Part shown: piece after piece, positions 1 through 33,007 of the stretch
Numbering within the stretch: the first letter of the stretch is position 1
Layout of the letters: the number at the start of each line of letters is the position of its first letter
Source: a virus
Taxonomy: Duplodnaviria; Heunggongvirae; Uroviricota; Caudoviricetes
Strand: one strand, 5' to 3'
Virus record (IMG/VR): IMGVR_UViG_2547132254_000003
Span: 1-33,007 of that record
Length of the DNA: 33,007 nt
Translations under genes and position numbers: made by a program
Notes under the pieces: generated by a model
Seen by the model: only the letters and a program-made list of their open reading frames with translations
What the model was told of the DNA's origin: nothing
Database searches by the model: none

Positions 1-1119
1 TCAAATAACCAACTTAACCCATTCCTGACCTCGAGTATCGTTATAGCGATCGGTGGTTGCCTGGACTTTATGTCCTAGTAATGTTTTTGTATCGATACCC
101 TGTGCACGGTACAGCCGTTCTGATAGAGAGCGTTGTTCATGAAATGTTGGCGGAGTTTTTCCTGCTGGTGGAATTATCCCAGCCAGATCCCGTGCTTTGG
201 CAAAGTAGTCGCTCAGGTTGTCTTTACTCATCGGCTTCGGTTGTTTCTGGTGCCGACTATGGATTAGATATGGACTTAATATTCTGTCTCGGCACCCATC
301 AATAACTTCTTTTAACGTTATCCCAATGGCATCACAGCGTAGTGTAAGCGGTAACGCCAGACGCATTCCGGTTTTTCCCTGGGTGATATGCAAGTGTTCG
401 TTCCACACATCTGAAAAACGCATGTGGCAAATGTCATCACGGCGCTGACCAGTAACAATCGCAAGAAGCATTGCGTTACGGATAAAGTGTTTTTCAGGCG
501 TTGCATTGTAAATTTTTTGCCAGTCTTCCATGGTGAGCCTGGCTCTGGTTACTTTAGGGATCGGTTTACGGGTAGCCTCCGGAGGATTCCATCCAGGAGG
601 AACTTCCCCTGCATGCTGTGCTTCTTTATAAATATCAACCCATAATCCACGATTTACTCTCGCTGTGCTGACCATGTCTTTATCCAGCCACTCATCCAGT
701 ATTAATGCAAAGTCTCTTACTTCCAGTTCTTTCAATGGGTGGTTTCCCAGACGGGAAACCAGGTATGCAGCCATTCGGGTTTTTTCTTTGTGAGTTGTAG
801 CTGCAATATCTCCATTTTTCAGTCGCGTGTCCTGTATTTTCAGATATCGATCAACCCATGCCTTTAATCTGATACCCCGACGTTTTGTTGCTGACGGACT
901 TTCATCAATTTTGCGCATGAAATATTCAGCTTCTGCTGCAGCTATTCGCTGATTGGCTGTGGAAGCGATTTTTTCTGCCTTACATTTGTCTGTTCCGAGT
1001 CCGTGAAATTTTCCAGTCACAGGATTTTTATACTGGTAGTAAACTCTGCCAGTTCTGCGATCAAACTTTTCGTAAAGACCGGCTACGTCAGTGCTGTTTT
1101 TTCGTGGCCTCGGTGACAT
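1..1119 (-). CDS. int: Phage integrase (tyrosine recombinase), 372 aa, complete; stop codon at window position 1-3
   Basis: Full-length ORF with ATG at 1119; size and position typical of lambdoid integrases; directly followed by an Xis-like gene and overlaps it by about 30 nt. Family assignment from overall sequence character and context, not a search. Confidence 0.8.
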   Translation of the reverse strand: MSPRPRKNSTDVAGLYEKFDRRTGRVYYQYKNPVTGKFHGLGTDKCKAEKIASTANQRIAAAEAEYFMRKIDESPSATKRRGIRLKAWVDRYLKIQDTRLKNGDIAATTHKEKTRMAAYLVSRLGNHPLKELEVRDFALILDEWLDKDMVSTARVNRGLWVDIYKEAQHAGEVPPGWNPPEATRKPIPKVTRARLTMEDWQKIYNATPEKHFIRNAMLLAIVTGQRRDDICHMRFSDVWNEHLHITQGKTGMRLALPLTLRCDAIGITLKEVIDGCRDRILSPYLIHSRHQKQPKPMSKDNLSDYFAKARDLAGIIPPAGKTPPTFHEQRSLSERLYRAQGIDTKTLLGHKVQATTDRYNDTRGQEWVKLVI

Positions 1120-1357
1120 GAGTTAAAATCTCCTTCAGTGCATCATCATCGCCAGTATGAATTTCCGGCGCAATTCCCGTTTCACCAGGCCCAACAAACA
1201 CTGCTCGGCGATCTATCAGCCAACGCCCACGAATTTTTTGTGGCCTTGGAACGATGTATCCTAGTTTTCCGTATTTCACCAGGGTAGTGTTTGTTATTGG
1301 GAGACTGAACCGTTTTGGTTTCCACTCGTCGAGCGTTATCAGGTACTGTTCGCTCAT
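1088..1357 (-). CDS. xis: Excisionase-like protein (Xis family), about 89 aa
   Basis: ATG at 1357 with GGAG about 9 nt upstream (the ORF track begins at an upstream GTG, 1366). N-terminal YLITLDEW...R pattern resembles lambda Xis (YLTLQEW). Sits immediately upstream of int. Confidence 0.6.
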   Translation of the reverse strand: MSEQYLITLDEWKPKRFSLPITNTTLVKYGKLGYIVPRPQKIRGRWLIDRRAVFVGPGETGIAPEIHTGDDDALKEILTHVTEATKKQH

Positions 1358-1418
1358 GGCTATCACTCCGGAACGCGCCAGTTGCAGAATATCAACGACA
1401 ACTGGCGACGGTTGAACA

Positions 1419-3890
1419 TTAAAAATCAGCCTGACTCGGGATCAGTTTTTGCCAGATAACTGAAACGTATTTTGCCTGGTAACGGGCGTCATCAAGTGCA
1501 TTATGGCGCTCACCTTCGAATGGAATAGCCGTTCTGGCATCGAAGTCTATGGCTTTCCCCAGCTCAACGATTGTGCGTACATCGCGATCGTTGTAGTAAC
1601 GCCACGGGCAGGGGATCCCCTGCCGTTCGTATGAACGGCGCAAAATCGTGTTGTCGAAGTTGGCTCCATTTCCCCAGACCTGAACAAAAAATTCACCGGA
1701 GTTTTCGTCGATAAATTCCCGCAATTGTAACAGTGCATCATCTAACGGGATTTCATCGGTCATAATGGCAGATTGCGCTTCGCGTGATTGCTTAAGCCAC
1801 CATTTAATGGTGTCCCGATCAATGACTCCGCCAGCAGTTTCCAGATCGATAGTCTTACTAAATTCCGGTCCCATATCTCCGGTTTGCGGATCGAAAAATA
1901 TTGCACCTATTGAGATGATCGGGGCATCAGGATTTTTTCCCATAGTTTCAAGGTCGATCATTAGATGGTCACACGTCCTGCTGGTGGATGTGATTTCTTG
2001 ATGACCGTTCACCTTAATTGAGTGATCTGCCGTCTCGCCAGTTTCATTATCGCTGGCATGATGCTGATTGCCGCCAGTATTCTCCTTGTGTGGATGTTCA
2101 GCGCCTTCCATTTCCTCCGGATCATCTTCCTGAACTTCAACCTGATACTCTTCATCGAATGTTTCCTGGTATGTTGCGTCGCCCATCACCGCGCCACAAT
2201 CAGGGCAGTTGCCGCCGCCGGTCTGACCGCAGGCGGTGCAGACTTTTTCCACTTCCTGTTGCGCCACTGGTTCAGGCTGTTTCGTTTCTGGCTCGTTTTG
2301 TAACGCATTTGGGCTGTTTTGTTCCGCTTTCTGGTCGTTCTGTTCCGTTTCTTGCTGGTTCTGGTTCACAGAATCGCGGGTCTGGATCCCCTTAACCCAT
2401 TTCGGATCATTCGGGTCGCTAATCCCTTCAACAAATTCACCACGTGATACTGCAAGCAGTTCATCGGCGTCAGGCTGGCTGATATTGGCTGCCTGCATAA
2501 TTTTGTTTACTTCGTCAGCGGTAACTTTTACTGACCCTGGTTGTGCGGTCGTGTCAGATGCACCAGTATTTTGTTGTGAACCTGAGTATGTACCGTTTTT
2601 GCGGGCGAAATATTCTTCTTTCGTGATTTCAGTAGCCCCGGCAGCCAGTGCCTTACCCAGACCAGAAAGTTTGTTTGCGCGACCGTATTTTTCGCCATCC
2701 TTGTCGGTGAAGAGGAAGTAGAACGGCCCCTCACGCTCTACAGATGGTTCGACTTCCACTTTGCATTCGGTTTTTTCGTTGTCCGGAATTGCCGTTTCCA
2801 CTGCATCAGTTTCTGGTACTGGCGCCGAGAGAGTATCAGTTGCGCTCTGATTTCTTCCTTCATCTTCAAACACGCCCTTTGTAGTCAGGTATTCAGTAAT
2901 GTATTTGTTCAGTGCCACAGGGTCTTTGTGAATGTCGATCGGACGTTCACGGACAAGGCCAAAAATAGTCTGGCGGTCGTAGCGAAGGGCATCAGGCTGT
3001 TTGCGCATTGATGCCGAGATACGCTTCCAGTCTTCGCGGTCGTTGTCGATAACTTCATTTTTTGCCCAGCGATGGATGCTGCCGTCAATGTTTCCGGCAT
3101 CCACATCACCAGGCCAGAGAGCGTAGGCCAGTTCGTCATCCAGTGTTTTCCATGTCTGCTTGTATTCGCGATGAGTGGCAGCAATGACCGGGTTGATTTT
3201 TCCTGTTGAATTTTCAGTGTGCTGTTGATTGGCTCTGGCGCGGGCGAGATCAACAACAGACGTGTATTTTCCGGTTTCCTTGCGTTCATCTTCGCGACGT
3301 TTTTTCCAGATGCGCATCTCTGCCTGAATTTCGGGCCATTTGGCACCTGGATTACATTTATGTTTAACCCACCCGATGGCGAGCAGCTTAAGCTCTGAAT
3401 ACATGACGTTAACTTCAGGCATTTTCATCAATGCCTCAACGATATGCCCGTCGAATGTTGCCATGTCCTCCTGCAACAATTCCTGTGCACTAATCACCAT
3501 ATCAACGGTGATGTTTTCACATGTACCGAACTTAACTAGGACCGCGTTCTGTACTTCAAGGGACAGCTTGTCAAAATTGACGTTCATCGGATCGGATTCT
3601 GGTTCGACCGGAATAAAGGAAGCGGATTCCTCATCCCAGTGGTTTTCCTGCATATATTCGGTATCCCAGGAATCAAGGGCAGGGCGGGCCATGCCGGGTT
3701 TATCCTCACAGACAAGAAATTTATAAGCGCAGTCCTGAGCAGCCGGATGTTGCTCCAGGAATTGCCAGGTAAATTTGGCACGGGCGCGGCGTTCGTCGCC
3801 GGCTTCAATGGCAGTGGCTACAGCAACTGCACCTTCTTCCTTTATTGCCTGTTCGTCCGGAATGGCGGCGCAAATAAAGACTTTACTCAT
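1419..3890 (-). CDS. Large exonuclease-like protein, 823 aa, in the RecE position; C-terminal DnaQ-like DEDDh 3'-5' exonuclease domain
   Basis: C-terminal region has IDLETMG (Exo I-like D-x-E) and HNALDDARY (Exo III-like H-x4-D) motifs; central acidic/Q-rich low-complexity segment; a CTACG...CPDCG four-cysteine motif. ATG at 3890 with GAGG upstream. Confidence 0.6.
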   Translation of the reverse strand: MSKVFICAAIPDEQAIKEEGAVAVATAIEAGDERRARAKFTWQFLEQHPAAQDCAYKFLVCEDKPGMARPALDSWDTEYMQENHWDEESASFIPVEPESDPMNVNFDKLSLEVQNAVLVKFGTCENITVDMVISAQELLQEDMATFDGHIVEALMKMPEVNVMYSELKLLAIGWVKHKCNPGAKWPEIQAEMRIWKKRREDERKETGKYTSVVDLARARANQQHTENSTGKINPVIAATHREYKQTWKTLDDELAYALWPGDVDAGNIDGSIHRWAKNEVIDNDREDWKRISASMRKQPDALRYDRQTIFGLVRERPIDIHKDPVALNKYITEYLTTKGVFEDEGRNQSATDTLSAPVPETDAVETAIPDNEKTECKVEVEPSVEREGPFYFLFTDKDGEKYGRANKLSGLGKALAAGATEITKEEYFARKNGTYSGSQQNTGASDTTAQPGSVKVTADEVNKIMQAANISQPDADELLAVSRGEFVEGISDPNDPKWVKGIQTRDSVNQNQQETEQNDQKAEQNSPNALQNEPETKQPEPVAQQEVEKVCTACGQTGGGNCPDCGAVMGDATYQETFDEEYQVEVQEDDPEEMEGAEHPHKENTGGNQHHASDNETGETADHSIKVNGHQEITSTSRTCDHLMIDLETMGKNPDAPIISIGAIFFDPQTGDMGPEFSKTIDLETAGGVIDRDTIKWWLKQSREAQSAIMTDEIPLDDALLQLREFIDENSGEFFVQVWGNGANFDNTILRRSYERQGIPCPWRYYNDRDVRTIVELGKAIDFDARTAIPFEGERHNALDDARYQAKYVSVIWQKLIPSQADF

Positions 3891-4013
3891 TTTGTTTTAA
3901 CCTCATTACAGATTTAAGGATGAACAAATCCCTGCCATTGCTGGCATATAAGAATCAAATCTGATGTATTCATTAAGCTGAATGTCGTATTGTGGCAGTT
4001 ATTTTATTGCTGC

Positions 4014-4235
4014 TCACCATGACTCTGCTTTTACAGGTAAACCATCACGACCAAGGAAGACTTTAATCATGGTTTCCTTAATACAGTGTTGTGTGGAAAA
4101 ATCACGAATATAGAGCCGTTGTTTTTTAATGTTGTTTACCGAAGCAATATATGTTCTTCCTTTATGAATAACATAATCACCGGGAGTCACGCACTGACGA
4201 GGAATCTCATCAGTTCCGAAGTGATGAGCAATCAT
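4014..4235 (-). CDS. Small protein (about 73 aa) directly downstream of DicF; possible Kil/DicB-position cell-division inhibitor
   Basis: ORF track gives 4014..4247; the internal ATG at 4235 has GGAG upstream. Function is inferred only from position downstream of DicF (as dicB is in Qin) and from a 73-aa size like Rac KilR; the protein does not match my recollection of DicB. Confidence 0.45.
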
Positions 4236-4414
4236 AATTATCTCCATTTTTACAAATGAACTTTGTTGATGCGGTGCCTGGTGCCTCCAGGTGACGTTAA
4301 CCAGTTAACAATTAACGCCGGATACAGAGAATCCACCCATAACACTGTTTTTGGTTTTAACTGTTCCGCGTGCGCTCAGCCGCATTCACCACATCACAAA
4401 ATTCACTTTAAAAA

Positions 4415-4467
4415 GGGCGGCAGAGCAGTCACGGAGTAAAACTGATACCGCCAAACGTCACCAGAAA
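4415..4467 (-). ncRNA. dicF: DicF-like small RNA (53 nt) followed by a T-run
   Basis: Reverse complement of 4415-4467 reads TTTCTGGTGACGTTTGGCGGTATCAGTTTTACTCCGTGACTGCTCTGCCGCCC followed by TTTTTA, which matches my memory of E. coli Qin DicF. Located in the leftward early operon. Confidence 0.65.
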
Positions 4468-4800
4468 ATTGATAACAGAGGGCGTTGCAGCGGGGTTGTC
4501 ACTTAAGCGTATGGTCAACCTGACAACCCGGTGTCCTCAACGGGGAAGGAATAACCCCGCCATACTTACCGCCGCGCCATTTCGCGGAGTGCCACAACCG
4601 GAAGCGCACGGTCGACGAAAATTTAACGACAGGCTATCTATGAACCAACAACTTCGCCGTGCGCTTTCGCGTTATGCCCTGACTTTTCAGGGAGATATCC
4701 TTTCAGTAAACTGTCAGTGCCGGATGCTCACCCGTGTCCGGCGCACGCACTCCACCTCACCCGTGGAGAACTCCTTAATTACTAACCCTCAGGAGGATGA

Positions 4801-5077
4801 AATGGGGTTTGATGTCAATGAAACTCTTAACTCTCTTATACGGAAAATTAATGATTTTGATAAAACACTACAGCATGCTGCGGCGCGTAGTGATATAACA
4901 TTGTTAGCAATTTCATACCTTGCATCTGCCATGAATAAAGATGAAACGGTACGAAAGAATCTCGTTGATTATATCGACTCGCTTCAGCCGGGCACTTTCA
5001 ACCCTGAGAGCTTCAATCATGAGAAAGAGCATGTTAAATCTGTAATTAATTCTCTTGTTTTGAATCAAAAGAATTGA
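4801..5077 (+). CDS. Hypothetical protein, about 92 aa, AT-rich, opposite in orientation to the early-left operon
   Basis: ATG at 4801 preceded by AGGAGG at optimal spacing. The upstream part of the 4469..5077 frame overlaps the DicF region, is GC-rich and has no good start, so only the 4801 start is called. 3' end overlaps the convergent gene 5046..5375. Confidence 0.4.
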
Positions 5078-5375
5078 TGCTTCTTGTTACGAAGCAATTT
5101 TCAAGGGGTTCTATCCGAATCCCTTTCTTTTCCATTAACAAGCCAAACCCCTTATTAATGATGTCCATTAGATCCAGGAAGTATTTTTCATGTAAATCCT
5201 GGTTATCAGAGAGCTGCTTCTCTTCGTACAGACCGATAAAGGCACGACGCACGTTACCGGATATAGTATCGATGGTTTCTTTTTCTACGGTACTCAGGTC
5301 AAGAGTCGCCAGTTGGGAACGAACTATATTCGCTGCCATTTCCTGGAATTGCATTGGTAAATCTTTAAATTCCAT
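5046..5375 (-). CDS. Hypothetical protein, 109 aa, early-left operon
   Basis: ATG at 5375 with GAGG 7 nt upstream; 22-nt gap from the stop of the upstream gene (5398), consistent with an operon. No recognisable motif. Confidence 0.55.
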   Translation of the reverse strand: MEFKDLPMQFQEMAANIVRSQLATLDLSTVEKETIDTISGNVRRAFIGLYEEKQLSDNQDLHEKYFLDLMDIINKGFGLLMEKKGIRIEPLENCFVTRSINSFDSKQEN

Positions 5376-5397
5376 TATTAGCCTCGTTGGTTAGCTA

Positions 5398-5616
5398 TTA
5401 ACGCGGGTATGTAATCATTCTGGCAATGCTTAATGCCGCTGCTTTTTCCAGCCTGGTGATATCCTGCTCCAGAGCGGACAGATTTTCAGCCTGCTTAGCC
5501 CTGGCTTCATTGGCCCATTTCAAATCCTGCGCTGCATTAATTTTCTGGCGCATCCACTCATAAAGTTCATCATCGGTATAGTCTGGCGCGATGATGACAG
5601 GTTCTCGTTTCTGCAT
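5398..5616 (-). CDS. Hypothetical protein, about 72 aa, early-left operon
   Basis: ORF track starts at GTG 5655; the internal ATG at 5616 has AAGGAG 5 nt upstream. Coiled-coil-like C-terminus. Confidence 0.5.
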   Translation of the reverse strand: MQKREPVIIAPDYTDDELYEWMRQKINAAQDLKWANEARAKQAENLSALEQDITRLEKAAALSIARMITYPR

Positions 5617-5687
5617 GTCAGCTCCTTGTGGTTCGCATTGCCTGCTTTTAACCACGTCAGGCGAGGTGGTATCCTCTGAGGGGTCTG

Positions 5688-6044
5688 TTACTCGAGAGGA
5701 AATTGGTTATGAATACAATCAAGTTTTCTTGCCCAGAATGTGGTGGCGAAGTCTTTGACACATCCTTTAAGCCGCAGGGCTCTGACAGTTTCGCGGGAGC
5801 CATCTGCAAAAATTGTGGTCACCTTGTAACTGAAGATGAGTCCTCGCAGTTCGATGACGAAATCGTTGACAATATCTTCGGTGCACTCACCAGAGACTTT
5901 CTGAAATAAAGACGCATACCGCTTAGTTACCGCTCTGATAACTCTTACCTGTCCGGCAATGGCGCTGATGTCAATATAAAGCGCCATTGCTGCTTCTTTG
6001 CCGATCCCGTGATGCCTTCCATTCTGATGTTTGACTTCGCCCAC
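5688..6044 (-). CDS. Hypothetical protein, 118 aa; would be the first gene of the leftward early operon
   Basis: GTG start with AGAGGA upstream; operon context supports it, but it overlaps a plausible + strand zinc-ribbon ORF, so one of the two is probably not real. Confidence 0.3.
   Translation of the reverse strand: MGEVKHQNGRHHGIGKEAAMALYIDISAIAGQVRVIRAVTKRYASLFQKVSGECTEDIVNDFVIELRGLIFSYKVTTIFADGSRETVRALRLKGCVKDFATTFWARKLDCIHNQFPLE
5709..5909 (+). CDS. Small zinc-ribbon protein, about 66 aa (alternative to the overlapping - strand ORF)
   Basis: CPECGG ... CKNCGH four-cysteine motif with zinc-ribbon spacing; acidic C-terminus; GAGAGGA about 9 nt upstream of the ATG at 5709. Confidence 0.3.
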   Translation: MNTIKFSCPECGGEVFDTSFKPQGSDSFAGAICKNCGHLVTEDESSQFDDEIVDNIFGALTRDFLK

Positions 6045-6233
6045 TGAGAAATCCTCTGTTTCCCCTTAACGCCGGGGTAGCGGAACAAAAACCTGCTGCA
6101 TAGTTATTAAAGTTGAACCCTGCCGTCATGTTCTTACGCCTCGGGCTGGCTACTTAACCCCTGACCACTGCCTGGTAACTCGAAGTATTGCCCTGCATTC
6201 TGTGGGGCGGGGTGGGTTGGTATGAAAAGAAGG

Positions 6234-6271
6234 ATACCCATAGGTATTTAAAAAGTAAATACCCATGGGTA
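6234..6271. promoter_or_regulatory. Putative left operator (OL) palindromes
   Basis: ATACCCATAGGTAT (6234-6247) and TACCCATGGGTA (6260-6271) are palindromes with TACC/GGTA arms, located just downstream of the repressor gene's 3' end and upstream of the leftward operon. Confidence 0.35.
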
Positions 6272-6313
6272 AATTTTTGCGGTGTCTTAACTGGTGACTA
6301 GTTGTTTGGTGAG

Positions 6314-6733
6314 CTATGATGCGTTTTGTGCTTTCTTTTTACGGATTTCTTCGTAGATCATATTGTAATACTGTTTTTTCTCTTCAAGAGTTTTTAATAA
6401 TTTATCCGCTTCACTTTCTGGCAGTTCGTCTAAGAGATCTAAAAAAATACGTTGTCGTGGCGTTAGAACCCTTGTTTCATAACTGGAGGCTGTGTTCGTT
6501 GATGATGAAACGATACCATCCATCCATCCCCGGGGTAACCCAAAGGACTCTTCGATAATCTCCACCATATCATCAGCGATCCGTTTTTTTCCCTTTTTCC
6601 CCTCTGGGTACAACATTCTTGATACATAAGAAGGCTCGCGCCCGATCTTTCTGGCCACGTTAACCGCTTTACCATCGCATTTCTCATCACGAATTTTGAT
6701 GAGTTGCTGTCGTCTAAATTCATATTTGTCCAT
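6314..6733 (-). CDS. Prophage repressor (CI/RacR-like HTH protein), 139 aa
   Basis: Divergent from a Cro/YdaS-like gene; flanked on both sides by TACC-n-GGTA palindromes; N-terminal region has HTH-like character. Family from context and motif reading. Confidence 0.65.
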   Translation of the reverse strand: MDKYEFRRQQLIKIRDEKCDGKAVNVARKIGREPSYVSRMLYPEGKKGKKRIADDMVEIIEESFGLPRGWMDGIVSSSTNTASSYETRVLTPRQRIFLDLLDELPESEADKLLKTLEEKKQYYNMIYEEIRKKKAQNAS

Positions 6734-6752
6734 AGGTAAATAATAGATGCGA

Positions 6753-6809
6753 TTACCGCAAGGTAAACAACCTGTGGGTATTGACTTTTGTTTACCTGTG
6801 GGTATTCTT
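6753..6809. promoter_or_regulatory. Putative right operator/promoter region (OR/PR) between the divergent repressor and cro-like genes
   Basis: TTACCGCAAGGTAA (6753-6766), CCTGTGGGTAT (6771-6781) and TACCTGTGGGTA (6793-6804) share the half-site seen at the left operators; TTGACT at 6781-6786 is a candidate -35 for rightward transcription. Confidence 0.4.
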
Positions 6810-6833
6810 TGCTGTGTTTACTAAGGAGTAGCT

Positions 6834-7115
6834 ATGGAAGAATTAAGAATATTTCTCAATTCTCTTTCGTCAGATGAACAGCGTATGTTTGCATGCGAGT
6901 GTGGTACCAGCATCGGTTATCTAAGAAAGGCATTGAGTAAAGGTCAAGTGTTAGGGGCATCGTTATGTGTCCTTATTGAGCGAGCCAGTAATGGTGAAGT
7001 TACACGTCAGCAACTAAGGCCTTTTGATTGGATGAATATTTGGCCCGAGCTGGAAGATACCAAAACGTTAACACAACCACTTTCTAGGAGCTTGATTCAT
7101 GAAAATCAAGCATGA
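6834..7115 (+). CDS. Cro/YdaS-family HTH regulator, 93 aa
   Basis: ATG with AAGGAG upstream; ERASNGEV...QLRPFDW pattern resembles Rac YdaS (ERATRGEV...ELRP); divergent from the repressor. Confidence 0.65.
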   Translation: MEELRIFLNSLSSDEQRMFACECGTSIGYLRKALSKGQVLGASLCVLIERASNGEVTRQQLRPFDWMNIWPELEDTKTLTQPLSRSLIHENQA

Positions 7116-7524
7116 ACACATCCGCATGGCGATGAATGCCTGGGCGCGTCCTGATGGCGAAAAAGTTCCAGCAGCTGGAATAACCCAGGCTTATTTTGAG
7201 TTGGGTATGACGTTCCCAGAACTGTATGACGACAGCCATCCGGAAGCCCTGGCTCGCAATACCCAGAAAATTTTCCGCTGGGTAGAGAAAGACACCCCTG
7301 ATGCTGTTGAAAAAATGCAGGCTCTGTTACCGGCGATCGAAAAGGCGATGCCGCCTTTGCTGGTGGCCCGTATGCGCAGCCACAGTTCTGAATATTACCG
7401 TGAGATCGTCGAACGGAGGGATCGGCTGGTGAAGGATGTCGATGATTTTGTTGCGTCAGCGGTTGTTTTGTATGACCAGATGAATCGCGGCGGCCCGGCA
7501 GGGAATGCTGTGGTGATGCACTAA
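7099..7524 (+). CDS. YdaT-like protein (CII-position regulator), 141 aa
   Basis: Begins MKIKHEHI and ends ...VVMH, as I recall for Rac YdaT; sits between the cro-like and replication genes. Confidence 0.55.
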   Translation: MKIKHEHIRMAMNAWARPDGEKVPAAGITQAYFELGMTFPELYDDSHPEALARNTQKIFRWVEKDTPDAVEKMQALLPAIEKAMPPLLVARMRSHSSEYYREIVERRDRLVKDVDDFVASAVVLYDQMNRGGPAGNAVVMH

Positions 7525-7546
7525 AAGCACGGTGTTCGGGGGTTTT

Positions 7547-8509
7547 ATGAGCAGCAAGCTTCATGGTCTTGTCTGGGAAGGGTGCGCCTTCACCGGCATG
7601 ATCTTATCCAGGGTGGCGGTTATGGCCCGTCTTGCAGACTACAGCAATGACGAGGGCGTGTCATGGCCTGCCATTGAAACTATCCGGCGTCAGATCGGTG
7701 CAAGAAGTGAATCCACAGTGAAATCGGCTATTGCAGAACTGGCGAAAGAGGGCTGGCTGACGAAGGAAGAGCGTAAGGTCGGTGGGCGTAATGTAAGCAA
7801 TATCTATCGGCTTAATGTGGAAAAACTCGAAGCAGCTGCGGCGGCGGCGCGTGAGTCATATAAACCGAAAAGAAAAATTAGCCCGGCAAAAAATGACCCG
7901 TTAACAGTTGACCCGTCAAATATTGACCCCTCAACGGTTGACCCGTCAAATTTTGATGGATCAACTGTTGATAAAAAACTGCCGATTAGGGGGGCGATGA
8001 TTGACCCCGATCCGTCAGTATTAAAACCTGATCCGTCAGATAAAAGATCTTCTTGTCCGGACGCTTCGCAACCGGACCCGCAGACGGCTGAACAGGATTT
8101 TTTAACCCGACACCCTGACGCGGTTGTGTTCAGTGCGAAAAAACGCCAGTGGGGAAGTCAGGAAGATTTGGTGTGCGCACAGTGGATCTGGGGACGAATC
8201 GTGAGTCTTTACGAGCAGGCGGCCAGCTATGATGGCGAGATCACTAGACCGAAAGAACCCAACTGGACAGCATGGGCCAATGACGTTCGCACAATGCGGA
8301 TGCTGGATGGCAGAACTCACAGACAAATTTGTGAAATGTTTGGGCGTCTCCAGCGGGATTCGTTCTGGGTAAAAAACATCATGAGTCCGGCAAAACTCCG
8401 GGAAAAATGGGATGAACTGGTTATCCGCCTGGGGCGTTCGCCTGCGCAGCGTTGCGTGAATCACATTTCTGAACCGGACACTGAAATACCGCCGGGATTC
8501 AGGGGGTGA
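7547..8509 (+). CDS. Replication initiator (lambda O-like / YdaU-like), about 320 aa
   Basis: Position upstream of a DnaC-like loader; N-terminal HTH-like domain; contains an internal array of 15-bp iteron-like repeats encoding a D-P-S/T-rich linker, as the lambda origin lies inside O. ORF track starts at GTG 7532; ATG at 7547 used. Confidence 0.65.
   Translation: MSSKLHGLVWEGCAFTGMILSRVAVMARLADYSNDEGVSWPAIETIRRQIGARSESTVKSAIAELAKEGWLTKEERKVGGRNVSNIYRLNVEKLEAAAAAARESYKPKRKISPAKNDPLTVDPSNIDPSTVDPSNFDGSTVDKKLPIRGAMIDPDPSVLKPDPSDKRSSCPDASQPDPQTAEQDFLTRHPDAVVFSAKKRQWGSQEDLVCAQWIWGRIVSLYEQAASYDGEITRPKEPNWTAWANDVRTMRMLDGRTHRQICEMFGRLQRDSFWVKNIMSPAKLREKWDELVIRLGRSPAQRCVNHISEPDTEIPPGFRG
7893..7967. 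repeat. Iteron-like direct repeats (five units, 15-bp period), putative replication origin inside the initiator gene
   Basis: TGACCCGTTAACAG, TTGACCCGTCAA, TTGACCCCTCAA, TTGACCCGTCAA and TTGATGGATCAA start at 7893, 7908, 7923, 7938 and 7953; each unit has internal dyad symmetry; an AT-richer stretch follows. Confidence 0.55.
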
Positions 8510-8515
8510 CGTGTC

Positions 8516-9262
8516 ATGAAAAACATTGCGGCAGTTGGGGTTCTTGAACGTATTCGCAGACTTGCACCACAGGGGTCGGTTCCACCGTACCGGACGGTGG
8601 AGGAGTGGCGGGAATGGCAACTTGCTGAAGGACGAAAACGCAGCGAGGAGATTAACCGCCAGAATCGCCAGTTGCGGGTGGAAAAAATCCTGAATCGTTC
8701 GGGCATCCAGCCTCTGCACAGCAAATGCTCGTTTGCAAATTATCAGGTGCAGAACGACGGGCAAAAATACGCGCTGAGCCAGGCCAAATCCATAGCTGAC
8801 GAACTGATGACCGGGTGCACGAATTTTGTGTTCAGCGGTAAAACCGGCACCGGGAAAAATCACCTTGCAGCGGCGATGGGCAACCGGCTGATGGTGAAGG
8901 GGCGCAGCGTGATTATCGTCACCGTGTCTGACGTCATGAGCGTGTTGCATGACAGCTACGACAACGGCAAATCCGGGGAAAAATTTTTACAGGAGCTTTG
9001 CGGGGTTGATTTGCTGGTCCTGGATGAAATAGGCGTTCAGCGGGAGACGAAAAACGAGCAGGTGGTATTGCACCAGATAATTGATCGCCGGACAGCATCA
9101 CTGTGCAGTGTCGGGATGTTAACAAACCTGAATCATGCCGCAATGAGTACGCTTCTTGGTGAGAGGATTATGGACCGCATGACCATGAACGGTGGTCGAT
9201 GGGTGACGTTTAACTGGGATAGCTGGCGTCCAAATGTCAGCAATATGAGGGTTGTGAAGTAA
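8516..9262 (+). CDS. DnaC-like helicase loader (IstB-type AAA+ ATPase; YdaV-like), 248 aa
   Basis: Walker A FSGKTGTGKNHLAAAMG and Walker B LLVLDEIG; position after the initiator; same length as Rac YdaV. Confidence 0.85.
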   Translation: MKNIAAVGVLERIRRLAPQGSVPPYRTVEEWREWQLAEGRKRSEEINRQNRQLRVEKILNRSGIQPLHSKCSFANYQVQNDGQKYALSQAKSIADELMTGCTNFVFSGKTGTGKNHLAAAMGNRLMVKGRSVIIVTVSDVMSVLHDSYDNGKSGEKFLQELCGVDLLVLDEIGVQRETKNEQVVLHQIIDRRTASLCSVGMLTNLNHAAMSTLLGERIMDRMTMNGGRWVTFNWDSWRPNVSNMRVVK

Positions 9263-9283
9263 TTTTGTCCGGAGGAAATTTTA

Positions 9284-10054
9284 ATGGAAACCGTATCTGA
9301 CGCACTGAAAGCACTGAAAAAAGCCTCTTCACATGTGGTGGCAGCTCGCCTTGGAATCAGTCGTGAAGAGGCTGTCAACGAGCTGTGGGAACTCAAAAGA
9401 AAAGGCGTCGTTGATAAAACTGGTCACACCTGGTTTCTGGCTGGCGAAGGTGAATCCCGGGTAACCGAAGAGCGGCCAGTAAAATCTGAAGCACAGGATA
9501 TGCTGACCGGGGAGGTCGAACAAAAAGTTACCGCAGACATGATGATTGAGTTTATCGGTCAGGATGGGGCTAAAACGTGTGAGGAACTGGCGGGTAAGTT
9601 CGGTGTCAGTACTCGCAAGGTTGCTTCCACGCTGGCGGTGGTAACCGCAACGGGGCGGCTGGCACGCGTTAATCAGAACGGTAAATTTCGTTACTGCATG
9701 CCGGGCGATAATTTACCAGCAGAGCCGAAAGCCGCGCTGGTAACGGAAAGTGATGGTAAGGCCTTTCCTCAGCCAGCAGGTGCTGCGTTACCAGTCCGGG
9801 AAGCCGCAACACAGGAAGAAATTAAAACAGAAACTGTGGCGGACATTGTGCAGCCGTTGCCATCGTTTACCGAAACGCAAGCAGATGAGCTGATTTTTCC
9901 GTCCCTTCGCAGGGCAAACCTGGCGCTGCGCAGGGCGAAAAGTGATGTTCAGAAGTGGGAGCGAGTCTGCGCCGCGCTGCGGGAGCTGAACAAGCACCGG
10001 GATATTGTTCGACAGATTACTGATTCTTCCCGCCGTGTTGTATCGGAAAAGTGA
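9284..10054 (+). CDS. Hypothetical phage protein, 256 aa
   Basis: ATG with GGAGGA upstream; no motif recognised. Confidence 0.5.
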   Translation: METVSDALKALKKASSHVVAARLGISREEAVNELWELKRKGVVDKTGHTWFLAGEGESRVTEERPVKSEAQDMLTGEVEQKVTADMMIEFIGQDGAKTCEELAGKFGVSTRKVASTLAVVTATGRLARVNQNGKFRYCMPGDNLPAEPKAALVTESDGKAFPQPAGAALPVREAATQEEIKTETVADIVQPLPSFTETQADELIFPSLRRANLALRRAKSDVQKWERVCAALRELNKHRDIVRQITDSSRRVVSEK

Positions 10055-10069
10055 TTGCCGGAGGCGCTT

Positions 10070-10495
10070 ATGGCAAAAGTATTTACACAAGAAGAGCGGG
10101 AAAAAATTAAAGGGCAGGTTGTTGAACTTGTACGTCTGAGCGGTCGCGAGACGTTGCGGCAACTGGAAGCCAGGACAGGTGCGACAAGATATCTGATGAG
10201 TGTTCTCGCCAGAGAGCTGGTTGCCAGTGGCGATGTATACAACTCTGGTTACGGGTTATTCCCGTCTGAACAGGCGCGTAAGGACTGGCAAAATGCTCGC
10301 AAAAAACTCTCAAGGGCAAAGGTGAAGAAACCTGCAGTGGTTGATCCGGACCTTATCTGGTCGTTACCAGACGGCGAAATACGCCGCTACGACAGGCGCC
10401 TGAATATAATCTGTCGCGAGTGCCGGAAGAGCGAAGCTATGCAGCGTGTACTGGCATTTTATCAAGGAAATGTTAGGTATTTTAGACGTTACTAG
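10070..10495 (+). CDS. Hypothetical phage protein, about 141 aa
   Basis: ATG at 10070 with GGAGG upstream (ORF track begins at 10055); cysteine pair CRECRK near the C-terminus. Confidence 0.5.
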   Translation: MAKVFTQEEREKIKGQVVELVRLSGRETLRQLEARTGATRYLMSVLARELVASGDVYNSGYGLFPSEQARKDWQNARKKLSRAKVKKPAVVDPDLIWSLPDGEIRRYDRRLNIICRECRKSEAMQRVLAFYQGNVRYFRRY

Positions 10496-10648
10496 ATTAA
10501 AGAGCATTAGTTCAGATGTGAATTGACATTTTCATGGCGCAGGGTAGAGCCAGCGTGGTTGTCCGCTTTGCGTCAAAACCAGATATTACCAGATTTAGAC
10601 ATATATTCCCGATAGACCTGCTCTGATGCTACACTCTGTGCTATTTTC

Positions 10649-11335
10649 ATGACCCCAATAAAAATATTTATGACTATTGCTGATTTCAAACGGCCTAAAT
10701 TGGAGCTCCCAAACGGGGCAAACAAACTACTACTGCACTCTTGCTGTGCTCCATGTTCCGGTGAAGTGATGGAGGCGCTTCAGGCCTCGGGAATCGACTA
10801 CACCATCTTTTTCTACAACCCGAACATTCATCCTCAGAAAGAGTATTTAATTCGTAAGGATGAAAATATTCGCTTTGCTGAACAACACGGCGTGCCGTTT
10901 ATCGATGCTGATTACGACACCGACAACTGGTTTGAACGTGCCAAAGGAATGGAATGGGAGCCTGAGAGGGGGATCCGTTGTACCATGTGTTTTGACATGC
11001 GTTTTGAGCGGACAGCGTTGTACGCTGCTGAAAATGGTTTCAGTGTGATCAGCAGTTCACTGGGCATTTCACGCTGGAAAAATATGCAGCAGGTTAACGA
11101 GTGTGGGCGGCGAGCTGTTGCGCATTATCCGGGTATGGTGTACTGGGATTATAACTGGCGCAAGCAGGGCGGCTCGTCCCGTATGATTGAAATCAGCAAG
11201 CGCGAAAAATTCTATCAGCAGGAATATTGTGGCTGTGTGTATTCTCTGCGCGATACCAATCTACACCGCAAATCTCAGGGACGCCCTCTTATCAAAATTG
11301 GCCAACTCCACTACGGAAAAGAAGAGAAGGAGTGA
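10649..11335 (+). CDS. DUF208/QueH-like protein (epoxyqueuosine reductase-like), 228 aa
   Basis: N-terminal [11 protein letters not shown] cysteine motif and further conserved cysteines (CTMC, CGC) recalled from the QueH family; candidate promoter TTGACA ... TACACT in the upstream intergenic region, so it looks like a moron. Confidence 0.5.
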
Positions 11336-11514
11336 TTTTATGGATCACCTTTCTGATTGATTTTATATTGGCGAGGTAACGGGAGTTAAGTAGAATGGCT
11401 GCGGGTGCTTGAGGCTATCTGTCTCAGGCATGAACACCAAAGGCAGATAGAGAAAAGCCCCAGTTAACATTACGCGTCCTGCAAGACGCTTAACATTAAT
11501 CTGAGGCTCAATCT

Positions 11515-11727
11515 ATGAACGGCAAATCTAGGTTAGCCTCTTACGTGCCGAAAGGCAAGGAGAAGCAGGCTATGAAGCAGCAAAAGGCGATGTTAATCGC
11601 CCTGATCGTCATCTGTTTAACCGTCATTGTGACGGCACTGGTAACGAGGAAAGACCTCTGCGAGGTACGAATCCGAACCGGCCAGACGGAGGTCGCTGTC
11701 TTCACAGCTTACGAACCTGAGGAGTAA
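11515..11727 (+). CDS. mok: Mok-like in-frame leader ORF overlapping hok, 70 aa
   Basis: In-frame upstream extension of the Hok ORF with GAGG upstream, analogous to chromosomal mokC/hokC organisation. Confidence 0.45.
   Translation: MNGKSRLASYVPKGKEKQAMKQQKAMLIALIVICLTVIVTALVTRKDLCEVRIRTGQTEVAVFTAYEPEE
11572..11727 (+). CDS. hok: Hok/Gef-family type I toxin, 51 aa
   Basis: MKQQKAMLIALIVICLTVIVTALVTRKDLCEVRIRTGQTEVAVFTAYEPEE: single TM helix plus the conserved RKDLCEV-IRTGQTEVAVFTAYE core of Hok/Gef; AAGGAG upstream of the ATG. Confidence 0.8.
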   Translation: MKQQKAMLIALIVICLTVIVTALVTRKDLCEVRIRTGQTEVAVFTAYEPEE

Positions 11728-11790
11728 GAGACCTGGCGGGGGAGAAATCCCTCGCCACCTCTGATGTGTCAGGCATCCTCAACGCACCCG

Positions 11791-11799
11791 CACTTAACC
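11791..11799. repeat. Left copy of the 9-bp target site duplication (CACTTAACC) of IS10
   Basis: Identical 9-mer immediately flanks both ends of the IS10 element. Confidence 0.8.
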
Positions 11800-13128
11800 C
11801 TGATGAATCCCCTAATGATTTTTATCAAAATCATTAAGTTAAGGTAGATACACATCTTGTCATATGATCAAATGGTTTCGCCAAAAATCAATAATCAGAC
11901 AACAAAATGTGCGAACTCGATATTTTACACGACTCTCTTTACCAATTCTGCCCCGAATTACACTTAAAACGACTCAACTGCTTAACGTTGGCTTGCCACG
12001 CCTTACTTGACTGTAAAACTCTCACTCTTACCGAACTTGGCCGTAACCTGCCAACCAAAGCGAGAACAAAACATAACATCAAACGAATCGACCGATTGTT
12101 AGGTAATCGTCACCTCCACAAAGAGCGACTCGCTGTATACCGTTGGCATGCTAGCTTTATCTGTTCGGGCAATACGATGCCCATTGTACTTGTTGACTGG
12201 TCTGATATCCGTGAGCAAAAACGGCTTATGGTATTGCGAGCTTCAGTCGCACTACACGGTCGTTCTGTTACTCTTTATGAGAAAGCGTTCCCGCTTTCAG
12301 AGCAATGTTCAAAGAAAGCTCATGACCAATTTCTAGCCGACCTTGCGAGCATTCTACCGAGTAACACCACACCGCTCATTGTCAGTGATGCTGGCTTTAA
12401 AGTGCCATGGTATAAATCCGTTGAGAAGCTGGGTTGGTACTGGTTAAGTCGAGTAAGAGGAAAAGTACAATATGCAGACCTAGGAGCGGAAAACTGGAAA
12501 CCTATCAGCAACTTACATGATATGTCATCTAGTCACTCAAAGACTTTAGGCTATAAGAGGCTGACTAAAAGCAATCCAATCTCATGCCAAATTCTATTGT
12601 ATAAATCTCGCTCTAAAGGCCGAAAAAATCAGCGCTCGACACGGACTCATTGTCACCACCCGTCACCTAAAATCTACTCAGCGTCGGCAAAGGAGCCATG
12701 GATTCTAGCAACTAACTTACCTGTTGAAATTCGAACACCCAAACAACTTGTTAATATCTATTCGAAGCGAATGCAGATTGAAGAAACCTTCCGAGACTTG
12801 AAAAGTCCTGCCTACGGACTAGGCCTACGCCATAGCCGAACGAGCAGCTCAGAGCGTTTTGATATCATGCTGCTAATCGCCCTGATGCTTCAACTAACAT
12901 GTTGGCTTGCGGGCGTTCATGCTCAGAAACAAGGTTGGGACAAGCACTTCCAGGCTAACACAGTCAGAAATCGAAACGTACTCTCAACAGTTCGCTTAGG
13001 CATGGAAGTTTTGCGGCATTCTGGCTACACAATAACAAGGGAAGACTCACTCGTGGCTGCAACCCTGCTTACTCAAAATCTATTCACACATGGTTACGTT
13101 TTGGGGAAATTATGAGGGGATCTCTCAG
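11800..13128 (+). mobile_element. IS10 (IS4 family), 1329 bp, intact, with terminal inverted repeats
   Basis: Left end CTGATGAATCCCCTAATGATTTT (IS10 outside end), right end reverse complement CTGAGAGATCCCCTCATAATTTCCCC (inside end); length 1329 bp; flanked by a perfect 9-bp direct repeat. Confidence 0.9.
11907..13115 (+). CDS. IS10 transposase, 402 aa
   Basis: Full-length ORF, MCELDILHDSLYQFCPELHLKRLN... matching my recollection of IS10/Tn10 transposase almost residue for residue; no frameshift or stop. Confidence 0.9.
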   Translation: MCELDILHDSLYQFCPELHLKRLNCLTLACHALLDCKTLTLTELGRNLPTKARTKHNIKRIDRLLGNRHLHKERLAVYRWHASFICSGNTMPIVLVDWSDIREQKRLMVLRASVALHGRSVTLYEKAFPLSEQCSKKAHDQFLADLASILPSNTTPLIVSDAGFKVPWYKSVEKLGWYWLSRVRGKVQYADLGAENWKPISNLHDMSSSHSKTLGYKRLTKSNPISCQILLYKSRSKGRKNQRSTRTHCHHPSPKIYSASAKEPWILATNLPVEIRTPKQLVNIYSKRMQIEETFRDLKSPAYGLGLRHSRTSSSERFDIMLLIALMLQLTCWLAGVHAQKQGWDKHFQANTVRNRNVLSTVRLGMEVLRHSGYTITREDSLVAATLLTQNLFTHGYVLGKL

Positions 13129-13137
13129 CACTTAACC
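13129..13137. repeat. Right copy of the 9-bp target site duplication (CACTTAACC) of IS10
   Basis: Identical to 11791-11799. Confidence 0.8.
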
Positions 13138-13208
13138 CGCTTCGGCGTTTTTTCCGTTGATTAACTCTAGTTATTAGAGAACCGAACTTTTATTGATGGG
13201 GCAGGGAG

Positions 13209-13601
13209 ATGAAGAAACTTGTTTTAGTCGCAGGTGTAATGATTGCAACAGTAATGTTGGGAGGGTGTGCAGCAAAGATCGATCCAGCGTTGAAAGCAGA
13301 AGCAATGAAGCCACTAACATGTAATGATGAAAAGCAATGTGACTTTTATTGGAAACGAGCGCAATTCTGGTTGGCTAATAATTCCTCATGGAAAATTCAA
13401 ACGGCGACAGACACGCTAATTTCCACTTATAATCCCTCTCCAAATAGTCCATTCCTCGCTTATCAAGTGAGTAAAATGCCAAATGAAGATGGATCCTCAA
13501 GAATTTTCATCAAGCCTTTTTGCGATAATATGTTTGGCTGTCAACCAAACCCCTATCAGGCAGTTGTTTCCTTTAAAAACTTCGTTAAAACAGGGCAGTA
13601 G
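13209..13601 (+). CDS. Predicted lipoprotein, 130 aa, unknown function (moron)
   Basis: Signal peptide with lipobox LGGC; two extra cysteine pairs (CNDEKQC and CDNMFGC) suggesting periplasmic disulfides; GGGAG upstream; own terminator downstream; AT-rich surroundings. Confidence 0.6.
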   Translation: MKKLVLVAGVMIATVMLGGCAAKIDPALKAEAMKPLTCNDEKQCDFYWKRAQFWLANNSSWKIQTATDTLISTYNPSPNSPFLAYQVSKMPNEDGSSRIFIKPFCDNMFGCQPNPYQAVVSFKNFVKTGQ

Positions 13602-13800
13602 TGTATAGCTTGGACGATAAATTATTAGTGAAAACGCCGTAAACCCTCACCCAATGTGGACTAAGTCTATCAAACATGACTGTGATGATTAGTCCGTAGT
13701 TGTTGTCTATGAAATCTGGATTGAGTCAGGGTTTAATCCAATAATTATTCTATCGTTCCTTTACAAGTCCGGTATATTACTTTCAGTTTGTTTTAGCATA

Positions 13801-13824
13801 CCCGCTTCGGCGGGTTTTGTTTTT
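13801..13824 (+). terminator. Rho-independent terminator (CCCGC-TTCG-GCGGG plus T-run)
   Basis: Perfect 5-bp GC stem with UUCG tetraloop followed by TTTTGTTTTT. Confidence 0.6.
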
Positions 13825-13896
13825 CCTGGCATTCTGGTTTACAATTCGCACGCCAGCCTGAACAACTGGCACCTGCTGCGCCAGCAGAGACAACCG

Positions 13897-14175
13897 ATGG
13901 CGCACGATACCAAATTACACAATTCTGATGATTCTGCCGTCTTTGCCAGCAGGCACGGGCGGCGTTCCCGCACTTTCAAATCTGACTGGTTCCAGCATGA
14001 CCCATGTACTGAAGAACAGGCCGAATGGCTAATTCATAACTATCGCAGACGCGGATACGAGATTAAGAAAGCCCTCAGCCTCGATTATCGTCACTGGATA
14101 ATCTATGTCAGGCTCCCTTATTCCGAACGCCCACCGCGCCCATCCCGCACATACCAGCAACGGATCTGGAGGTAA
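13897..14175 (+). CDS. Hypothetical protein, about 92 aa, translationally coupled to the downstream DUF968 gene
   Basis: Its TAA stop abuts a GTG start preceded by GGAGG. Start codon uncertain. Confidence 0.4.
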   Translation: MAHDTKLHNSDDSAVFASRHGRRSRTFKSDWFQHDPCTEEQAEWLIHNYRRRGYEIKKALSLDYRHWIIYVRLPYSERPPRPSRTYQQRIWR

Positions 14176-14176
14176 C

Positions 14177-15226
14177 GTGCGGATATTACTTCGACCTGTT
14201 CTGGTACCGGAACTCGGGCTGGTGGTCCTTAGGCCGGGCCGTGAATCCATGCAAGTATTTCATAACCCTCGAGTGCTGGTGGAGCCTGAACCGAAAAGCA
14301 TGCGCGGTCTGCCGTCCGGAGTCGTCCCTGCCGTTCGCCAGCCGCTGGCGGAGGATAAATCATTACTGCCATTTTTCAGCGATGAGCGGGTGATTCGTGC
14401 TGCTGGCGGCGCTGGGGCGCTGTCTGACTGGCTGTTGCGTCATGTCAAATCCTGCCAGTGGCCTCATGGTGACTATCATCACAGTGAAATCGTCATACAT
14501 CGTTACGGTACCAGCGCGATGGTGTTGTGCTGGCACTGCGACAACCAGTTGCGTGACCAGACATCCGAATCACTCGGGCAACTTGCTCATCAAAACCTGT
14601 CAGCATGGATGATTGACGTCATACGCCATGCAATGAATGGCACGCAGGAGCGGGAATTGTCGCTGGCTGAATTATCTTGGTGGGCGGTCTGCAATCAGGT
14701 GGCGGACGCGCTTCCGGAGGCAGTATTACGTCGTTCTCTGGGGGTACGTGCGGAAAAAATCCGCTCCTTGTACCGCGAAAGCGACATCGTACCGGGAGAG
14801 CAGACCGCCACCAGCATACTGAAGCAGCGCACAAAAAATCTTGCGCCGTTGCCTCATGCCCACCAGCAACAGAACCCACCACAGGAAAAGACGGTGGTAT
14901 GCATCACCGTTGATCCGGAGTCTCCGGAATCTTTCATGAGGCGACCTAAACGTCGCCGTTGGCTAAATGAGAAATATACGCGCTGGGTGAAGACACAGCC
15001 GTGTGCGTGTTGTGGTCAGCCAGCCGACGATCCCCATCACCTGATTGGTCACGGTCAGGGAGGGATGGGAACAAAGGCCCACGATATTTTCACGCTACCG
15101 TTGTGCCGGGAACATCACAACGAACTTCATGCGGATCCGCTGGCGTTCGAAGAAAAGCATGGTTCCCAGGTTGATTTAATTTTTCGTTTTCTTGATCACG
15201 CCTTTGCAACCGGCGTGCTCGGGTAA
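14177..15226 (+). CDS. DUF968-like protein (YdfU-like), about 349 aa, with a C-terminal Cys/His-rich nuclease-like motif
   Basis: C-terminal CACCGQ...HHLIGHGQGG...CREHHNELH motif; GTG start with GGAGG upstream; length equals that recalled for K-12 YdfU; lies upstream of rusA. Confidence 0.5.
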   Translation: MRILLRPVLVPELGLVVLRPGRESMQVFHNPRVLVEPEPKSMRGLPSGVVPAVRQPLAEDKSLLPFFSDERVIRAAGGAGALSDWLLRHVKSCQWPHGDYHHSEIVIHRYGTSAMVLCWHCDNQLRDQTSESLGQLAHQNLSAWMIDVIRHAMNGTQERELSLAELSWWAVCNQVADALPEAVLRRSLGVRAEKIRSLYRESDIVPGEQTATSILKQRTKNLAPLPHAHQQQNPPQEKTVVCITVDPESPESFMRRPKRRRWLNEKYTRWVKTQPCACCGQPADDPHHLIGHGQGGMGTKAHDIFTLPLCREHHNELHADPLAFEEKHGSQVDLIFRFLDHAFATGVLG

Positions 15227-15238
15227 AAGAGGTTACTG

Positions 15239-15598
15239 ATGCGTATAGAGTTTGTTTTGCCTTATCCGCCGACGGTGAATACTTACTGGCGACGTCGTGG
15301 CAACACATATTTTGTATCAAAAGTCGGTGAGCGTTATCGCCGTGATGTGGCACTAATTGTTCGCCAGCAGCGGTTGAAATTAAACCTGTCCGGAAGGCTG
15401 GCAATAAAAATTATTGCAGAGCCACCGGATAAGCGCCGCCGCGACCTGGACAATATCCTGAAGGCACCACTGGATGCGCTGACGCATGCCGGACTTCTCA
15501 TAGACGACGAGCAGTTTGATGAAATCAATATTGTGCGCGGACTGCCTGTTCCTGGTGGTCGGCTGGGGATAAAAATCACAGAACTGGAGTGCGCATGA
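15239..15598 (+). CDS. rusA: RusA Holliday junction resolvase, 119 aa
   Basis: Conserved RRDLDN and GGRL motifs and overall similarity to E. coli RusA; AAGAGG upstream. Confidence 0.8.
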   Translation: MRIEFVLPYPPTVNTYWRRRGNTYFVSKVGERYRRDVALIVRQQRLKLNLSGRLAIKIIAEPPDKRRRDLDNILKAPLDALTHAGLLIDDEQFDEINIVRGLPVPGGRLGIKITELECA

Positions 15599-16284
15599 AT
15601 AACCAGTATTTACAGTTTGTGCGTGAGCAGCTCATTATCGCTACCGCTGATTTGAGTGGGGCAACAAAAGGTCAGCTTGAAGCCTGGCAGGAGAATGCCA
15701 TGTTTGATACAGGGCGTTACAGGCGTAAAAAAATCCGGTACCGCGATGAAGTGACTGGAAGAATGATAACGCGGGATAGTCCACCGATACCGGGAAAACA
15801 ATCACTGGCGAAAGGCTCATCAATTGCTCTGGTAAGTCAGGTTGAGTTTTCGACATCATCATGGCGACGGGCAGTTCTGTCTCTTGAAGAACATCATAAA
15901 GCCTGGTTGTTGTGGTGTTACAGCGGGAGTATTTGTTGGGAATATCAGATCGCGATAACACAGTGGGCGTGGAATGAATTTAATACTCAATCCGGTACCA
16001 GAAAAATTGCAGGGAAAACGCAGGAACGCCTGAAAAAATTAATCTGGCTGGCGGCGCAGGCATTAAAAGCAGAACTTTTTGGTGGGGAAGGTTATGAATA
16101 CCAGGAGCTGGCATTACTGGCGGGAGTGACAACTAAAAACTGGTCCAAAACATTTACTCGTCACTGGGTTGCAATGAAACACATTTTTCACCGACTTGAT
16201 AGTGAGGCTTTATTGTTTGTAATGAGAACACGTTCAAAACAAAAGGCGGCATTTTCAAAGCAAAGTGTTGCAAAAGTAGATTGA
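15595..16284 (+). CDS. Putative late-gene antiterminator Q, about 229 aa
   Basis: ATG overlaps the rusA stop (ATGA); followed by a promoter/terminator region and the lysis genes. Called by position; no motif recognised. Confidence 0.5.
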   Translation: MNNQYLQFVREQLIIATADLSGATKGQLEAWQENAMFDTGRYRRKKIRYRDEVTGRMITRDSPPIPGKQSLAKGSSIALVSQVEFSTSSWRRAVLSLEEHHKAWLLWCYSGSICWEYQIAITQWAWNEFNTQSGTRKIAGKTQERLKKLIWLAAQALKAELFGGEGYEYQELALLAGVTTKNWSKTFTRHWVAMKHIFHRLDSEALLFVMRTRSKQKAAFSKQSVAKVD

Positions 16285-16350
16285 AAGGCATATATTTCAT
16301 GCAAATCTGATATTTTGCCGATTTTGTACGTGATGGCAAAAGCAAACAAA

Positions 16351-16374
16351 ACCCGCCCACAAGCGGGTTTTTTG
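16351..16374 (+). terminator. Rho-independent terminator downstream of Q (tR'-like)
   Basis: ACCCGC-CCACAA-GCGGGT followed by TTTTTT; position matches lambda tR' after the late promoter. Confidence 0.6.
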
Positions 16375-16440
16375 TGCCACTTATCTCGGATAGACATGGT
16401 GAATGCGCTGGTGGAGGAGATAAGGGTGATTTTTGAATGC

Positions 16441-16470
16441 TTGCAACATTGATTTCGTAACGTTATTATC
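16441..16470 (+). promoter_or_regulatory. Sigma70-like promoter immediately upstream of the tRNA cluster
   Basis: TTGCAA, 17-nt spacer, TATTAT; the first tRNA begins about 8 nt after the -10. Confidence 0.45.
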
Positions 16471-16478
16471 CTGCGCCC

Positions 16479-16554
16479 GGCCCTTTAGCTCAGTGGTGAG
16501 AGCGAGCGACTCATAATCGCCAGGTCGCTGGTTCAAATCCAGCAAGGGCCACCA
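16479..16554 (+). tRNA. tRNA with anticodon CAU, Ile2 (lysidine)-like, 76 nt, CCA encoded
   Basis: Cloverleaf folds by eye; anticodon loop CUCAUAA; close to my memory of E. coli ileX. Ile versus Met cannot be decided from the anticodon alone. Confidence 0.75.
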
Positions 16555-16555
16555 G

Positions 16556-16632
16556 CCGCCACTAGCTCATCAGGAAAGAGCGTCAACCCTTTAAGTTGAG
16601 TGTGCGAGGTTCGAGTCCCCGGTGGCGGTCCA
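16556..16632 (+). tRNA. tRNA-like gene, 77 nt, noncanonical anticodon loop; identity uncertain
   Basis: All stems pair except one A-C mismatch in the T-stem; anticodon loop CCUUUAA has C at position 33 (normally U), giving nominal anticodon UUU; begins with C1-G72. Confidence 0.5.
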
Positions 16633-16634
16633 GT

Positions 16635-16710
<76 letters not shown>

Positions 16711-16713
16711 TAT

Positions 16714-16788
<75 letters not shown>

Positions 16789-17082
16789 GTTAGAGTCTTT
16801 CAGTCTGCGATGATGGGAAATCCCGGAGTGACTGAAAGACGTTTAAGTTATGAATGATCGCCTTTTTTTGCAAAATTGCTGTGCAGAAATACTAACCTTC
16901 GGGCAGGCGATCATTCATAAGCACTCTGCTTTTATTCCGATTAACTGTGGGTGTGGTTTGTTGGATAGAGTGCTTTCCTTTCTGTATATATCGTTTCGCC
17001 CGCTTTTGCGGTTTTTTCTTTTCAAATCCCTTTCATTTCTCAGTGTAAAACTACGCCATCCGTTATTTGCGGAGGTGAGGCT

Positions 17083-17298
17083 ATGAAATCCATGGACAAA
17101 ATTTCAACGGGCATTGCCTACGGCACCTCCGCAGGCAGTGCTGGCTACTGGTTTTTACAGTGGCTTGATCAGGTCAGTCCGTCACAGTGGGCTGCGATTG
17201 GTGTACTGGGGAGTCTGGTTCTGGGCTTCCTGACTTATCTGACAAATCTGTACTTCAAAATCAGAGAAGACAAGCGTAAGGCTGCACGGGGAGAGTAA
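17083..17298 (+). CDS. Class II pinholin, phage 21 S-like, with dual-start motif (71/68 aa)
   Basis: [30 protein letters not shown]...: two TM segments, Met1/Met4 dual start, charged C-terminus; GGAGGTGAGG upstream. Confidence 0.85.
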
Positions 17299-17302
17299 TT
17301 CA

Positions 17303-17617
17303 ATGACTCAAAACTATGAACTGATTGTGAAAGGGATCCGCAATTTTGAGAATAAAGTTACGGTAACTTTAGCGTTACGGGACAAAAAACGCTTTGACGG
17401 TGAAATTTTTGGCTTGGACATCTCGCTGGACCGTGTTGAAGGTGCCGCGCTGGAGTTTTATGAGGCAGCAGCCAGAAGGAGCATCAGACAGGTCTTCCTG
17501 GATGTTGCTGCCGGGTTATGTGAAGGGGACGAGCTGTTGCCAGAAACGCGCCCCTGTTCAGAGGCGCGGTATACCATAAAAATTAACAGTTCTGATAACT
17601 CGATTACAGGTTGTTAG
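17303..17617 (+). CDS. Hypothetical soluble protein, 104 aa, between holin and endolysin
   Basis: ATG 4 nt after the holin stop with a GGAGAG-like SD; no TM segment; no motif recognised. Confidence 0.5.
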   Translation: MTQNYELIVKGIRNFENKVTVTLALRDKKRFDGEIFGLDISLDRVEGAALEFYEAAARRSIRQVFLDVAAGLCEGDELLPETRPCSEARYTIKINSSDNSITGC

Positions 17618-17672
17618 CTTTTTGCAGTTGGCTTTCCAGTATCTTTCATTGGTAGCATCCTGATAAATATCC

Positions 17673-18206
17673 ATGAGCGCAAAAATCAAATACGGCCTGT
17701 CAGCTGCTGTTCTGGCGCTGATTGCTGCAGGCGCGTCTGCTCCTCAAATACTTGACCAGTTTCTGGATGAAAAAGAGGGTAACCACACTACGGCATACCG
17801 CGATGGTTCCGGTATATGGACCATCTGTCGTGGTGCCACAATGGTGGATGGTAAGCCCGTCATACCGGGAATGAAGCTGTCGAAGGAAAAATGCGACCAG
17901 GTTAACGCTATTGAACGTGATAAGGCGTTGGCATGGGTGGAGCGCAATATTAAAGTACCACTGACCGAACCACAGAAAGCGGGTATAGCGTCATTCTGTC
18001 CCTATAACATTGGCCCCGGTAAGTGTTTCCCGTCGACGTTTTATAAGCGGCTGAATGCCGGTGATCGTAAGGGCGCATGCGAGGCGATTCGCTGGTGGAT
18101 AAAAGATGGTGGGCGCGATTGCCGCATACGTTCAAATAACTGCTATGGACAGGTTATTCGTCGTGACCAGGAAAGCGCATTAGCCTGTTGGGGGATAGAT
18201 CAGTGA
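17673..18206 (+). CDS. SAR endolysin (T4-lysozyme-like, phage 21 R type), 177 aa
   Basis: N-terminal signal-anchor-release hydrophobic segment ([15 protein letters not shown]); catalytic spacing E-x8-D-x5-T ([16 protein letters not shown]). Confidence 0.85.
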
Positions 18207-18670
18207 GCAGAGTCGCAGCGATTATTTATACTCTGGTTATCTGCACCATCGTCTGCCTGTCGTGGGCGGTCAATCATTACCGTGATAACGCCATCGCCTA
18301 CAAAGAACAGCGTGATAAAAAAGTCAGTGAGCTGAAGCAGGCGACTGCCACCATCGCTGACATGCAACAGCGTCAGCGTGATGTTGCTGCGCTCGATGCA
18401 AAGTACTCGAGAGAATTAGCCAATGCGAAAGCTGAAAATGAAACTCTGCGCGCTGATGTTGCCGCTGGTCGTAAGCGCCTGCGGGTCAATGCCAGTTGCT
18501 CCGCAGCCGTGCGTGAAGCCACCGGACCCACCAGCGTGGATAATGCAACCAGCCCCCGACTGGCAGACACCGCTGAACGGGATTATTTCACCCTCAGAGA
18601 ACGGTTGATGACGATGCAGAAGCAACTGGAAGGGGCACAGCTATACATTCGTGAGCAATGTCTCAGATAA
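18203..18670 (+). CDS. Rz-like i-spanin, about 155 aa
   Basis: GTG overlapping the endolysin stop; N-terminal TM helix then coiled-coil-rich periplasmic domain; contains an embedded Rz1-like ORF. Confidence 0.7.
18423..18608 (+). CDS. Rz1-like o-spanin (outer-membrane lipoprotein) embedded in Rz in a different frame
   Basis: Signal peptide with lipobox VVSAC; proline-rich mature part; entirely within Rz. Confidence 0.65.
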
Positions 18671-18848
18671 AAAACGGCCAAGGATAATCCGCTAAAGATT
18701 CGCCGGTGGCGAAAGAGAGCCAAGGTGTCAACCTACGCTATTACTTATGATAATGCAACAGACGAAGCGGGACATTCAGGTGCATAACAAAGCGTGGCAG
18801 GTGAACTGCAAACCTGAAAAGGCGCAAAAATCTGCGCCAGAATGGTAG

Positions 18849-19334
18849 TTATTTTGTGGTTTTGAAAAGTTTCATGTACTGATTGATAGGTTTTCCTGAG
18901 TAAGAATCTGTCCCTGGCTCAGGAGTATCAGATAAAACTTTTGCAGCTAATTTGTTGGAGGCTTGATTACCAACCCCGACAATAGCCTCTACATAGAATT
19001 CATTGAAGGAATTTCTAAATCCGTATTGCATTTCTTCAATGCTGGCGATGAGAAGTTGAGTACCGATGCCTTGCGCTTTATATTCATCGGCTACTGCATA
19101 GCCAACGCCAAAGCATGGTTTACCTTCAACAAACTCTGCAGGGACATATATAGCAACACCTTTAACATTTTCTCCTTCAAAGAATGCATAAGTAAACCGT
19201 GGTGTACCCTCTGCATCATCCAAAAGCACCTTCATATTTGGGTGAACTATGCATGGTGAAGGCTTAATCAGACCATTAGAAAAGGCGTATTGAAAACTAA
19301 TTAATGAGTCTGTTGGATCAACGAGTTCTGGCAT
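18849..19334 (-). CDS. GNAT-family N-acetyltransferase-like protein, 161 aa (reverse-strand moron)
   Basis: Candidate acetyl-CoA-binding motif AQGIGTQLL; AT-rich gene and flanks; opposite orientation to the lysis and packaging genes; no partner ORF upstream. Confidence 0.55.
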   Translation of the reverse strand: MPELVDPTDSLISFQYAFSNGLIKPSPCIVHPNMKVLLDDAEGTPRFTYAFFEGENVKGVAIYVPAEFVEGKPCFGVGYAVADEYKAQGIGTQLLIASIEEMQYGFRNSFNEFYVEAIVGVGNQASNKLAAKVLSDTPEPGTDSYSGKPINQYMKLFKTTK

Positions 19335-19578
19335 TTTGAGTCCTATGTATTTTGATATAAGCGATTCAACATACTACTTTCTTACGTTTAATTCTTTAAC
19401 ATTAACGAGCCAGGATTCGAAATTTTGAAAAAGAGTAAAGTTTTTAATAATTCATTCAAAGCATATCGCATGTGCACATCTAAGAAAGGCTTTCAGCTGT
19501 GAGCCTGGGTAAACCGTAAACTTTCGGCGACTCTGCCGTGCGACAGGTTCACGTCTAACATGTCTAAAAGGAAGAGTT

Positions 19579-19779
19579 ATGAAGTTTCAGGTCGCTAAAC
19601 TGTATCGTGGTAAACATTTCGCAGGGTATGGGATTGCAGTTGATGGTGAGTTACTGGAAGGGCAGCTTTCCGCCAGGACAGAGTCACGCGGAGGCGAGCC
19701 ACCAACAGTCACTGTGACTTTCAGACTGACAGCAGAACATATCGAGAATCAGCCCGTCATTCAACTGAACAGGGGGTGA
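19579..19779 (+). CDS. Hypothetical protein, 66 aa
   Basis: ATG with AAGGAAGAG upstream; directly precedes the HNH endonuclease gene. Confidence 0.45.
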   Translation: MKFQVAKLYRGKHFAGYGIAVDGELLEGQLSARTESRGGEPPTVTVTFRLTAEHIENQPVIQLNRG

Positions 19780-19786
19780 GGTATTT

Positions 19787-20137
19787 ATGCCATCACGAAT
19801 CCCACGCGCCTGCCGTAAGCGTGGATGTGCAGGTACAACCACAGACAGTTCTGGTTACTGCGATAAACATCGTGGCGAAGGATGGGTACAGCATCAACGC
19901 GGACTGAGCCGCCACCAGCGTGGCTATGGCTCGAAATGGGATGCCATACGTGCGCGCATACTGAAGCGTGATAATCATCTGTGTCAGAACTGCCTGCGCA
20001 ATGGGAGAGCCGTTGAAGCCAGAACTGTGGACCACATCATTCCGAAAGCTCATGGTGGCACGGATGCAGACAGTAACCTGCAGAGTCTGTGCTGGCCCTG
20101 TCATAAAGCAAAAACAGCGCGCGAACGCATCAATTGA
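19787..20137 (+). CDS. HNH endonuclease (terminase-associated), 116 aa
   Basis: CxxC ... HIIPKAHGG ... CWPCH motifs; located just upstream of the terminase small subunit as in HK97-like phages. Confidence 0.8.
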   Translation: MPSRIPRACRKRGCAGTTTDSSGYCDKHRGEGWVQHQRGLSRHQRGYGSKWDAIRARILKRDNHLCQNCLRNGRAVEARTVDHIIPKAHGGTDADSNLQSLCWPCHKAKTARERIN

Positions 20138-20284
20138 TAACAGTTCCCATCTGTAGGGGAGGGGCGGGTCAAATCTCTGCAACCCTGGCTGCTCAGTACC
20201 GCCGCCTGACCTTTCCTCGCATCGCCGCAGGTTCGAAAACTTTTTTTTGGAATGTGATTAAATGATTGATAGGTAAAATCGATT

Positions 20285-20767
20285 ATGTCTGGACCCCCGA
20301 AAACCCCGCCACGCCTGCATTTGATACGAGGTAACCCCTCAAAGCGGCCAGTTAAAGACTCCAAAAAAACCGCTAAAAAGGATGAAAAAGGTCTCCCTAA
20401 AATTCCGCAACATTTAGGGGCGCAGGGGAAGTACTGGTTCAGGCGAATGGCGGAAGAGCTGAATGCGGAAGGGATCATTTCTCAGCTCGATGCACGTGCG
20501 CTCGAGTTACTGGTGGAAGCCTACACCGAATACCGGCATCACTGCGAAATACTCGATGTTGAGGGTTATACCTACCGCACGGAAACGCAGAATGGCGATG
20601 TGCTGATCAAGGCACACCCGGCTGCTGCGATGAAGGCTGATGCCTGGAAGCGGATTCGGGCGATGCTTGCAGAGTTTGGTATGTCACCGGCAAGCCGGGC
20701 GAAAGTAAATACCGCCGGACCGGATGATGTTGATCCGCTGGCAGAGCTTTTAAAAGCGAGAGACTGA
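20285..20767 (+). CDS. Terminase small subunit (P27/HK97-like), 160 aa
   Basis: Basic N-terminus; position directly upstream of and overlapping the large terminase gene. Confidence 0.7.
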   Translation: MSGPPKTPPRLHLIRGNPSKRPVKDSKKTAKKDEKGLPKIPQHLGAQGKYWFRRMAEELNAEGIISQLDARALELLVEAYTEYRHHCEILDVEGYTYRTETQNGDVLIKAHPAAAMKADAWKRIRAMLAEFGMSPASRAKVNTAGPDDVDPLAELLKARD

Positions 20768-22524
20768 TGGCAAAAGTGGCTGACGGGATCCGCTACGCCG
20801 AACGTGTTGTTGCAGGAGAAATTGTTGCTGGCGAATTTGTCCGTCTGGCCTGCCAGCGTTTTCTTGATGATCTGAAGTACGGCGAAGAGCGGGGGATTTA
20901 TTTCAGTGAACCTCGTGCACAGCACATCCTTAATTTCTACAAATTTGTACCCCATGTGAAAGGGGCGCTGGCAGGTCAGCCCATTGAGTTGATGGACTGG
21001 CATGTGTTTATCCTCATTAATATTTTTGGTTTTGTCATTCCGCTGGTGAATGAAGAAACCGGGGAAGTTGTCATGCGCAGCGATGGCAGTGGACGCCCGG
21101 TGATGGTGCGCCGGTTCCGGACAGCATACAACGAAGTTGCCCGTAAAAACGCAAAATCAACCCTGTCATCGGGTATCGGTCTGTATATGACGGGGGCAGA
21201 TGGTGAAGGCGGGGCTGAGGTGTATTCAGCCGCAACCACGCGTGATCAGGCCAGAATCGTGTTTGAAGACGCCAAAAATATGGTCAGAAAAGCCCGGTCG
21301 ACACTCGGGCGGTTGTTTGACTTCAACAAGCTGGCGATTTACCAGGAGCAGAGCGCATCAAAATTTGAACCGCTTTCCTCGGATGCAAACAACCTGGACG
21401 GTCTGAACATCCACTGCGCCATTATTGATGAACTGCATGCTCATAAAACCCGTGACGTGTGGGACGTTCTGGAAACGGCAACCGGTGCCCGTCTGCAGTC
21501 TCTGTTATTTGGCATCACCACGGCTGGCTTTAACAAGGAAGGGATTTGCTACGAGCAGCGTGATTACGCCATCAAGGTATTGCGAGGCTATAACAGCGAC
21601 GTGGAGGGCGCGGTAAAAGACGACTCCTACTTTGCGATCATTTACACGCTCGATGAGGGAGATGATCCGTTTGATGAAACGGTCTGGCAGAAAGCGAATC
21701 CTGGCCTGGGCATCTGTAAACGCTGGGATGATCTGCGTCGTCTGGCGAAAAAAGCGAAGGAGCAGGTCTCTGCGCGGGTGAATTTTTTTACCAAACACAT
21801 GAATGTGTGGGTCACTGCCGAATCTGCCTGGATGGATATGATTAAGTGGGAGAAGTGCGAATACATTGCTCCACAACATGAGCTGAAAACATATCCCATG
21901 TGGGTCGGCGTAGACCTTGCTCATAAGATTGATATCTGTGCGGCGGCAAAACTATGGCGAACCGATAACGGACATGTTCATGCTGATTTTAAATTCTGGC
22001 TTCCGGAAGGACGGCTGGAGCGATGCTCGCGGCAGCAGGCAGAACTTTACCGGAAGTGGGCGGAGATGGATAAGCTCATCCTGACGGATGGTGATGTTAT
22101 CGATCATGCTCAGATAAAAAGTGACTTACTGGAATGGATTGGCGGTGAAAACCTCAGGGAACTGGGATTTGACCCGTGGAGCGCAATGCAGTTCAGCCTG
22201 GCACTGGCTGAAGAAGGGATACCGCTGGTGGAGGTTCCGCAGACGGTCCGCAATCTGTCAGAGGCCATGAAGGAAACGGAATCACTGGTTTATGCCGGGC
22301 GTTTCCATCACAGCAATCATCCGGTCATGAACTGGATGATGTCTAACGTTACGGTAAAACCGGACAAAAACGACAACATCTTCCCGAATAAATCCACGCC
22401 TGAAGCCAAAATCGACGGCCCTGTTGCGCTTTTTACGGCCATGAGCCGCTTTCTGGTAAATGGCGGGGGCGTGAATGACTTTCTGTCCACGCTTGATCCT
22501 GATGAGGACCTGTTAATTCTGTGA
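20767..22524 (+). CDS. Terminase large subunit (HK97-like), 585 aa
   Basis: Size, ATPase-like N-terminal half and nuclease-like C-terminal half; ATG overlaps the TerS stop. Confidence 0.85.
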   Translation: MAKVADGIRYAERVVAGEIVAGEFVRLACQRFLDDLKYGEERGIYFSEPRAQHILNFYKFVPHVKGALAGQPIELMDWHVFILINIFGFVIPLVNEETGEVVMRSDGSGRPVMVRRFRTAYNEVARKNAKSTLSSGIGLYMTGADGEGGAEVYSAATTRDQARIVFEDAKNMVRKARSTLGRLFDFNKLAIYQEQSASKFEPLSSDANNLDGLNIHCAIIDELHAHKTRDVWDVLETATGARLQSLLFGITTAGFNKEGICYEQRDYAIKVLRGYNSDVEGAVKDDSYFAIIYTLDEGDDPFDETVWQKANPGLGICKRWDDLRRLAKKAKEQVSARVNFFTKHMNVWVTAESAWMDMIKWEKCEYIAPQHELKTYPMWVGVDLAHKIDICAAAKLWRTDNGHVHADFKFWLPEGRLERCSRQQAELYRKWAEMDKLILTDGDVIDHAQIKSDLLEWIGGENLRELGFDPWSAMQFSLALAEEGIPLVEVPQTVRNLSEAMKETESLVYAGRFHHSNHPVMNWMMSNVTVKPDKNDNIFPNKSTPEAKIDGPVALFTAMSRFLVNGGGVNDFLSTLDPDEDLLIL

Positions 22525-22682
22525 AACAGCTTATTACTGATATGACCGGGCTGATCGGTTTCGGTTTGCTCACTGCTGGCGTTTATCTGTATGCAGGTCT
22601 GCCAGCGTCTCTGATGCTGTCGGGCTGTTTGTTGCTGCTTTATGCACTGGTGGTGTCCATGAGGAGAAAACATGCTTCTTGA
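22521..22682 (+). CDS. Possible small membrane protein, about 53 aa, between terminase and portal
   Basis: GTG overlapping the TerL stop; strongly hydrophobic (two predicted TM segments); overlaps the portal start. Below the ORF-track size cut-off. Confidence 0.3.
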   Translation: MKQLITDMTGLIGFGLLTAGVYLYAGLPASLMLSGCLLLLYALVVSMRRKHAS

Positions 22683-23898
22683 TGCTCTGTTTCGCAGTGA
22701 GCCTCTGGAAAATCCCTCGGTTCCGGTAACCGGAGAGGCCGCTGAGACGGATAATATTTTTGCCCGGGATGTGTATGTCAGTCCGGAAACATCCATGAAG
22801 CTGGCTGCTGTCTATGCCTGTATTTATGTTATTTCATCCAGTGTGGCTCAGATGCCCCTGCATGTGATGCGAAAAACGAATGAGCATGTTCAGCCTGCAC
22901 GCGATCATCCGTTGTTCTGGCTCGTTCATGATGAACCGAATGCCTGGCAGACCAGCTATAAGTGGCGGGAACTGAAGCAGCGTCATGTGCTGGGGTGGGG
23001 CAATGGTTATACGTGGGTAAAACGTAATCGTCGTGGAGAGGTTACCAGCCTTGAATGCTGTATGCCATGGGAAACCACGTTACTTAACACCGGTGGGCGT
23101 CATACTTACGGGGTGTATAACGAAGAGGGTGCATTTGCGGTAAGTCCGGACGACATGATCCATATCAGGGCGCTGGGAAACAATCAGAAAATGGGACTGA
23201 GCCCGATCATGCAGCATGCTGAAACCATTGGTATGGGAATGAGTGGCCAGCAGTATACCAGCGCCTTTTTTAACGGTAATGCCCGTCCTGCCGGTATTAT
23301 TTCTGTGAAAAATGAACTGAACGAACAAAGCTGGGGCAGGCTTAAAAATATGTGGCAGCGGGCGGTGACAGCGCTTCGCAGCCAGGAAAATAAAACCATG
23401 TTGCTGCCTGCGCAACTGGATTACCGCGCTCTGACAGTTTCTCCGGTGGATGCTCAGATCATTGATATGACCAAGCTGAACCGGTCGATGATTGCCGGGA
23501 TTTTTAATGTCCCGGCGCACATGATTAATGACCTGGAAAAAGCCACATTTTCGAATATTACGCAGCAGGCGATTCAGTTTGTTCGCTACACGATGATGCC
23601 CTGGGTTGCGAACTGGGAGCAGGAGCTTAACCGTCGCCTGTTTACCCGTACAGAACGGGCTGCCGGGTATTACGTTCGTTTCAACCTCACGGGGTTGCTC
23701 CGTGGGACCCCACAGGAGCGTGCGCAGTTCTATCACTTTGCCATTACAGATGGCTGGATGAGTCGGAATGAAGCCAGGGCATTTGAGGATATGAACCCGG
23801 TTGACGGTCTGGATGAAATGCTGGTCAGCGTAAATGCAGCAAATCCGTTGAATAACTTTAAAGATACGAAAGGCAAAGAGGAAAAGAACGATGAATGA
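22672..23898 (+). CDS. Portal protein (HK97 family), 408 aa
   Basis: Size and position after the large terminase; GAGGAG upstream. Confidence 0.85.
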   Translation: MLLDALFRSEPLENPSVPVTGEAAETDNIFARDVYVSPETSMKLAAVYACIYVISSSVAQMPLHVMRKTNEHVQPARDHPLFWLVHDEPNAWQTSYKWRELKQRHVLGWGNGYTWVKRNRRGEVTSLECCMPWETTLLNTGGRHTYGVYNEEGAFAVSPDDMIHIRALGNNQKMGLSPIMQHAETIGMGMSGQQYTSAFFNGNARPAGIISVKNELNEQSWGRLKNMWQRAVTALRSQENKTMLLPAQLDYRALTVSPVDAQIIDMTKLNRSMIAGIFNVPAHMINDLEKATFSNITQQAIQFVRYTMMPWVANWEQELNRRLFTRTERAAGYYVRFNLTGLLRGTPQERAQFYHFAITDGWMSRNEARAFEDMNPVDGLDEMLVSVNAANPLNNFKDTKGKEEKNDE

Positions 23899-24490
23899 CC
23901 GTGAAACGCGCTGTTACAGCGGGGAGGTGCGGGCGGAACAATATGATAATGCCCCGACCCACATTCTGGGGTATGGCTCGGTATTTAACAGTCGTTCAGA
24001 ACCTCTGTGGGGATTTCGTGAAATCATCAAGCCGGGGGCTTTTGATGATGTACTGAATGATGATGTACGTGGCTTGTTTAATCATGATCCTAATTTCATT
24101 CTCGGACGAAGTTCTGCCGGCACGTTGTCATTGTCGGTGGATGAACGCGGTTTACGTTATGACATTGTTGCACCGGATACTCCGACTATTTGTGACCTGG
24201 TGCTGTCTCCAATGTTGCGTGGTGACATTAATCAGTCCTCGTTCGCGTTTCGTGTCGCCCGTGACGGAGAGAGCTGGTATGAAGACGACGAGGGGATTGT
24301 TATCCGGGAAATCACGCGCATTTCTCGTCTGTATGACGTCAGCCCGGTGACATATCCGGCCTATCAGGACGCAGACTCTGGTGTCCGCTCAATGAAAGCC
24401 TGGCAGGAAGCGCGGGCGAGTGGTGCGCTGAAGAAAGCTGTTAACGAACGAATGGCGCGTGAGCGTCTTTTGACCCTTCTTAATGCATAA
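23891..24490 (+). CDS. Prohead maturation protease (HK97 family), 199 aa
   Basis: Position between portal and major capsid; size typical of HK97-type prohead proteases. Confidence 0.75.
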   Translation: MNDRETRCYSGEVRAEQYDNAPTHILGYGSVFNSRSEPLWGFREIIKPGAFDDVLNDDVRGLFNHDPNFILGRSSAGTLSLSVDERGLRYDIVAPDTPTICDLVLSPMLRGDINQSSFAFRVARDGESWYEDDEGIVIREITRISRLYDVSPVTYPAYQDADSGVRSMKAWQEARASGALKKAVNERMARERLLTLLNA

Positions 24491-24504
24491 GGATACTACT
24501 GACG

Positions 24505-25722
24505 ATGAAACTTCATGAGATGAAGCAAAAACGAAACACCATTGCAAAGGATATGCGTGCACTGCATGAAAAAATTGGTGATAACGCATGGACTGATGAG
24601 CAACGGGCAGAGTGGAACAGGGCGAAAGCTGAGCTGGATGCGCTGGATGAGCAAATCGCCCGTGAAGAAGAGTTGCGCCGTCAGGATCAGGCATATGTGG
24701 ATGAGTCCGGGCCGGAAGAGCGCCAGAATAATGAGGCGGAGAACGGGAAAAAGGCGGTGGAAGAGAAGCGCGCTGCGGCATTTAACCGTTTTCTGCGTGC
24801 CGGATTTGCAGAACTGAATGCTGAAGAGCGTAATCTGATGCGTGAACTGCGGGCTCAGAGTGTAACAACGGATTCTCAGGGCGGATATACGGTGCCCACG
24901 CAGATGCGTAACAAAATCATTGACACCATGAAGGCTTATGGCGGGATTGCCAGTGTGGCGCAACTTCTGACCACATCAACCGGGCAGGATATCACCTGGT
25001 CAACGTCTGATGGCACGACTGAAGAGGGCGAACTGCTGGCGGAGAATACAGCCGCAACGGAACAGGATGTGACGTTCGGGACCGCTATTCTGGGGGCTAA
25101 AAAGCTGTCATCAAAAATAATTCGTGTGTCCAATGAGCTGCTCCAGGACAGTGGGGTGGATATTGAATCTTATCTGGCAAACCGTATTGCCCAGCGTATT
25201 GGTCGTGGAGAGGCAAAATATCTGGTTCAGGGGACCGGAACGGGATCACCGTTACAGCCAAAAGGGCTGGCAGCGTCGGTGACGGGAACCATCCAGACTG
25301 CAGCCTCTGCCGCTTTCACCTGGAAAGAAATGAATGCCCTGAAACATGCCATTGATCCGGCATATCGTGGTGGGCCGAAATACCGCTGGGCATTCAATGA
25401 TGCCACATTGCAGACTATTGAAGAGATGGAGGATGGACAGAAACGCCCGTTATGGCTGCCGGATATTGCAGGCGGTACGCCGGCTACTGTGCTGGGGATC
25501 CCTTATGTTATTGATCAGGCTATTGACGGGATTGGTACCGGAAAAAAATTCATTTTCCTGGGGGATTTCAACCGCTTTATCATTCGCCGCGTTACTTATA
25601 TGGAACTGAAACGTCTGGTTGAGCGTTATGCTGAGTTTGATCAGGTGGCATTTCTGGCTTTCCATCGTTTTGACTGTGTGCTGGAAGATGTGGCAGCCAT
25701 CAAGGCGCTCACTGGCAAATAA
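24505..25722 (+). CDS. Major capsid protein (HK97 fold) with N-terminal coiled-coil delta/scaffolding domain, 405 aa
   Basis: Charged coiled-coil N-terminal region of about 100 aa followed by a capsid domain; no separate scaffold gene; follows the protease. Confidence 0.85.
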   Translation: MKLHEMKQKRNTIAKDMRALHEKIGDNAWTDEQRAEWNRAKAELDALDEQIAREEELRRQDQAYVDESGPEERQNNEAENGKKAVEEKRAAAFNRFLRAGFAELNAEERNLMRELRAQSVTTDSQGGYTVPTQMRNKIIDTMKAYGGIASVAQLLTTSTGQDITWSTSDGTTEEGELLAENTAATEQDVTFGTAILGAKKLSSKIIRVSNELLQDSGVDIESYLANRIAQRIGRGEAKYLVQGTGTGSPLQPKGLAASVTGTIQTAASAAFTWKEMNALKHAIDPAYRGGPKYRWAFNDATLQTIEEMEDGQKRPLWLPDIAGGTPATVLGIPYVIDQAIDGIGTGKKFIFLGDFNRFIIRRVTYMELKRLVERYAEFDQVAFLAFHRFDCVLEDVAAIKALTGK

Positions 25723-25744
25723 CCACTCGTTGTTCAGTTACAGA

Positions 25745-25765
25745 CCGCGCCGACGCGGTTTTTTT
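25745..25765 (+). terminator. Rho-independent terminator after the major capsid gene
   Basis: CCGCG-CCGA-CGCGG followed by TTTTTTT. Confidence 0.55.
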
Positions 25766-25798
25766 ATGCCCGCACAGTGTTGCGGGCAGGAGTTTCTG

Positions 25799-26116
25799 AT
25801 GGCAGCAATAGTGGAAAAACTCAGGGCGCAGTGCCGTATTGATACAGATGATGCAACTGATGATGAGTTACTGATGCTGTATTTCCGGGCTGCCTGCCGC
25901 AAGGCAGAAAATTTTATCAACCGTAAGCTTTATGAGGAGACGGTGCCGGAAGGTGATCCTGAAGGGGTGCTTATAGCTGATGATGTTTTGCTGGCGCTCA
26001 TGTTGCTGGTCGGGCACTGGCACGAAAACCGGGAAAATTCCTCAGATGTCAGCAAGGCACCAGTCCCGTTTGGTTTTTCTTCTCTGCTGGAGCCTTATCG
26101 TTTTATTCCTTTGTAG
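25799..26116 (+). CDS. Head-tail connector (gp6-like), about 105 aa
   Basis: ATG at 25799 with GCAGGAG upstream (ORF track begins further upstream); position after the capsid gene. Confidence 0.55.
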   Translation: MAAIVEKLRAQCRIDTDDATDDELLMLYFRAACRKAENFINRKLYEETVPEGDPEGVLIADDVLLALMLLVGHWHENRENSSDVSKAPVPFGFSSLLEPYRFIPL

Positions 26117-26124
26117 GAGGAGAC

Positions 26125-26463
26125 ATGCAGGCGGGCAGATTACGTGATCGCGTAATTATTCTGAATGTCACCACCGCCCGCTCTCCGTCAGGGCATCCGG
26201 TGGAGACGGTGACGGAGGGAGCTACCGTATGGGCAGAAGTTAAGGGTATCAGCGGGAGGGAGATAATCTCAGGCGGAGCAGAAACCGCTCAGGCTACGGT
26301 CAGAGTCTGGATGAGATTCCGGCGCGATGTGACAGCGACTTCACGTCTGAAAGTGCTGACCGGTGCATTTAAAGGGGCCATTCTGGGTATAGAAGGTCCA
26401 CCAATACCGGATGCACGCGCTACCCGGCTTGAAATACTCTGCAGCCTGAAGGGGAATGTGTGA
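26125..26463 (+). CDS. Head-tail adaptor / head closure protein, 112 aa
   Basis: AGGAGG upstream; position and size. Confidence 0.55.
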   Translation: MQAGRLRDRVIILNVTTARSPSGHPVETVTEGATVWAEVKGISGREIISGGAETAQATVRVWMRFRRDVTATSRLKVLTGAFKGAILGIEGPPIPDARATRLEILCSLKGNV

Positions 26464-26909
26464 TGGATTTCAGTCTTGATTTTTCCGGCCTGGCGGATAT
26501 TGCACGGGATTTGGAGACGCTCAGCAGGGCAGAAAACAATAAGGTTCTGCGCGATGCCACCCGTGCCGGTGCTGAAGTTATGCGGGATGCAGTTGTTGAA
26601 CGTGCGCCGGAGCGAACCGGGAAACTGAAGAAAAATGTGGTTGTTCTCACTCAGCGTTCAAAGCGTCGGGGGGAAATTATCTCGGGTGTCCACATTCGCG
26701 GACGGAACCTGCGAACCGGAAACAGTGATAACAGCATGAAAGCCAGCGATCCCCGAAATGCATTTTACTGGCGCTTTGTGGAGCTGGGAACGATAAACAT
26801 GCCCGCGCATCCATTCATTCGCCCGGCTTTCGATACGACAGAGGAGCTGGCGGCGCAGGTTGCCATACAGCGAATGAATCAGGCTATTGATGAGGTCTTA
26901 AGTAAATGA
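26463..26909 (+). CDS. Tail component (HK97 gp10-like), about 148 aa
   Basis: Start overlaps the upstream stop; position. Confidence 0.5.
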   Translation: MDFSLDFSGLADIARDLETLSRAENNKVLRDATRAGAEVMRDAVVERAPERTGKLKKNVVVLTQRSKRRGEIISGVHIRGRNLRTGNSDNSMKASDPRNAFYWRFVELGTINMPAHPFIRPAFDTTEELAAQVAIQRMNQAIDEVLSK

Positions 26910-27250
26910 GGGAGGCCACACTGTATTCCCTGTTGTCTCAGCTGGCCGGAGGACAGGTTTATCCTTATGTGGTCCCGCTGACGGAGGGAAAGCCTGCGGT
27001 ATCTCCGCCGTGGCTGGTGTTTTCTGTGGTGTCTGACACGGCATCTGATGTGCTTGATGGGCAGGCTGAATCCAGAATTACCGTGCAGATCGATGTCTGG
27101 GCGACAGTACCTGATGACGCAGATAATATTCGTGAGCAGGCGCTTGATGCGGTAAGGAAACTGGCACCCTCCGTTATTTCTAAAACGCAGGGTTATGATC
27201 CTGATTCCCGTCTGAGCAGAGCCACGCTTGAATTTCAGGTAATAGCCTGA
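26906..27250 (+). CDS. Tail completion / terminator-like protein (DUF3168-like), 114 aa
   Basis: Position upstream of the major tail protein; overlapping start and stop. Confidence 0.5.
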   Translation: MREATLYSLLSQLAGGQVYPYVVPLTEGKPAVSPPWLVFSVVSDTASDVLDGQAESRITVQIDVWATVPDDADNIREQALDAVRKLAPSVISKTQGYDPDSRLSRATLEFQVIA

Positions 27251-27270
27251 GGTCGTTAATGATTTTACCC

Positions 27271-27294
27271 ACCCGCCGCTGGCGGGTTTTTTAT
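27271..27294 (+). terminator. Rho-independent terminator upstream of the major tail gene
   Basis: ACCCGCC-GCT-GGCGGGT followed by TTTTTT. Confidence 0.55.
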
Positions 27295-27309
27295 TTTCAG
27301 GAGACGAGT

Positions 27310-28014
27310 ATGTCCTCTAATTTTGAGCGTTCGCAACTGACGAAAATTATGATTTCGTCTGCACCGGTAACAGCAGAAACCCTGGATTCTGCCAGCTATC
27401 TTGGCCTGAGCTGTACAATCAAAGAAGTGCAGTTTACCGCTGGACAAAAGCAGGATATTGATGTCACCACGCTGTGTTCTGTTGAGCAGGAAAATATTAA
27501 CGGTCTTGGTGCCGCGTCAGAGATTTCCATGTCAGGCAACTTTTACCTCAATGCTGCCCAGAACGCGTTGCGCAGTGCCTATGACAATGACACCACGTAT
27601 GGCTTTAAAGTTATTTTTCCGTCAGGCAACGGATTTACCTTTATGGCAGAAGTGCGTCAGCATACCTGGTCTGCAGGAACCAATGGTGTTGTGGCTGCAA
27701 CGTTTTCCCTGCGTCTGAAAGGCAAACCTGTGCTGACGACAGCTTCGCTGAAAGTGAAGGTTGATTTAAAAAGCACGCTGCGGGTTGCTTCCGGAGCGAA
27801 ACTTGAAATGGCGGTTGAGGCTGCGGGTGGTGTGCCGCCTTATTCTTATGTCTGGAAGAAAGGTGGTTCTCCTGTTTCCGGACAGACGGCGGCAACGTTC
27901 AGTAAGGCATCAGCATCATCCGGTGATGCGGGTGCGTATACCTGCGAGATTTCTGATTCAGCAAGCCCTGTTAACAAGGTGACCTCCACTTCCTGCACTG
28001 TTACCGTCAGTTAA
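27310..28014 (+). CDS. Major tail protein with C-terminal Ig-like (Big_2-type) domain, 234 aa
   Basis: ATG at 27310 with AGGAGACGAG upstream; C-terminal 80 aa have an Ig-like pattern (GG.PPYSY.W...G...YTC.); position before the G/T chaperone pair. Confidence 0.7.
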   Translation: MSSNFERSQLTKIMISSAPVTAETLDSASYLGLSCTIKEVQFTAGQKQDIDVTTLCSVEQENINGLGAASEISMSGNFYLNAAQNALRSAYDNDTTYGFKVIFPSGNGFTFMAEVRQHTWSAGTNGVVAATFSLRLKGKPVLTTASLKVKVDLKSTLRVASGAKLEMAVEAAGGVPPYSYVWKKGGSPVSGQTAATFSKASASSGDAGAYTCEISDSASPVNKVTSTSCTVTVS

Positions 28015-28511
28015 TGAGGATAGATGTGATGACTAAAAATATCCGCAATCTGGCACTGGCAACGATGTCGGGGTTTCGCCATAAAACTGTTGATGTGCCT
28101 GAATGGGAAGGGGCAACGGTTGTATTACGGGAACCTTCTGCAGAAGCCTGGTTGCGCTGGCAGGAGATCGTTAAAGCAAAAGATAATGAGACACCGTTAT
28201 CCGTTGCGGAGCGCGCCCGCCGAAATCTGGAGGCAGATGTTGAACTGTTCATTGATGTTCTGTGTGATACCGGACTGCAACCCGTATTTTCAGAGGATGA
28301 TCGTGAACAGGTGATTGCCGTGTATGGCCCGGTGCATGCGCGGCTTCTTCGGCAGTCTCTGGAACTGATCAGTGATGCCGGCGAGGTTAAAAAAAGTAGC
28401 GCTTCCGGGGATGCGTTTTCTGATGATGCTGGCGCTCAGGATGGGGCGCACATTGTCAGAGTTACGCCGGGAAATGTCCGCATCAGAAATCATGATGTGG
28501 GCAGAATTTGA
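28014..28511 (+). CDS. Tail assembly chaperone (lambda G-like), 165 aa
   Basis: Position between the major tail and tape-measure genes; overlapping downstream ORF in another frame; slippery A7 run inside. Confidence 0.7.
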   Translation: MRIDVMTKNIRNLALATMSGFRHKTVDVPEWEGATVVLREPSAEAWLRWQEIVKAKDNETPLSVAERARRNLEADVELFIDVLCDTGLQPVFSEDDREQVIAVYGPVHARLLRQSLELISDAGEVKKSSASGDAFSDDAGAQDGAHIVRVTPGNVRIRNHDVGRI

Positions 28512-28701
28512 CAGGTTCAGCCCGCTGGGGGACGAACGGGCTGATTTCCGGGCTGCCCAGATTGTTTCAGCTGTTTACGGTGCGCAGGGGGTCAAAGTGT
28601 CACTGAATGATGCGCTTCTTCAGTGGGAGAAGGAGCAGACAGAAGGCGTATCAGATCCATTTGCCGGACTGGAAAAAGCGCTTTTAATAGTGTCTCAGTG
28701 A
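28014..28701 (+). CDS. Frameshifted tail assembly chaperone fusion (GT-like), predicted +1 shift at the A-run 28389-28395
   Basis: Frame of 28014 runs through AAAAAAA; the +1 frame is open from there to 28701; the -1 frame hits TAA at 28388-28390. Confidence 0.5.
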
Positions 28702-28710
28702 GTCAACATA

Positions 28711-28731
28711 ACCGCTTCGGCGGTTTTTTTT
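28711..28731 (+). terminator. Terminator-like hairpin (ACCGC-TTCG-GCGGT plus T8) between the chaperone and tape-measure genes
   Basis: Perfect 5-bp stem, UUCG loop, T-run. Confidence 0.5.
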
Positions 28732-28741
28732 CGTCCGGAGA

Positions 28742-31700
28742 ATGAGTGTGGCGACATTACGTGAACTGATTATTAAAATCTCGGCAAATTCCCGGTCATT
28801 CCAGTCAGAGATCTCCCGGGCTTCGCGTATGGGGCAGGATTACTACCGTACCATGCAGAACGGAGGCCGGCAGTCCGCTGCTGCATCCCGTGAAATGCGG
28901 CGTGCACTGGCAGAAGTGACGGATCAGATAAATACAGCTAAATCTTCGGCACTGAATATGGCGGGGGCATTTGCCGGGGCTTTTGCTACCGGTCATCTTA
29001 TTTCTCTCGCCGATGAGTGGAATTCAGTAAATGCCCGTCTGAAGCAGGCCTCACAGTCCAGTGATGATTTTCAGGTATCACAACGTGAATTAATGGCGAT
29101 CAGCCAGAGAACGGGGACGGCGTTTTCTGATAACGCCAGCCTTTTTGCCCGTTCTGCAGCTTCCATGCGGGAGTATGGTTACAGTTCTGAGGAGGTACTG
29201 AAAGTCACCGAGGCGATCTCCACGGGCCTGAAATTATCCGGTGCCAGTACAGCAGAAGCCAGTTCGGTGATCACGCAGTTCAGTCAGGCACTGGCGCAGG
29301 GAGTGCTGCGCGGTGAAGAGTTTAACTCGGTGAATGAGAGCGGTGATCGTGTTATTCGTGCGCTGGCTGCGGGAATGGGCGTTGCCCGTAAGGATCTGAA
29401 GGCCATGGCGGATAACGGAAAACTAACCGCCGATAAGGTTGTTCCTGCACTGATTAGTCAGCTTGGGGCGTTGCGTGATGAATATGCAGCAATGCCTGAT
29501 ACGGTTTCATCCTCTGCAACCAAAGTTGAAAACGCCTTTATGGCCTGGGTTGGTGGTGCGAACGAGGCAAGCGGAGTGACGAAGACGCTCTCCGGGGTGC
29601 TGAATGGTCTTGCAGGCAATATTGACACCGTGGCAACCGCTGCCGGTGCTCTGGTTGCCGTCGGGGTAGCCCGATATTTTGGCAATATGGCGTCTTCTGC
29701 TGGATCTGCAACTGCCGGATTAATTACTGCAGCCAGAAACGAAGTGGCTCTTGCTGAAGCGCAACTTCGGGGGACACAGATAGCAACCGCCAGGGCGCGT
29801 GCGGCGGTTTATCGTGCGCAACAGGCGGTTGTTGCTGCTCGCGGTACCGAAAGGCAGGCCGCAGCAGAAGCGAAGCTGACAGCTGCCCAAGCGTCACTTA
29901 CCCGTAATATTGCGGCCAGAACAGCGGCACAGACAACGCTGAATACTGTCACGTCAGTGGGGAGTCGTCTGTTAAGTGGTGCGCTGGGGTTGGTTGGTGG
30001 TGTGCCGGGACTCGTCATGCTGGGGGCGACGGCCTGGTACACGATGTATCAGAATCAGGAGCAGGCCAGAGAATCTGCACGCCAGTATGCCGCAACAATC
30101 GACGAAATTCGCCAGAAAACGTCGGCAATGTCGCTTCCTGAAGCGTCAGATAATGAGGAAAAGACGCGGCAGGCACTTGATGAGCAAAACAGGTTAATTG
30201 ACGAGCAGAAAAGTAAGATTAAATCCTTACAGGAAAAAATTGCTGGCTATCAGTATGTGCTGGCAAACCCGGGCTGGACAACCGATAACGGTTTTATGAT
30301 TAACCACATGACGTCGGTAAAAACTGTCACAGAAGGGCTTGCAGAAGCAACAAATCAACTGGCAGTTGAACAGTCCCGTCTCACACAAATGCAGGGCAAA
30401 GCGCAATCCATTCAGGATGTGCTTGCCGGGCTGGAGGAGCGACGGGTGGCGTTGATCCGTCAACAGGCCGCGGAACAAAACAAAGCGTATCAGTCCCTGT
30501 TGATCATGAATGGGCAGCATACCGAGTTTAATCGCCTTCTCGGGCTCGGTAATGAATTACTTCAGCAGCGACAGGGGCTGGTGAATGTACCGTTACGGCT
30601 ACCACAGGCAACCCTGGATGATAAACAGCAGACTGCACTGAATAACAGCGAGCGCGAACTGGCTCTGTCCCGCCTGAAGGGGGAAGCCCGTGAGCGTGCC
30701 CGCTTGGGTTATGCTGCGGATGATCTCGGCTTTGTGGGAGAGGCGTATCAGACAGCCAGACAGAATTATATCAATAACTCACTGGATGCCTGGCGAAATA
30801 ACCAGGCAAATAAACCCAAAGCGCATAAAAAGACCGAAGCGGAAAAAACAGAAGATATTTATAAACGGCTGATTAAACAGCAAAAAGAACAAATAGCACT
30901 GGCAGGGCAGAATACTGAACTGGCTAAGATGAAATATCAGGTCAGTCAGGGCGAATTATCAACCCTGTCAGAAGCGCAGAAAAAAACGCTTTTGCAGAAT
31001 GCAGCACTCATCGACCAGAAAAAGATTCGTGAGCAGCTTGCTGCGTATGAAAGCAGCCTGGCGGACAGTAATGCCAGTACCCGGGCGTCTAACGACGCGC
31101 AGTTACTGGGATATGGTGAAGGCTCACGGATGCGTGAACGACTCCAAGAAATGTGGAGTATCCGGCATGAGTTTGAGCAGAAAAATAACGAGCTGCTGAG
31201 ACAGTATCAGGCCGGAGAAATTGAAGAAGCCCTGTGGAAACAGGAGAAAGAACTGAATAAAAAATATCTGGAAGAGCGTCTCAGCGATCAGCAGGATTAT
31301 TATGCAAAGGCCGATGCTTTACGTAATAACTGGAATGCAGGACTCCAGGAGGGGCTGACCAACTGGGCAGACAGTGCCACCGATTATGCTTCGCAGGCGG
31401 CAGATGCTGTCGTTTCCACTATGGACGGACTGGTATCAAATATTTCCGATGCACTGGCCGGAAATGTTGTGGACTGGAGAAACTGGGGGAGTTCAATTCT
31501 CCAGGAAGTTTCAAAAATTCTGATGAATGCGGCCATTGTTAACGGACTGAAGTCACTCTCCGGTGCCGGAGGGTGGCTTGGTACGGTCGGCGGATGGATT
31601 TCGGGGGCGGTGGCAAACGCAAAAGGTGGTGTTTACACATCGGCAAATCTGAGTGCTTACAGTAACACTATTGTGGATACACCGACGTATTTTGCTTTTG

Positions 31701-31975
31701 CGAAAGGTGCCGGGCTGATGGGCGAGGCCGGGCCTGAAGCTATCATGCCACTGACACGGGCAGCGGACGGCTCTCTTGGGGTCAGAGCCATTGGCAATGT
31801 GAATAGTGGCGGGGGGTTTGTTTATTCTCCCGTGTATCACATCAGCATTCAGAACCAAGGGAGCAATGGCGAGATAGATGCGCGCTCAGCCAGGGGACTG
31901 GTGGATCTGATCGACAGCAGGGTTGTGTCAATTATGCAGTCATCGCGTCGGGATGGAGGATTGTACAGTGCCTGA
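28742..31975 (+). CDS. Tail tape measure protein, 1077 aa
   Basis: Size, extended coiled-coil/alpha-helical composition, position after the G/GT pair. Confidence 0.9.
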   Translation: MSVATLRELIIKISANSRSFQSEISRASRMGQDYYRTMQNGGRQSAAASREMRRALAEVTDQINTAKSSALNMAGAFAGAFATGHLISLADEWNSVNARLKQASQSSDDFQVSQRELMAISQRTGTAFSDNASLFARSAASMREYGYSSEEVLKVTEAISTGLKLSGASTAEASSVITQFSQALAQGVLRGEEFNSVNESGDRVIRALAAGMGVARKDLKAMADNGKLTADKVVPALISQLGALRDEYAAMPDTVSSSATKVENAFMAWVGGANEASGVTKTLSGVLNGLAGNIDTVATAAGALVAVGVARYFGNMASSAGSATAGLITAARNEVALAEAQLRGTQIATARARAAVYRAQQAVVAARGTERQAAAEAKLTAAQASLTRNIAARTAAQTTLNTVTSVGSRLLSGALGLVGGVPGLVMLGATAWYTMYQNQEQARESARQYAATIDEIRQKTSAMSLPEASDNEEKTRQALDEQNRLIDEQKSKIKSLQEKIAGYQYVLANPGWTTDNGFMINHMTSVKTVTEGLAEATNQLAVEQSRLTQMQGKAQSIQDVLAGLEERRVALIRQQAAEQNKAYQSLLIMNGQHTEFNRLLGLGNELLQQRQGLVNVPLRLPQATLDDKQQTALNNSERELALSRLKGEARERARLGYAADDLGFVGEAYQTARQNYINNSLDAWRNNQANKPKAHKKTEAEKTEDIYKRLIKQQKEQIALAGQNTELAKMKYQVSQGELSTLSEAQKKTLLQNAALIDQKKIREQLAAYESSLADSNASTRASNDAQLLGYGEGSRMRERLQEMWSIRHEFEQKNNELLRQYQAGEIEEALWKQEKELNKKYLEERLSDQQDYYAKADALRNNWNAGLQEGLTNWADSATDYASQAADAVVSTMDGLVSNISDALAGNVVDWRNWGSSILQEVSKILMNAAIVNGLKSLSGAGGWLGTVGGWISGAVANAKGGVYTSANLSAYSNTIVDTPTYFAFAKGAGLMGEAGPEAIMPLTRAADGSLGVRAIGNVNSGGGFVYSPVYHISIQNQGSNGEIDARSARGLVDLIDSRVVSIMQSSRRDGGLYSA

Positions 31976-32309
31976 GCCTGAAGTTTTTAACTGGATCCCC
32001 CGTGAGGGGATGGAGACGACACGAAAGCCATCAGTTATTACGGTAAAGTTTGGTGACGGATATGAACAGAGACGGGCTGGTGGTCTGAATGCGGATCTGA
32101 AAACGTTTAAACCGGTATTTCGTGTCACAGATGAATATTCCCGTGCCGCGCTGGACAGTTTTTTATCCCGTCATGCCGGGATTCGTGCTTTTTTGTGGCG
32201 TCCGCCAAAACACAACAGGACTGTCCGGGTTGTCTGCAGGGAGTGGAGCATTTCGGATAATGCCATGTATACCGATTTTAACTGTACCTTTGAAGAGGTC
32301 ACTCACTGA
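31953..32309 (+). CDS. Minor tail protein M (lambda gpM-like), about 113-118 aa
   Basis: VKFGDGYEQRRAGGLNADLKT...FLWRPP resembles lambda gpM (VRFGDGYSQRAPAGLNANLKT...FLWTPP). Start is ATG 31953 or GTG 31968 (the latter has GGAGGA upstream). Confidence 0.75.
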   Translation: MEDCTVPEPEVFNWIPREGMETTRKPSVITVKFGDGYEQRRAGGLNADLKTFKPVFRVTDEYSRAALDSFLSRHAGIRAFLWRPPKHNRTVRVVCREWSISDNAMYTDFNCTFEEVTH

Positions 32310-33007
32310 TGCAGGATATACAGCAGGAAACACTCAATGAGTGCACTAAAACGGAGCAATCCGCGCTGATCGTGCTCTGGGAAATTGATCTGACAGAGGT
32401 CGGCGGAGATCATTATTTCTTCTGTAATGAGCAGAACGAAAAAGGTGAACCAGTCACCTGGCAGGGGCGGCAGTATCAGGCCTATCCCATTCAGGGAAGT
32501 GGATTTGAGATGAACGGCAAAGGAGCCAGTGCAAGGCCAACGCTGAAAGTCTCTAATCTGCACGGCATGGTCACCGGGATGGCGGAAGACCTGCAGAGTC
32601 TGGTCGGCGGAACGGTGGTCCGGCGTAAGGTTTACGCCCGTTTTCTGGATGCGGTGAACTTCGTCAACGGAAACAGTGACGCCGATCCGGAGCAGGAGGT
32701 GATCAGCCGCTGGCGCATCGAGCAGTGCAGCGAACTGAGCGCGGTGAGTGCCTCTTTTGTACTGTCCACGCCGACGGAAACGGACGGTGCCGTTTTTCCG
32801 GGACGTATCATGCTGGCCAACACCTGCACCTGGACCTATCGCGGTGATGAGTGCGGTTATCACGGTCCGGCGGTAGCGGATGAATATGATCAGCCGACGT
32901 CCGATATCACGAAGGATAAATGCAGCAAGTGCCTGAGCGGCTGTAAGTTTCGCAATAACGTCGGCAACTTTGGCGGCTTCCTTTCCATTAACAAACTTTC
33001 GCAGTGA
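32309..33007 (+). CDS. Minor tail protein L (lambda gpL-like), 232 aa, stop at the window end
   Basis: Same length as lambda gpL; C-terminal cysteine cluster (CTWTYRGDECGY ... CSKCLSGC); ATG overlaps the gpM stop. Confidence 0.8.
   Translation: MQDIQQETLNECTKTEQSALIVLWEIDLTEVGGDHYFFCNEQNEKGEPVTWQGRQYQAYPIQGSGFEMNGKGASARPTLKVSNLHGMVTGMAEDLQSLVGGTVVRRKVYARFLDAVNFVNGNSDADPEQEVISRWRIEQCSELSAVSASFVLSTPTETDGAVFPGRIMLANTCTWTYRGDECGYHGPAVADEYDQPTSDITKDKCSKCLSGCKFRNNVGNFGGFLSINKLSQ

Follow-up and report, generated by a model that had tools for sequence, protein, structure and literature searches.

The window, by which is meant the whole 33,007-nt stretch of viral DNA that was analysed, carries on its minus strand an ORF of 823 aa. 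A PHROGs scan assigned the protein over its full length (1-823 of 823) to PHROG 2082, 'exonuclease'. The gene is flanked by xis and kil (Table 1). In the Rac prophage the gene order is int-xis-rcbA-ralR-recT-recE-racC-ydaE-kilR, with recE-recT occupying the equivalent slot, and the Kil gene region of the window is 89% identical in nucleotide sequence to the Rac kilR/ydaE junction. The original prediction, made from the sequence alone, had placed the gene in the exo/recE position of lambdoid phages, and the xis-kil interval bears this out. Compared with Rac, none of recT, ralR and rcbA was found between xis and the exonuclease gene. Early-left ORFs of 109, 85 and 118 aa matched only PHROG families to which no function is assigned. 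Candidate sites for a dedicated promoter of the 823-aa gene were no commoner than in shuffled sequence and none lay at 3890-4014; a dedicated promoter, which would permit expression in lysogens, was rejected on this basis.

Table 1. Features of the exonuclease gene and its surroundings. Positions are those of the window; aa numbers are those of the 823-aa protein.
Feature	Position	Strand	Details
Integrase	1..1119	-	PHROG 7244 and PHROG 1
Excisionase (xis)	1088..1366	-	PHROG 629; directly downstream of the 823-aa exonuclease gene
Putative chimeric exonuclease gene, 823 aa	1419..3890	-	RecE-type N-terminal scaffold and predicted DEDDh C-terminal domain
Predicted DEDDh (Rv2179c/DexA-type, DnaQ-fold) 3'-5' exonuclease domain, aa 642-813	1452..1967	-	PF16473; AlphaFold/Foldseek
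Linker shared with Rac recE, aa 475-623 (RecE 455-589)	2024..2466	-	blastn, BLASTP
Zinc-ribbon-like CxxC-x7-CxxC (C551, C554, C562, C565)	2196..2240	-	Common to RecE
Small folded module 3, aa 385-435	2586..2738	-	Beta-hairpins plus helices; pLDDT 91-96
Folded helical module 2, aa 245-340	2871..3158	-	pLDDT about 97
N-terminal folded module 1, aa 1-205	3276..3890	-	Alpha/beta plus helices; pLDDT about 95
Kil-type septation inhibitor	4014..4247	-	PHROG 294, E 2.6e-34; immediately upstream of the exonuclease gene, early-left operon
DicF sRNA	4415..4466	-	Rfam RF00039, 76.7 bits
14 Chi octamers (GCTGGTGG)	164..32083	9 on + (late-gene strand), 5 on -	Compared with shuffled sequence

From D-x-E and H-x4-D motifs the C-terminus had been read as DEDDh-type, and not as the PD-(D/E)XK fold of lambda Exo and RecE. 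Domain search and structure prediction were both run and both returned the DnaQ fold. Pfam PF16473 matched at E 1.6e-67 (227.1 bits, cut-off 27; positions 2-177 of the 177 in the model), and all five catalytic residues could be mapped: D646 and E648 of the D-x-E motif lie in IDLET, the Exo II aspartate D746 lies in NFD, and H796 and D801 form the H-x4-D motif. Across 58 homologues D646, D746, H796 and D801 never vary, and E648 is kept in at least 90% of them. The AlphaFold model of the domain (pLDDT 86, pTM 0.83) gave 152 Foldseek hits at E ≤0.001. The top PDB match was T4 DexA (E 2.4e-11, TM 0.73), which was also recovered by a PDB sequence search with the domain, and further PDB matches were RNase T, REXO2/Orn and a Cas2-DnaQ domain. 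A PD-(D/E)XK C-terminus was ruled out by Pfam, which returned no such domain, by BLASTP against RecE, by the AlphaFold model, nearest to DexA and RNase T, and by Foldseek. The RecE nuclease domain (606-866) gave no alignment to the 823-aa protein by BLASTP, tblastn or phmmer.

On the predicted structure, the C-terminal domain is a DEDDh exonuclease with an RNase H-like DnaQ fold. Its polarity and substrate are inferred from family membership, and the predicted activity is metal-dependent 3'-to-5' exonucleolytic digestion from the 3' ends of single-stranded or tailed nucleic acid, since the characterised members of the DEDDh fold are all 3'-5'. The domain would thus not be a 5'-3' dsDNA exonuclease leaving 3' tails. 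By analogy with DexA and RNase T, the protein is probably a dimer or higher oligomer. Members of the PF16473 family differ in substrate, which may be DNA (DexA), RNA (Rv2179c) or both.

The remainder of the protein was compared with RecE. Residues 262-625 aligned with residues 278-591 of Rac RecE by BLASTP (40% identity, E 3e-63), and the homology ended approximately 15 residues short of the crystallised RecE nuclease domain (RecE 605-866, PDB 3H4R), which itself found no counterpart. Because the homology stops just ahead of that domain, the alignments identify the 823-aa protein as a domain-swap chimera, comprising a RecE-related N-terminal two-thirds and a DEDDh domain. The label 'RecE-position exonuclease' of the original prediction was therefore correct as to position and too modest in being merely positional, since scaffold and linker are homologous to RecE. 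The NCBIfam RecE equivalog model NF007259 scored 284.5 bits against a cut-off of 1269, with the match limited to the linker region.

The linker is shared with Rac recE at the DNA level as well. Its DNA is 77.7% identical to Rac recE over 443 bp (blastn), and the zinc ribbon plus acidic linker reach about 85% protein identity, as judged by eye from the BLASTP alignment. Both low-complexity features noted earlier were present, with 14 D/E and no K/R at aa 561-600 and 10 Q/N at aa 481-520, as was the zinc-finger-like motif CTACG...CPDCG. AlphaFold pLDDT fell below 50 at aa 502-548, 567-589, 594-606 and 615-640. The crossover of the domain swap probably lay in this mostly disordered linker, with recombination within it as the most likely origin of the swap; both gene types still share the linker at 78% nucleotide identity. 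Among fused orthologues the zinc-ribbon motif occurs only in Escherichia-type forms, and the zinc ribbon was for this reason rejected as a defining trait of the fusion.

Module 2 overlaps the part of the scaffold that is commonest among RecE-family proteins and is homologous to RecE 278-340 and to many other representative proteins. Foldseek searches with the N-terminal 640 aa returned best E values of 1.2 (PDB) and 0.07 (BFVD), at which no annealase-like or other known fold could be assigned. For module 1, no PDB or BFVD structural match was found at E <0.01. Precomputed annotation places Pfam PF27430 and PF27432 on the N-terminal regions of homologues.

Related N-terminal scaffolds were found joined to different C-termini. 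Some end in a DEDDh domain (proteins P0241, P0243, P0249, P0257, P0261 and P0363), others in a RecE-type nuclease (P0264, P0313, P0366 and others), and some have no recognisable domain at that end. In P0249 a Rac-type RecE N-terminus (1-501) is followed by the same DEDDh domain. In L001 and L088 the N-terminus is unrelated (dS saturated), but the C-terminus is nearly identical (dS 0.008).

The gene is under purifying selection. Against orthologues aligning over its full length, dN/dS was 0.18-0.33; by region, omega was 0.14-0.62 across all three regions and 0.14-0.35 in the folded parts. Of the 80 related viral contigs, 70 carried an unbroken ORF of 811-831 aa, and 3531 of 5426 complete E. coli genomes (65%) contained at least 80% of the gene, often in several copies. 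The viable phages mEp460, Tritos, HannyBb and Evi all carry it. Truncated copies also occur: in K-12 the Qin gene ydfE is cut by IS2, the L158 locus in Shigella is disrupted, and many of the entries in databases are incomplete. Nothing on ydfE function was found in the literature searched. Such copies would suit a decaying, functionless remnant carried along with prophages, but the ORF of the window is intact, its catalytic residues are conserved as described above and its folded parts are constrained. The selection and conservation data already largely refute this explanation, which we regard as highly improbable.

The gene is not new. It is already annotated (PGAP labels it "3'-5' exonuclease") and is very common in E. 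coli prophages, and the arrangement has been described in outline by annotation pipelines and by Zheng et al. (2025, PMC12315714).

The PF16473-type domain occurs in 695 phage records, many of which belong to virulent phages without lambdoid recombination contexts. A free-standing form was found at 48 of 80 species-level loci, two of which (L127 and L128) adjoin an Erf annealase gene. The spread over phage records, together with a family that includes DexA, a scavenger of host DNA, Rv2179c-type exoribonucleases and Orn/REXO2-like folds, would fit a nuclease of host takeover or anti-defence, acting on host or defence nucleic acids with free 3' ends and not on phage intermediates. Candidate substrates would be retron msDNA, small RNAs, nanoRNAs and fragments of host DNA, which T4 DexA likewise degrades for nucleotide salvage. 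Fusion to the RecE scaffold and the reciprocal swap with a recombination nuclease at the same locus point instead to DNA ends, and in a non-systematic look none of 30 fused orthologues lay in a recognisable defence or anti-defence island. A takeover or anti-defence role is considered unlikely.

The absence of an annealase partner, also part of the original prediction, was examined at several scales. Pfam and PHROGs scans covered 30 ORFs of the window, namely every candidate early-left ORF and the main ones for replication, nin, lysis and packaging, and returned no annealase. For the head and tail ORFs beyond 23898 the coverage was by tblastn alone. With RecT, Red-beta and Erf as queries, tblastn gave no match anywhere in the window, in which Sak, Sak4 and Gp2.5-type annealases were covered by Pfam and PHROGs only. 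None of the proteins RecT, Red-beta, Erf, lambda Exo, Gam and Abc2 turned up in the window, in 80 related viral contigs (IMG/VR), in four complete phages that carry the gene, or within 8 kb of 30 orthologues of the fused type in other species. The annealase queries used in tblastn at these related loci were RecT, Red-beta and Erf, so that annealases of the Sak, Sak4 or Gp2.5 type, or of a type not yet known, would be missed there. The general Pfam and PHROGs scans gave no match to an SSB family among the scanned ORFs.

The small early-left ORFs had been named as the place where an annealase might lie hidden. Those of 77, 109, 85 and 118 aa, and those of 68 and 202 aa on the plus strand, gave no match to an annealase family, matched Kil or PHROG families of unknown function, and had no PDB sequence relatives. 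An annealase among them or elsewhere in the window was rejected on the Pfam, PHROGs, tblastn and PDB sequence searches. To our knowledge, all are shorter than any characterised annealase. The 823-aa protein is not one half of an exonuclease/annealase recombinase, and as far as sequence comparison can tell the phage codes for neither a recognisable annealase nor a homologue of Gam or Abc2, the two types for which the anti-RecBCD search was made.

Chi was strongly over-represented. The 14 octamers compare with 1.25 expected (0.65 per strand) and with a maximum of 4 in 100 shuffles, and one (1980-1987) lies inside the exonuclease gene. Counts in the four complete carrier phages were 5-12 Chi on the late-gene strand and 2-3 on the opposite one, and lambda lacks Chi altogether. 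A lambdoid class with no Rec module and many Chi sites has been described (Zheng et al. 2025, Genome Res, PMC12315714). It is defined by at least 8 Chi in the active orientation and at most 6 in the other, and the window has 9 and 5. It is further defined by an early-left region in which no annealase, Exo/RecE nuclease, SSB or anti-RecBCD gene can be recognised, and none of these was recognised in that of the window. From the missing annealase, the missing Gam/Abc2 and the approximately ten-fold Chi enrichment, the phage seems to belong to this class, which relies on host RecBCD and RecA.

A further explanation would keep the locus a complete recombinase that has escaped recognition, in which an orphan N-terminal module or a small early-left ORF anneals strands and is paired with an exonuclease of reversed polarity. 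AlphaFold predicts the N-terminal modules with confidence (pLDDT >90), but no relative of any of them was found in the PDB or BFVD, and three of the small ORFs are conserved and without assigned function. Full-length RecE has, moreover, been reported to have recombination properties that its isolated nuclease domain lacks. Foldseek nevertheless detected no similarity to the solved annealases (the RecT, Red-beta and Rad52 folds in the PDB), and the same scaffold is present in RecE proteins that still need RecT. The small ORFs, of 77-118 aa, are not kept beside the gene in other phages, and the Chi enrichment favours dependence on the host pathway. Together these observations make a hidden recombinase very unlikely.

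We favour the reading that the gene encodes an early-left modular nuclease, built of a RecE scaffold and a DEDDh domain, that putatively trims 3' ends for host RecBCD/RecA recombination, and give this a probability of about 0.6. The protein would be made from pL during lytic growth and would act on the ends of phage DNA and on recombination intermediates, trimming their 3' tails or flaps. Trimming would either blunt the ends, allowing RecBCD to load, or strip non-homologous 3' ends. Against an end-trimming role, 3'-5' single-strand exonucleases usually depress recombination (Zheng et al., PMC12315714), and a pro-recombination effect is not the obvious default.

A broader and doubtful extension is that the RecE-type scaffold serves as a general DNA-end delivery platform for nucleases of opposite polarity, the DEDDh form being a dedicated phage factor that readies ends for RecBCD and Chi by blunting them or trimming 3' tails. 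If so, this would constitute a third lambdoid strategy beside 'own recombinase plus RecBCD inhibitor' and 'Chi only', and the three orphan N-terminal folds would represent a new module, carried by most E. coli genomes, for targeting ends or binding partners. The gene is in any case a clean natural instance of a nuclease-domain swap on a common scaffold, and it marks phages that apparently depend on host RecBCD and Chi. Many phage records label it 'exodeoxyribonuclease VIII / RecE', a name that is wrong as to fold and polarity and suggests a RecT-type recombination system that is absent; the label would mislead both the mining of prophages for recombineering enzymes and forecasts of phage recombination ability. 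Its function and that of the three orphan folds are tractable in the culturable phages mEp460, Tritos, HannyBb and Evi.

Among known systems, T4 DexA (exonuclease A; PDB 8KEL/8KEN) is the best structural and PDB-sequence match to the C-terminal domain. Its residues D7, E9, D119, H186 and D191 align with D646, E648, D746, H796 and D801. DexA is only 20-22% identical, and it is a free-standing protein of 227 aa from a virulent phage, with extra loops. DexA W152 corresponds to Y766, so that the aromatic residue is kept but is not Trp, and DexA D169 corresponds to A780 in a gap-rich, unreliable part of the alignment. The 823-aa protein matches the whole model of PF16473, the Rv2179c-like 3'-5' exoribonuclease family. 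Free-standing Enterobacterales prophage proteins of 182-257 aa are 57-87% identical to its C-terminal domain; they lack the scaffold, whereas here the domain is fused behind 640 aa of RecE type.

The E. coli DexA homologue EcD (HREX; PMC12153337) belongs to the same Pfam family and also occurs on viral contigs. As EcD is reported to protect against T4 and DexA is the nearest solved structure, the 823-aa protein might likewise serve defence or inter-phage competition by selectively degrading the modified (5hmC-type) DNA that superinfecting T-even phages carry. The EcD primers match a 189-aa protein, which has the published A78 and is 38% identical to the DEDDh domain. This level of identity indicates a different subfamily, and since the primer match is a different homologue, identity of the 823-aa protein with the published EcD was rejected. 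EcD is itself free-standing (189 aa), and the residues highlighted in it differ: those concerned with 5hmC are changed at Y766 and, if the alignment is trusted there, at A780, while the tetramer-driving Asp (DexA D90), which is A78 in EcD, is retained as D718. The gene moreover comes last in the early-left operon, which is repressed, with no upstream promoter better than chance. A defence role would also leave the RecE-type scaffold and the Chi-rich, recombinase-less context unexplained, and is considered quite unlikely.

The E. coli enzymes ExoX and ExoI are host 3'-5' ssDNA exonucleases without a RecE scaffold. ExoX is a DnaQ-superfamily 3'-5' DNase, and host enzymes with 3'-5' polarity prepare ends for RecBCD (cited in PMC12315714).

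The LLS functional type (PMC12315714) resembles the window in lacking an annealase, an Exo/RecE-type nuclease and Gam/Abc2, and in being rich in Chi; it is described without the int-proximal DnaQ-type nuclease gene that the window has. Zheng et al. (PMC12315714) note DnaQ-type nuclease genes near int, outside Rec modules, explicitly leave them out of the Rec-module genes, and do not analyse the RecE-scaffold fusion.

RecE (exonuclease VIII, Rac prophage of E. coli K-12) is the closest relative of the scaffold. Its gene occupies the same early-left slot between kil and xis/int, and the two proteins have in common the homologous scaffold and the zinc-ribbon/acidic linker. The first 260 or so residues of the 823-aa protein are unrelated to RecE. 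RecE has a recT partner, and the 823-aa gene does not. In RecE the scaffold leads into a toroidal PD-(D/E)XK 5'-3' nuclease; in the 823-aa protein its place is taken by the predicted DEDDh domain.

The C-terminal domain of the 823-aa protein (aa 642-813) was matched by the whole of Pfam model PF16473 (Rv2179c-like 3'-5' exoribonuclease domain) at E 1.6e-67 and 227 bits (cut-off 27 bits), with RNase_T as a weaker Pfam match. T4 DexA (8KEL/8KEN) was its sole PDB sequence match. In an alignment with 57 homologues D646, D746, H796 and D801 were invariant and E648 was kept in at least 90%; in sequence order, the five residues align with DexA D7, E9, D119, H186 and D191. An AlphaFold model made from the same alignment (pLDDT 86, pTM 0.83) gave DexA as best PDB structure match (E 2.4e-11, TM 0.73). 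There were 152 matches at E ≤0.001, and others included RNase T, REXO2/oligoribonuclease and a Cas2-fused DnaQ domain. No PD-(D/E)XK protein was among the structure matches listed, and RecE residues 606-866 could not be aligned to the protein by any method. The original prediction, a DnaQ-like domain rather than a PD-(D/E)XK nuclease, therefore stands. By family membership, the domain would be a metal-dependent 3'-5' exonuclease acting on 3' ends, and the enzyme may oligomerise.

The preceding region was compared with K-12 RecE by BLASTP, which aligned aa 262-625 with RecE 278-591 (40% identity, E 3e-63). From residue 480 on, identity estimated from this alignment was approximately 85%. The CxxCG...CPDCG zinc-finger-like motif and acidic linker noticed at the outset lie in this stretch and are common to RecE. 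DNA identity with recE was 77.7% over window positions 2466-2024 (aa 475-623; RecE 455-589), where similarity ends. The only part of RecE crystallised is residues 605-866, so the break lies within the disordered linker, approximately 15 residues ahead of the nuclease domain. With 284 bits, the match to the NCBIfam RecE equivalog stayed below that model's cut-off of 1269, and NCBI's own rule thus excludes the protein from RecE. It is chimeric with respect to RecE.

AlphaFold modelling with 90 diverse homologues gave three confident N-terminal modules (aa 1-205, 245-340 and 385-435, each pLDDT >90) separated by disordered segments. The linker (approximately 500 to 640) was disordered except for the zinc-ribbon motif. 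This ribbon was confined to Escherichia-type fusions; fusions from Klebsiella, Citrobacter, Enterobacter and others lacked it, so the architecture does not need it. An annealase might be hidden within these orphan modules or the small ORFs; Foldseek searches with the N-terminal region returned nothing significant in PDB (best E 1.2) or BFVD (best E 0.07), with no sign of an annealase fold and nothing on which to base a function.

The gene is part of a lambdoid prophage and sits in its early-left arm (see table), which resembles those of Qin and Rac in carrying DicF and a Kil-type inhibitor. The matching stretch of Rac reads int-xis-rcbA-ralR-recT-recE-racC-ydaE-kilR; compared with this order, the exonuclease gene occupies the recE position and the recT position is empty. 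Approximately 550 bp (4250 to 4790) held no convincing ORF, only DicF. Of the overlapping 118-aa and 68-aa ORFs, either may be the real one. Rightward past the repressor are cro, cII, O-like and DnaC-like replication genes, RusA, Q, the tRNAs and lysis genes, followed by an HNH endonuclease, HK97-type terminase, portal, head and tail genes.

Features of the window.
Feature	Position	Strand	Remarks
Integrase	1-1119	-	early-left arm, first in order
Excisionase	1088-1366	-	between integrase and exonuclease gene
Exonuclease gene	1419-3890	-	823 aa
Kil-type division inhibitor	4014-4247	-	directly upstream of exonuclease gene
DicF sRNA	4415-4466	-	past Kil, upstream of exonuclease gene
Early-left ORF	5046-5375	-	conserved; PHROG 6937, function-less family
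Early-left ORF	5398-5655	-	conserved; PHROG 1744, function-less family
Early-left ORF, 118 aa	5688-6044	-	conserved; PHROG 21318, function-less family
Double-CxxC zinc-ribbon ORF, 68 aa	5703-5909	+	overlaps 118-aa ORF
CI-like repressor	6314-6733	-	past three small ORFs
QueH-type ORF	10649-11335	+	replication/nin region
sok RNA	11403-11577		hok/sok-type locus
IS10-like insertion	11845-13115		nin region
RNA-OUT antisense RNA	11845-11914	-	part of IS10-like insertion
DDE transposase, 402 aa	11907-13115	+	part of IS10-like insertion
Four tRNAs	16479-16788	+	Met-CAT, Lys-TTT, Thr-TGT, Gly-TCC; between Q and lysis genes
161-aa ORF	18849-19334	-	between lysis genes and terminase
Chi octamers, 14 sites	164-32083	both	on +: e.g. 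14218, 14275, 16407, 18091, 22224

Several further elements were recorded. The QueH-type epoxyqueuosine reductase ORF (Pfam PF02677, E 1e-65) belongs to a family listed by PHROGs as of unknown function; a tRNA-modification gene of this kind is unusual in a lambdoid phage. The hok/sok-type locus lies just ahead of the IS10-like insertion. The 161-aa ORF had no PHROG match and may be a moron.

Thirty window ORFs, comprising every early-left candidate and the principal ORFs for replication, nin, lysis and packaging, were scanned with Pfam and PHROGs; no RecT/Red-beta, Erf, Sak, Sak4, SSB or Gam-type family was found in them. The early-left ORFs of no assigned function had no PDB sequence relatives, and their PHROG matches were all function-less families. 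RecT, Red-beta, Erf, lambda Exo, Gam, Abc2 and the RecE nuclease domain were used as tblastn queries. None gave a match in the window, in 80 IMG/VR contigs containing the C-terminal domain, or in four complete phages carrying the gene (mEp460_ev081, Evi, Tritos and HannyBb); Exo, Bet and Gam were recovered from lambda as a control. A set of 80 species-level loci (Escherichia, Enterobacter, Klebsiella, Citrobacter, Kluyvera, Pluralibacter and others) included 30 RecE-scaffold fusions (641-851 aa), and tblastn detected none of RecT, Red-beta and Erf within 8 kb of these. Of 48 free-standing versions (182-257 aa) in the set, two adjoin Erf and one is near Abc2. Annealase types beyond RecT, Red-beta and Erf were screened inside the window only. 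Within the window, the predicted lack of an annealase partner was borne out in that no recognisable annealase is encoded, and no small early-left ORF matched one.

Of 5426 complete E. coli genomes, 3531 carry at least 80% of the gene; over the 4803 genomes with any match, matching places per genome number two at the median and up to ten. K-12 has only an N-terminal fragment, in Qin, cut by IS2. PGAP uses the names "exonuclease", "3'-5' exonuclease" and "3'-5' exoribonuclease domain-containing protein", and many phage records "exodeoxyribonuclease VIII". An intact ORF of 811-831 aa was found in 70 of 80 viral contigs. Values of dN/dS against orthologues were 0.14-0.35 (folded N-terminal part), 0.18-0.34 (exonuclease domain) and 0.34-0.62 (linker), indicating purifying selection, which contradicts simple decay. 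The original prediction was right in observation and interpretation, and the feature is ordinary: the prophage gene is ubiquitous and already carries an annotation, and its context was recently described in the literature.

Residues 1-640, searched against 1.84 billion representative proteins, gave only 255 clusters, and C-terminal types were surveyed in all 50 long ones. The scaffold was joined to a DEDDh C-terminus in P0241, P0243, P0249, P0257, P0261 and P0363, and to a RecE-type nuclease in P0264, P0313, P0366 and weaker cases. Some C-termini among the 50 had no Pfam-recognised domain; these may be the "RecE-2" proteins without a nuclease domain described by Zheng et al. (PMC12315714). In P0249, a Rac-type RecE N-terminus (residues 1-501) precedes the same DEDDh domain. 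Loci L001 and L088 share a near-identical C-terminal domain with the window protein (dS 0.008), whereas their first 340 residues have no relation to it (dS saturated). The nuclease "warhead" and N-terminal modules thus reassort independently. In four IMG/VR contigs (L184, L185, L187 and L190), a free-standing EcD-like 189-aa DEDDh gene (MIDTET...TPFLNI) is accompanied, at a distance of approximately 1.1-1.7 kb, by separate coding sequence that matches the RecE-type zinc-ribbon linker (RecE 517-548), so the two pieces also exist unfused. In P0317 (703 aa), RecE residues 1-528 run straight into RecT residues 83-269; this resembles the outcome of a deletion or an assembly artefact, with recE and recT fused and the nuclease domain lost. 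The 812-aa copy in L088 (JAGZPX010000007.1), with a C-terminal domain 99% identical to that of the window gene, is on a contig assigned to a Veillonella parvula MAG; this assignment almost certainly reflects misbinning rather than a real host.

From its context, the gene would be expressed from pL in lytic growth. Host single-strand exonucleases are required in RecBCD end processing, and DexA has a role in T4 double-strand-break repair. Borrowing from both, we tentatively propose (probability roughly 30%) that trimming of 3' tails or flaps by the enzyme would turn phage DNA ends into RecBCD substrates or let invading 3' ends prime synthesis; the enzyme would back the host pathway without forming a phage recombinase. 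Alternatively, it might degrade nucleic acids with free 3' ends in host takeover or anti-defence. Exclusion of phages with modified DNA, as by the HREX-type E. coli DexA homologue EcD reported to protect against T4 (PMC12153337), is a further alternative; however, EcD is a different, free-standing protein (189 aa, 38% identical), and residues highlighted for 5hmC recognition differ in the window protein.

Chi (GCTGGTGG) occurs 14 times in the window against 1.25 expected, approximately ten-fold enrichment (at most 4 in 100 shuffles), with 9 of 14 on the late-gene strand (+). One minus-strand Chi (16549-16556) runs from the end of the first tRNA into the second, of which it covers only base 1. 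The four complete carrier phages have 7, 12, 9 and 5 on the late-gene strand, compared with 2-3 on the opposite one (<1 expected), and lambda lacks Chi. Chi-rich lambdoid phages without a Rec module, proposed to be RecBCD-dependent, made up 22% of the panel of Zheng, Casjens, Davidson, Amundsen and Smith (Genome Res 2025, PMC12315714). According to these authors, lambdoid phages can encode DnaQ-like 3'-5' nucleases, and those near int, outside a Rec module, were not counted as recombination genes. The absence of a recognisable annealase would be explained by this context, and the Chi pattern of the window and the four carriers is the signature of that class.

Follow-up and report, generated by a model that had tools for sequence, protein, structure and literature searches.

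The small RNA DicF belongs to the dicBF operon of the Qin prophage of Escherichia coli K-12. It is excised from a polycistronic transcript that starts at dicBp, no internal promoter having been detected, and RNase III and RNase E set the 5' ends of a 190-nt species and of the 53-nt DicF, respectively (PMC10448788). Two routes lead to the 3' end: intrinsic termination yields the 53-nt form, and transcripts that read through are cut by RNase III to give 72 nt (PMC5069750, PMC9438474). DicB confers phage protection via ManYZ (PMC10448788). In the Rac prophage of the same strain, KilR inhibits FtsZ (PMC10798246). KilS, a verified Hfq-associated sRNA, derives from the kilR 5' UTR; its reported RIL-seq partner is yncL, not ftsZ, and DicF is unmentioned in the paper on KilS (PMC8175672).

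We analysed a stretch of 33,007 nucleotides of a caudoviricete genome (IMG/VR record IMGVR_UViG_2547132254_000003), referred to below as the window. Very probably, it contains a division-blocking module of the leftward early operon of a lambdoid prophage, in which an exact DicF copy is combined with a Kil protein of the KilR family instead of dicB. The first-pass annotation of the window had recognised a DicF homologue on the minus strand, a small downstream protein other than DicB and a possible DicF precursor upstream. This reading is right in all three parts and the finding is real; the biology concerned is already known. Features of the region are listed in Table 1. The analyses described here establish the identities of DicF, Kil and the RNA around them, show that both are conserved and predict the helices.

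Table 1. Features of the dicF-kil region, in window coordinates unless stated otherwise
Feature	Position	Strand	Basis or remark
Exonuclease gene downstream of kil, 823 aa	1419..3890	-	5' end matches Qin ydfE pseudogene; domain matches
kil, 73-aa FtsZ inhibitor of KilR family	4014..4235	-	NF008465, PHROG 294, KilR identity, dN/dS
Structured leader	4236..4414	-	fold, conservation across loci
U-tail (TTTTT) of intrinsic terminator ending 53-nt DicF	4414-4410	-	sequence and fold; doubles as start of 5' arm of leader helix
DicF sRNA, 53-nt form	4415..4467	-	Rfam RF00039 and 53/53 identity to K-12 dicF
DicF terminator hairpin	~4452-4416	-	
DicF seed	4467-4453	-	
DicF precursor, homologue of K-12 ydfC-dicF untranslated region	4468..4787	-	~97% identity to Qin
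Insertion relative to K-12 Qin, 590 nt, between ydfC and DicF precursor	4788..5377		BLAST gap; two convergent, slightly overlapping ORFs
Insert ORF, 91 aa, orphan	4802-5077	+	AGGAGG Shine-Dalgarno; homologues in E. coli only; antisense to DicF operon
Insert ORF, 109 aa	5046-5375	-	PHROG 6937, function unassigned
ydfC homologue, upstream gene of dicBF-type operon	5398..5616	-	Qin identity, PHROG 1744, RefSeq ydfC
Qin map, ydfC and next 20 nt	5616-5378		96% identity
Qin map, segment with no Qin counterpart	5377-4788		590 nt
Qin map, ydfC-dicF untranslated region, dicF and dicF-dicB spacer	4787-4255		97.4% identity; stops 15 nt before dicB ATG
Qin map, kil replacing dicB and ydfD	4254-3976		
Qin map, ydfE start	3975-3802		90% identity; here start of 823-aa exonuclease
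KilS, sRNA annotated before kilR	6406-6503 of locus L003 (K-12 Rac)	-	diverged positional DicF homologue

The Rfam covariance search proposed in the first-pass annotation (cmscan, whole window) returned a full-length DicF match well over the gathering score. Model RF00039 covers 4466-4415 on the minus strand with 76.7 bits (gathering score 48, E = 1.9e-15, model positions 1-52 of 52). Alignment with the Qin dicF region, likewise proposed there, shows that 4467-4415 is identical to K-12 dicF (NC_000913.3 1649382-1649434) at all 53 positions, unpaired seed included, within a segment (4255-4787) of 97.4% identity. The coordinates, strand, length and following T-run given for DicF were thus all right. 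Single-stranded pairing regions of this DicF are those of the experimentally studied K-12 DicF. At the nucleotide level, it is an identical copy of the textbook sRNA and nothing new.

DicF has the repressor gene (6314-6733) on one side and the genes for exonuclease, a xis-like protein and integrase on the other, and it shares their strand, which bears out its placement in the early-left operon. The position of kil in this operon, upstream of exonuclease and recombination genes, is the same as in Rac, two Stx phages, phage Evi and a Salmonella prophage.

The small protein encoded downstream of DicF had been thought not to be DicB, and BLASTP agrees: no alignment of the 73-aa sequence to K-12 DicB (62 aa) was obtained at E <= 100. 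There was also no match to a DicB family in Pfam, NCBIfam or PHROGs. DicB is therefore ruled out as identity of this ORF. The guess that it might be a different division inhibitor turned out to be correct, since the protein is a member of the KilR family. Its match to NCBIfam NF008465 "FtsZ inhibitor protein" extends over residues 1-73 of 73 with 140 bits (cut-off 92), that to PHROG 294 "Kil protein for bacterial septation inhibition" has E = 7.9e-33, and its identity to K-12 Rac KilR amounts to 81%. Precomputed PF27398 matches are present on all Kil homologues. A GGAG motif is located 6 nt upstream of the kil ATG; a 77-aa alternative reading starts from an upstream ATG, and the 73-aa start agrees with K-12 KilR and with RefSeq. 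In RefSeq, the product name of kil is "cell division protein FtsZ", although it is an inhibitor of FtsZ.

The first-pass annotation would have given up its reading had the ORF not been conserved as coding. Comparison with four relatives (Rac, strain A8 and two Stx phages) gave kil dN/dS of 0.07-0.17 at dS of 0.7-0.9, which indicates purifying selection; over all ten pairs, dN/dS is 0.07-0.23 and dS 0.33-1.03. An alignment of 16 Kil sequences contains 28 invariant columns. The family is restricted to Enterobacteriaceae, with identities of at least 64%. No sequence relative of Kil was found in PDB. Its AlphaFold (AF2) model is a six-stranded small beta-barrel with pLDDT of 82.7, and a Foldseek search against PDB gave no clue to the mode of action, yielding only generic small beta-barrels at E >= 0.04. 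By analogy with the 81%-identical homologue, from which the function is carried over, Kil would block division via FtsZ.

The arrangement of the region can be read against K-12 Qin segment by segment (Table 1). By its sequence, the locus is a recombinant of known prophage modules, a mosaic of Qin-type operon with dicB-ydfD swapped for kil. From ~4273 to the kil ATG, the window is of Rac/A8 type and not of Qin type; the crossover therefore falls within a spacer block common to both types, in the strongly conserved leader. The 590-nt insertion holds a terminator-like hairpin (5103-5125, plus strand) in addition to its two ORFs, neither of which has a match among defence systems in PADLOC. RefSeq annotates a 145-aa CDS on the plus strand (4640-5077) which is probably over-extended: its first 54 codons run through the DicF precursor, and Qin has the segment 4640-4787 but lacks the body of the ORF. 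Together with the AGGAGG preceding 4802, this suggests that the plus-strand ORF probably starts at 4802.

Further observations concern neighbouring genes. The 823-aa exonuclease comprises an exonuclease VIII-like middle part (aa 444-625) and, at its C-terminus, a 3'-5' exonuclease domain of Rv2179c type (PF16473, aa 642-813). With 284.5 bits, the whole protein stays far below the ExoVIII cut-off of 1269 and is hence no canonical RecE. A 68-aa CxxC zinc-binding ORF of the ECs_2282 family (5703-5909, plus strand; NCBIfam NF047912, 57 bits, cut-off 37) is antisense in the early-left region and occupies the place of ydfA/ydfB in Qin.

The stretch upstream of DicF had been described as GC-rich over ~330 nt (4470-4800). 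The enrichment exists and is mild only, G+C being 54.7% as compared with 49.4% window-wide. The proposal that this stretch holds the DicF precursor with its processing sites was well founded, as it is near-identical to the K-12 region in which the cuts were mapped (PMC10448788). The BLAST alignment to K-12 Qin runs over 533 nt (4255-4787) and takes in the upstream stretch, DicF and the greater part of the spacer after it; the Qin counterpart of the upstream stretch is a long untranslated region (PMC5069750). The precursor folds with z = -3.96, none of 100 shuffled sequences being as stable, and its core is conserved in 6 of 7 loci aligned. Cleavage sites were mapped experimentally in K-12 only, and their positions in the window are set by homology and distance. 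In this way, the RNase E cut would fall at 4467/4468, and the RNase III cut generating the 190-nt species near 4599-4604, within a predicted duplex GCGCACGGCGA : UCGACCGUGCGC. A lambda-like nut/boxB site in the precursor (CCCUGAAAAGUCAGGG) was also considered and set aside, its hairpin not being kept in Qin.

Between DicF and kil lies a leader with strong folding potential (z = -3.87; 0 of 200 shuffles as stable). It contains a predicted long-range helix, in which the U-tail and the next 20 nt (4414-4392) pair with 4248-4271, just before the kil ribosome-binding site. This helix is kept in all eight loci compared. Its support consists of invariance and wobble changes; double compensatory changes occur at only 3 of 61 pairs, with a covariation term of -0.78 kcal/mol. 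The published 3' end of 72-nt DicF, formed by RNase III (PMC5069750, PMC9438474), maps by distance to 4396, in the middle of the helix. We infer that RNase III cleavage at this position would part DicF from a kil mRNA with short leader, as for dicB.

Parts of the sRNA-leader unit differ greatly in their conservation. Two flanking blocks of the leader are 87-100% identical to the window in all seven other loci. In the four loci lacking DicF, identity to the window amounts to 26-36% for the central part of the leader, 32-62% for the sRNA seed and 58-70% for the terminator hairpin. Arms of the hairpin vary among loci, yet their pairing is kept as judged by eye; counts on the consensus fold show wobble changes and no double ones. 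Conservation of the leader blocks exceeds that of the sRNA seed and of kil synonymous sites (dS 0.7-0.9).

Part of the leader bears a misleading label in RefSeq, which lists 4262-4345 (minus strand) as a partial "DicB" pseudogene. We reject it as a gene remnant: the segment belongs to the spacer that, in K-12, comes before the dicB ATG, and other loci have this sequence in front of kil. A 1-nt difference in Qin brings the frame of 4262-4345 in line with dicB, and this would explain over-extended DicB models.

Elsewhere in the prophage, a hok/sok-type locus is found at 11403-11577 (plus strand; sok, 110 bits). It is adjoined by an IS10 end with RNA-OUT at 11845-11914 (minus strand, 97.3 bits), and a 402-aa ORF (11907-13115, plus strand) is presumably the transposase of an IS10 inserted in the prophage. 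A cluster of four tRNA genes, Met(CAT), Lys(TTT), Thr(TGT) and Gly(TCC), occupies 16479-16788 (plus strand). The ORFs downstream of it are taken to be lysis genes from their position and size only.

The following course of events is proposed for the module; transcription, cleavage sites, Hfq binding, targets and FtsZ inhibition are transferred in it from K-12 experiments on identical or homologous sequences. After relief of repression, leftward transcription would cross ydfC and then the 590-nt insertion before reaching the long untranslated region. RNase III would cut the duplex ~135 nt upstream of DicF, and RNase E would make the mature 5' end at 4467. The DicF hairpin and U-tail would stop the majority of transcripts and so yield the 53-nt DicF; this would bind Hfq, pair with ftsZ mRNA and block its translation, with xylR, pykA and manX as further targets. 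Read-through transcripts would bear the conserved leader, whose 5' end, including the U-tail, is predicted to pair just before the kil ribosome-binding site. RNase III cleavage of this helix would then release 72-nt DicF and a short-leadered kil mRNA, and the Kil protein made from it would block assembly of the FtsZ ring. FtsZ would thereby be struck twice, in its synthesis by DicF and in its assembly by Kil. Read-through could be reduced by the 590-nt insertion, which places a convergent ORF on the plus strand and weak terminator-like hairpins ahead of DicF.

Three other explanations were weighed against this model. According to the null hypothesis, the DicF match is due to chance or to likeness of terminators only, and the downstream ORF is no gene. 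We give it practically no credence: the E-value of 1.9e-15 and the identity at 53 of 53 positions, unpaired seed included, are at variance with it, as are the kil dN/dS of 0.07-0.17 and the family matches over curated cut-offs. Chance as source of the DicF match is excluded. Alternatively, the module might be a silent relic of a defective prophage, with the operon permanently repressed or terminated and little DicF or Kil made. The presence of IS10 (RNA-OUT at 11845-11914, transposase ORF at 11907-13115) is in its favour, and the prophage may be defective for this reason. A consensus scan of 6050-6310 recognised no leftward early promoter, and only 28 nt within this interval match the leader of Qin dicBp. 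Moreover, K-12 dicBp is repressed under standard conditions (PMC10448788), and kilR is expressed solely by read-through when the termination factor NusG is repressed (PMC10798246). However, kil is intact, as are DicF and the leader, and it evolves under purifying selection; the lambdoid gene set of the window is near-complete, and DicF of the defective Qin prophage still builds up in stationary phase (PMC10448788). A silent relic is considered unlikely.

The remaining explanation concerns the leader, which could be more than a cis element for kil, namely a separate trans-acting sRNA of STnc100/PasD type, released by RNase III from 4236-4414. The STnc100 model (Rfam RF02076) spans the whole spacer (4228-4413, minus strand) with 37.9 bits and E = 2.8e-6 in a 1.6-kb search, and it matches the equivalent spacers of the seven other loci with 28-34 bits. 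The greater conservation of the leader blocks relative to sRNA seed and kil synonymous sites points in the same direction, and STnc100 and PasD are related prophage sRNAs (bioRxiv 10.64898/2026.05.13.724894). On the other hand, none of the loci reaches the gathering score of 47, so that the leader resembles STnc100 and cannot be filed as its member. Canonical copies of STnc100 have another location, in the late region after stx2 (PMC12370729). The leader has no terminator of its own and continues straight into the kil ribosome-binding site, and we found no literature describing a stable RNA made from the dicF-dicB spacer of K-12. We consider a trans-acting leader RNA quite unlikely, and the division-blocking module with a leader acting in cis is retained as the preferred reading.

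Distribution of the arrangement was determined in 5426 complete E. coli genomes. The junction of dicF to dicB is present in 3950 of them, while DicF, together with 90 nt of its precursor, is joined to kil in 148 (~3%). The Rac-type junction of sRNA to kilR (~84% identity) occurs in ~1700 more, a figure estimated as 1840 genomes minus the 148. The 1.5-kb region recurs at 99.9% identity in several RefSeq genomes, which have kil annotated; among the RefSeq genomes sampled, no feature is listed under matches that cover DicF and spacer only. DicF followed by kil is consequently a minority arrangement, already contained in more than 100 public E. coli genomes. No paper on it was found in a literature search that did not extend to Melson and Kendall 2019 and Faubladier and Bouche 1994.

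Alignment of the eight loci reveals a common unit of sRNA, leader and ORF, whose parts diverge at very different rates. About four types of sRNA seed can be distinguished (DicF, KilS-like, A8 type and 75/02 type), and the leader is followed by either of two unrelated division inhibitors, DicB or Kil. The order sRNA-leader-kil is common to Rac (KilS-kilR), phage Evi, two Stx phages and the Salmonella prophage. It is conceivable, if on balance doubtful, that sRNA, leader and small toxic ORF constitute a modular cassette system of enterobacterial lambdoid prophages. Its parts would be swapped by recombination within the ultra-conserved leader, distantly related to STnc100, and the leader would be a functional RNA, an RNase III-gated switch coupling release of the sRNA to translation of the inhibitor. 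We found no description of such a system in the literature, and the older work of Faubladier and Bouche 1994 may cover dicF-like sequences in other prophages.

The chief value of these results lies in the right annotation of the locus, in which DicF was missed, Kil mislabelled and the leader called a false "DicB pseudogene". As the mosaic illustrates, one sRNA can have either DicB or Kil as its partner, two division inhibitors that are not related to each other. The exchange of DicB for Kil presumably entails loss of ManYZ-based phage protection, while DicF and a second block of division stay. The only possible further lead is the conserved leader, with the apparent exchange of seed and inhibitor gene around it.

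Among known systems, the K-12 Qin dicBF operon (ydfA-ydfB-ydfC-dicF-dicB-ydfD-ydfE) shares with the window an identical DicF, ydfC at 96% and the start of the exonuclease, 90% identical to ydfE. Untranslated region, DicF and spacer, the latter to within 15 nt of the dicB ATG, are alike at 97.4% over 533 nt. In contrast to Qin, the window carries kil (3976-4254) for dicB-ydfD, the 590-nt two-ORF insertion, and a ydfA/ydfB region and an immunity region of another type.

K-12 Rac displays the same order of sRNA, conserved leader, kil and recombination genes. Its Kil is 81% identical, and the 3' leader block up to the kil ATG is near-identical to the window. KilS occupies the position of the long, RNase III-type form of DicF, and its start corresponds to the 3' arm of the stem cut by RNase III. 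Both arms of its hairpin differ from the window and, by eye, can still pair. In contrast, the Rac sRNA has its own single-stranded seed, ~32% identical to the window, its score on the DicF model (39.1 bits) is below the gathering score of 48, and a ~115-nt segment of the DicF precursor is absent from Rac.

In the isolated Escherichia phage Evi (LR597642.1), DicF (76.4 bits), leader and Kil are arranged as in the window, and an exonuclease of like kind comes next; Evi differs in one DicF substitution and in the genes upstream of the precursor, and only 63% of the 1.5-kb query is covered. In a Salmonella prophage, a DicF-family sRNA scoring 49.3 bits, just over the threshold, precedes kilR. The Kil peptide of phage lambda, likewise a small product of the leftward early operon, blocks assembly of FtsZ; it is probably shorter and is not known to be related in sequence. 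Its likeness to Kil of the window is a functional analogy only.

Follow-up and report, generated by a model that had tools for sequence, protein, structure and literature searches.

The two convergent open reading frames (ORFs) near position 5,000 of the window, the 33,007-nt stretch of DNA that was analysed, are probably separate abutting genes, the plus-strand ORF being a moron that lies antisense in the early-left operon at the position held by sieB in Rac. A moron is defined as a promoter-gene-terminator add-on (PMC7380047). The window is a lambdoid E. coli prophage, and its minus-strand early-left operon, which runs in the order ydfC, minus-strand ORF, DicF, dicB remnant, kil and recE, is a dicBF/Rac hybrid. 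Operon genes were named from PGAP annotation of identical DNA elsewhere and from the Rfam match of DicF. The features of the region, in window coordinates, are as follows.

4415 to 4466, minus strand: DicF small RNA of the dicBF-type early-left operon (Rfam RF00039, full length, scoring 76.7 bits where the gathering threshold is 48).
4467 to 4788, no strand assigned: conserved GC-rich structured element, which in Qin-type operons separates ydfC from dicF as the 'long untranslated region' (conservation, RNAalifold).
4684 to 4712, plus strand: predicted sigma-70 promoter of the plus-strand ORF (-35 TTTTCA at 4684-4689, 17-nt spacer, -10 TAAACT at 4707-4712).
4719 to 4742, plus strand: leader hairpin HpA, GCCGGATGC-N6-GTGTCCGGC, almost unchanged between E. 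coli and the P2-like prophages of Salmonella.
4750 to 4768, plus strand: leader hairpin HpB, CTCCAC-N7-GTGGAG, with a covarying stem.
4771 to 4796, plus strand: predicted helix sequestering the Shine-Dalgarno sequence (SD), anti-SD CTCCT (4771-4775) with AGGAGG (4791-4796), formed when the window and L209 are folded at minimum free energy.
4789 to 5379, no strand assigned: insertion relative to empty-site phages, covering the SD, the plus-strand ORF and the minus-strand ORF through its start codon (alignment with Tritos, PPompW, Evi and solo forms of the minus-strand ORF).
4802 to 5077, plus strand: plus-strand ORF, 91 codons plus TGA, the probable moron cargo, soluble and predicted to be all-helical.
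5046 to 5375, minus strand: minus-strand ORF, 109-aa early-left operon protein (PHROG 6937).
5103 to 5135, plus strand: terminator-like hairpin of 9 pairs with a T-rich tail, a scan match 26 nt past the stop of the plus-strand ORF.
5398 to 5616, minus strand: ydfC, operon neighbour upstream of the minus-strand ORF (so annotated by PGAP in other strains with identical DNA).

The original prediction had placed an AT-rich, tail-to-tail overlapping ORF pair within the early-left operon, with the immunity region on one side and the recombination genes on the other, and in this it was correct. The overlap spans 32 nt (5046-5077), and the GC content was 38.7% in the cassette (4789-5379), 36.6% in the plus-strand ORF and 39.1% in the minus-strand ORF, compared with 54.3% in the adjacent 4467-4788 and 49.4% in the entire window. 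AT-richness by itself is not unusual in this operon, because kil, close by, is likewise AT-rich (38.0% GC). The stretch at 4470-4800, described earlier as GC-rich and non-coding, is indeed GC-rich but is not a mere spacer, since it is a conserved structured element with a predicted promoter and leader. The comparison of syntenic prophages that had been proposed revealed both empty sites (Tritos and K-12 Qin) and solo forms of the minus-strand ORF. Compared with the empty sites, the block amounts to an insertion of about 590 bp that some phages have and others lack. The idea of a compositionally foreign gene pair held as far as the AT-rich insertion is concerned but not as a single pair, the minus-strand ORF belonging to a widespread early family and often occurring solo. 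PPompW and Evi carry alternative cargo at the insertion site, and the empty sites retain the leader without any cargo. The cassette was found in none of the 50,697 phage records searched.

The plus-strand ORF is a real protein-coding gene under purifying selection. The original prediction was right about its AGGAGG SD (4791-4796), which lies 5 nt upstream of the ATG; the start is at 4802 rather than 4801 and the product has 91 rather than 92 aa. Only 1.1% of segment shuffles contained an open frame of 91 codons or more. In a second allele, the frame is still open and 42 of the 243 non-overlapping bases differ, with only 18 amino-acid changes; random placement of these substitutions never gave so few (0/5000). 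The dN/dS ratio (NG86) was 0.26-0.32, so the conservation analysis that had been named as a possible refutation came out on the side of coding. All indels among intact full-length variants were in frame. A few variants are truncated (P0128, P0132, P0133 and P0135), and intact forms predominate, P0123 representing 481 member sequences.

PGAP/RefSeq reads this frame as a 145-aa protein starting at ATG 4640. We rejected this reading because that ATG is absent from O157 Z1812, because the extension crosses the structured leader and because PPompW has an in-frame TGA before the cargo ATG. As this TGA directly precedes the cargo ATG, the SD-proximal ATG is the true cargo start.

The family of the plus-strand ORF is narrow, with only 11 protein clusters, all from Escherichia. 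When 1.84 billion proteins were searched, its profile matched P0138 over the full length (E 3.5e-5), and P0138 in turn matched phrog_18692 (E 8e-21); no PHROG was matched directly at E ≤ 0.1. Judged from these profile matches, the protein is probably a remote relative of the phrog_18692 proteins, and its full-length remote homologue family reaches Salmonella. Comparison of the T2 and T3 types of plus-strand ORF by hhalign gave a P of only 0.002. The protein has a pI of 5.8 and no transmembrane segment (maximum 19-residue Kyte-Doolittle hydropathy 1.09). The structure prediction and profile searches suggested earlier for both proteins yielded helical models but no match to a fold or solved structure. 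AF2 modelled each protein as four helices at low confidence (pLDDT 62.8 for the plus-strand and 70.2 for the minus-strand ORF), Foldseek against PDB gave no usable match to either model (best E-values of 2.8 and 1.3), and sequence profiles matched no solved structure at E < 0.05. As the original prediction had indicated, neither protein has a recognisable motif: Pfam, NCBIfam and PADLOC families were matched by neither, the best PADLOC-DB v2 HMM match (BrxA, E 0.024, 12 bits) was noise, and no similarity to a known defence, exclusion, toxin or antitoxin family was found in these three collections.

The minus-strand ORF, in contrast to the plus-strand ORF, which has no known family, shows the homology to ordinary early proteins that had been named as a refuting outcome. 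It matches PHROG 6937 (MEFKDLP-domain early proteins) at E 4.3e-67, residues 1-107 aligning with the 124-position profile, and has 235 homologues. A conserved N-terminal domain of ~55 aa, which also matches phrogs 1363, 2151, 9419 and 33007 and is common to at least five PHROGs, is followed by a variable C-terminal module; dN/dS was 0.20 in the N half and 0.29 in the C half. The gene follows ydfC-type genes, with which it shares a strand, and is an ordinary member of the early-left operon. Although ~1350 E. coli genomes match it, only ~198 contain the whole cassette, and solo copies are found in O157 and others. E. coli 20Ec-P-124 and CE0007a match 4250-5400 of the window at 100% identity. Among 80 IMG/VR loci, the plus-strand ORF accompanied the 106/109-aa form every time (33 of 33) and the 124-aa form never (47 of 47 solo). 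The likeliest origin of the tail overlap is that the minus-strand gene reads into the inserted cassette as far as the first stop codon.

The GC-rich element between ydfC and dicF is 95-97% identical across many lambdoid phages and K-12 Qin, and also precedes plus-strand ORF homologues in lambdoid and P2/186-like prophages of Salmonella. RNAalifold gave 55 pairs, 18 of them with compensatory changes, and the minus-strand fold had a z of -3.4. No Rfam family was found within 4467-4800 on either strand in a search of 4200-5700, even at E ≤ 10. We attempted to choose the functional strand by counting G-U and A-C pairs (74 and 13 on the plus strand, 53 and 15 on the minus strand), but this failed because each strand's own fold collects G-U pairs; single-step variants in the element and leader favour either strand. 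In the Qin prophage, the dicBF operon consists of ydfA-ydfB-ydfC, a long untranslated region with dicF, and dicB-ydfD, and RNA is certainly made from the minus strand of the element DNA, in the form of the DicF precursor (PMC5069750). Part of the element's conservation may accordingly serve this precursor RNA. In the literature searched, we found neither a plus-strand function for the dicBF untranslated region nor, for the interval from ydfC to dicF, any described hotspot or antisense transcript.

The ydfC-proximal ~105 nt of the element contain the predicted promoter and leader of the plus-strand ORF, with a predicted plus-strand start at about 4718-4720. The promoter has 8 of the 12 consensus positions, which is under the 9/12 threshold of the scan tool, and it is absent from the scan list. 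In 7 of 11 upstream contexts, which are not fully independent, an extended -10 (TGnTATTAT, TGnTATAGA and similar) ends 4-9 nt before HpA, where 2.5% is expected (binomial P about 2e-9). In the K-12 Qin copy of the leader, the corresponding start is predicted on the minus strand near 1,649,129-1,649,135. Overall, 95.2% of cells in the leader structure were paired, and the covariation score, which comes from three base pairs and few independent events, was 0.168 compared with 0.070 in shuffles (0/500 reached it) and at most 0.043 in slid controls. HpA was paired in 99% of cells with zero covariation. The HpB stem occurs as CTCCAC/GTGGAG, CCCGAC/GTCGGG and CCCAAC/GTTGGG, with double changes at two pairs, and the fifth pair of the SD-masking helix is U-A in one and A-U in the other of the E. 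coli and Salmonella types (8 and 6 sequences, respectively). A scan of genome contigs for the HpA core found only three loci, two of which are probably contamination. The terminator-like hairpin lies within codons of the minus-strand ORF (..KKGIRIEPLE..), and a similar hairpin with a T-tail follows 11 of the 15 cargo representatives.

At least nine unrelated small ORFs share this one leader in lambdoid and P2/186-like prophages. Four cargo types follow an identical junction, CCCTCAGGAGGNTGAA(A)TG, and five further cargo families follow the same leader, with the strong, optimally spaced SD kept in all cargo types. The cargo ORFs are assigned to differing PHROGs or to none, and eleven alternative cargo proteins matched only PHROGs of 'unknown function' when compared with Pfam, NCBIfam, PADLOC and PHROGs. 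Each cargo is a single small ORF encoding 32-93 aa, joined in one variant by a 156-aa protein with two transmembrane segments. The leader travels with the cargo, being present upstream of plus-strand ORF homologues in lambdoid and P2/186-like prophages of Salmonella, and three loci (L221, L222 and L224) have the ~100-nt leader alone without the remainder of the element.

In the model that we infer for promoter activity, expression timing, antisense shut-off and protein function, the minus-strand ORF is a normal member of the repressor-controlled early-left operon, with an exchangeable C-terminal module. The sigma-70 promoter would initiate a plus-strand transcript near 4718, whose ~85-nt leader would fold into HpA, HpB and the short helix masking the SD. 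The 91-aa soluble helical protein would be translated from this transcript, which would end at the 5103-5135 hairpin within the minus-strand ORF. Because the plus-strand unit faces the early-left promoter, it would be expected to be on in the repressed prophage and off after induction, when convergent transcription and the fully complementary early transcript would silence it, as described for sieB. The promoter-leader would serve as a shared platform, and cargo would be swapped by recombination between this platform and the conserved 5′ portion of the minus-strand ORF, which would explain why related prophages hold unrelated small ORFs at this site.

From its position alone, we tentatively guess that the 91-aa protein may give the prophage a lysogen-expressed benefit, for example superinfection exclusion or abortive infection through binding to a protein target; other functions are together the likelier. 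Equally doubtful, though conceivable, is a broader reading, in which the ~100-nt promoter-leader would be a dedicated portable expression platform at a cassette-exchange locus of lambdoid and P2/186-like prophages of Enterobacteriaceae. At least nine small-protein families would be swapped into this locus, expressed in the lysogen and shut off at induction by convergent early transcription, forming a reservoir of new exclusion or anti-phage effectors, and HpA would be recognised specifically by a protein or an RNase instead of being a mere stabilising hairpin.

It is unlikely that the main function instead resides in the plus-strand RNA, the antisense promoter acting as a brake on leaky expression of DicF, DicB and Kil by transcriptional interference or antisense pairing and the ORFs being passengers. 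The dicBF operon is toxic and under tight repression (PMC5069750), and a brake would fit the empty sites, where the retained promoter-leader would run antisense into ydfC-ydfA, as well as the sequence conservation of HpA, which is far above the needs of a generic leader. However, the plus-strand ORF is under purifying selection at the protein level and its SD is strong, optimally spaced and conserved across cargo types. In addition, the terminator-like signal just past the ORF would restrict the reach of an antisense RNA.

We regard as quite unlikely a cognate two-gene module, either toxin-antitoxin-like or composed of a plus-strand effector and a C-terminal domain of the minus-strand ORF that confers self-immunity, made in the prophage's own lytic growth, with the convergent overlap coupling expression of both genes. 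Each type of plus-strand ORF does occur with one particular C-terminal type of the minus-strand ORF, and a tail-to-tail overlap is present every time (11, 23, 23/32 or 41 nt, depending on type), but linkage of the two is expected anyway because their DNA physically overlaps. The T2 plus-strand ORF and the C-terminal domain of its partner are both kept in E. coli and Salmonella lambdoid prophages, a stand-alone partner of 71 aa showing 60% identity. Co-divergence of the two was nevertheless rejected, since the T2 and T3 plus-strand ORFs are homologous and the C-terminal domains of their partners are not. A partner domain in Salmonella P2-like prophages weakly resembles residues 59-93 of the minus-strand ORF (hhalign E 1e-4); this stretch, however, may travel within the moron, because it overlaps the plus-strand terminator-like hairpin. 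In the Salmonella P2-like loci L209-L211, the plus-strand ORF adjoins a 171-aa partner without the C-terminal domain. Conversely, the core of the minus-strand ORF stands solo at 47 of the 80 IMG/VR loci, as it does in the majority of the ~1350 matching E. coli genomes, and is also paired with the unrelated cargo T4. BstA is a reported precedent for a prophage defence with self-immunity (PMC8585504), although neither protein here resembles a known toxin or antitoxin. The plus-strand ORF has no fixed partner.

Very unlikely is a role of the plus-strand ORF during infection or induction rather than in the lysogen, in host take-over or anti-defence, as with many small lambdoid early proteins. The protein is small, acidic and helical, and the early neighbours kil, the dicB remnant and DicF are host-modulating. 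On the other hand, the promoter predicted for the ORF is an ordinary sigma-70 one, and the ORF would need a promoter of its own because it opposes the sole early transcription unit that crosses it. Moreover, expression of sieB, the analogous antisense gene, comes from the prophage and leads to exclusion (PMC10883804). A chance frame or decaying pseudogene, which would leave only the minus-strand ORF and the RNA element functional, might be suggested by the narrow family, the low-confidence model and the truncated variants, but is effectively refuted by the dN/dS of about 0.3, the random placements, the predominance of intact forms with in-frame indels and the full-length remote homologue family in Salmonella.

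If the moron model is true, a routine early gene can be told apart from a separately controlled lysogen gene, and the leader composed of HpA, HpB and the SD becomes a sequence handle for finding small prophage proteins in E. coli and Salmonella. The cargo proteins would then be good candidates for new exclusion or abortive-infection factors, because they lie at the classic sieB position. The long untranslated region of dicBF would gain a second role on the opposite strand, and the 145-aa RefSeq annotation would appear to be over-extended. If the promoter is inactive, the finding shrinks to two ordinary hypothetical prophage genes.

Of the known systems, sieB of lambda, P22 and Rac is similar to the plus-strand ORF in that both run antisense within the early-left operon, with kil on one side and the repressor on the other. 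In Rac, the order is kilR(-), kilS(-), a partial copy of the GC-rich element, sieB(+) and ydaF(-); sieB is thus preceded by the partial element and the DicF-like small RNA KilS, and overlaps ydaF tail-to-tail by 4 nt, just as the plus-strand ORF overlaps the 3′ end of a convergent early gene. The proteins themselves differ, SieB being a 162-aa basic membrane protein (maximum hydropathy 2.19) and the plus-strand product a 91-aa acidic, soluble, helical one (1.09). BLASTP against Rac SieB aligned only 10 residues at E 1.3, and no SieB family of Pfam or PHROGs was matched. The dicBF operon of Qin shares with the minus strand of the window ydfC, a ~320-nt untranslated region and DicF, all in the same order. 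In the window, however, the minus-strand ORF and the antisense plus-strand ORF are added between ydfC and the untranslated region, and dicB is a remnant, replaced by a Rac-type kil. Type II toxin-antitoxin systems have two co-directional, co-transcribed genes that are always found together, whereas the genes here are convergent, one is often solo and relatives of the other are found where the partner domain is missing.

The anti-phage hotspots of P2-like phages and P4-like satellites are reported to have a fixed locus, conserved flanks and alternative cargo (PMC9122126), and the present locus resembles them in offering related temperate elements a fixed, conserved site for alternative cargo. 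It differs in that the cargo consists of single small ORFs matching no known defence family in PADLOC, and in that its defining flank consists of an RNA-like leader and not of conserved protein genes. In 2000, Juhala et al. reportedly described classical phage morons as promoter-gene-terminator add-ons. The plus-strand unit resembles these in its presence or absence between near-identical phages, in a GC content below that of its flanks and in a predicted promoter and terminator of its own, from which transcription is predicted to be independent of the surrounding operon. Unlike classical morons, its terminator-like hairpin sits within a convergent coding gene, and at least nine unrelated cargo ORFs use one conserved platform of predicted promoter, 5′ leader and SD. 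The occurrence of this platform in two unrelated phage lineages, lambdoid and P2/186-like, lies outside the usual moron concept.

The convergent ORF pair predicted at 4801-5375 was confirmed from the sequence, except that the start of the plus-strand ORF (plus ORF) had been placed one base early; the ATG lies at 4802 and the product has 91 aa.

4791-4796, plus strand: Shine-Dalgarno (SD) sequence AGGAGG, followed by a 5-nt spacer and ATG 4802
4802-5077, plus strand: plus ORF, 91 aa, TGA at 5075-5077
5046-5375, minus strand: minus ORF, 109 aa

The two ORFs overlap tail to tail by 32 nt. As predicted, the block was more AT-rich than the adjoining stretch (38.7% GC in the cassette, 4789-5379, versus 54.3% in 4467-4788 and 49.4% in the window); the nearby kil likewise has 38% GC. 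In RefSeq genomes with identical DNA, the minus-strand order is integrase, DUF4224 protein, recE-type exonuclease, kil, an 84-nt dicB remnant and DicF (Rfam match at 4415-4466, minus strand, 76.7 bits), followed by a hypothetical plus-strand gene, a hypothetical 109-aa gene and ydfC. This order, together with DicF, places the block inside a dicBF/Rac-type early-left operon. The window also carries lysis, terminase, head and tail ORFs after the early region, and the lambdoid prophage is apparently complete.

Syntenic comparison indicated that the block has been inserted at a locus whose content varies. In the empty sites of phage Tritos and the K-12 prophage Qin, ydfC directly adjoins the ~320-nt region that precedes dicF, and relative to these the window has 4789-5379 extra. 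O157 and many other strains have the minus ORF alone, as a 124-aa version, and in phages PPompW and Evi another convergent pair takes its place (a plus-strand ORF of 77 aa, a minus-strand ORF of 135 aa). At least 80% of the cassette was present in 198 of 5426 complete E. coli genomes, and any part of it was matched in 1358, most partial matches being confined to the minus ORF half; it was found in 0 of 50,697 phage genome records.

Several other features of the early region were observed. The 84-nt dicB remnant, which PGAP calls a pseudogene in identical strains, precedes a Rac-type kil (4014-4247, minus strand), and this region looks like a Qin/Rac hybrid junction. The spacer after DicF (4228-4413, minus strand) gave an STnc100 Rfam match below threshold (37.9 bits; gathering score, 47). 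On the right-hand side of ydfC, the window diverges from strains that are identical over 4250-5400. A 68-aa plus-strand ORF at 5703-5909, with weak zinc-ribbon matches under the Pfam cut-off (best DUF5795, E 6e-5), overlaps a 118-aa minus-strand ORF at 5688-6044, and the repressor-gene position holds a 139-aa ORF (6314-6733, minus strand) with no Pfam match. Further along, a sok antitoxin RNA match (110 bits; 11403-11577, plus strand) marks a hok/sok-type locus. Adjoining it, RNA-OUT (11845-11914, minus strand) and a 402-aa transposase ORF (11907-13115, plus strand) form an IS10-like element within the prophage. Four tRNA genes are clustered at 16479-16785 (plus strand), ahead of the genes for lysis and morphogenesis.

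The stretch at 4467-4788 had been described as GC-rich and non-coding. It is GC-rich, but it is more than plain spacer: it is 95-97% conserved across many lambdoid phages, is structured and holds a leader. RNAalifold predicted 55 pairs in this element, 18 of them with compensatory changes, and no Rfam family matched it. Unexpectedly, the element also lies directly upstream of plus ORF homologues in lambdoid and P2/186-like prophages of Salmonella, in which no DicF could be aligned. The leader, its ~100 nt nearest the plus ORF, stands alone in three loci (L221, L222 and L224), and in the loci examined nine families of small ORFs (32-93 aa), unrelated to one another in sequence, lie behind it.

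4719-4742, leader: hairpin HpA (GCCGGA-N12-TCCGGC), sequence nearly invariant
4750-4768, leader: hairpin HpB, stem covaries
4771-4775 with 4791-4795, leader: anti-SD/SD helix, fifth pair switches from U-A to A-U

In the leader structure, 95.2% of cells were paired, and the covariation score was 0.168 versus 0.070 in shuffles (0 of 500 reached 0.168) and at most 0.043 in slid controls. HpA is almost unchanged across E. coli, Salmonella, lambdoid and P2-like prophages despite varying surroundings, which suggests a candidate specific binding or processing site. Just upstream of HpA, an extended -10 (TGnTATTAT and similar), expected in 2.5% of contexts, occurred in 7 of 11 different contexts and ended 4-9 nt before the hairpin (P about 2e-9). 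The window's own predicted promoter (TTTTCA-17-TAAACT, 4684-4712) is weaker than the extended -10 of its relatives. Downstream of the plus ORF, at 5103-5135 and within the minus ORF, lies a terminator-like hairpin with a T-tail, and comparable signals follow 11 of 15 representatives of the cargo, the small ORFs downstream of the leader. One cargo variant (L216 2912-3259; L224 2459-2814) is a proline-rich ORF of 32-36 aa, close behind which lies a 156-aa protein of unknown function (phrog_6315) with two predicted membrane helices; translational coupling is possible. The enterobacterial-type leaders in L216 (titled Chryseobacterium sp.) and L218 (a Collinsella MAG) are probably contamination or mis-binning.

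The predicted promoter, leader, ORF, predicted terminator, deviant composition and presence/absence are hallmarks of a moron (PMC7380047). In the best-supported architecture, the plus ORF would be a moron that is expressed in the lysogen from a promoter-leader platform shared with other cargo, next to an early gene that is modular and otherwise ordinary; on the sequence evidence we consider this rather likely. In the element's dicF-proximal ~220 nt either strand may be the functional one, and the minus strand certainly belongs to the DicF precursor. That the locus is an antisense brake, with the ORFs as passengers, is improbable.

It is slightly more improbable that the ORFs form a cognate pair. 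In favour of a pair, four cargo types in IMG/VR lie behind the junction CCCTCAGGAGGNTGAA(A)TG, each tied to one minus ORF type, and overlap is a constant feature.

Cargo types and their minus-strand partners
T1: plus ORF 77 aa; partner 135 aa; overlap 23 nt
T2: plus ORF 92 aa; partner 133 aa; overlap 41 nt
T3 (this window): plus ORF 91 aa; partner 106/109 aa; overlap 23/32 nt
T4: plus ORF 73 aa; partner 124 aa; overlap 11 nt

However, the 124-aa minus ORF lacked a partner in 47 of 80 loci, and its core was also found beside T4, an unrelated cargo. T2 is homologous to T3, yet the C-terminal domains of their partners are not homologous, and three partner kinds face the Salmonella plus ORF homologues (a 71-aa protein that stands by itself, HTH proteins of 171-191 aa in which the domain is missing, and an HTH protein of 214 aa whose domain is weakly similar). 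From these comparisons we conclude that the two genes are independent. The overlap would arise because the minus gene runs on into the inserted DNA up to the first stop codon, which would also make its extreme C-terminus variable (106, 109 or 124 aa).

A lytic-phase accessory role for the plus ORF, in place of lysogenic expression, seems less probable again.

Both ORFs proved to be genes. That the plus ORF is not one is hardly credible, since its dN/dS was 0.26-0.32 and, when the observed substitutions were placed at random, none of 5000 trials produced so few amino-acid changes. Its two alleles share 78-80% amino-acid identity, and in the 243 nt outside the overlap, 42 base differences produced only 18 residue differences. 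Conservation thus upheld its coding status, as did the frame-keeping indels of intact full-length variants (a 5-aa duplication; deletions of 1, 5 and 9 aa); a few truncated or frameshifted variants were also found. For the minus ORF core (45 alleles), dN/dS was 0.20 in residues 1-55 and 0.29 in residues 56-95. The 145-aa RefSeq/PGAP reading of the plus ORF (WP_001317923.1, 4640-5077, ATG 4640) was rejected: it takes in the structured leader, O157 Z1812 lacks its ATG, and PPompW has an in-frame TGA just before the cargo ATG. This annotation is probably over-extended.

Neither protein had been credited with a recognisable motif. Searches of Pfam, NCBIfam, PADLOC and PHROG with the plus ORF gave no match; the minus ORF matches PHROG 6937 (E 4e-67). 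The first ~55 residues of the latter (MEFKDLP...) also match four other PHROGs with different C-terminal parts, marking it as a modular early protein. The original suggestion of cargo in a typical spot holds for the plus ORF only. The plus ORF product is acidic and soluble, without a transmembrane segment. Its relatives among 5.8 billion proteins amount to only 11 clusters, every one from Escherichia; when 1.84 billion representatives were searched with a profile, this recovered a remote full-length homologue (P0138, E 3.5e-5), a member of phrog_18692, and the enlarged family takes in Salmonella proteins. AF2 models of both proteins were four-helix (pLDDT 62.8 for the plus ORF, 70.2 for the minus ORF), and neither matched a solved structure by sequence or by fold.

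The gene order resembles that of Rac, where kilR (minus), the small RNA KilS (minus; PMC8175672), a partial element copy, sieB (plus) and ydaF (minus) follow one another and ydaF overlaps sieB tail to tail by 4 nt. The window has kil (minus), DicF (minus), the element, the plus ORF and the overlapping minus ORF, so the plus ORF occupies the sieB slot. In this part of Rac (K-12, 1,418,405-1,418,671; L225 2906-3172), the terminator hairpin of KilS is DicF-like, the 5′ end of KilS falls within what Rac retains of the GC-rich element, and the element's central helix is kept about 100 nt upstream of sieB. Ranade and Poteete reportedly found in 1993 that the P22 early-left transcript supplies antisense RNA against the sieB message. 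The plus ORF does not belong to the SieB family, having neither homology to SieB nor a membrane segment, and any functional analogy would be one of position only. The prophage expresses SieB, and the protein halts superinfecting phages in lytic growth (PMC10883804); by that analogy, it is a tentative possibility that the plus ORF protein acts in exclusion or defence.

Follow-up and report, generated by a model that had tools for sequence, protein, structure and literature searches.

A candidate replication origin of 15-bp-phased palindromic repeats inside the HTH_36-family initiator gene of a lambdoid prophage

The initiator gene and its operon

The window, that is, the whole 33,007-nucleotide stretch of viral DNA analysed here (IMG/VR record IMGVR_UViG_2547132254_000003), contains a set of genes in the order of a lambdoid early-right operon: a divergent repressor, pR/pRM-like promoters, a cro/YdaS-like gene, a YdaT-like gene, a replication initiator, a DnaC/IstB-like loader, and genes for DUF1627 and DUF977 proteins. 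The features that matter for the initiator are as follows.

6314-6733, minus strand: divergent repressor gene
6781-6808, plus strand: pR-like promoter, from a consensus scan only, between the repressor and cro/YdaS-like genes
6834-7115: cro/YdaS-like gene
7099-7524: YdaT-like gene
7547-8509, plus strand: replication initiator gene, 320 aa plus stop (PHROG 391, Pfam HTH_36)
7547-7858, plus strand: N-terminal winged-helix domain, aa 1-104, presumed iteron reader (AF2 model)
8042-8509, plus strand: C-terminal module, exchanged independently of the N-module (DNA identity to mEp460, HannyBb and PhiR42_1)
8516-9262, plus strand: DnaC/IstB-like helicase loader gene (Pfam IstB_IS21, E 7e-19)

Transcription from the pR-like promoter is predicted to run through cro and the YdaT-like gene into the initiator gene and the repeat array within it. 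The loader gene is further matched by the NCBIfam profiles PRK12377 (506 bits) and DnaC (299 bits), and by PHROG 50, "DnaC-like helicase loader". Positions 6059-11507 of the window are 99.7% identical to an E. coli O157:H7 prophage, in which PGAP places the same ATG start (7547) and names the initiator only "helix-turn-helix domain-containing protein".

PHROG 391 ("replication initiation O-like") covers the full length of the initiator with an E value of 2e-115. Pfam HTH_36 (PF13730) matches it at 27.8 bits, against a cut-off of 25 bits, and matches its relatives at 40-45 bits. Phage_rep_O (PF04492), which matches lambda O, P22 gp18 and phi80 gp15, does not match the window initiator, nor does any Rep_3-type family in the Pfam search, and BLASTP finds no similarity for its N-domain. 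An AlphaFold model built from 36 homologues contains a single winged-helix domain (residues 1-104) and a helical C-domain (residues 181-298). The N-domain (pLDDT 76-91) comprises helices 3-15, 20-31, 43-50 and 55-67, a β-hairpin wing at 71-89 and a helix at 91-104; Foldseek searches with it return generic dimeric wHTH regulators only, all with E above 1e-3. Sequence comparison shows clear homology of the C-domain with the C-domains of lambda O and phi80 gp15. Aligned with lambda O residues 171-277, residues 182-300 show 39% identity over 119 residues (E 5e-26), and identity to phi80 gp15 is 36%. The final 20 residues are similar to the DnaT C-terminus.

Of 5,426 complete E. coli genomes, 1,517, O157:H7 included, carry the N-terminal half of the gene at 80% coverage or more, and homologues of the initiator fall into 914 clusters at 90% identity. 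A survey of the gene directly after the initiator at 84 loci returned a Dam-type adenine methylase at 35 (about 40%; Pfam Dam 29, D12 class 6), a 152-aa protein of no known function at 23, a lambda P homologue at eight (seven of them beside lambda-O-type C-domains), and a DnaC-like loader at six, the window and phiP27 among them.

Repeats, boxes and duplex stability

The middle of the initiator gene carries the following unstranded features.

7893: iteron 1, ATGACCCGTTAA
7908: iteron 2, TTGACCCGTCAA
7923: iteron 3, TTGACCCCTCAA
7938: iteron 4, TTGACCCGTCAA, the same letters as the unit at 7908
7953: iteron 5, TTGATGGATCAA
7968-7979: degenerate sixth unit, left half-site only, TTGATAAAAAAC, in 15-bp register with the array
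8001-8012: partial iteron overlapping box 1, TTGACCCCGATC
8009-8020: conserved box 1, GATCCGTCAGTA, containing a Dam site; synonymous sites nearly invariant by third-position information
8030-8041: conserved box 2, GATCCGTCAGAT, 21 bp past box 1, likewise with a Dam site
8015-8054: least stable duplex stretch, candidate unwinding element, 67.5% AT
8050-8100: GC-rich stretch bounding the AT patch, from the 40-mer at 8050

The original prediction of five internally palindromic repeats spaced by 15 bp is borne out by direct reading of the DNA. Five 12-bp palindromes of the form TTGA-N4-TCAA occupy 7893-7964, with a start-to-start spacing of exactly 15 bp. Inverted arms, TTGA(C)/(G)TCAA, are present in all five units and confer internal dyad symmetry, which in iteron 5 is preserved by paired changes (TTGAT..ATCAA). 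A repeat-finder check had been proposed, and Tandem Repeats Finder recovers the array as five copies of period 15 and as 2.5-3 copies of period 30, with scores of 56-101. A search of the 33 kb with the iteron pattern, allowing up to two mismatches, gave nine matches against 2.47 expected, a number reached in none of 100 shuffles; seven of the nine, on five sites, are inside the array. The two matches beyond it, at 22169 and 30452, are isolated, the latter lying within the tape-measure ORF, and are taken as chance.

No other iteron-like array was found near the replication genes of the window by repeat finder or pattern search, no RNA family by an Rfam scan of the array region, and no promoter or terminator inside the array by consensus scan. 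DnaA boxes were also considered. The minus strand has one-mismatch matches at 7816-7824 and 7966-7974. They were rejected, because the 12 matches of the window do not significantly exceed the 7 expected and both sites are seemingly not conserved in relatives.

As predicted, the array lies in frame within 7547-8509, between the N- and C-domains, and encodes an inter-domain linker. The encoded peptide is NDPLT-VDPSN-IDPST-VDPSN-FDGST, and residues 109-169, exactly the part encoded by the array and the boxes, are predicted by AlphaFold to be disordered (pLDDT <50).

An AT-richer stretch had been noted after the repeats. Such a stretch is present at 8015-8054, although it is modest: the least stable 40-mer of the initiator gene, starting at 8015, reaches 67.5% AT (97.5th percentile of the window), compared with 77.5% for the lambda stretch, and it is split by box 2, a conserved GATCCGTCAG box. 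The 40-mer at 8050, with 35% AT, ranks at the 2nd percentile of the window for instability. The same profile is seen in the family mean (85 loci, 1.6-kb span), where the clearest stability minimum falls 20-35 nt after box 1 (-35.6 versus about -42 kcal/mol per 30 bp) and a GC-rich maximum follows at +65.

Nowhere in the window are GATC sites more densely clustered than at 7959-8049, which holds four of them. Among relatives, the GATC of box 1 is retained in 84 of 85 and a second GATC after it in 78 of 85, giving 29.7 sites per kb in the box region versus 3.2 per kb elsewhere in the gene. The GATC conservation may simply be part of that of the putative protein-binding box. A natural variant has lost exactly 21 bp, which merges boxes 1 and 2 into one.

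Conservation and inheritance of the array

The relatives compared were eight phages (SfIV, phiP27, phiNP, YeP1, and Klebsiella and Escherichia phages among them) and 80 loci from different Enterobacterales species. A 15-bp periodic array occurs at the equivalent position in 86 of 86 non-redundant full-length relatives, drawn from many Enterobacterales genera; the original prediction had named as evidence against itself related initiator genes that lack the repeats yet replicate normally from an origin mapped elsewhere, and no gene of this set lacks the repeats. The family-wide unit is TGA-N4-TCA, with a density of 15.75 sites per kb in the array segment and 0.45 per kb elsewhere in the gene. 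The spacing of neighboring sites is 15 bp in 166 pairs and 30 bp in 23. Copy number ranges from about 2 to 7 across relatives, and near-identical E. coli copies differ in the array by exactly one 15-bp unit. Reverse-complement units exist (DPS encoded by TTGACCCCTCAA, EGS by TTGAGGGGTCAA); they were dropped as key evidence, flipped units being a minority.

The inheritance of the array within this mosaic gene can be followed by comparison with phages that share only its C-domain. The C-terminal half of the window initiator gene is 86% identical in DNA to mEp460, HannyBb and PhiR42_1, and the identity begins at 8042, directly after box 2. The C-domain of mEp460 is as in the window and its N-domain is unrelated; its initiator gene contains no TGA-N4-TCA site, and at the equivalent position another repeat occurs five times, spaced by 23-24 bp. 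Within the family, two N-domain subtypes can be distinguished, a window type (Escherichia, Erwinia, Mixta, Edwardsiella and Morganella) and an SfIV type. Residues 1-50 of the window type are 90% identical among themselves and 64% identical to other relatives. Units of the window type read TTGA...TCAA in 13 of 13 cases, with variable flanks, and those of the SfIV type read CTGA...TCAAAAT in 208 of 241. At least three kinds of C-domain occur with this N-module. These comparisons indicate that the repeats are specific to, and inherited with, the DNA-binding domain of the initiator. Because of the domain swap in mEp460 and the co-variation of iteron flanks with N-domain subtype, the N-domain, array, boxes and AT patch form one heritable module.

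Codon usage allows selection on the DNA to be separated from selection on the peptide. To avoid anchoring them on the DNA motif, units were picked solely by their amino-acid pattern, [D/E]-x-S. The Ser codon of these linker units is TCA in 479 of 550 (87%), versus 16% for Ser elsewhere in the same genes. A T precedes GA in 367 of the 550, though it contributes to codons for many different residues (S, F, G, P, T, Q, V, I), and P, A, T, G and V alternate freely between D and S with the DNA half-sites unchanged. Across 85 genes, the four synonymous third-codon positions in box 1 carry 1.5-2.0 bits, versus a mean of about 0.45 bits for invariant four- and six-fold-degenerate residues of the N-domain in the same genes. 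Synonymous sites of the family are thus saturated, those of the array and boxes excepted. Given the TCA bias of the array Ser codons, and box synonymous sites that are conserved while those of the N-domain are saturated, selection at the array and boxes acts on the DNA and not on the peptide. Codon conservation of this kind shows DNA-level selection; it does not identify the binding partner.

A probable origin and its relation to known systems

The array is probably the iteron cluster of the origin from which the prophage replicates, and would be read by the very initiator whose gene contains it. This was the interpretation originally proposed, and each comparison capable of overturning it came out in its favor: the array is present in all relatives compared, its DNA is constrained, it is inherited with the N-domain, and the C-domain has homologues in lambda O and phi80 gp15. 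The origin reading is supported because the position of the array matches that of the mapped lambda and phi80 origins in genes with homologous C-domains, because the family stability minimum lies just past the boxes and is followed by GC-rich DNA as in ori-lambda, because the array encodes a predicted disordered linker, and because it changes by whole 15-bp units among close relatives. Two features count against it: the AT-rich element is weak compared with that of lambda and is split by box 2, and the 15-bp spacing departs from the 20-24 bp of lambda, phi80 and P22.

A further, indirect hint comes from NZ_CP148542.1, a deposited circular E. coli "plasmid" of 15,977 bp. This 16-kb circle consists solely of the early-right region and has no typed plasmid replicon. 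It is 98% identical to window positions 7093-10471 and resembles a lambda-dv-like mini-replicon. Its initiator frame slips, and then recovers, beside GATC sites; the slip looks like a long-read error, and the circle could be an assembly artefact. Most plasmid matches of the region are megaplasmids, or mis-assigned chromosomes with prophages.

Several other explanations of the repeats were weighed. They might be protein-binding sites with a regulatory role (autoregulation, copy-number handcuffing or a transcription roadblock), with the origin elsewhere in the prophage. The co-variation with the N-domain would suit this as well, as it links the domain to the repeats and not to origin function, and the weakness of the AT-rich element also fits. 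However, no second iteron-like array is present near the replication genes of the window, the position is that of the mapped lambda and phi80 origins beside homologous C-domains, and a conserved low-stability dip and GC-rich stretch directly follow the sites; a purely regulatory role is therefore considered unlikely. Less probable still is the view of the conserved junction as a boundary sequence kept because lambdoid modules recombine there by homology. It could account for a conserved junction, and it is favored by the breakpoint at 8042, right after box 2, in the mosaic with mEp460-type genes and by the variety of C-domains joined to the N-module, yet recombination at a conserved origin is equally likely to be consequence as cause, and neither the phased array of palindromic half-sites nor the co-variation of their flanks with N-domain subtype is explained.

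That the repeats are a slippage by-product of a repetitive flexible linker, with selection on the peptide only, is highly improbable. The segment does encode a disordered, low-complexity linker, and its copy number does shift by whole units. This reading is nevertheless largely refuted by the codon data, as it leaves unexplained the excess of TCA among array Ser codons, the T conserved before GA across different residues, the near-invariance of box synonymous sites beside a saturated N-domain, and half-sites that stay fixed while the residue between D and S varies. The array might also act as a long hairpin or cruciform in mRNA or single-stranded DNA, for instance as a primosome-assembly signal or translational pause. 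Folding of 7885-7975 yields -32.6 kcal/mol for RNA (z -6.7) and -17.1 kcal/mol for DNA (z -5.6), and the family median z is -4.6. These scores vanish against a null in which the TGA/TCA half-sites are kept and the centres randomly oriented: real arrays fold worse than this null (median z +1.1, 0 of 45 below -2), and the self-complementarity is thus a by-product of the palindromic half-sites. Unit centres are, moreover, biased to one orientation (CGCA 31 versus TGCG 5; CCCG 29 versus CGGG 5). The hairpin reading was rejected, and its chance of being correct is judged to be minimal.

In the favored reading, that of an origin inside its initiator gene, binding, unwinding, helicase loading and origin activity are inferred steps. 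N-terminal winged-helix dimers would bind each TTGA-N4-TCAA palindrome. A nucleoprotein complex would assemble on the five to six sites, phased at 15 bp, and on two or three related GATCCGTCAG boxes spaced by 21 bp, and would destabilize the adjacent low-stability stretch at about 8015-8054. The lambda-O-like C-domain and DnaT-like tail would then recruit host DnaB helicase via the DnaC-like loader encoded next door. The array would be tolerated in a coding region because the disordered inter-domain linker accepts almost any small or polar residues. The tight phasing of dimer sites, about 1.4 helical turns, may produce a nucleoprotein filament with a geometry unlike that of the lambda O-some. 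The E. coli oriC and P1 oriR are Dam-methylation-sensitive origins, and by analogy the origin might be gated by adenine methylation, with firing or post-firing SeqA sequestration dependent on it. This idea rests on the near-invariant GATC pair, 21 bp apart in the predicted unwinding stretch, and on the frequency of Dam-type genes downstream; it is a tentative suggestion and rather doubtful.

The replication module is common in E. coli, yet its initiator carries the RefSeq label "helix-turn-helix domain-containing protein" only, and an assigned origin provides a concrete target for studying the replication of such prophages after induction, pathogenic strains included. The locus is also an example of dual-use DNA, in which a putative protein-binding array is written into coding sequence via a disordered linker. 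Searches of the literature by concept and by literal motif found no description of repeats in HTH_36-family initiators, and no binding, footprint, origin-mapping or replication assay was found for initiators of this family. The origin-in-initiator principle is already known and is textbook material for lambdoid phages, so that confirmation would extend, not change, known biology.

Binding of a lambdoid initiator to its own iterons within the coding region has been established for lambda; for P22 and phi80 it is accepted, for phage L it is a prediction, and the presence of iterons inside lambdoid initiator genes is treated as a rule (PMC8022706). The proposed comparison with ori-lambda reveals the same layout. 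The origin in lambda gene O is characterized by four 18-19-bp iterons, an AT-rich region and the O-some. In both phages dyad-symmetric direct repeats lie inside the initiator gene at the boundary of the N- and C-domains, a low-stability stretch and then GC-rich DNA follow, the C-domains are homologous, and the gene belongs to a rightward early operon after cro and a gene in the cII position. However, the N-domain belongs to Pfam HTH_36 and not to Phage_rep_O, the unit is a 12-bp core at 15-bp spacing instead of 18 bp at 20-24 bp, and there are 5-6 copies versus four. The AT-rich part is weaker than in lambda and is interspersed with two conserved boxes that contain GATC. In place of lambda P, the partner is a DnaC-like ATPase, although a P-like partner does occur in some window-type relatives.

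The same principle, an initiator carrying its own iterons in its coding region, applies to phi80 (gene 15), P22 (gene 18) and phage L (gene 18). The annotated phi80 iterons occupy the same place in the gene as the window array, and the DNA after them (AGTATTAAAAGATCTTCGTCCG) resembles window positions 8016-8062. In contrast, phi80 and P22 have Phage_rep_O N-domains, unrelated iteron sequences and a spacing of about 21 bp. Identity with the known phi80 origin, raised by a Pantoea homologue named "Replication protein 15", was rejected; phi80 gp15 shares the C-domain only.

Iteron plasmids (RepE, pi, RepA) likewise combine a winged-helix initiator, which is the inferred reader here, with tandem direct repeats near an unwinding element. 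Their iterons, however, lie outside the rep gene, are usually spaced by about 22 bp and are bound by monomers with two winged-helix domains, whereas the window initiator has a single predicted winged-helix domain, palindromic sites and repeats inside its gene. A GATC cluster in or beside the presumed unwinding region is shared with P1 oriR and E. coli oriC. Taken together, these comparisons point to a lambda-style origin layout with a different family of DNA-binding domain, unusual in its 15-bp phasing, its two tiers of sites (a variable array and universal boxes), and its conserved GATC pair with a frequent Dam neighbor.

Sequences at and beside the predicted origin

The five TTGA-N4-TCAA palindromes of the array (7893-7964), the predicted iterons within the initiator gene, are flanked by two DnaA-box-like sequences, TTTTCCACA and TTATCAACA.

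7816-7824, minus strand: DnaA-box-like sequence, one mismatch
7966-7974, minus strand: DnaA-box-like sequence, one mismatch

The number of such matches counted across the whole window is not significant, and neither of these two sites looks conserved in the sequences of relatives. GATC sites are near-invariant within the predicted origin of the family. In 35 of the 84 family loci, the gene directly 3' of the initiator codes for an adenine methylase of the Dam type (Pfam Dam or D12 class). Two of the comparison loci serve as examples.

L002, 2370-3248: Dam-type adenine methylase gene, directly downstream of the initiator
L003, 2481-3287: Dam-type adenine methylase gene, directly downstream of the initiator

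The initiator of phage mEp460 shares its C-domain with that of the window, but has an unrelated N-domain without Pfam assignment. It carries its own five-copy array (L171, 1632-1761) with 23-24 bp spacing and the core GGTCAAAATGA, which looks like a further undescribed iteron set.

Other features of the prophage

Several features outside the initiator were located in the window.

2277-2363: 21-bp tandem repeat, 4.1 copies with 70% matches, within the large leftward ORF 1419-3890
4415-4466, minus strand: gene for the DicF antisense RNA (Rfam score 76.7 bits), early-left region
10649-11335, plus strand: QueH (epoxyqueuosine reductase) gene, as annotated in the matching RefSeq prophage
11403-11577, plus strand: sok antitoxin RNA (Rfam, 110 bits)
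11845-11914, minus strand: RNA-OUT (97 bits)
11907-13115, plus strand: 402-residue ORF, putative transposase
16479-16788, plus strand: four tRNA genes (Met-CAT, Lys-TTT, Thr-TGT, Gly-TCC)

The leftward ORF matches an exonuclease-annotated gene of the related E. coli O157:H7 prophage, in which dicB, ydfC, and ydfB are annotated close to the DicF position. The QueH-annotated gene lies directly past the replication module. After the sok RNA, an IS10-type insertion, in which RNA-OUT overlaps the start of the putative transposase ORF, breaks into the nin-like region of the prophage. The tRNA cluster is downstream of the antiterminator region.

The initiator tail and a circular record

The final ~20 residues of the initiator (...ISEPDTEIPPGFRG; window 8444-8506) show similarity to the far C-terminal end of DnaT from E. 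coli. Relatives in L001-L007 and L172 end in this tail as well, and it is common to initiators that differ in their C-domains, even those with unrelated N-domains (POCJ13). The host dnaT-dnaC operon has the same order as the phage initiator and the DnaC-like gene that follows it.

The E. coli 'plasmid' NZ_CP148542.1 (L175, whole record) is circular, 15,977 bp in length, and consists only of a lambdoid early-right segment, with 98% identity to window 7093-10471. In its initiator the reading frame slips, then recovers, beside the GATC sites. No typed replicon was found in the whole 15,977-bp record, which resembles a natural element of the lambda-dv kind.

Follow-up and report, generated by a model that had tools for sequence, protein, structure and literature searches.

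The window analysed here (the whole stretch of 33,007 nucleotides, IMG/VR virus record IMGVR_UViG_2547132254_000003) raises the question of what a gene for the epoxyqueuosine reductase QueH is doing in a prophage whose host already possesses an enzyme for the same reaction. The window represents a lambdoid E. coli prophage of the Qin/Rac type, and an essentially identical prophage, running from the integrase to the tail fibres and adjoining tRNA-Ser and mtfA, is present in E. coli strain D10, which bears out the phage setting of the original prediction. The reading that we favour, at a probability of roughly 0.7, is that of a working, cobalamin-independent QueH carried as prophage accessory cargo, which would complete queuosine under a shortage of cobalamin. 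Neither the enzyme family nor its structure is new, and this exact protein already has a RefSeq name; it is the carrier that has been under-noticed, and no unusual mechanism is implied by its presence in a phage.

The queH gene and the family of its product

From the integrase and exonuclease genes the prophage runs through dicB with the DicF RNA and the repressor and cro-like genes to YdaT, an O-like gene, a DnaC-like gene, DUF1627 and DUF977, directly followed by queH; then come hok/sok, DUF968, RusA and the Q antiterminator, four tRNAs, and the lysis, terminase, head and tail genes. The gene is thus placed between the replication module, which ends with DUF977, and the hok/nin/Q region. The same replication-module genes are found, without queH, in the Rac prophage of K-12, which breaks off directly after ydaW (the gene following ydaV) and so offers no slot for it. 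The features of the window on which this part of the analysis relies are the following:

10055 to 10495, plus strand: DUF977 gene, which closes the replication module and is the constant upstream neighbour of queH (Pfam DUF977, E 9e-28)
10670 to 11335, plus strand: queH coding sequence, stop codon included, encoding 221 amino acids (matches in Pfam, PDB and RefSeq)
10742 to 10756, plus strand: CCAPC motif with Cys25, Cys26 and Cys29 in the numbering of the 221-residue protein (Cys32, Cys33 and Cys36 in the 228-residue reading frame)
10979 to 10990, plus strand: CxxC motif (CTMC) with Cys104 and Cys107 in the 221-residue numbering, equivalent to Cys87 and Cys90 of T. maritima QueH
11228 to 11236, plus strand: CGC motif, Cys187, Gly188 and Cys189, the cysteine pair aligning to Cys169 and Cys171 of T. 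maritima QueH
16479 to 16788: four tRNAs with the anticodons CAU, UUU, UGU and UCC, none of them GUN and none a queuosine substrate

The listed open reading frame (10649 to 11335, plus strand, 228 amino acids) is 21 nt longer at its 5' end and is probably seven codons too long. The ATG at 10670 is the better start, as it is the one used by RefSeq and is aligned with the starts of all relatives, the chromosomal ones included, and because the ATG at 10649 is missing from one prophage variant (L003). Depending on which start is chosen, the gap between the DUF977 gene and queH amounts to 153-174 nt. In composition the gene does not stand out from its surroundings, its GC content being 0.48 as compared with 0.49-0.52 in the flanks.

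An assignment to the QueH (formerly DUF208) family had been proposed on account of an 11-residue cysteine motif, encoded at 10727-10759, and it is well borne out. The product matches Pfam QueH (PF02677) from profile positions 1 to 174 out of 175 with an E-value of 1.1e-65 and 221.5 bits, against a curated cut-off of 23.5 bits, and it matches the sequence of T. maritima QueH (PDB 7LC5) with an E-value of 7.8e-22. In the identical prophage the protein carries the RefSeq name "epoxyqueuosine reductase QueH" (WP_000150294.1), and the gene is labelled QueH by RefSeq in about a thousand E. coli genomes. No NCBIfam model matched the queH product, a result that we do not count against the assignment given the RefSeq name and the strong Pfam match.

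The iron-binding residues were followed in an alignment of 31 sequences, in which the window protein comes first and its relatives are 35-73% identical to it, and a wider alignment joined the window protein and T. maritima QueH to 84 diverse cluster representatives. All seven family cysteines (25, 26, 29, 104, 107, 187 and 189) are present in the window protein, and their columns are invariant in the 31-sequence alignment, so the Fe-S cysteines expected of a QueH are all in place. Eleven further invariant residues (N52, E58, Y59, R62, E99, R103, R111, K137, Q184, G188 and S192) are likewise all present, and from these comparisons the predicted ligands of the [4Fe-4S] cluster and of the adjacent iron appear to be complete. 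Opposite the three cysteines of the CCAPC motif, T. maritima QueH has Cys9, Cys10 and Asp13, i.e., the third position differs between the two proteins. As a cysteine occupies this third CCxP(C/D) position in 70 of 76 sequences, it is the majority form and T. maritima the exception.

The fold points the same way. An AlphaFold model of the window protein, built on the 31-sequence alignment, reached a pLDDT of 93.9 and a pTM of 0.90, and the top five Foldseek matches of this model in the PDB are all T. maritima QueH entries (9D86, 7LC5, 7LC7, 9DCO and 9DEU; E 3e-15 to 6e-13, target-normalised TM 0.90-0.92, rmsd 1.3-2.0 Å), the best three at TM 0.92 and rmsd 1.3 Å. The next fold class, the TtuA-type sulfurtransferases, follows at an E-value of about 1e-5, ten orders of magnitude weaker. 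With T. maritima QueH (7LC5, 7LC7, 9DEU) the window protein shares the full-length profile, the CCxPC, CxxC and CGC motifs and the predicted fold; unlike it, the protein is phage-borne rather than chromosomal, has a cysteine in place of Asp13, and is only about 30% identical to it, with extensions of about 20 residues at the N-terminus and 20 residues at the C-terminus relative to the crystallised chain. Its identification as QueH is thus supported by every family feature that can be checked in a sequence or in a predicted fold.

Chromosomal relatives and a candidate promoter

The nearest copies outside phages belong to Scandinavium (92% identical), Kluyvera (91%) and Enterobacter (88-90%), where they lie in differing chromosomal neighbourhoods with no phage genes. 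The QueH proteins of Erwinia (86%) and Providencia (84%) are both encoded among core genes, between purL and glrK in the former and between tmcA and purC in the latter. A synteny comparison of 80 genome loci with the Erwinia, Providencia and phage contexts revealed almost no common neighbours, showing that the chromosomal contexts differ between genera. The family is highly conserved, with 75-80% identity even to Sphingomonas and Stenotrophomonas, and the window gene and that of its nearest relative, Scandinavium, are separated by a dS of about 1 (dN/dS 0.04); for both these reasons a recent capture from Erwinia was rejected. Chromosomal QueH proteins of Enterobacterales resemble the phage protein in length, in start and in being under strong purifying selection. 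The phage gene differs from theirs in lying in a lambdoid early region, and in that its host species otherwise depends on QueG.

These chromosomal relatives are also informative about the intergenic region upstream of queH, in which the original prediction had placed a sigma70 promoter belonging to the gene itself. In its canonical form this promoter could not be recovered: a scan of positions 10000 to 12000 for consensus -35 and -10 boxes gave no plus-strand site upstream of queH (three sites in total, with 2.8 expected by chance), and the perfect TTGACA at 10525-10530 was discarded, as no usable -10 hexamer follows 16-18 nt downstream. A promoter of the gene's own remains plausible in the shape of an extended -10-like element, brought out by comparison with relatives:

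10627 to 10635, plus strand: extended -10-like element TGcTACACT, 43 nt upstream of the ATG at 10670
10639 to 10647, plus strand: second, weaker candidate of the same type (TGcTATTTT), overlapping the first and 31 nt ahead of the start codon

From the first of these, a transcript would be predicted to start near 10642-10645. The element is kept in most prophage variants and is altered in two of them, L005 (CACACT) and L003 (TACACA). Upstream of the chromosomal queH genes of Erwinia, Scandinavium, Kluyvera, Enterobacter, Symbiopectobacterium and others, either TGCTACA(C/A)T or TGCTATATT lies at nearly the same distance, and a Providencia metagenome-assembled genome lacks an extended -10-like motif at that distance. 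More generally, 67 non-redundant chromosomal relatives were compared whose flanks cannot otherwise be aligned with the window; the pattern TGnTAnnnT starts between -56 and -38 in 18 of them, as against 1.08 on average and at most 6 in shuffled controls, and only three matches lie elsewhere in the 120 nt upstream. The second element is found in the window and in the variants L002, L004, L005 and L015, and is absent from L003 and from the chromosomal relatives. Judging by this pattern of conservation, transcription of queH probably starts at an extended -10 promoter belonging to the gene itself, with TGcTACACT as the candidate element. Since the motif keeps its distance from the gene although the surrounding sequence can no longer be aligned, the most economical reading would be that the ancestral promoter was carried along with queH.

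No riboswitch or leader RNA was recognised by Rfam, either in the whole window at gathering level or in positions 10450-10720 at E<=1, where the sole match was a chance miRNA (E 0.13). At the other end of the gene, the minimum-free-energy fold of 11320-11420 (z-score -1.1) contains one structure of possible relevance to termination:

11325 to 11354, plus strand: hairpin over the stop codon with a U-rich tail after it (UGAUUGAUUUUAUAUU)

This hairpin is possibly a weak intrinsic terminator. It fell below the criteria of a terminator scan, which returned no terminators between 10000 and 12000.

Proposed completion of queuosine in the lysogen and during lytic growth

The corrin ring is not made by E. 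coli itself and cobalamin must be imported, while tgt and queA are known to be present in this species. We found queG in each of 5426 complete E. coli genomes, so the phage QueH would duplicate an existing step with a different cofactor need. The host enzyme is one of four cobamide-dependent enzymes in E. coli (PMC11841063) and requires cobalamin as well as two [4Fe-4S] clusters; the final step of queuosine (Q) synthesis is cobalamin-dependent in E. coli, and single-gene queG (yjeS) knock-outs of K-12 accumulate epoxyqueuosine, oQ (PMC4646009), which indicates that K-12 has no back-up enzyme. Phage QueH and E. coli QueG share the predicted reaction, the tRNAs on which they would act and the cells in which they occur; they belong to unrelated protein families, and QueH, unlike QueG, is iron-dependent with no requirement for cobalamin (PMC13443448). 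Both enzymes are present in S. aureus, an arrangement understood by the authors who described it as an adaptation to cofactor supply (PMC13443448).

On this basis we propose that QueH, an iron-sulfur enzyme, would reduce the oQ epoxide at position 34 to queuosine in the host tRNA-Asp, -Asn, -His and -Tyr, and that a lysogen or an infected cell may in this way finish queuosine under cobalamin scarcity, the benefit arising because the QueG of the host requires cobalamin. The gene would be accessory cargo, placed where the replication module of this Qin/Rac-type lambdoid prophage ends, and upon induction read-through from the early rightward operon would add to its transcription, as the position of queH in line with the early rightward genes leads one to expect. 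Enzyme activity, expression in the lysogen and a fitness benefit are what we infer for the phage gene. A part in host tRNA modification, one of the two roles offered by the original prediction, fits this proposal. The tRNAs concerned would be those of the host, and here too the first reading of the sequence holds, as it had judged a direct link between the gene and the four-tRNA cluster unlikely in view of the absence of GUN anticodons. A point against the proposed role is that cobamides are present in the gut, where cobalamin may seldom run short, and our search found no report of a phenotype separating oQ-tRNA from Q-tRNA in E. coli.

The same enzyme could instead serve the lytic growth of the phage, with QueH supplied by the early rightward transcript and Q being completed for the efficient and accurate decoding of NAU-rich late genes. 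The arrangement of the locus is compatible with this, as queH lies on the same strand as, and directly after, the cro/cII-like, O-like, DnaC-like, DUF1627 and DUF977 genes, with no terminator predicted in the stretch scanned. The share of NAU among Asn, Asp, His and Tyr codons is 66% in the lysis and structural genes vs 54% in the early genes, yet this skew is modest and is a comparison among prophage genes only. A 2026 preprint reports that queG is induced in phage-infected Shewanella, with oQ falling and Q rising (bioRxiv 10.64898/2026.03.05.709803). Against a mainly lytic role, the conserved promoter-like element suggests expression that is independent of the lytic programme. Furthermore, we know of no difference in decoding between oQ and Q. 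Taken together we regard lytic growth as a rather unlikely principal explanation; it overlaps with completion of queuosine under cobalamin scarcity, and the two are compatible.

Selection, distribution and the standing of phage queH

Among complete E. coli genomes, queH is present in 995 of 5426 (ca. 18%) at 90-100% nucleotide identity; the median genome among these has a single copy, and none has more than two. O157:H7, ST131 and avian pathogenic (APEC) O18 strains are among the carriers, and the accessions for the exact window protein include O104:H4 isolates. In six differing prophage contexts queH always comes right after DUF977; this gene precedes it throughout the E. coli prophage contexts inspected, and also in Escherichia phage HannyBb, an isolated and viable phage that carries queH in the same slot under the annotation "hypothetical protein", next to a DUF977 gene annotated as Ren-like. 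What follows downstream varies, being hok/sok, an NgoMIV-type restriction-modification pair, Kiwa-like genes (with a KwaB protein) or a DUF1971 gene; among the 80 IMG/VR loci listed with an identical protein, hok/sok is downstream in 52 and the restriction-modification pair in 20. Close relatives occur on 189 IMG/VR contigs, and an alignment-based scan of 2.9 million IMG/VR contigs added only about 26 loci beyond these, the 80 loci listed from that scan being of the same E. coli type.

PHROG 3217, labelled as of "unknown function", corresponds to residues 41-228 of the open reading frame. Proteins starting at Met41, as in this PHROG, were considered as a distinct short form and rejected, since they are truncated, frameshifted or decayed gene calls. 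Decayed copies of the gene do exist, e.g., one with Cys-to-Tyr changes (P0123).

A gene that is redundant with a core gene of its host, that adjoins a slot of cargo turnover and that shows a few decayed or truncated copies might be a neutral passenger, brought in by illegitimate recombination and without function in either phage or lysogen. The selection analysis speaks for another view. Among the prophage copies dN/dS is 0.046-0.09 at a dS of 0.11-0.45, which argues for strong purifying selection and a constraint like that on the chromosomal copies. Their divergence, up to a dS of 0.45, and the dS of about 1 to Scandinavium suggest that the gene has long been resident in phages, and a constraint of this strength (dN/dS around 0.05) speaks both against a neutral passenger and against a changed function. 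At least 80% of the gene is retained in 985 of the 995 carrier genomes, and its position stays constant while the downstream cargo changes. We therefore think it very unlikely that queH is a neutral passenger. It resembles the "morons" or auxiliary-metabolic genes of lambdoid phages, as a single host-type gene set between conserved phage modules and beside a slot of variable cargo, with a candidate promoter of its own and not needed for phage propagation; in contrast to them, it comes without a clear terminator and without a compositional contrast to its flanks.

The genes found just downstream in various prophages (hok/sok, the NgoMIV-type restriction-modification pair and the Kiwa-like KwaB protein) bring to mind a role in defence or counter-defence, for instance if the oQ/Q state of the anticodon altered sensitivity to anticodon nucleases that target Q-tRNAs. 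The defence genes vary while queH is constant, and so they do not form one system with it. Nothing beyond the usual QueH domain is present in the window protein, which is of the conventional type, and PADLOC matched none of its families to QueH, DUF977, two downstream ORFs or the GNAT gene, the only hit among the proteins scanned being a marginal one of DUF1627 to a CARF model (E 8e-4). We hold a role of this kind to be highly improbable.

Least probable of all, to the point that we discount it, is that QueH takes part in the 7-deazaguanine modification of phage DNA or in other non-tRNA chemistry, the second role offered by the original prediction: preQ0-derived bases in DNA are indeed known from phages, and the phage clusters responsible (DpdA, FolE, QueD, QueE, QueC) likewise derive from the queuosine pathway, but no DpdA/TGT, QueC, QueD, QueE or FolE gene is annotated in the D10 prophage between the integrase and the tail fibres. 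QueH has its place at the tRNA-specific end of that pathway, the phage protein retains 84-92% identity to its chromosomal counterparts and gives no sign of relaxed or altered selection, and no homologue of QueA, QueG or QueH turned up among the viruses analysed in a 2019 survey of deazaguanine modification (PMC6884629). This reading was dropped because none of the partner genes is annotated in the prophage. It may be added that oQ, the substrate of QueH, is to our knowledge known only in tRNA.

We return, then, to a cobalamin-independent QueH carried as accessory cargo. Our literature search met with no discussion of a phage-borne QueH; the primary QueH papers, which possibly name E. coli prophage copies, lay outside that search. 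The phage queH qualifies the published statement that the viruses surveyed are without QueA, QueG and QueH homologues (PMC6884629). We would suggest, tentatively, that it is the first phage-borne enzyme of the tRNA-specific end of the pathway to be recognised and that about one in five E. coli strains may be cobalamin-independent for queuosine synthesis by way of QueH. For annotation, the consequence is immediate, as both PHROG 3217 and the "hypothetical protein" of HannyBb can be named QueH. If the proposal is true, lambdoid phages would act on the oQ-to-Q step, the one reported as regulated in phage-infected Shewanella, and a measurable effect would be expected on lysogen fitness in B12-poor niches or on the translation of NAU-rich late genes. 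If the phage copy is active, the B12-free completion of queuosine would be a strain-variable and phage-transmitted trait of E. coli, one that would bear on the coupling between tRNA modification and micronutrient supply in gut bacteria.

Variable cargo after queH and a possible cargo remnant before it

The slot directly 3' of queH (11336-13600) carries variable cargo, as it also does in three other prophage contexts (L003, L005 and L006) and in the 80 IMG/VR loci that encode an identical QueH protein (L095-L174). What follows queH differs by prophage: some have hok/sok, others an NgoMIV-type restriction enzyme together with a Dcm methylase, and others again a Kiwa-like KwaB pair or a DUF1971 gene. 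In the 80 IMG/VR loci, hok/sok occupies this position 52 times and the restriction-modification pair 20 times. Just 3' of hok/sok, the window contains an inserted IS10 copy (11801-13127), which the otherwise near-identical strain D10 prophage lacks, and the overlap in the alignment points to a ca. 9-bp duplication of the target.

11845-11914, (-), IS10 RNA-OUT antisense RNA
11907-13115, (+), IS10 transposase

On the upstream side, phage HannyBb (L002 5762-5968) and strain 95-3322 (L004 4726-4911) have a short methyltransferase fragment between DUF977 and queH, which suggests that an earlier cargo gene at this junction was partly deleted. In the window, DUF1627 is an intact gene (9284-10054), and the annotation of the strain D10 prophage gives it as frameshifted (L001 10886-11655). 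In Enterobacter sp. ECC-175, the queH homologue is located ca. 1 kb 3' of icd (region L019 1677-4669); given that icd is an integration site for the e14 element in E. coli K-12, this homologue may lie on an island.

Other prophage features, tRNAs and codon usage

4415-4466, (-), DicF antisense RNA (Rfam, 76.7 bits), dicB region
18849-19334, (-), GNAT-family acetyltransferase gene, flanked by the lysis genes and the terminase, opposite strand

The DicF RNA in the dicB region assigns the prophage to the Qin/Rac group, and the acetyltransferase gene appears to be a further accessory gene of the moron type. For the first tRNA in the cluster (16479-16554, anticodon CAT), ARAGORN gives tRNA-Met and RefSeq, in the identical prophage, gives tRNA-Ile, i.e., a lysidine-type Ile2 tRNA. 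Asn, Asp, His and Tyr codons are those read by queuosine-bearing tRNAs; in a comparison made within the window, the NAU share of these codons is 66% for lysis and structural genes (17303-33007) vs 54% for early and regulatory genes (1-16284).

Short QueH calls and PHROG 3217

PHROG 3217, listed as of "unknown function", covers only residues 41-228 of the window ORF (10649-11335). Many database proteins start at Met41 and thus lack the CCAPC motif. Those Met41-start proteins that we inspected (P0123, P0133 and P0181) are truncated, frameshifted or decayed calls, and P0123 carries Cys-to-Tyr changes in its CxxC motif. We consider that QueH could be an annotation for PHROG 3217.

Follow-up and report, generated by a model that had tools for sequence, protein, structure and literature searches.

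E. coli K-12 is known, as a textbook oddity, for insertion sequences (IS) lying just outside the reading frames of its hok toxin genes, and an earlier note on the DNA studied here had pointed to them, in agreement with the K-12 annotation and with the literature (PMC3562002). At hokC (gef)/sokC and hokE/sokE, IS186A and IS186B, respectively, follow an intact hok ORF at distances of only 19 and 18 bp from its stop codon, leaving the antisense gene intact. The IS186 junction at hokC falls inside GGCGGGGAGTGATCCC, within a GC-rich hairpin, and the fold-back inhibitory element (fbi) and the terminator are thus parted from the ORF, the fbi motif being found beyond IS186. This insertion has been read as disrupting the normal folding and processing of the hokC mRNA, while transcription and antisense control persist and the mRNA ends inside the IS (PMC3562002). 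At hokA/mokA/sokA, IS150 also adjoins the hok ORF but lies upstream of it, where it interrupts mokA and sokA, which are annotated as pseudogenes, and destroys the 5' regulatory region. Two further systems complete the picture, namely hokD (relF) of the Qin prophage, which is annotated with relE directly upstream, and hok/sok of plasmid R1, with its tac/fbi pairing, its switch to tac/ucb and SD/dcb pairing after 3' trimming, its mok-coupled translation and its antisense RNA over the mok start.

Here we describe a hokD-type locus, located in a 33,007-nucleotide stretch of Caudoviricetes DNA (the window), in which a different IS has inserted at a different cut point, after fbi and not before it. 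As at hokC and hokE, the element lies within the hok transcription unit and outside the ORF, 72 bp past the stop codon and before the terminator. Unlike these two loci, the one in the window is prophage-borne and of hokD type. In contrast to hokC, its fbi stands upstream of the IS and, as IS10 lies distal to fbi, only the terminator has been separated from the coding part. The 5' regulatory region destroyed by IS150 at hokA is untouched here. Regarding what inserted where, and which elements were kept, we are nearly certain; the complete account, i.e., a recent IS10 insertion into a hokD-type 3' UTR that displaced the terminator alone and mildly attenuated the toxin, is in our view about evenly balanced between right and wrong.

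The hok/sok module appears complete. The toxin gene (11572 to 11727, plus strand) encodes 51 residues, all 51 identical to those of K-12 HokD (RelF), and the mok/hok ORF matches the Pfam family HOK_GEF with 81.6 bits (cut-off 22), which agrees with the earlier reading of an intact member of the Hok family. The 70-residue mok frame (11515 to 11727, plus strand) is in frame with hok, its start codon aligns with that of K-12 mokC and it is preceded by a GAGG Shine–Dalgarno (SD) sequence at 11504-11507. A candidate hok/mok promoter, TTGGCG-17 nt-TAGAAT (11368 to 11396, plus strand), reached 9 of 12 consensus positions in a promoter scan; upstream of K-12 hokB, an equal promoter geometry is found (TAGGAT, 6 nt, GGGTGCC). 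For a transcript start at 11403, chosen on the basis of the Rfam match and of where the -10 hexamer lies, the mRNA leader, which extends from tac up to the AUG of hok (11403 to 11577, plus strand), corresponds to Rfam RF01794 on the hok-sense strand and scores 110 bits (gathering score 59) over model positions 1-157 of 157. On the minus strand, a Sok antitoxin RNA is predicted at 11447 to 11523, with coordinates carried over by alignment from the annotated K-12 sokC; it overlaps the SD and start codon of mok, and the region contains a 13-bp hairpin followed by GGGGCUUUUCU, a U-rich tail. Where the earlier note had expected a sok promoter on this strand, a candidate (TTGCCT-17 nt-TAACCT, 11530 to 11558) can indeed be read from the sequence, with a -10 hexamer ending 7 nt ahead of the transferred Sok 5' end. 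Its match to the consensus is weak and falls under the promoter-scan threshold, and for this reason we treat this promoter as putative. Despite IS10, tac, ucb, dcb, the predicted sok, mok, the hok gene itself, the putatively protective GC hairpin and fbi stand contiguous.

Compared with its namesake in K-12, the locus shares an identical Hok and a nearly identical 3' UTR, including fbi and the terminator region. Upstream of a point some 20 nt ahead of the AUG of hok, however, the aligned K-12 hokD sequence no longer resembles the leader (tac, ucb, mok start and sok region), which the window has in full. The architecture predicted here is the same as that of plasmid R1 hok/sok, and the copy in the window differs in being chromosomal, prophage-borne and interrupted at its 3' end.

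The inserted element spans 11800-13128 on the plus strand (1329 bp), its outside end adjoining hok at 72 bp from the last base of the stop codon (11727). It is bounded by CTGATGAATCCCCTAATGATTT at 11800 (outside end) and, in reverse complement, by CTGAGAGATCCCCTCATAATTT at 13128 (inside end), i.e., by the imperfect terminal repeats, one outside and one inside, expected of IS10, a 1329-bp insertion sequence of the IS4 family; these are the only two matches to IS10 ends in the window, where shuffled sequences lead one to expect none. The transposase gene (11907-13115, plus strand), found in the ORF list as well as by Pfam (DDE_Tnp_1, 87 bits) and NCBIfam (IS4 family, 402 bits), encodes 402 residues and is intact, as had been proposed. 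Asp 97, Asp 161 and Glu 292, which we take to be the catalytic DDE positions, are all present. Over its full length, the element is 99.9% identical to the copy of plasmid R100, from which it differs by one base, and 99.9% identical to iso-IS10R on pCP301, comparisons which assign it to the IS10R type. It likewise differs by 1 nt from the copy encoding WP_001352368.1. The base that departs from R100, a private A-to-T change at 11979, converts Ser25 of the transposase into Cys.

Two copies of the 9-bp sequence CACTTAACC, and no others, are present in the window, at 11791 to 11799 and at 13129 to 13137, immediately outside the outside and inside ends, respectively, in line with the perfect target duplication, the IS10 identity and the 72-bp spacing given by the earlier note. 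In genomes with an empty site, it is present as a single copy. When the empty site was rebuilt by joining 11300-11799 to 13138-13600, which removes IS10 and one repeat, it matched at least 16 complete E. coli genomes with 100% identity along all 963 bp. That IS10 entered by simple insertion and duplicated 9 bp of its target is thereby demonstrated directly, and the perfect identity of the flanks marks the transposition as real and recent. Judged by these flanks and by the single nucleotide separating the element from the R100 copy, the transposition is recent, as had been supposed from the duplication and the undamaged transposase.

The event is also rare. The IS10-hok junction was absent from 5426 complete E. 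coli genomes and from three contig collections scanned for exact matches (genome_contigs, metagenome_contigs and viral_contigs, the latter with both junctions). IS10 has a target preference, not a requirement, and CACTTAACC fits four of the six specified positions of the strict form NGCTNAGCN and three of the four of the relaxed form NPuCNNNGPyN (PMC4574204). Since the insertion is private to one genome and its target only partly fits the consensus, we see no sign of selection for it, and it is probably a neutral transposition, an ordinary strain-private event that leaves the understanding of hok/sok and IS10 unchanged. Regarding a possible hotspot, the best copy of the hokD type in each record, counted once, covered at least 80% of an ORF-to-terminator query in 4780 of the 5020 matching records, and a spread sample of 60 rows contained no IS-truncated copies of high identity; on these two grounds, we see no signal that 3' UTRs of the hokD type are repeatedly interrupted by IS.

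Several candidates for related events were examined and rejected. Three genomes in which 33 bp of the right flank seemed to lie by IS10, as a shared older insertion followed by rearrangement would leave it, proved to be a spurious alignment extension; they carry an unrelated IS10 in a sulfatase gene by ydeM, with the duplication TACTACGCT. In JKHS004, the sole record joining IS10 and hokD across 80% or more of the query, IS10 lies some 370 bp upstream of another copy of hokD and is flanked by the duplication TGTTAATTA; this represents an independent event. Finally, the label 'mobile element protein' placed by hok in several phage records corresponds, in the record examined, to a 44-aa ORF call with no IS.

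What the insertion did to the 3' end of the hok mRNA is central, as the earlier note implied that IS10 parts the 3' pairing element from the message. This mechanism finds no support in the position of fbi (CCUCAAcGCACCC, 11777 to 11789, plus strand), which is wholly left of IS10 and kept 10 nt upstream of it. The note would have given up its proposal had both the pairing element and the terminator lain upstream of 11791; the former does, and the latter does not. Indeed, alignment of the flank to K-12 hokD and to the copy of phage vB_EcoS-640R1 places the intrinsic terminator (CC-CGC-UUCG-GCG-UUUUUU) at 13136 to 13153, plus strand, beyond IS10. This hairpin with its T-run, shifted by 1338 bp, is the only hok element displaced, and the insertion point falls within the 5' arm of the K-12-type terminator stem. 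The stem has 3 bp in the window allele as against 5 bp (CCCGC/GCGGG) in K-12 hokD and, as it was already weak before the insertion, its displacement may change little. Between the stop codon and fbi, fold predictions identify a GC-rich hairpin, UGGCGGGGGA-GAAA-UCCCUCGCCA (11734 to 11757, plus strand), predicted to be the protective 3' hairpin of the processed (Tr) hok mRNA, in which the last stem-loop has a described role (PMC9841398); its counterpart at K-12 hokC is the hairpin that houses IS186.

Folding of the two mRNA ends, which had been proposed as a check, indicates that the closed form is available. In the intact allele, tac (GGGUGCUUGAGG, 11403 to 11414, plus strand) is predicted to pair with fbi with a probability of about 1.0 through 12 pairs and one bulge, a pairing backed by two compensatory changes with respect to K-12 hokB. 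The full-length fold, modelled from a start 6 nt upstream of 11403, has a z-score of -7.2 with paired 5' and 3' ends, and in the predicted full-length structure the ucb anti-SD box (the AAGCCCC region, 11453 to 11461, plus strand) base-pairs with the SD of mok. With the 3' end truncated (11403-11759), the prediction switches to tac/ucb (11453-11461) and SD/dcb, in agreement with the published R1 model (PMC9841398). For chimeric hok-IS10 transcripts, with the reservation that thermodynamic folds of such long molecules are unreliable, tac/fbi pairing was predicted with a probability of at least 0.9 for five of the seven 3' ends modelled (12000, 12100, 12300, 12500 and 13155) and was lost for those at 12200 and 12800 (0.22 and 0.03), the 5' end of the mRNA pairing instead with ucb in the former and with IS10 sequence at 12730-12740 in the latter.

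IS10 also brings its own transcription to the locus. RNA-OUT (11845 to 11914, minus strand), which runs from pOUT towards hok, matches Rfam RF00240 at full length with 97.3 bits (gathering score 41) and covers IS nucleotides 115 to 46; its course from 11914 to 11845 bears out the suggestion that pOUT fires leftwards, antisense to hok; sok is oriented the same way. Read-out from pOUT into flanking DNA is reported to amount to about 10% of lacUV5 (PMC9330008), and outward promoters at both ends of IS10 are described (PMC4574204). In Salmonella, the same outward promoter placed beside host DNA activates acrEF (PMC9330008). Here, by contrast, pOUT reads antisense to the neighbouring gene, so repression would be expected rather than activation.

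Based on these elements, we propose that hok transcripts would run into IS10 and lose their defined, hairpin-protected 3' end, while the inert closed tac/fbi fold could still form in the hok mRNA, so that the toxin would not be unleashed. The pool of stable full-length hok mRNA, which is the basis of hok systems, would probably be smaller or heterogeneous, and read-out from pOUT across the hok 3' UTR and ORF may add repression by convergent transcription and by duplex formation. With Sok intact, the locus, already under tight repression, would most likely be mildly attenuated on balance, fitness being affected little or not at all. Mild attenuation or no effect, rather than activation, is most likely. 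Since many genomes, such as that of APEC IMT5155, have the empty site, they form with the IS10 allele a natural allele pair in which dependence on the terminator and a defined 3' end could be distinguished from dependence on the fold-back element.

Among the alternatives, the one that survives best, a possibility we would rank clearly below an even chance, is that the insertion is functionally silent, 3'-to-5' exonucleases trimming the IS10 tail down to the tac/fbi helix and regenerating full-length-like and truncated species. The retention of fbi and of every upstream regulatory element speaks for it, the original terminator was already weak, and there may be little hok function to lose, as the chromosomal hok loci tested gave no post-segregational killing and have been suggested to be inactive (bioRxiv 10.1101/2025.08.07.668861). 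Nevertheless, the loss of 3' hairpin protection and the convergent activity of pOUT are expected to alter the stability of some transcripts (PMC9330008; PMC9841398, for 3' hairpin mutants), and K-12 gef with IS186 yields a visibly different, longer mRNA (PMC3562002).

The prophage, rather than the toxin, might be the consequential target. In empty-site genomes, the locus is annotated as QueH-hokD-hypothetical protein, and in the one examined further, the module lies inside a lambdoid E. coli prophage, between QueH and ydfU-like/RusA/Q genes. Placed between the replication genes and the Q antiterminator of the rightward early operon, an IS of 1.3 kb could then exert polarity, lower the expression of late genes and help to lock the prophage in, an effect compatible with the other readings. 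Gene order is favorable to this idea, as the locus in the matching empty-site genome separates the replication-region genes and QueH from DUF968, RusA and Q, and the ORFs downstream of IS10 in the window run on into what we take to be lysis, terminase, portal, capsid and tape-measure genes. However, IS10 is intergenic and lambdoid antitermination usually overrides internal terminators, and we regard such polarity as unlikely.

Upward deregulation of hok has still less to recommend it and appears very improbable. The 3' extension, being unprotected or competing, would hasten the removal of fbi or open the closed fold, giving more translatable truncated mRNA and more Hok, with a membrane-depolarisation or persister-type phenotype as its consequence. 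The transcript has indeed lost the terminator hairpin from its normal end, and its 5' end left fbi in two of the seven chimeric models. Yet fbi is transcribed ahead of all IS10 sequence, and the closed fold should therefore form first; the predicted Sok and its target region are intact, and it is the truncated mRNA to which Sok binds and which it destroys (PMC9841398); pOUT, reading antisense, should oppose expression; and the host, whose toxin ORF is undamaged, survives.

A more elaborate proposal, to which we attach very little probability, makes IS10 and the toxin module a coupled regulatory unit, in which the pOUT antisense would act as a second, IS-supplied antitoxin and read-in from hok would damp the transposase. 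It is scarcely probable, in particular, that pOUT read-out yields a long antisense RNA, some 470 nt in length, which spans the 3' UTR and ORF of hok and stops at the terminator of sok, and just as doubtful that read-in from the hok promoter crosses the outside end of IS10 and damps both transposase expression and end activity. If true, the insertion would silence a prophage toxin and stabilise the IS at its site.

Least probable of all is a non-native IS10, arising by transposition into cloned DNA or into a laboratory culture, or as an artefact of assembly: IS10 resides in widely used laboratory E. coli hosts and has been documented to cause cloning artefacts (PMC4574204), the junction was absent from the 5426 complete genomes and the three contig collections, and the copy carries a private SNP, but IS10 is also common in natural E. 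coli (in 1174 of these 5426 genomes, 80% or more of the query is covered by a copy), a natural event would equally well leave a clean 9-bp duplication at a plausible target, and the window shows no hint of vector sequence. As a matter of nomenclature, the NCBI PGAP pipeline calls the IS10R-type element ISVsa5.

IS10 entered the site next to hok by simple transposition, duplicating 9 bp of target, and a matching empty site gives direct evidence of this. The element, complete over 1329 bp (11800-13128), has both ends matched, with the outside end CTGATGAATCCCCTAATGATTT at 11800 and the inside end, in reverse complement CTGAGAGATCCCCTCATAATTT, at 13128; the window holds no third match to an IS10 end, and shuffled sequences gave none. 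The window has exactly two copies of the 9-mer CACTTAACC (11791-11799 and 13129-13137), each touching IS10. When the empty site was rebuilt by joining 11300-11799 to 13138-13600 (i.e., removing IS10 and one repeat copy), the resulting 963 bp matched at least 16 complete E. coli genomes at 100% identity, APEC IMT5155 and AR_0077 among them, confirming the perfect target duplication claimed in the earlier note. In these genomes, the segment is annotated QueH - hokD - hypothetical protein, and in IMT5155 it lies within a lambdoid prophage adjoining tRNA-Ser and mtfA, flanked by replication-region genes on one side and by the DUF968, RusA and Q genes on the other. As previously described, IS10 is intact with a full-length transposase (11907-13115, 402 aa; Pfam DDE_Tnp_1 and NCBIfam IS4-family model matches), whose residues 97, 161 and 292 are Asp, Asp and Glu, which we take to be the catalytic triad.

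Over its full length, IS10 is 99.9% identical to the best-matching IS10 copy of plasmid R100 and to the 'iso-IS10R' of pCP301. Compared with the IS10 copy that specifies the common transposase WP_001352368.1, it has one substitution only, A to T at IS nt 180 (window 11979, Ser25Cys), and no 100% identical copy was found among the best matches in PLSDB or 5426 complete E. coli genomes. This private substitution may be genuine or may stem from a sequencing error. IS10 at the same hokD site is absent from the 5426 genomes, and exact-junction scans of three contig collections gave no match; as far as seen, the insertion is private to the source of the window. Zero flank divergence, together with the single private IS10 substitution, supports a recent transposition, as had been suggested. 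The target, which agrees with the IS10 consensus NGCTNAGCN (PMC4574204) at 4 of its 6 specified positions, appears to be an acceptable site and not a hotspot. Of note, E. coli JKHS004 (NZ_CP147069.1; L001 4001-6086) carries an independent IS10 with duplication TGTTAATTA, ~370 bp 5' of the leader belonging to a different prophage copy of hokD; among the 5426 genomes, no further close pairing of IS10 with hokD was seen.

By sequence comparison, the hok/mok/sok module is apparently complete, unlike K-12 hokD, whose similarity to the window leader stops ~20 nt 5' of the hok AUG and whose immediate upstream neighbour in the annotation is relE. The Mok/Hok frame (11515-11727; Pfam HOK_GEF, 81.6 bits) and the 51-aa Hok (11572-11727), identical to E. 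coli K-12 HokD/RelF, bear out the claim of an intact toxin gene, and IS10 indeed starts 72 bp beyond the stop codon ending at 11727. The Tyr47 codon TAC (11710-11713) is in a TACG context, the TadA recognition motif. A-to-I recoding to Cys has been reported in hokB, and something comparable in hokC, hokD and hokE (bioRxiv 10.1101/2025.08.07.668861), and by analogy RNA editing may be required for full activity of the toxin at this locus. Upstream, a promoter-like TTGGCG-17-TAGAAT (11368-11396, promoter scan) places the hok mRNA 5' end at ~11403, and the whole leader is matched at 11403-11577 (+) by Rfam RF01794 (110 bits, full model length). Although this family is named 'sok antitoxin (CssrC)', the match is to the hok-sense strand and spans everything between the mRNA 5' end and the hok AUG; RF01794 in effect models the hok leader rather than an antisense RNA. 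Sok itself is predicted at 11523-11447 (minus strand), where annotated K-12 sokC aligns. For the sok promoter expected on this strand, a candidate was located, TTGCCT-17-TAACCT, ending 7 nt upstream of the mapped Sok 5' end, but its consensus match is weak and we regard it as putative.

The rebuilt intact hok mRNA folds far more stably than shuffled controls (z = -7.2), and in its predicted fold the 5' element tac GGGUGCUUGAGG (11403-11414) pairs with the 3' fold-back inhibitory element fbi CCUCAAcGCACCC (11777-11789; P ~1.0). For an RNA cut after the GC-rich hairpin predicted at 11734-11757, a switch is predicted to tac pairing with the anti-SD box ucb (11453-11461), while the mok SD GAGG (11504-11507) would pair with dcb (11535-11540). 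An equivalent switch has been described for hok of plasmid R1 (PMC9841398); that of the window comes from predicted folds. The tac/fbi assignment is supported by K-12 hokB, where GGGUGCC-UGAGA paired with UCUCAuGGCACCC amounts to two compensatory double changes, and by K-12 hokC, where a matching CUUCAAcGCACCC motif lies on the far side of IS186.

Alignment to the uninterrupted loci of K-12 hokD and phage vB_EcoS-640R1 identified the hok terminator, immediately 3' of CACUUAA, as CCCGC-UUCG-GCGGG plus a U-run. In the window allele (13136-13160) and all empty-site genomes, its 3' arm has 2 nt fewer (CGC-UUCG-GCG with U6 behind it), giving a stem of 3 bp against 5 bp (CCCGC/GCGGG) in K-12 hokD and the phage (L004 2530-2560, L005). 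Similarity to these loci stops exactly at the 3' arm, which points to a prophage mosaic junction inside the terminator. The IS10 insertion point is within the 5' arm of this stem and, owing to the 9-bp duplication, fbi and the next 10 nt stay with the left copy, and the terminator (13136-13153) with the right one. The observation of the earlier note is confirmed and its interpretation partly supported, the main correction being that the 3' pairing element is not lost: what IS10 takes away from the normal transcript end is the terminator.

Transcripts from the hok promoter would now read into IS10 through its outside end, replacing a short hairpin-terminated tail with a long, heterogeneous, largely untranslated 3' extension. 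In R1 hok, the integrity of the 3' hairpin governs sensitivity to 3'-to-5' exonucleases (PMC9841398). Since Sok is intact and destroys truncated hok mRNA, the form to which it binds, mild attenuation of hok is, in our model, most likely. RNA-OUT, matched by Rfam on the minus strand (11914 to 11845), confirms that the pOUT side faces leftwards, antisense to hok. Some pOUT transcripts, at ~10% of lacUV5 strength, are reported to reach neighbouring DNA (PMC9330008); such read-out would cross the hok 3' UTR and ORF in antisense, in the same direction as sok, and would favour repression. Modelled chimeric RNAs behaved unevenly, though most agreed: those ending at 12000, 12100, 12300, 12500 and 13155 (the old terminator) keep tac/fbi pairing (P >= 0.9), and those ending at 12200 and 12800 lose it (P 0.22 and 0.03). 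As fbi is transcribed ahead of all IS10 sequence, the RNA should first adopt its closed, untranslatable fold. The K-12 gef/IS186 mRNA is longer, ends inside the IS and keeps antisense control (PMC3562002). That IS10 leaves hok unaffected is a strong second to attenuation, and activation of hok is unlikely.

IS elements adjoining, but outside, hok ORFs are already annotated in K-12, as the earlier note stated: IS186 follows the stop codons of hokC and hokE by 19 and 18 bp, against 72 bp for IS10 here, and IS150 is found at hokA. In hokC, IS186 interrupts the GC hairpin and leaves fbi on its far side; that fbi of the window is on the hok side of IS10 is the chief difference from the IS186 cases. 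At hokA (L010 2449-4112), IS150 lies 5' of the ORF and divides mokA and sokA, each annotated as a pseudogene; the K-12 cases, upstream for IS150 and downstream for IS186, are mechanistically heterogeneous. This locus adds a case to them, with another element (IS10), another position (after fbi, in the terminator) and a prophage-borne hokD-type module. The finding is otherwise ordinary. The best copy per record spans 80% or more of the ORF-to-terminator query in 4780 of the 5020 matching records, so interruption is not recurrent for hokD-type hok. The two alleles offer, modestly, a natural pair to test the role of the hok terminator apart from fbi.

Polarity of IS10 on the prophage early operon is possible. 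Directly 3' of the displaced terminator is a predicted 130-aa lipoprotein (13209-13601, +; signal sequence ending LGGC), matching no Pfam family but PHROG 16082 (function unknown), whose expression could be influenced by an outward promoter at the IS10 inside end. Immediately 5' of hok, the prophage carries as cargo an epoxyqueuosine reductase QueH (10649-11335, +; Pfam 221 bits; PHROG 3217, function unknown), and its early-left region holds a DicF sRNA gene (4415-4466, -; Rfam 76.7 bits). Finally, a cluster of four tRNA genes (16479-16788, +; Met-CAT, Lys-TTT, Thr-TGT and Gly-TCC) immediately follows the ORF that occupies the Q antiterminator position; in the related IMT5155 prophage, Met-CAT is annotated as tRNA-Ile.

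What the first reader, a model, noticed from the sequence alone, without database searches (positions are those of the whole stretch)
13140..13830. Lipoprotein moron with its own terminator, next to the IS10 insertion
A 130-aa predicted lipoprotein with two extra cysteine pairs sits in an AT-rich island ending in a strong terminator. Small lipoproteins in lambdoid prophages are often host-interaction or superinfection-exclusion factors (for example Bor, Cor). This one shows no similarity to those that I can see.
Basis: inference. Interest (0 to 1): 0.4.

Follow-up and report, generated by a model that had tools for sequence, protein, structure and literature searches.

The report
Prophage moron encoding an orphan lipoprotein
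A small self-contained gene cassette in a lambda-like prophage encodes a predicted outer-membrane lipoprotein. It belongs to a large, unnamed family carried mostly by phages and mobile elements, and probably protects the lysogen's envelope (for example against other phages), though its function is untested.

Summary
ORF 13209-13601 (+) encodes a 130-aa protein with a textbook lipoprotein signal (MKK, hydrophobic core, LGGC; Cys20; Ala at +2). It has four further cysteines that are invariant or nearly so across the family. The gene sits in a 39.8% GC island (window 49.5%) that ends in a strong terminator at 13800-13825. An IS10 (11800-13128, 9-bp duplication CACTTAACC) lies 80 nt upstream.

The moron reading is supported:
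- The cassette is absent from the hokD-rem junction of K-12 Qin.
- About 5% of complete E. coli genomes carry it, at that junction in 54 of 55 close IMG/VR copies.
- The same hairpin-leader-gene unit sits at other positions, mostly the tail-tip module, in Enterobacter and Pantoea prophages.

The protein is under purifying selection (dN/dS 0.04-0.14). It belongs to a family of about 1,140 50%-identity clusters with no Pfam model and no name. The AlphaFold model is confident (pLDDT 94) but has no significant structural match. The protein is unrelated to Bor, Cor or Llp beyond the signal peptide.

Ten of 14 relatives' contexts are phage or integrative-element DNA, often next to gpI/gpJ or the repressor. 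Function is inferred, not shown: most likely an envelope-protecting or superinfection-exclusion lipoprotein of a new family. Interest is moderate.

The parts
11791..11799 (.). Left copy of the 9-bp target-site duplication CACTTAACC made by the IS10 insertion
   Evidence: Sequence reading. The uninterrupted locus L001 has a single copy.
11800..13128 (+). IS10 (1329 bp). The outside end CTGATGAATCCCC is on the left and the inside end on the right. The 402-aa transposase is at 11907-13115. This is context, not part of the cassette.
   Evidence: RNA-OUT Rfam hit at 11845-11914 (-), 97 bits. The junction with the lipoprotein cassette is found in 0 of 5426 complete E. coli genomes.
13129..13137 (.). 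Right copy of the 9-bp target-site duplication CACTTAACC
13134..13153 (+). 5' boundary hairpin of the cassette: AACCCGCTTCGGCG plus a T-run. It is a decayed copy of the hok terminator (3-bp stem instead of 6).
   Evidence: K-12 Qin has the intact AACCCGCTTCGGCGGGTTTTTTG after hokD. The same hairpin, intact, starts the cassette in Enterobacter (L007) and Pantoea (L010) prophages. The fold here is weak: -6.8 kcal/mol, z = -1.29.
13154..13208 (+). Conserved leader with a purine-rich ribosome-binding region (GGGGCAGGGAG) directly before the ATG
   Evidence: The leader aligns with those of L007, L010 and L071 at different phage positions. Relatives carry an extended -10-like TGnTAGGAT, while the window has TATTAG without TG. 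The promoter scan finds nothing here. The 82-nt leader is 100% identical in most E. coli copies.
13209..13265 (+). Type II (lipoprotein) signal peptide, residues 1-19: MKK, hydrophobic core, and the L-G-G of the lipobox
   Evidence: PS51257-type rule matched at residues 10-20.
13266..13598 (+). Mature lipoprotein, residues 20-130. Cys20 (13266-13268) is the predicted lipidation site and Ala21 predicts outer-membrane sorting. The CX5C pairs are C38/C44 (13320-13340) and C105/C111 (13521-13541).
   Evidence: Translation. Invariant cysteines. AlphaFold2 model with pLDDT 93.8 and pTM 0.81, a helix / 4-5-strand antiparallel sheet / helix domain. dN/dS 0.04-0.14. PHROG 16082 matched full length, E = 2.9e-84.
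13599..13601 (+). Stop codon TAG
13602..13799 (+). About 200-nt AT-rich 3' untranslated stretch (35.9% GC) of unknown role
   Evidence: No significant RNA structure (z = -0.63), no Rfam hit and no ORF of note. Relatives have their terminator only 20-70 nt after the stop. Some E. coli copies differ in its first ~50-90 nt.
13800..13825 (+). Intrinsic terminator: ACCCGC-TTCG-GCGGGT followed by TTTGTTTTTC. It repeats the 13-nt ACCCGCTTCGGCG of the 5' hairpin.
   Evidence: Terminator scan. Fold -13.1 kcal/mol, z = -2.78.

Best explanation
What is shown. Bases 13134-13825 form a self-contained accessory cassette (a moron) that sits in the terminator region of the prophage's hokD gene, upstream of the rem-like / DUF968 / rusA / Q genes. 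It encodes a 130-aa prolipoprotein.

What follows from established rules. The signal peptide should be cut by signal peptidase II at Cys20 and the cysteine lipidated. With Ala at +2, the Lol system should move the protein to the inner leaflet of the outer membrane. There a 111-residue alpha/beta domain faces the periplasm. The four conserved cysteines presumably form two disulfides, each closing a CX5C loop.

What is inferred. The protein most likely benefits the lysogen rather than the virion. It probably binds an envelope component, either the periplasmic face of an outer-membrane protein or the incoming tail tip or tape-measure apparatus, and so blocks infection by other phages. That would be superinfection exclusion in the manner of Llp, Cor or Rtp45, but with an unrelated and larger protein. 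The conserved disulfide-closed loop C-x-N-x-F-G-C is the best candidate for the contact site.

How the E. coli copy may be expressed. It has no good promoter of its own, and its 5' hairpin has decayed. It may therefore be transcribed by read-through from the hok unit or from early phage transcripts. In this window the IS10 insertion would cut that link.
For: Moron status:
- The cassette is absent from the co-linear K-12 hokD-rem junction.
- It is present in 255 of 5426 complete E. coli genomes, and at that same junction in 54 of 55 close IMG/VR copies.
- GC is 39.8% against 49.5% for the window.
- It has its own terminator.
- The same hairpin-leader-gene unit lies between the tape-measure gene and gpM in Enterobacter and upstream of gpI/gpJ in Pantoea; in P. 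ananatis the gene with a similar leader but no hairpin lies between gpI and gpJ.

Lipoprotein in an oxidising compartment:
- The lipobox rule is met, Cys20 is invariant, and +2 is Ala in 109 of 135 relatives.
- Four further cysteines are invariant or nearly so.
- All named relatives come from Proteobacteria.

A real, folded protein: dN/dS 0.04-0.14 and pLDDT 93.8.

Positions typical of a lysogen-benefit or exclusion role. Of 14 distinct contexts of relatives:
- 6 are in or beside lambda-like tail-tip genes.
- 1 overlaps the stop codon of a CI-like repressor gene.
- 1 is convergent with a repressor gene next to a diversity-generating retroelement.
- 1 is in a prophage between divergent operons.
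- 1 is in an integrase element beside a restriction-modification system.

Published precedent. Phage lipoproteins encoded next to receptor-binding genes do exclude phages by binding the periplasmic side of the receptor: Llp-FhuA (PMC9586334), Rtp45-LptD (bioRxiv 10.1101/2025.07.07.663478) and the mEp lipoproteins (PMC11893012).
Against: - No experiment or homology links this family to any function. Every database name is 'hypothetical' or 'prophage protein'.
- The mature domain is unrelated to Llp, Cor, Bor or mEp021 gp81, and at about 12 kDa is twice the size of known exclusion lipoproteins.
- In E. coli the gene is in the nin region, about 20 kb from J. It occurs with at least two different J receptor-binding ends, so it is not tied to the prophage's own receptor.
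- No promoter is detected in the E. coli copy, so expression in the lysogen is unproven.
- Some relatives carry a PDZ domain, and some lie in contexts that are not clearly phage. The domain's basic role may therefore be more general.
- Disulfide pairing and membrane orientation are predictions.
Confidence: 0.4

Rival explanations
1. Periplasmic inhibitor or immunity protein. The disulfide-closed loops would plug the active site of an enzyme that acts in the periplasm. Candidates are a lysozyme or peptidoglycan hydrolase (host, phage-tail or predator derived), a bacteriocin, or a type VI effector. The analogy is with Ivy or MliC lysozyme inhibitors and T4 Spackle.
For: - Two invariant CX5C loops, one with a strongly conserved C-x-N-x-F-G-C motif.
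- A lipid-anchored periplasmic location is predicted.
- Members occur in defence-type neighbourhoods: beside a restriction-modification system and beside Fic genes.
- Fusions to PDZ, a peptide-binding module common in periplasmic protease systems.
- This overlaps with the best explanation if the target enzyme belongs to an incoming phage tail.
Against: - There is no sequence or fold match to any known inhibitor or immunity family. Foldseek against PDB and BFVD gives nothing at E <= 1e-3, PADLOC gives nothing and Pfam gives nothing.
- No cognate toxin or enzyme gene is consistently adjacent in the contexts read.
Confidence: 0.2
2. Host-interaction or virulence factor of the Bor type. The lipoprotein would change the cell surface to raise serum resistance, adhesion or survival in an animal host.
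For: - The E. coli copies come from many pathogenic or animal-associated isolates such as APEC, ETEC and porcine strains.
- Prophage morons of this size (Bor, Lom) have such roles. An Ail/Lom-family gene is annotated after J in the five carrier prophages whose tail regions were read.
Against: - The protein is unrelated to Bor.
- With Ala at +2 it is predicted to face the periplasm, not the surface.
- Relatives occur in environmental Proteobacteria such as Thiobacillus, Rhodanobacteraceae, Variovorax, Cupriavidus and Pantoea. This argues against an animal-host-specific role.
- A prophage serum-resistance study that surfaced in the search (PMC7724020) concerns other genes.
Confidence: 0.1
3. A phage lytic-cycle function rather than a lysogen benefit, for example an accessory factor for tail-tip assembly, DNA ejection or lysis. 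This would explain the frequent position among tail-tip genes.
For: Six relatives lie within or beside the H-M-L-K-I-J block.
Against: - The position inside the block varies: H-M, I-J, or before I.
- The gene is flanked by its own hairpin and terminator there, and it is missing from most lambda-like tail clusters, including this window's and K-12's.
- In E. coli it sits in the early nin region.
- A lipid-anchored periplasmic protein cannot be a virion part.
- The spanin and lysis genes are present separately.
Confidence: 0.08
4. A decaying or non-functional passenger ORF with no current role.
For: - No promoter is detected in the E. coli copy.
- IS elements have landed just upstream in two independent strains.
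- Frameshifted or truncated copies exist (P0012, P0006, P0013).
Against: - Strong purifying selection.
- The gene is 96-100% conserved in E. coli copies, while the neighbouring rem-like gene varies 84-100%.
- The family is very large, with invariant cysteines, and the predicted fold is confident.
Confidence: 0.03

Closest known systems
Superinfection-exclusion lipoproteins Llp (T5), Cor (N15, phi80, HK022, T1) and Rtp45 (Rtp)
   Same: All are phage-encoded with a type II signal peptide and are predicted or shown to be outer-membrane anchored and periplasm-facing. Relatives of this gene, like those genes, lie beside receptor-binding tail genes. This is the proposed way of working.
   Different: There is no homology beyond the signal peptide (the PHROG Cor hit covers only residues 1-43 at E = 0.009). 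The mature part is 111 aa with two predicted disulfides and an alpha/beta fold, against about 6 kDa for those proteins. The E. coli copy is about 20 kb from J and occurs with two J types. No target is known.
Lambda Bor (serum-resistance lipoprotein moron)
   Same: A small prophage-encoded lipoprotein in a moron with its own transcription signals.
   Different: Only 19 signal-peptide columns align, and there is no Pfam Bor hit. The position in the phage genome also differs.
mEpimmI phage exclusion lipoproteins (Lpp021/gp81, Lpp010)
   Same: Lipoproteins encoded within the structural or tail gene cluster that exclude phages using OmpA or LamB (PMC11893012).
   Different: gp81 is 72 aa and aligns with the family profile only over the signal peptide.
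PHROG families 16082 and 4186
   Same: The protein matches phrog_16082 over its full length (E = 2.9e-84) and phrog_4186 over residues 27-126 (E = 2.3e-8). This is the only catalogue entry that holds it.
   Different: Both PHROGs are annotated 'unknown function', so membership adds no mechanism.
Two-helix / antiparallel-sheet domains such as BamC N-domain, Francisella Flpp3 and KA1 / AMPK-alpha C-terminal domain
   Same: Similar overall architecture. Two of them (BamC, Flpp3) are also bacterial lipoproteins.
   Different: The matches are not significant: best E about 0.01-0.02, TM 0.4-0.5, sequence identity at most 17%. No homology can be claimed.
Pfam DUF6491
   Same: 13 of 72 family members give weak hits (best E = 0.0048).
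   Different: The hits score far below the 27.5-bit cut-off and cover only the signal peptide and first ~50 residues. The window protein gives no hit.

Membership tests
Bacterial lipoprotein (type II signal peptide, PROSITE PS51257 type) | Positively charged N-region, uncharged hydrophobic core, and a lipobox [LVI][ASTVIG][GAS]C with the Cys at position 15-35 | tested here: met
   MKK / LVLVAGVMIATVM / LGGC with Cys20 matches the rule at residues 10-20. Cys20 is invariant in 72 relatives, and 135 of 163 family sequences match.
Bacterial lipoprotein (type II signal peptide, PROSITE PS51257 type) | Actual cleavage by Lsp, acylation, and outer-membrane sorting (no Asp at +2) | not testable with these tools
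   Only the sequence rule could be checked: +2 is Ala here and in 109 of 135 relatives. SignalP, LipoP and experiments were not available.
Moron (accessory cassette in a phage genome, in the sense of Hendrix and colleagues; definition from my own knowledge) | Present in some phages and absent from the same junction of otherwise co-linear relatives | tested here: met
   K-12 Qin goes straight from the hokD terminator to the rem region. The cassette is present in 255 of 5426 E. coli genomes.
Moron (accessory cassette in a phage genome, in the sense of Hendrix and colleagues; definition from my own knowledge) | Base composition different from the surrounding phage genes | tested here: met
   39.8% GC against 49.5% for the window, and 50-58% just downstream.
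Moron (accessory cassette in a phage genome, in the sense of Hendrix and colleagues; definition from my own knowledge) | Own terminator | tested here: met
   13800-13825, dG -13.1 kcal/mol, z = -2.78. Relatives also have a terminator 20-70 nt after the stop.
Moron (accessory cassette in a phage genome, in the sense of Hendrix and colleagues; definition from my own knowledge) | Own promoter, active in the lysogen | tested here: inconclusive
   There is no sigma-70 consensus match in 13129-13208. Relatives carry TGnTAGGAT in the conserved leader, while the window has TATTAG. Expression itself cannot be tested here.
Cor / Llp superinfection-exclusion lipoprotein family | Homology of the mature protein | tested here: not met
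   hhalign of the family profile against T5 Llp and N15 Cor aligns 18-19 signal-peptide columns only. The PHROG Cor hit has E = 0.009 and covers residues 1-43 only.
Cor / Llp superinfection-exclusion lipoprotein family | Gene adjacent to the receptor-binding tail gene | tested here: not met
   In the window and in 54 of 55 close E. coli copies the gene lies between hokD and rem. Relatives in other genera are next to gpI, gpJ, gpM or gpH.
Cor / Llp superinfection-exclusion lipoprotein family | Blocks infection by binding the outer-membrane receptor | not testable with these tools
   This needs plating and adsorption assays and binding studies.
Lambda Bor family | Homology to Bor (Pfam Lambda_Bor) | tested here: not met
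   No Pfam hit. hhalign aligns only 19 signal-peptide columns.
PHROG 16082 | Full-length profile match | tested here: met
   E = 2.9e-84, residues 1-130 against profile positions 1-130 of 130. The family has no annotated function.
Pfam DUF6491 | Score above the gathering cut-off (27.5 bits) over the domain | tested here: not met
   No hit for the window protein. The best relatives reach 12-17 bits over N-terminal residues only.
Known anti-phage defence systems (PADLOC-DB) | Match to any defence-system protein model | tested here: not met
   0 families at E <= 1.

The most novel reading that the evidence does not exclude
The gene is the E. coli representative of a large, uncatalogued family (about 1,140 50%-identity clusters) of phage- and mobile-element-borne outer-membrane lipoproteins, with a fold that has no significant structural match. 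In this reading the family is a new class of envelope-level anti-phage or entry-exclusion factor. It would act through a disulfide-closed loop on a target not yet known, either an outer-membrane protein or an incoming tail-tip enzyme. The PDZ-fused and tandem versions would extend the same principle.
Probability: 0.3. Interest if true: 0.65.

Novelty: new variant of a known kind. Interest (0 to 1): 0.4.

Why it matters
Prophage lipoproteins that act from the periplasmic side of the outer membrane are a proven but thinly sampled way to exclude phages. Only a few small families (Llp, Cor, Rtp45, the mEp lipoproteins) have been studied.

This family is far larger than its 'hypothetical protein' label suggests. 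It has no Pfam model and a confidently predicted fold with no significant structural match. It also keeps turning up in the positions where exclusion and lysogenic-conversion genes sit.

If it does exclude phages, it would add a new protein class to envelope-level defence, and help explain phage-resistance patterns in about 5% of E. coli genomes. If not, it is still a well-defined domain worth cataloguing.

Tried and rejected
- Family libraries. Pfam, NCBIfam and PADLOC scans of the protein gave nothing meaningful.
- Pfam on relatives. Scanning 72 diverse relatives gave only sub-threshold N-terminal DUF6491 hits. These were rejected as driven by the signal peptide.
- PDB by sequence. Profile searches with two alignments gave nothing.
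- Structure searches. Foldseek with two models against PDB and with one against BFVD gave no hit at E <= 1e-3. The KA1, BamC and Flpp3 resemblances were rejected as architecture-level only.
- Known lipoproteins. Direct profile comparisons with Bor, Llp, Cor and mEp021 gp81 aligned the signal peptide only.
- Hidden RNA in the 200-nt 3' stretch. There is no Rfam hit and the fold z-score is -0.63, so this was rejected.
- Own promoter. The consensus scan was negative.
- Linkage to one J receptor-binding type. Four of five carriers share a type and one differs, so there is no strict linkage in a small sample.
- Wider locus retrieval. The broad alignments A3 and A6 had no stretch conserved enough to search with. 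A degenerate DNA motif scan of species-representative genomes gave only 6 hits, 4 of them real.
- Literature. Four searches, one by RefSeq accession, found no paper on this protein or family. PMC7724020 (prophage serum-resistance genes in APEC) concerns other genes.
Full report
**The observation**

The region holds one convincing ORF, 13209-13601 on the + strand, 130 aa. Its N-terminus is MKK, then the uncharged hydrophobic stretch LVLVAGVMIATVM, then LGGC. This satisfies a PROSITE PS51257-type lipobox rule with Cys20 as the lipidation site and Ala at +2. Besides Cys20 there are four cysteines, C38, C44, C105 and C111, forming two CX5C pairs.

The cassette is 39.8% GC against 49.5% for the window, and 50-58% just downstream. 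It ends in ACCCGC-TTCG-GCGGGT plus a T-run at 13800-13825, with dG -13.1 kcal/mol and z = -2.78.

Eighty bases upstream of the ATG is the inside end of an IS10 at 11800-13128. It has a 402-aa transposase and an RNA-OUT Rfam hit, and is flanked by 9-bp repeats CACTTAACC.

**Is it a real gene?**

Close relatives (66-84% identity) occur in Enterobacter, Pantoea and Phytobacter. Wherever synonymous divergence is not saturated, dN/dS is 0.04-0.14. The exact protein is recorded on at least 1000 contigs, always as 'hypothetical' or 'prophage protein'.

**Is it a moron?**

- *Presence and absence.* The uninterrupted locus (E. coli AR_0077, L001) reads QueH-like gene, hokD, this gene, a 92-aa rem-like gene, DUF968 (YdfU-like), rusA, Q. 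In K-12 Qin, hokD runs into its terminator AACCCGCTTCGGCGGGTTTTTTG and then the rem region, with no cassette.
- *Boundaries.* Here the same 13-mer ACCCGCTTCGGCG flanks the cassette. The upstream copy has lost two G's, leaving a 3-bp stem (-6.8 kcal/mol). The downstream copy is intact.
- *Frequency in E. coli.* 255 of 5426 complete genomes carry at least 80% of the cassette, as do two induced-prophage records. In 54 of 55 close IMG/VR copies it lies between hok and rem. The gene is 96-100% conserved, while the adjacent rem-like gene varies 84-100%.
- *Mobility.* In Enterobacter (between the tape-measure gene and gpM) and Pantoea (after an antirepressor gene, before gpI/gpJ), the gene is preceded by the same CCCGCTTCGGYGGGTTTT hairpin and an alignable ~65-nt leader. 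In a further viral contig (before gpI/gpJ) the hairpin is diverged but the leader aligns. A terminator follows the gene directly, or a second lipoprotein gene does.

The unit therefore moves as hairpin-leader-gene-terminator, which is moron anatomy.

The one classic feature not shown is a promoter. Relatives have an extended -10-like TGnTAGGAT in the leader, but the E. coli copy has TATTAG, and the consensus scan finds nothing.

**The family**

A profile of the close relatives, run against 1.84 billion representative proteins, finds 1,140 clusters at E <= 1e-3 and 532 at E <= 1e-10. Most are 125-140 aa.

In 72 diverse members, Cys20, C38, C44 and C105 are invariant and C111 is at least 90% conserved. 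The motifs QCDxYWxRAQxW and CxNxFGC stand out. The lipobox rule holds for 135 of 163 sequences, and most exceptions are truncated.

No Pfam model reaches significance on any of the 72; the only hits at E <= 0.01 are two sub-threshold DUF6491 matches. More permissive scans show further weak N-terminal DUF6491 hits, all below the cut-off. NCBIfam and PADLOC give nothing for the window protein. PHROGs holds the family as phrog_16082 (full length, E = 2.9e-84), with phrog_4186 a weaker match. Both are 'unknown function'.

Some members add a C-terminal PDZ domain. One is a tandem duplication of the domain, and some carry a Cys-rich tail. Named sources are all Proteobacteria: Enterobacterales, Thiobacillus, Rhodanobacteraceae, Variovorax, Cupriavidus and an alphaproteobacterium.

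**Structure**

With the 72-sequence alignment, AlphaFold2 gives pLDDT 93.8 and pTM 0.81. The order of elements is a short helix, a strand ending at C38, a long helix starting near C44, four or five antiparallel strands (the last ending at C105), the C105-C111 loop, and a C-terminal helix.

Foldseek finds nothing at E <= 1e-3 in PDB or BFVD. The best weak matches, at TM 0.4-0.5, are KA1 / AMPK-alpha C-terminal domains, BamC and Francisella Flpp3. PDB sequence searches are empty. I could not read the model coordinates, so the disulfide pairing (most simply C38-C44 and C105-C111) is an inference.

**Comparison with known phage lipoproteins**

Profile comparisons with lambda Bor, T5 Llp, N15 Cor and the mEp021 exclusion lipoprotein gp81 align only the 18-19 signal-peptide columns.

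**Gene neighbourhoods**

I read fourteen distinct contexts of relatives.

| Context | Number |
|---|---|
| In or beside lambda-like tail-tip genes (I-J; H-M; two before I/J; K...I/J beside a Fic moron; one relic beside a gpM fragment) | 6 |
| Overlapping the stop codon of a CI-like HTH repressor gene, in an element with an integrase | 1 |
| Convergent with an HTH repressor gene, next to a diversity-generating retroelement | 1 |
| In a prophage between divergent operons, behind another lipoprotein gene | 1 |
| Among many small same-strand genes with no family hits | 1 |
| PDZ-fused member in an integrase element beside a restriction-modification system | 1 |
| Not clearly phage (one next to SNF2/SWIM genes; one in a Fic / H-NS island; one next to a methyltransferase) | 3 |

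These are the places where lysogenic-conversion and exclusion genes are usually found. Published work shows that phage lipoproteins encoded beside receptor-binding genes exclude phages by binding the periplasmic side of FhuA or LptD, and that the mEp phage lipoproteins exclude OmpA- or LamB-dependent phages, although how they act was not determined (PMC9586334; bioRxiv 10.1101/2025.07.07.663478; PMC11893012).

In E. coli the gene is about 20 kb from J. Four of five carriers share one J C-terminal type, and the fifth, with a 99.9% identical cassette, has another (51% identity). There is thus no strict tie to the prophage's own receptor, though the sample is small.

**Most likely mechanism**

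*Shown:* a mobile cassette encoding a conserved, folded protein with a lipoprotein signal.

*From established rules:* cleavage and acylation at Cys20, Lol sorting to the outer membrane because +2 is Ala, and oxidation of the four cysteines in the periplasm.

*Inferred (about 0.4):* the domain binds an envelope protein or an incoming tail component and protects the lysogen, most probably by superinfection exclusion. The invariant disulfide-closed CxNxFGC loop is the likely contact.

*Rivals:*
- A periplasmic enzyme inhibitor or immunity protein (0.2). This overlaps with the best explanation if the target belongs to a phage tail.
- A Bor-like host-interaction factor (0.1). The environmental relatives and the predicted periplasmic orientation weaken it.
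- A lytic-cycle accessory role (0.08).
- A dead passenger ORF (0.03). Selection contradicts it.

**Effect of the IS10**

The element landed in the hok 3' region just before the cassette hairpin. It leaves the 80-nt leader intact but separates the gene from upstream transcription, and separates hok mRNA from its terminator. No complete E. coli genome in the collection has this junction, so the insertion is private to this strain. If the E. coli copy depends on read-through across its decayed hairpin, the IS10 would lower its expression. This is untested.

**Verdict**

The new information is that the gene is not an isolated oddity. It represents a large, unnamed lipoprotein family that is mostly phage- and mobile-element-borne, lacks a Pfam model and has no structural relative. 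It is a sound candidate for a new exclusion or envelope-protection family. Nothing here demonstrates the function, so interest is moderate (0.4).

Noticed in passing
window 11403-11799 and 13129-13153: The IS10 insertion splits a hok/sok-type locus. The sok Rfam hit is at 11403-11577 (110 bits) and the 51-aa hokD ORF at 11572-11727. The IS10 sits ~70 nt after the hok stop and cuts the hok mRNA off from its terminator. The hok mRNA 3' end is known to control its folding and translation, so the toxin-antitoxin module is probably deregulated or dead here.
   Followed up: partly
L017:1-330 (IMGVR_UViG_2537561932_000021): In another strain an IS3-family element ends 7 nt before the ATG of the same lipoprotein gene and replaces the leader. 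Homology to the window starts at 13202. This is a second, independent IS insertion immediately upstream of the gene. It could reflect a hot spot or selection on expression.
   Followed up: partly
L010:6374-6721, L071:5374-5784, L011:5662-5997: In several relatives the gene is paired with a second, unrelated lipoprotein gene (phrog_914, phrog_890, phrog_10370). In two of them the stop and start overlap (TGATATG). Phage morons can thus carry small lipoprotein clusters.
   Followed up: partly
proteins P0034, P0101, P0103, P0111, P0114, P0129, P0117, P0079; L085:166-1068: Domain variants of the family: domain plus C-terminal PDZ, a tandem duplication (P0117), and a shared Cys-rich C-terminal extension (P0079 and the Cupriavidus copy).
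   Followed up: partly
window 13134-13147 and 13801-13813; L007 and L010 just upstream of the gene: The 13-mer ACCCGCTTCGGCG of the hok terminator flanks the cassette as a direct repeat. It also forms the 5' boundary of the cassette in Pantoea, and with one mismatch in Enterobacter, in prophages at positions where no hok gene was called. This suggests recombination at a shared terminator hairpin, or capture of the hok 3' end with the cassette.
   Followed up: partly
window 10649-11335 and 16479-16788: The prophage also carries a gene annotated in the homologous locus as epoxyqueuosine reductase QueH, and downstream of Q a cluster of four tRNA genes. ARAGORN calls them Met(CAT), Lys, Thr and Gly. 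RefSeq calls the first Ile in strain AR_0077.
   Followed up: no
window 13602-13799: An unusually long (~200 nt), 36% GC untranslated stretch lies between the stop codon and the terminator. Relatives have 20-70 nt there. It has no Rfam hit and no significant fold, and some E. coli copies differ in its first ~50-90 nt. It could be a remnant of a lost second gene.
   Followed up: partly
L090-L094 (E. coli carrier prophages, J genes): The J proteins of five carrier prophages are 97-98% identical over the first 800 residues but fall into two C-terminal types (51% identity over the last 200). This is a clean example of receptor-binding-end swapping. An Ail/Lom-family gene follows J in all five.
   Followed up: partly
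cluster of the window protein: The 90%-identity cluster that holds this protein (1137 members, with an 87-aa fragment as representative) also lists many 70-aa Hok toxins. This is probably a clustering artefact from fused or mis-called ORFs across the hok-lipoprotein junction. It makes the protein hard to find by cluster representative.
   Followed up: no

Follow-up and report, generated by a model that had tools for sequence, protein, structure and literature searches.

The window, by which we mean the whole 33,007-nt stretch of viral DNA that was analyzed, contains the block Q-tRNA-S-DUF1327-R-Rz, with which the late operon of a lambdoid prophage begins. Genes for the late antiterminator, four tRNAs, a holin (S), a lysozyme (R) and the two spanins (Rz and Rz1) are all carried on the plus strand of this block, and a gene of the DUF1327 or YdfR family is located between S and R. 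The features of the block are the following.

15589..16284, plus strand: gene for late antiterminator Q, upstream of the late operon (Pfam PF06323, Phage_antiter_Q, E = 2e-89)
16479..16788, plus strand: four tRNA genes (Met-CAT, Lys-TTT, Thr-TGT and Gly-TCC) between Q and S (ARAGORN, Rfam)
17083..17298, plus strand: S, gene for an S21-type class II holin, or pinholin (Pfam PF04971, E = 1e-35)
17288..17295, plus strand: Shine-Dalgarno sequence GGGGAGAG of the DUF1327 gene, within the last codons (3′ end) of S
17303..17617, plus strand: DUF1327/YdfR-family gene, ATG start, 104 codons for 104 aa
17303..17524, plus strand: codons 1-74 of this gene, conserved DUF1327 domain (PF07041, alignments, AlphaFold2, dN/dS of 0.2-0.4)
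17525..17617, plus strand: codons 75-104 and stop, variable C-terminal tail (alignments; low-confidence structure prediction)
17618..17656, minus strand: what is left of the 3′ end of phrog_21218, a convergent partner gene that encodes 79 aa in phage Perceval (alignment with the Perceval locus L003, PHROG match)
17657..17672, plus strand: conserved 16-nt leader directly 5′ of R, ATCCTGATAAATATCC (alignment, motif scan)
17673..18206, plus strand: R, gene for a 177-aa phage lysozyme of the RrrQ/933W-R type (Pfam PF00959)
18188..18670, plus strand: Rz, i-spanin gene (Pfam PF03245, E = 2e-49)
18423..18608, plus strand: Rz1, embedded o-spanin gene (Pfam PF06085, E = 1e-18)

The holin gene, whose product carries the dual-start motif M1-K-S-M4, ends with a TAA codon at 17296-17298, and the ATG of the DUF1327 gene follows at 17303 after a spacer of just 4 nt. 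The first-pass annotation of this DNA had described exactly such a 104-aa ORF between the pinholin and lysozyme genes, 4 nt after the holin stop, and this description is correct. It had also credited the ORF with a ribosome-binding site. A Shine-Dalgarno sequence, GGGGAGAG, is indeed present, and it is embedded in the 3′ end of S with its GGAG ending 9 nt 5′ of the ATG. Alignment of the junctions reveals that the same S-embedded Shine-Dalgarno sequence serves R in VT2-Sakai.

No promoter-like or terminator-like sites were found between 17083 and 17673 in a consensus scan. Due to the position of the gene within the S-R-Rz block and of its Shine-Dalgarno sequence within S, it is expected to be expressed with the late lysis genes, as the first-pass annotation had anticipated. 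The gene relies on the late transcript and on the S-embedded Shine-Dalgarno sequence, and has no promoter or terminator of its own of the kind that a moron, as defined by Juhala and Hendrix, carries. The other mark of a moron, a location between neighbors that are adjacent in relatives, is present because S and R adjoin each other in both VT2-Sakai and phage 21.

A motif scan revealed no recognizable Shine-Dalgarno sequence for R within 25 nt upstream of its start, the region that includes the 16-nt leader. This leader is kept in all aligned variants except the one from the K-12 Qin prophage. The N-terminal segment of the lysozyme is rich in Ala and Gly, weakly hydrophobic, and SAR-like. To this extent the earlier description of R as an R21-like SAR endolysin holds, but orthology with R21 does not, given that the two proteins are 34% identical and the window enzyme is of the RrrQ/933W-R type. 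The same N-terminal segment ends with A-S-A-P, and looks no less like a signal-peptidase site than like a SAR domain.

The ORF had been reported in the first-pass annotation as unknown and lacking any recognizable motif, but it belongs to a catalogued family. Its product matches Pfam PF07041 (DUF1327) with 128.9 bits relative to a cut-off of 25 (E = 8e-38), across profile positions 1-90 of 93, and matches PHROG 2735 with E = 2e-54. Altogether, five PHROG families are matched (105, 114, 174, 183 and 296 aa), all of unknown function, and only about the first 85 residues, the N-terminal domain, are common to them. In RefSeq, genes that are identical or nearly so are labeled “DUF1327 domain-containing protein” or “YdfR family protein.” Thus, the ORF is almost certainly the YdfR/DUF1327 gene as carried by this prophage. 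Both the family and the arrangement are known, and the gene and its position have been catalogued before.

Pairwise dN/dS for the N-terminal domain is 0.26 when the window gene is compared with K-12 YdfR, with BP-4795 and with a distant 71-aa homolog, and values for this domain are mostly 0.2-0.4 at informative divergence. Such purifying selection points to a genuine coding gene rather than a chance ORF. The encoded protein is acidic (pI 5.0) and lacks any hydrophobic or transmembrane segment. Its maximum Kyte-Doolittle mean over 19 residues is 0.75, compared with 1.72 for S and 1.78 for the N terminus of R. These properties predict a cytoplasmic and soluble protein, consistent with the solubility and lack of a transmembrane segment claimed for it earlier.

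The YdfR family is modular, with a constant N-terminal domain to which swappable tails are attached. The domain comprises approximately 72 aa, carries the motifs Y-E-L-x-V-K and G-A-x-L-E-F-Y-E-A, and aligns without gaps down to the distant members of the family. Among 33 sequences with identities as low as 25%, residues Y53, E54 and A57 are invariant. The AlphaFold2 model consists of antiparallel strands formed by residues 5-14, 18-27 and 34-43, which are followed by a long helix (residues 50-74) with the invariant G-A-x-L-E-F-Y-E-A motif at its start. When only close homologs were supplied the model was poor (pLDDT 61.5), and the addition of distant relatives raised the value to 75.6. Block-mean pLDDT is 78-93 over residues 1-70 and 48-59 over residues 71-104, with residues 81-89 falling below 50.

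The tail of the window protein represents one of at least five unrelated tail classes in the DUF1327 family. Some YdfR-family proteins are extended at the C terminus to 176, 206, 268 or 287 aa, and examples of these are encoded at survey loci L074 (3001..3807), L007 (3001..3552) and L011 (270..890), or are represented by proteins P0132 (287 aa) and P0125 (206 aa). These long tails include a coiled-coil-like segment and the PHROG-defined modules phrog_1085, 2091 and 34145. Neither the window protein nor the long-tailed variants gave any match to the defense profiles of PADLOC-DB.

A Foldseek comparison of the window model with the PDB identified no significant structural relative (best E = 0.35). 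Searches of BFVD with the model and of PDB sequences yielded nothing useful and nothing, respectively. The scores obtained against the PDB reflect a generic beta-beta-beta-alpha unit and establish no function.

The gene is exceedingly common among E. coli prophages. DNA matches to the ORF are present in 4243 of 5426 complete E. coli genomes (∼78%), with as many as eight copies per genome, and the whole S-ORF-R block is covered to at least 80% in 3897 E. coli genomes. The protein is also encoded in 101 phage records, including those of Perceval, H-19B, BP-4795 and many Stx1a and Stx2c phages. An S21-type holin is found in 438 phage records, of which these 101 carry the DUF1327 gene, corresponding to about a quarter of such cassettes. 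The first-pass annotation had viewed the ORF as an unusual insertion and had proposed a survey of S21/R21-type cassettes. The survey contradicts this view, because the same S-YdfR-R order recurs in K-12 Qin and in the phage records and complete genomes just mentioned. The gene is therefore a common component of these cassettes, but not a characterized one.

Synteny was surveyed across 88 E. coli-type loci taken from species genomes and from IMG/VR. In all loci with intact upstream sequence, the DUF1327 gene begins 4 nt after the gene for an S21-type holin (74-100% identical), and in all loci with intact downstream sequence, a gene for the 177-aa lysozyme (>90% identical) follows. The distance from the DUF1327 gene to the lysozyme gene ranges from an overlap to ∼1.3 kb across the 88 loci, and both exceptions examined are IS insertions. 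When one genome was used for each of 185,579 species, the loci recovered were exclusively from Escherichia and Shigella, apart from two MAGs. These two (L009 and L011, with the GTDB labels Veillonella parvula and Bacillota) have an E. coli-type S-YdfR-R block. Their bins are likely contaminated with Escherichia prophage contigs, because the identities of S, YdfR and R of L009 to the query are the same as those of the E. coli locus L008.

Searching 1.84 billion representative proteins with a profile returned 82 clusters. The DUF1327 family is a narrow one, found in lambdoid prophages that are almost exclusively those of Escherichia and Shigella. The Qin-type synteny of S21-type holin, YdfR, and 177-aa RrrQ-type lysozyme, which the window shares, is confined to the Escherichia subgroup. 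The profile search also uncovered relatives of 71-76 aa that consist of the domain only and are 25-50% identical; these come from metagenome and SRA assemblies. Five of them were located in lambdoid late operons, where they occupy positions after the tape-measure gene H (between H and M), between M and L, between L and K, after tail gene I, and after Rz. The domain-only loci are L094 (4001..4231), L098 (511..741), L099 (1094..1312), L093 (446..664) and L101 (503..718).

With this distribution, the DUF1327 gene ranks among the most widespread uncharacterized genes of E. coli prophages, and it belongs to the uncharacterized y-genes of K-12. Its residence in the late operons of Stx1a and Stx2c phages means that any role in RNA decay, or in controlling neighboring cargo genes, would be of broad relevance.

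Comparison with named prophages and phages establishes how the cassette varies. K-12 YdfR (b1555, P76160), which is encoded by the Qin cryptic prophage, is a member of the same family (PF07041) and is 64% identical to the window protein overall and 80.6% identical over residues 1-72. The order of genes in Qin, namely essQ (holin), ydfR, rrrQ (lysozyme) and rzpQ/rzoQ, is the order in the window, and the 4-nt junction between S and ydfR is the same. In addition, the window holin is 82% identical to EssQ and the window lysozyme is 94% identical to RrrQ. The two loci differ in that the K-12 tail from about residue 73 onward is of another class, and in that the stop codon of K-12 ydfR overlaps the start of rrrQ (4 nt), whereas the window has a 55-nt spacer. 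The S-DUF1327-R order is also found in Perceval (OV696612), whose protein is 99% identical to that of the window, and in BP-4795, H-19B and Stx1a phages. The BP-4795-type protein is ∼56% identical to the window protein and has a different tail. Between its ydfR and R genes, Perceval keeps a convergent gene for 79 aa (phrog_21218) that has been lost in the window.

Phage 21 (OL657228) has a holin, S21, that is 98.6% identical to the window holin, and has tRNA genes upstream and Rz/Rz1 downstream as in the window, but it is without a DUF1327 gene. There S21 overlaps R21, which bears out both the statement in the first-pass annotation that R directly follows S in phage 21 and its claim that the ORF is an extra gene by comparison. 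VT2-Sakai, a functional Stx2a phage with a 933W-type cassette, likewise has no DUF1327 gene, even though its holin is of the same type as that of the window (76% identical) and its lysozyme is 93% identical. The geometry of the 4-nt spacer and S-embedded Shine-Dalgarno sequence is identical to that in the window, but the slot held by ydfR in the window is occupied by R. This use of the ydfR slot by R indicates that the DUF1327 gene is an optional insertion.

These comparisons bear directly on whether the gene has a role in lysis. Pfam and PHROG searches and hydropathy analysis revealed none of the hallmarks of a lysis protein in the ORF, whether a membrane segment, a SAR or signal sequence, a lipobox, or a muralytic domain. 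A core component of the lysis machinery should be present wherever its cognate holin and endolysin are present, and its family should be restricted to lysis cassettes. Instead, the gene is absent from phage 21 and VT2-Sakai and is present in 101 of the 438 holin-bearing records, and homologs are located between H and M, M and L, and L and K, and after tail gene I. The existence of family members in tail modules, and the absence of the gene from functional cassettes that have the same holin and lysozyme, rule out a core lysis factor. Judged by the gene content of phage 21, VT2-Sakai and the 438 records, the DUF1327 gene is dispensable for lysis. The first-pass annotation had offered two possible roles for the ORF, as a modulator of lysis timing or as unrelated cargo. 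Of these, cargo provides the better fit, and the holin-lysozyme pair of VT2-Sakai that does without the gene and the tail-module relatives both weigh against a modulator.

The spacer between the DUF1327 gene and R (17618..17672) is composed of the 39-nt partner remnant and the conserved 16-nt leader. An alignment with the DNA of Perceval reveals that the window has the Perceval arrangement minus 315 bp, and that 39 nt from the 3′ end of the partner gene have been left behind. This remnant identifies the window as a deletion derivative. DUF1327 genes usually have an immediate convergent gene on the opposite strand, and in nine distinct contexts this gene lies within ∼50 nt of the DUF1327 stop codon or overlaps it. 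Partner genes are located as follows, with positions numbered within each survey locus. The first four are from E. coli cassettes in which ydfR and R are farther apart.

L003 (Perceval) 3312..3551, minus strand: phrog_21218, 79 aa
L006 3311..3589, minus strand: phrog_2411, 90-92 aa, the partner in L006 and in BLR(DE3) (RefSeq: hypothetical protein)
L007 3500..3766, minus strand: phrog_2572, 88 aa
L074 3817..4131, minus strand: phrog_1853, 104 aa
L094 4273..4821, minus strand: partner gene at a distant copy
L099 1340..1639, minus strand: partner gene at a distant copy
L101 768..1328, minus strand: partner gene at a distant copy
L098 754..966, minus strand: partner gene at a distant copy

The partners at tail-module and post-Rz sites are phrog_18578 (182-186 aa), phrog_25324 (99 aa) and a 70-aa ORF. 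In total, the partners fall into at least six unrelated families (phrog_21218, 2411, 2572, 1853, 18578 and 25324). Six convergent partners gave no match to PADLOC, and partners were also without a match in Pfam and NCBIfam; two that were compared with PDB sequences gave no match there. Pairs are nevertheless retained when the DUF1327 gene is found elsewhere in the late operon. DUF1327 proteins that are only 26% identical, one encoded at the L/K site and the other after Rz, are paired with phrog_18578 proteins that are 42% identical, and DUF1327 proteins that are 47% identical, encoded after H and after I, are paired with phrog_25324 proteins that are 76% identical. Moreover, the tail class of YdfR correlates with the family of the partner.

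All experimental clues regarding the biochemical activity of the protein come from studies of K-12 YdfR. Residues 1-72 of this protein were recovered three times in a bacterial two-hybrid screen. Its two-hybrid signals were stronger with RNase E constructs than with RNase G, and for full-length YdfR the sole signal was that with Rne 1-597 (PMC13232886). FLAG-tagged Rne(1-598) co-eluted with Strep-tagged K-12 YdfR, and DNase-resistant nucleic acid co-purified with YdfR, although, according to the authors, a contaminating RNA-binding protein might account for it (PMC13232886). Overproduction of K-12 YdfR changed few transcripts and left growth unimpaired (PMC13232886). A 3-fold effect of YdfR overexpression on the streptomycin MIC provides an additional, weak lead (PMC12924614).

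The region of the K-12 protein that interacts with RNase E, residues 1-72, shares 80.6% identity with the window protein and coincides exactly with the conserved DUF1327 domain. Because of this correspondence, the window protein is read as a late accessory factor that would contact RNase E, RNA, or both. By analogy with K-12 YdfR, we infer binding of RNase E and of RNA for the window protein. The predicted structure lends this mechanism no independent support, since there is no significant match in the PDB or BFVD.

Other phage proteins, namely T4 Srd, T7 gp0.7 and phiKZ Dip, are modulators of host RNase E. The likeness to these proteins is a possible functional analogy only, in that a small phage protein contacts RNase E, and YdfR has been reported to contact the N-terminal catalytic half of the enzyme, like Srd. 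The PDB includes Dip, and neither sequence nor fold similarity was detected between the window protein and anything in that database.

Our preferred reading, to which we assign a probability of roughly 0.4 with its mechanism included, is that the gene encodes a late cytoplasmic accessory factor that contacts RNase E. A YdfR/DUF1327 gene has been inserted at the junction between genes for an S21-type pinholin and a lysozyme of the RrrQ/933W type, where it now uses the ribosome-binding site that lies within the end of S. The protein would be made late in induction together with the lysis proteins, while remaining outside the lysis machinery. Its N-terminal domain of three strands plus a helix would contact host RNase E through the N-terminal catalytic half of the enzyme, perhaps with RNA as a further ligand, and would thereby adjust RNA decay in the late phase. 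A second function may be added by the variable tail and, in many relatives, by the convergent partner gene, which has been deleted from the window. Family membership, synteny, purifying selection, dispensability for lysis, and the occurrence of family members outside lysis cassettes are established. An effect on RNA decay and a benefit to the phage are speculative.

Several observations count against the RNase E reading. The data on RNase E and RNA were obtained with the K-12 protein rather than that of the window, by two-hybrid analysis and by co-purification using overproduced protein. There is no significant fold or sequence match in the PDB or BFVD, and overproducing YdfR altered few transcripts and had no effect on growth. 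Furthermore, the absolute linkage of the E. coli copies to the holin stop codon could still reflect a role related to lysis, and the conserved pairing with convergent genes suggests that the primary function may involve the partner and not RNase E. Each of the last two points leads to a different explanation for the gene.

If linkage to the holin gene is the decisive feature, then the protein might be a direct regulator of lysis timing, acting as a cytoplasmic factor that delays or sharpens triggering by binding either the SAR lysozyme or the C-terminal tail of the pinholin. The start of the gene is invariably 4 nt after the stop codon of holin genes whose products are 74-100% identical, it always occurs with the same type of lysozyme, and its expression is obligatorily coupled to that of S. 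In addition, a screen for envelope integrity, which is reference 79 of PMC13232886, reportedly picked up a K-12 ydfR mutant. However, this hit could have arisen because the resistance cassette was polar on the lysozyme gene downstream. Moreover, the same S/R pair functions without the gene in VT2-Sakai, phage 21 also lacks it, and three quarters of the phage records with an S21-type holin are without it. Distant homologs reside in tail modules far from any holin gene, the DUF1327 protein has no membrane segment, and overproduction of K-12 YdfR causes no growth or lysis phenotype (PMC13232886). We therefore consider a direct regulator of lysis timing to be very unlikely. The position of the gene might also matter in cis, with the protein itself being of little importance. 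The ORF takes the ribosome-binding slot at the end of S and leaves R behind a leader that lacks a Shine-Dalgarno sequence, which would lower lysozyme translation or uncouple it. In agreement with this idea, R of VT2-Sakai uses the S-embedded Shine-Dalgarno sequence with the same 4-nt spacer that ydfR has, R of the window has no recognizable one within 25 nt, and the 16-nt leader before R is kept in all aligned variants but K-12 Qin. Yet purifying selection acts on the protein, and the 72-aa domain is kept at 25-30% identity in other contexts, which argue that the protein itself is the selected entity. The 4-nt overlap of ydfR and rrrQ in K-12 would also permit translational coupling of R to ydfR, and if so R is not generally uncoupled. 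An effect in cis alone is thus highly improbable.

The conserved pairing leads instead to a mobile two-gene module, in which the late-strand DUF1327 gene and the convergent gene cooperate, for example as a prophage effector and its late modulator. The convergent gene would probably have its own promoter in the lysogen. Under these circumstances the window ORF would be an orphan whose original role has perhaps been lost or reduced. A convergent neighbor is present in nine contexts, pairs persist through strong divergence and relocation, tail class correlates with partner family, and the window matches Perceval minus 315 bp with a 39-nt remnant of the partner. On the other hand, the window type, K-12 Qin, the 116-aa type, and BP-4795 have no partner, yet their DUF1327 genes are intact and under purifying selection. 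This indicates that the DUF1327 gene has value alone, and for this reason we treat the two-gene module as a rival rather than as the lead explanation. The partners also belong to at least six unrelated families without matches in Pfam, NCBIfam or PADLOC, and simple linkage could account for the correlation of tail class with partner. Overall, the two-gene module seems somewhat unlikely. A bolder version combines it with the RNase E reading. DUF1327 and its convergent neighbor would constitute a previously undescribed lambdoid mobile module that is found at many points in late operons, with the DUF1327 half controlling, through RNase E or RNA binding, the partner or a transcript that overlaps it in antisense, and the window would be a decayed version. 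Although we regard this combination as quite unlikely, the module, if real, would switch accessory cargo between lysogenic and lytic expression.

Irrespective of which explanation is correct, the analysis adds to the catalogued family evidence against a core role in lysis, and describes a family that relocates within late operons with a convergent partner, which provides a testable handle on its function.

Other features of the window were noted in the course of this work. Just after Rz/Rz1, at 18849..19334 on the minus strand, lies a gene for a GNAT-family acetyltransferase (PF00583, E = 4e-6). Phage 21 and Perceval have bor at this position, indicating that different accessory cargo occupies the same hotspot. 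In the early region, Rfam identifies the antisense RNA DicF at 4415..4466 (minus strand) and the sok antitoxin RNA of a hok/sok locus at 11403..11577 (plus strand). An IS10 RNA-OUT match at 11845..11914 (minus strand) is located beside a 402-aa ORF at 11907..13115 (plus strand). This ORF is in the position expected for the IS10 transposase gene, and IS10 appears to be inserted near the replication/nin region.
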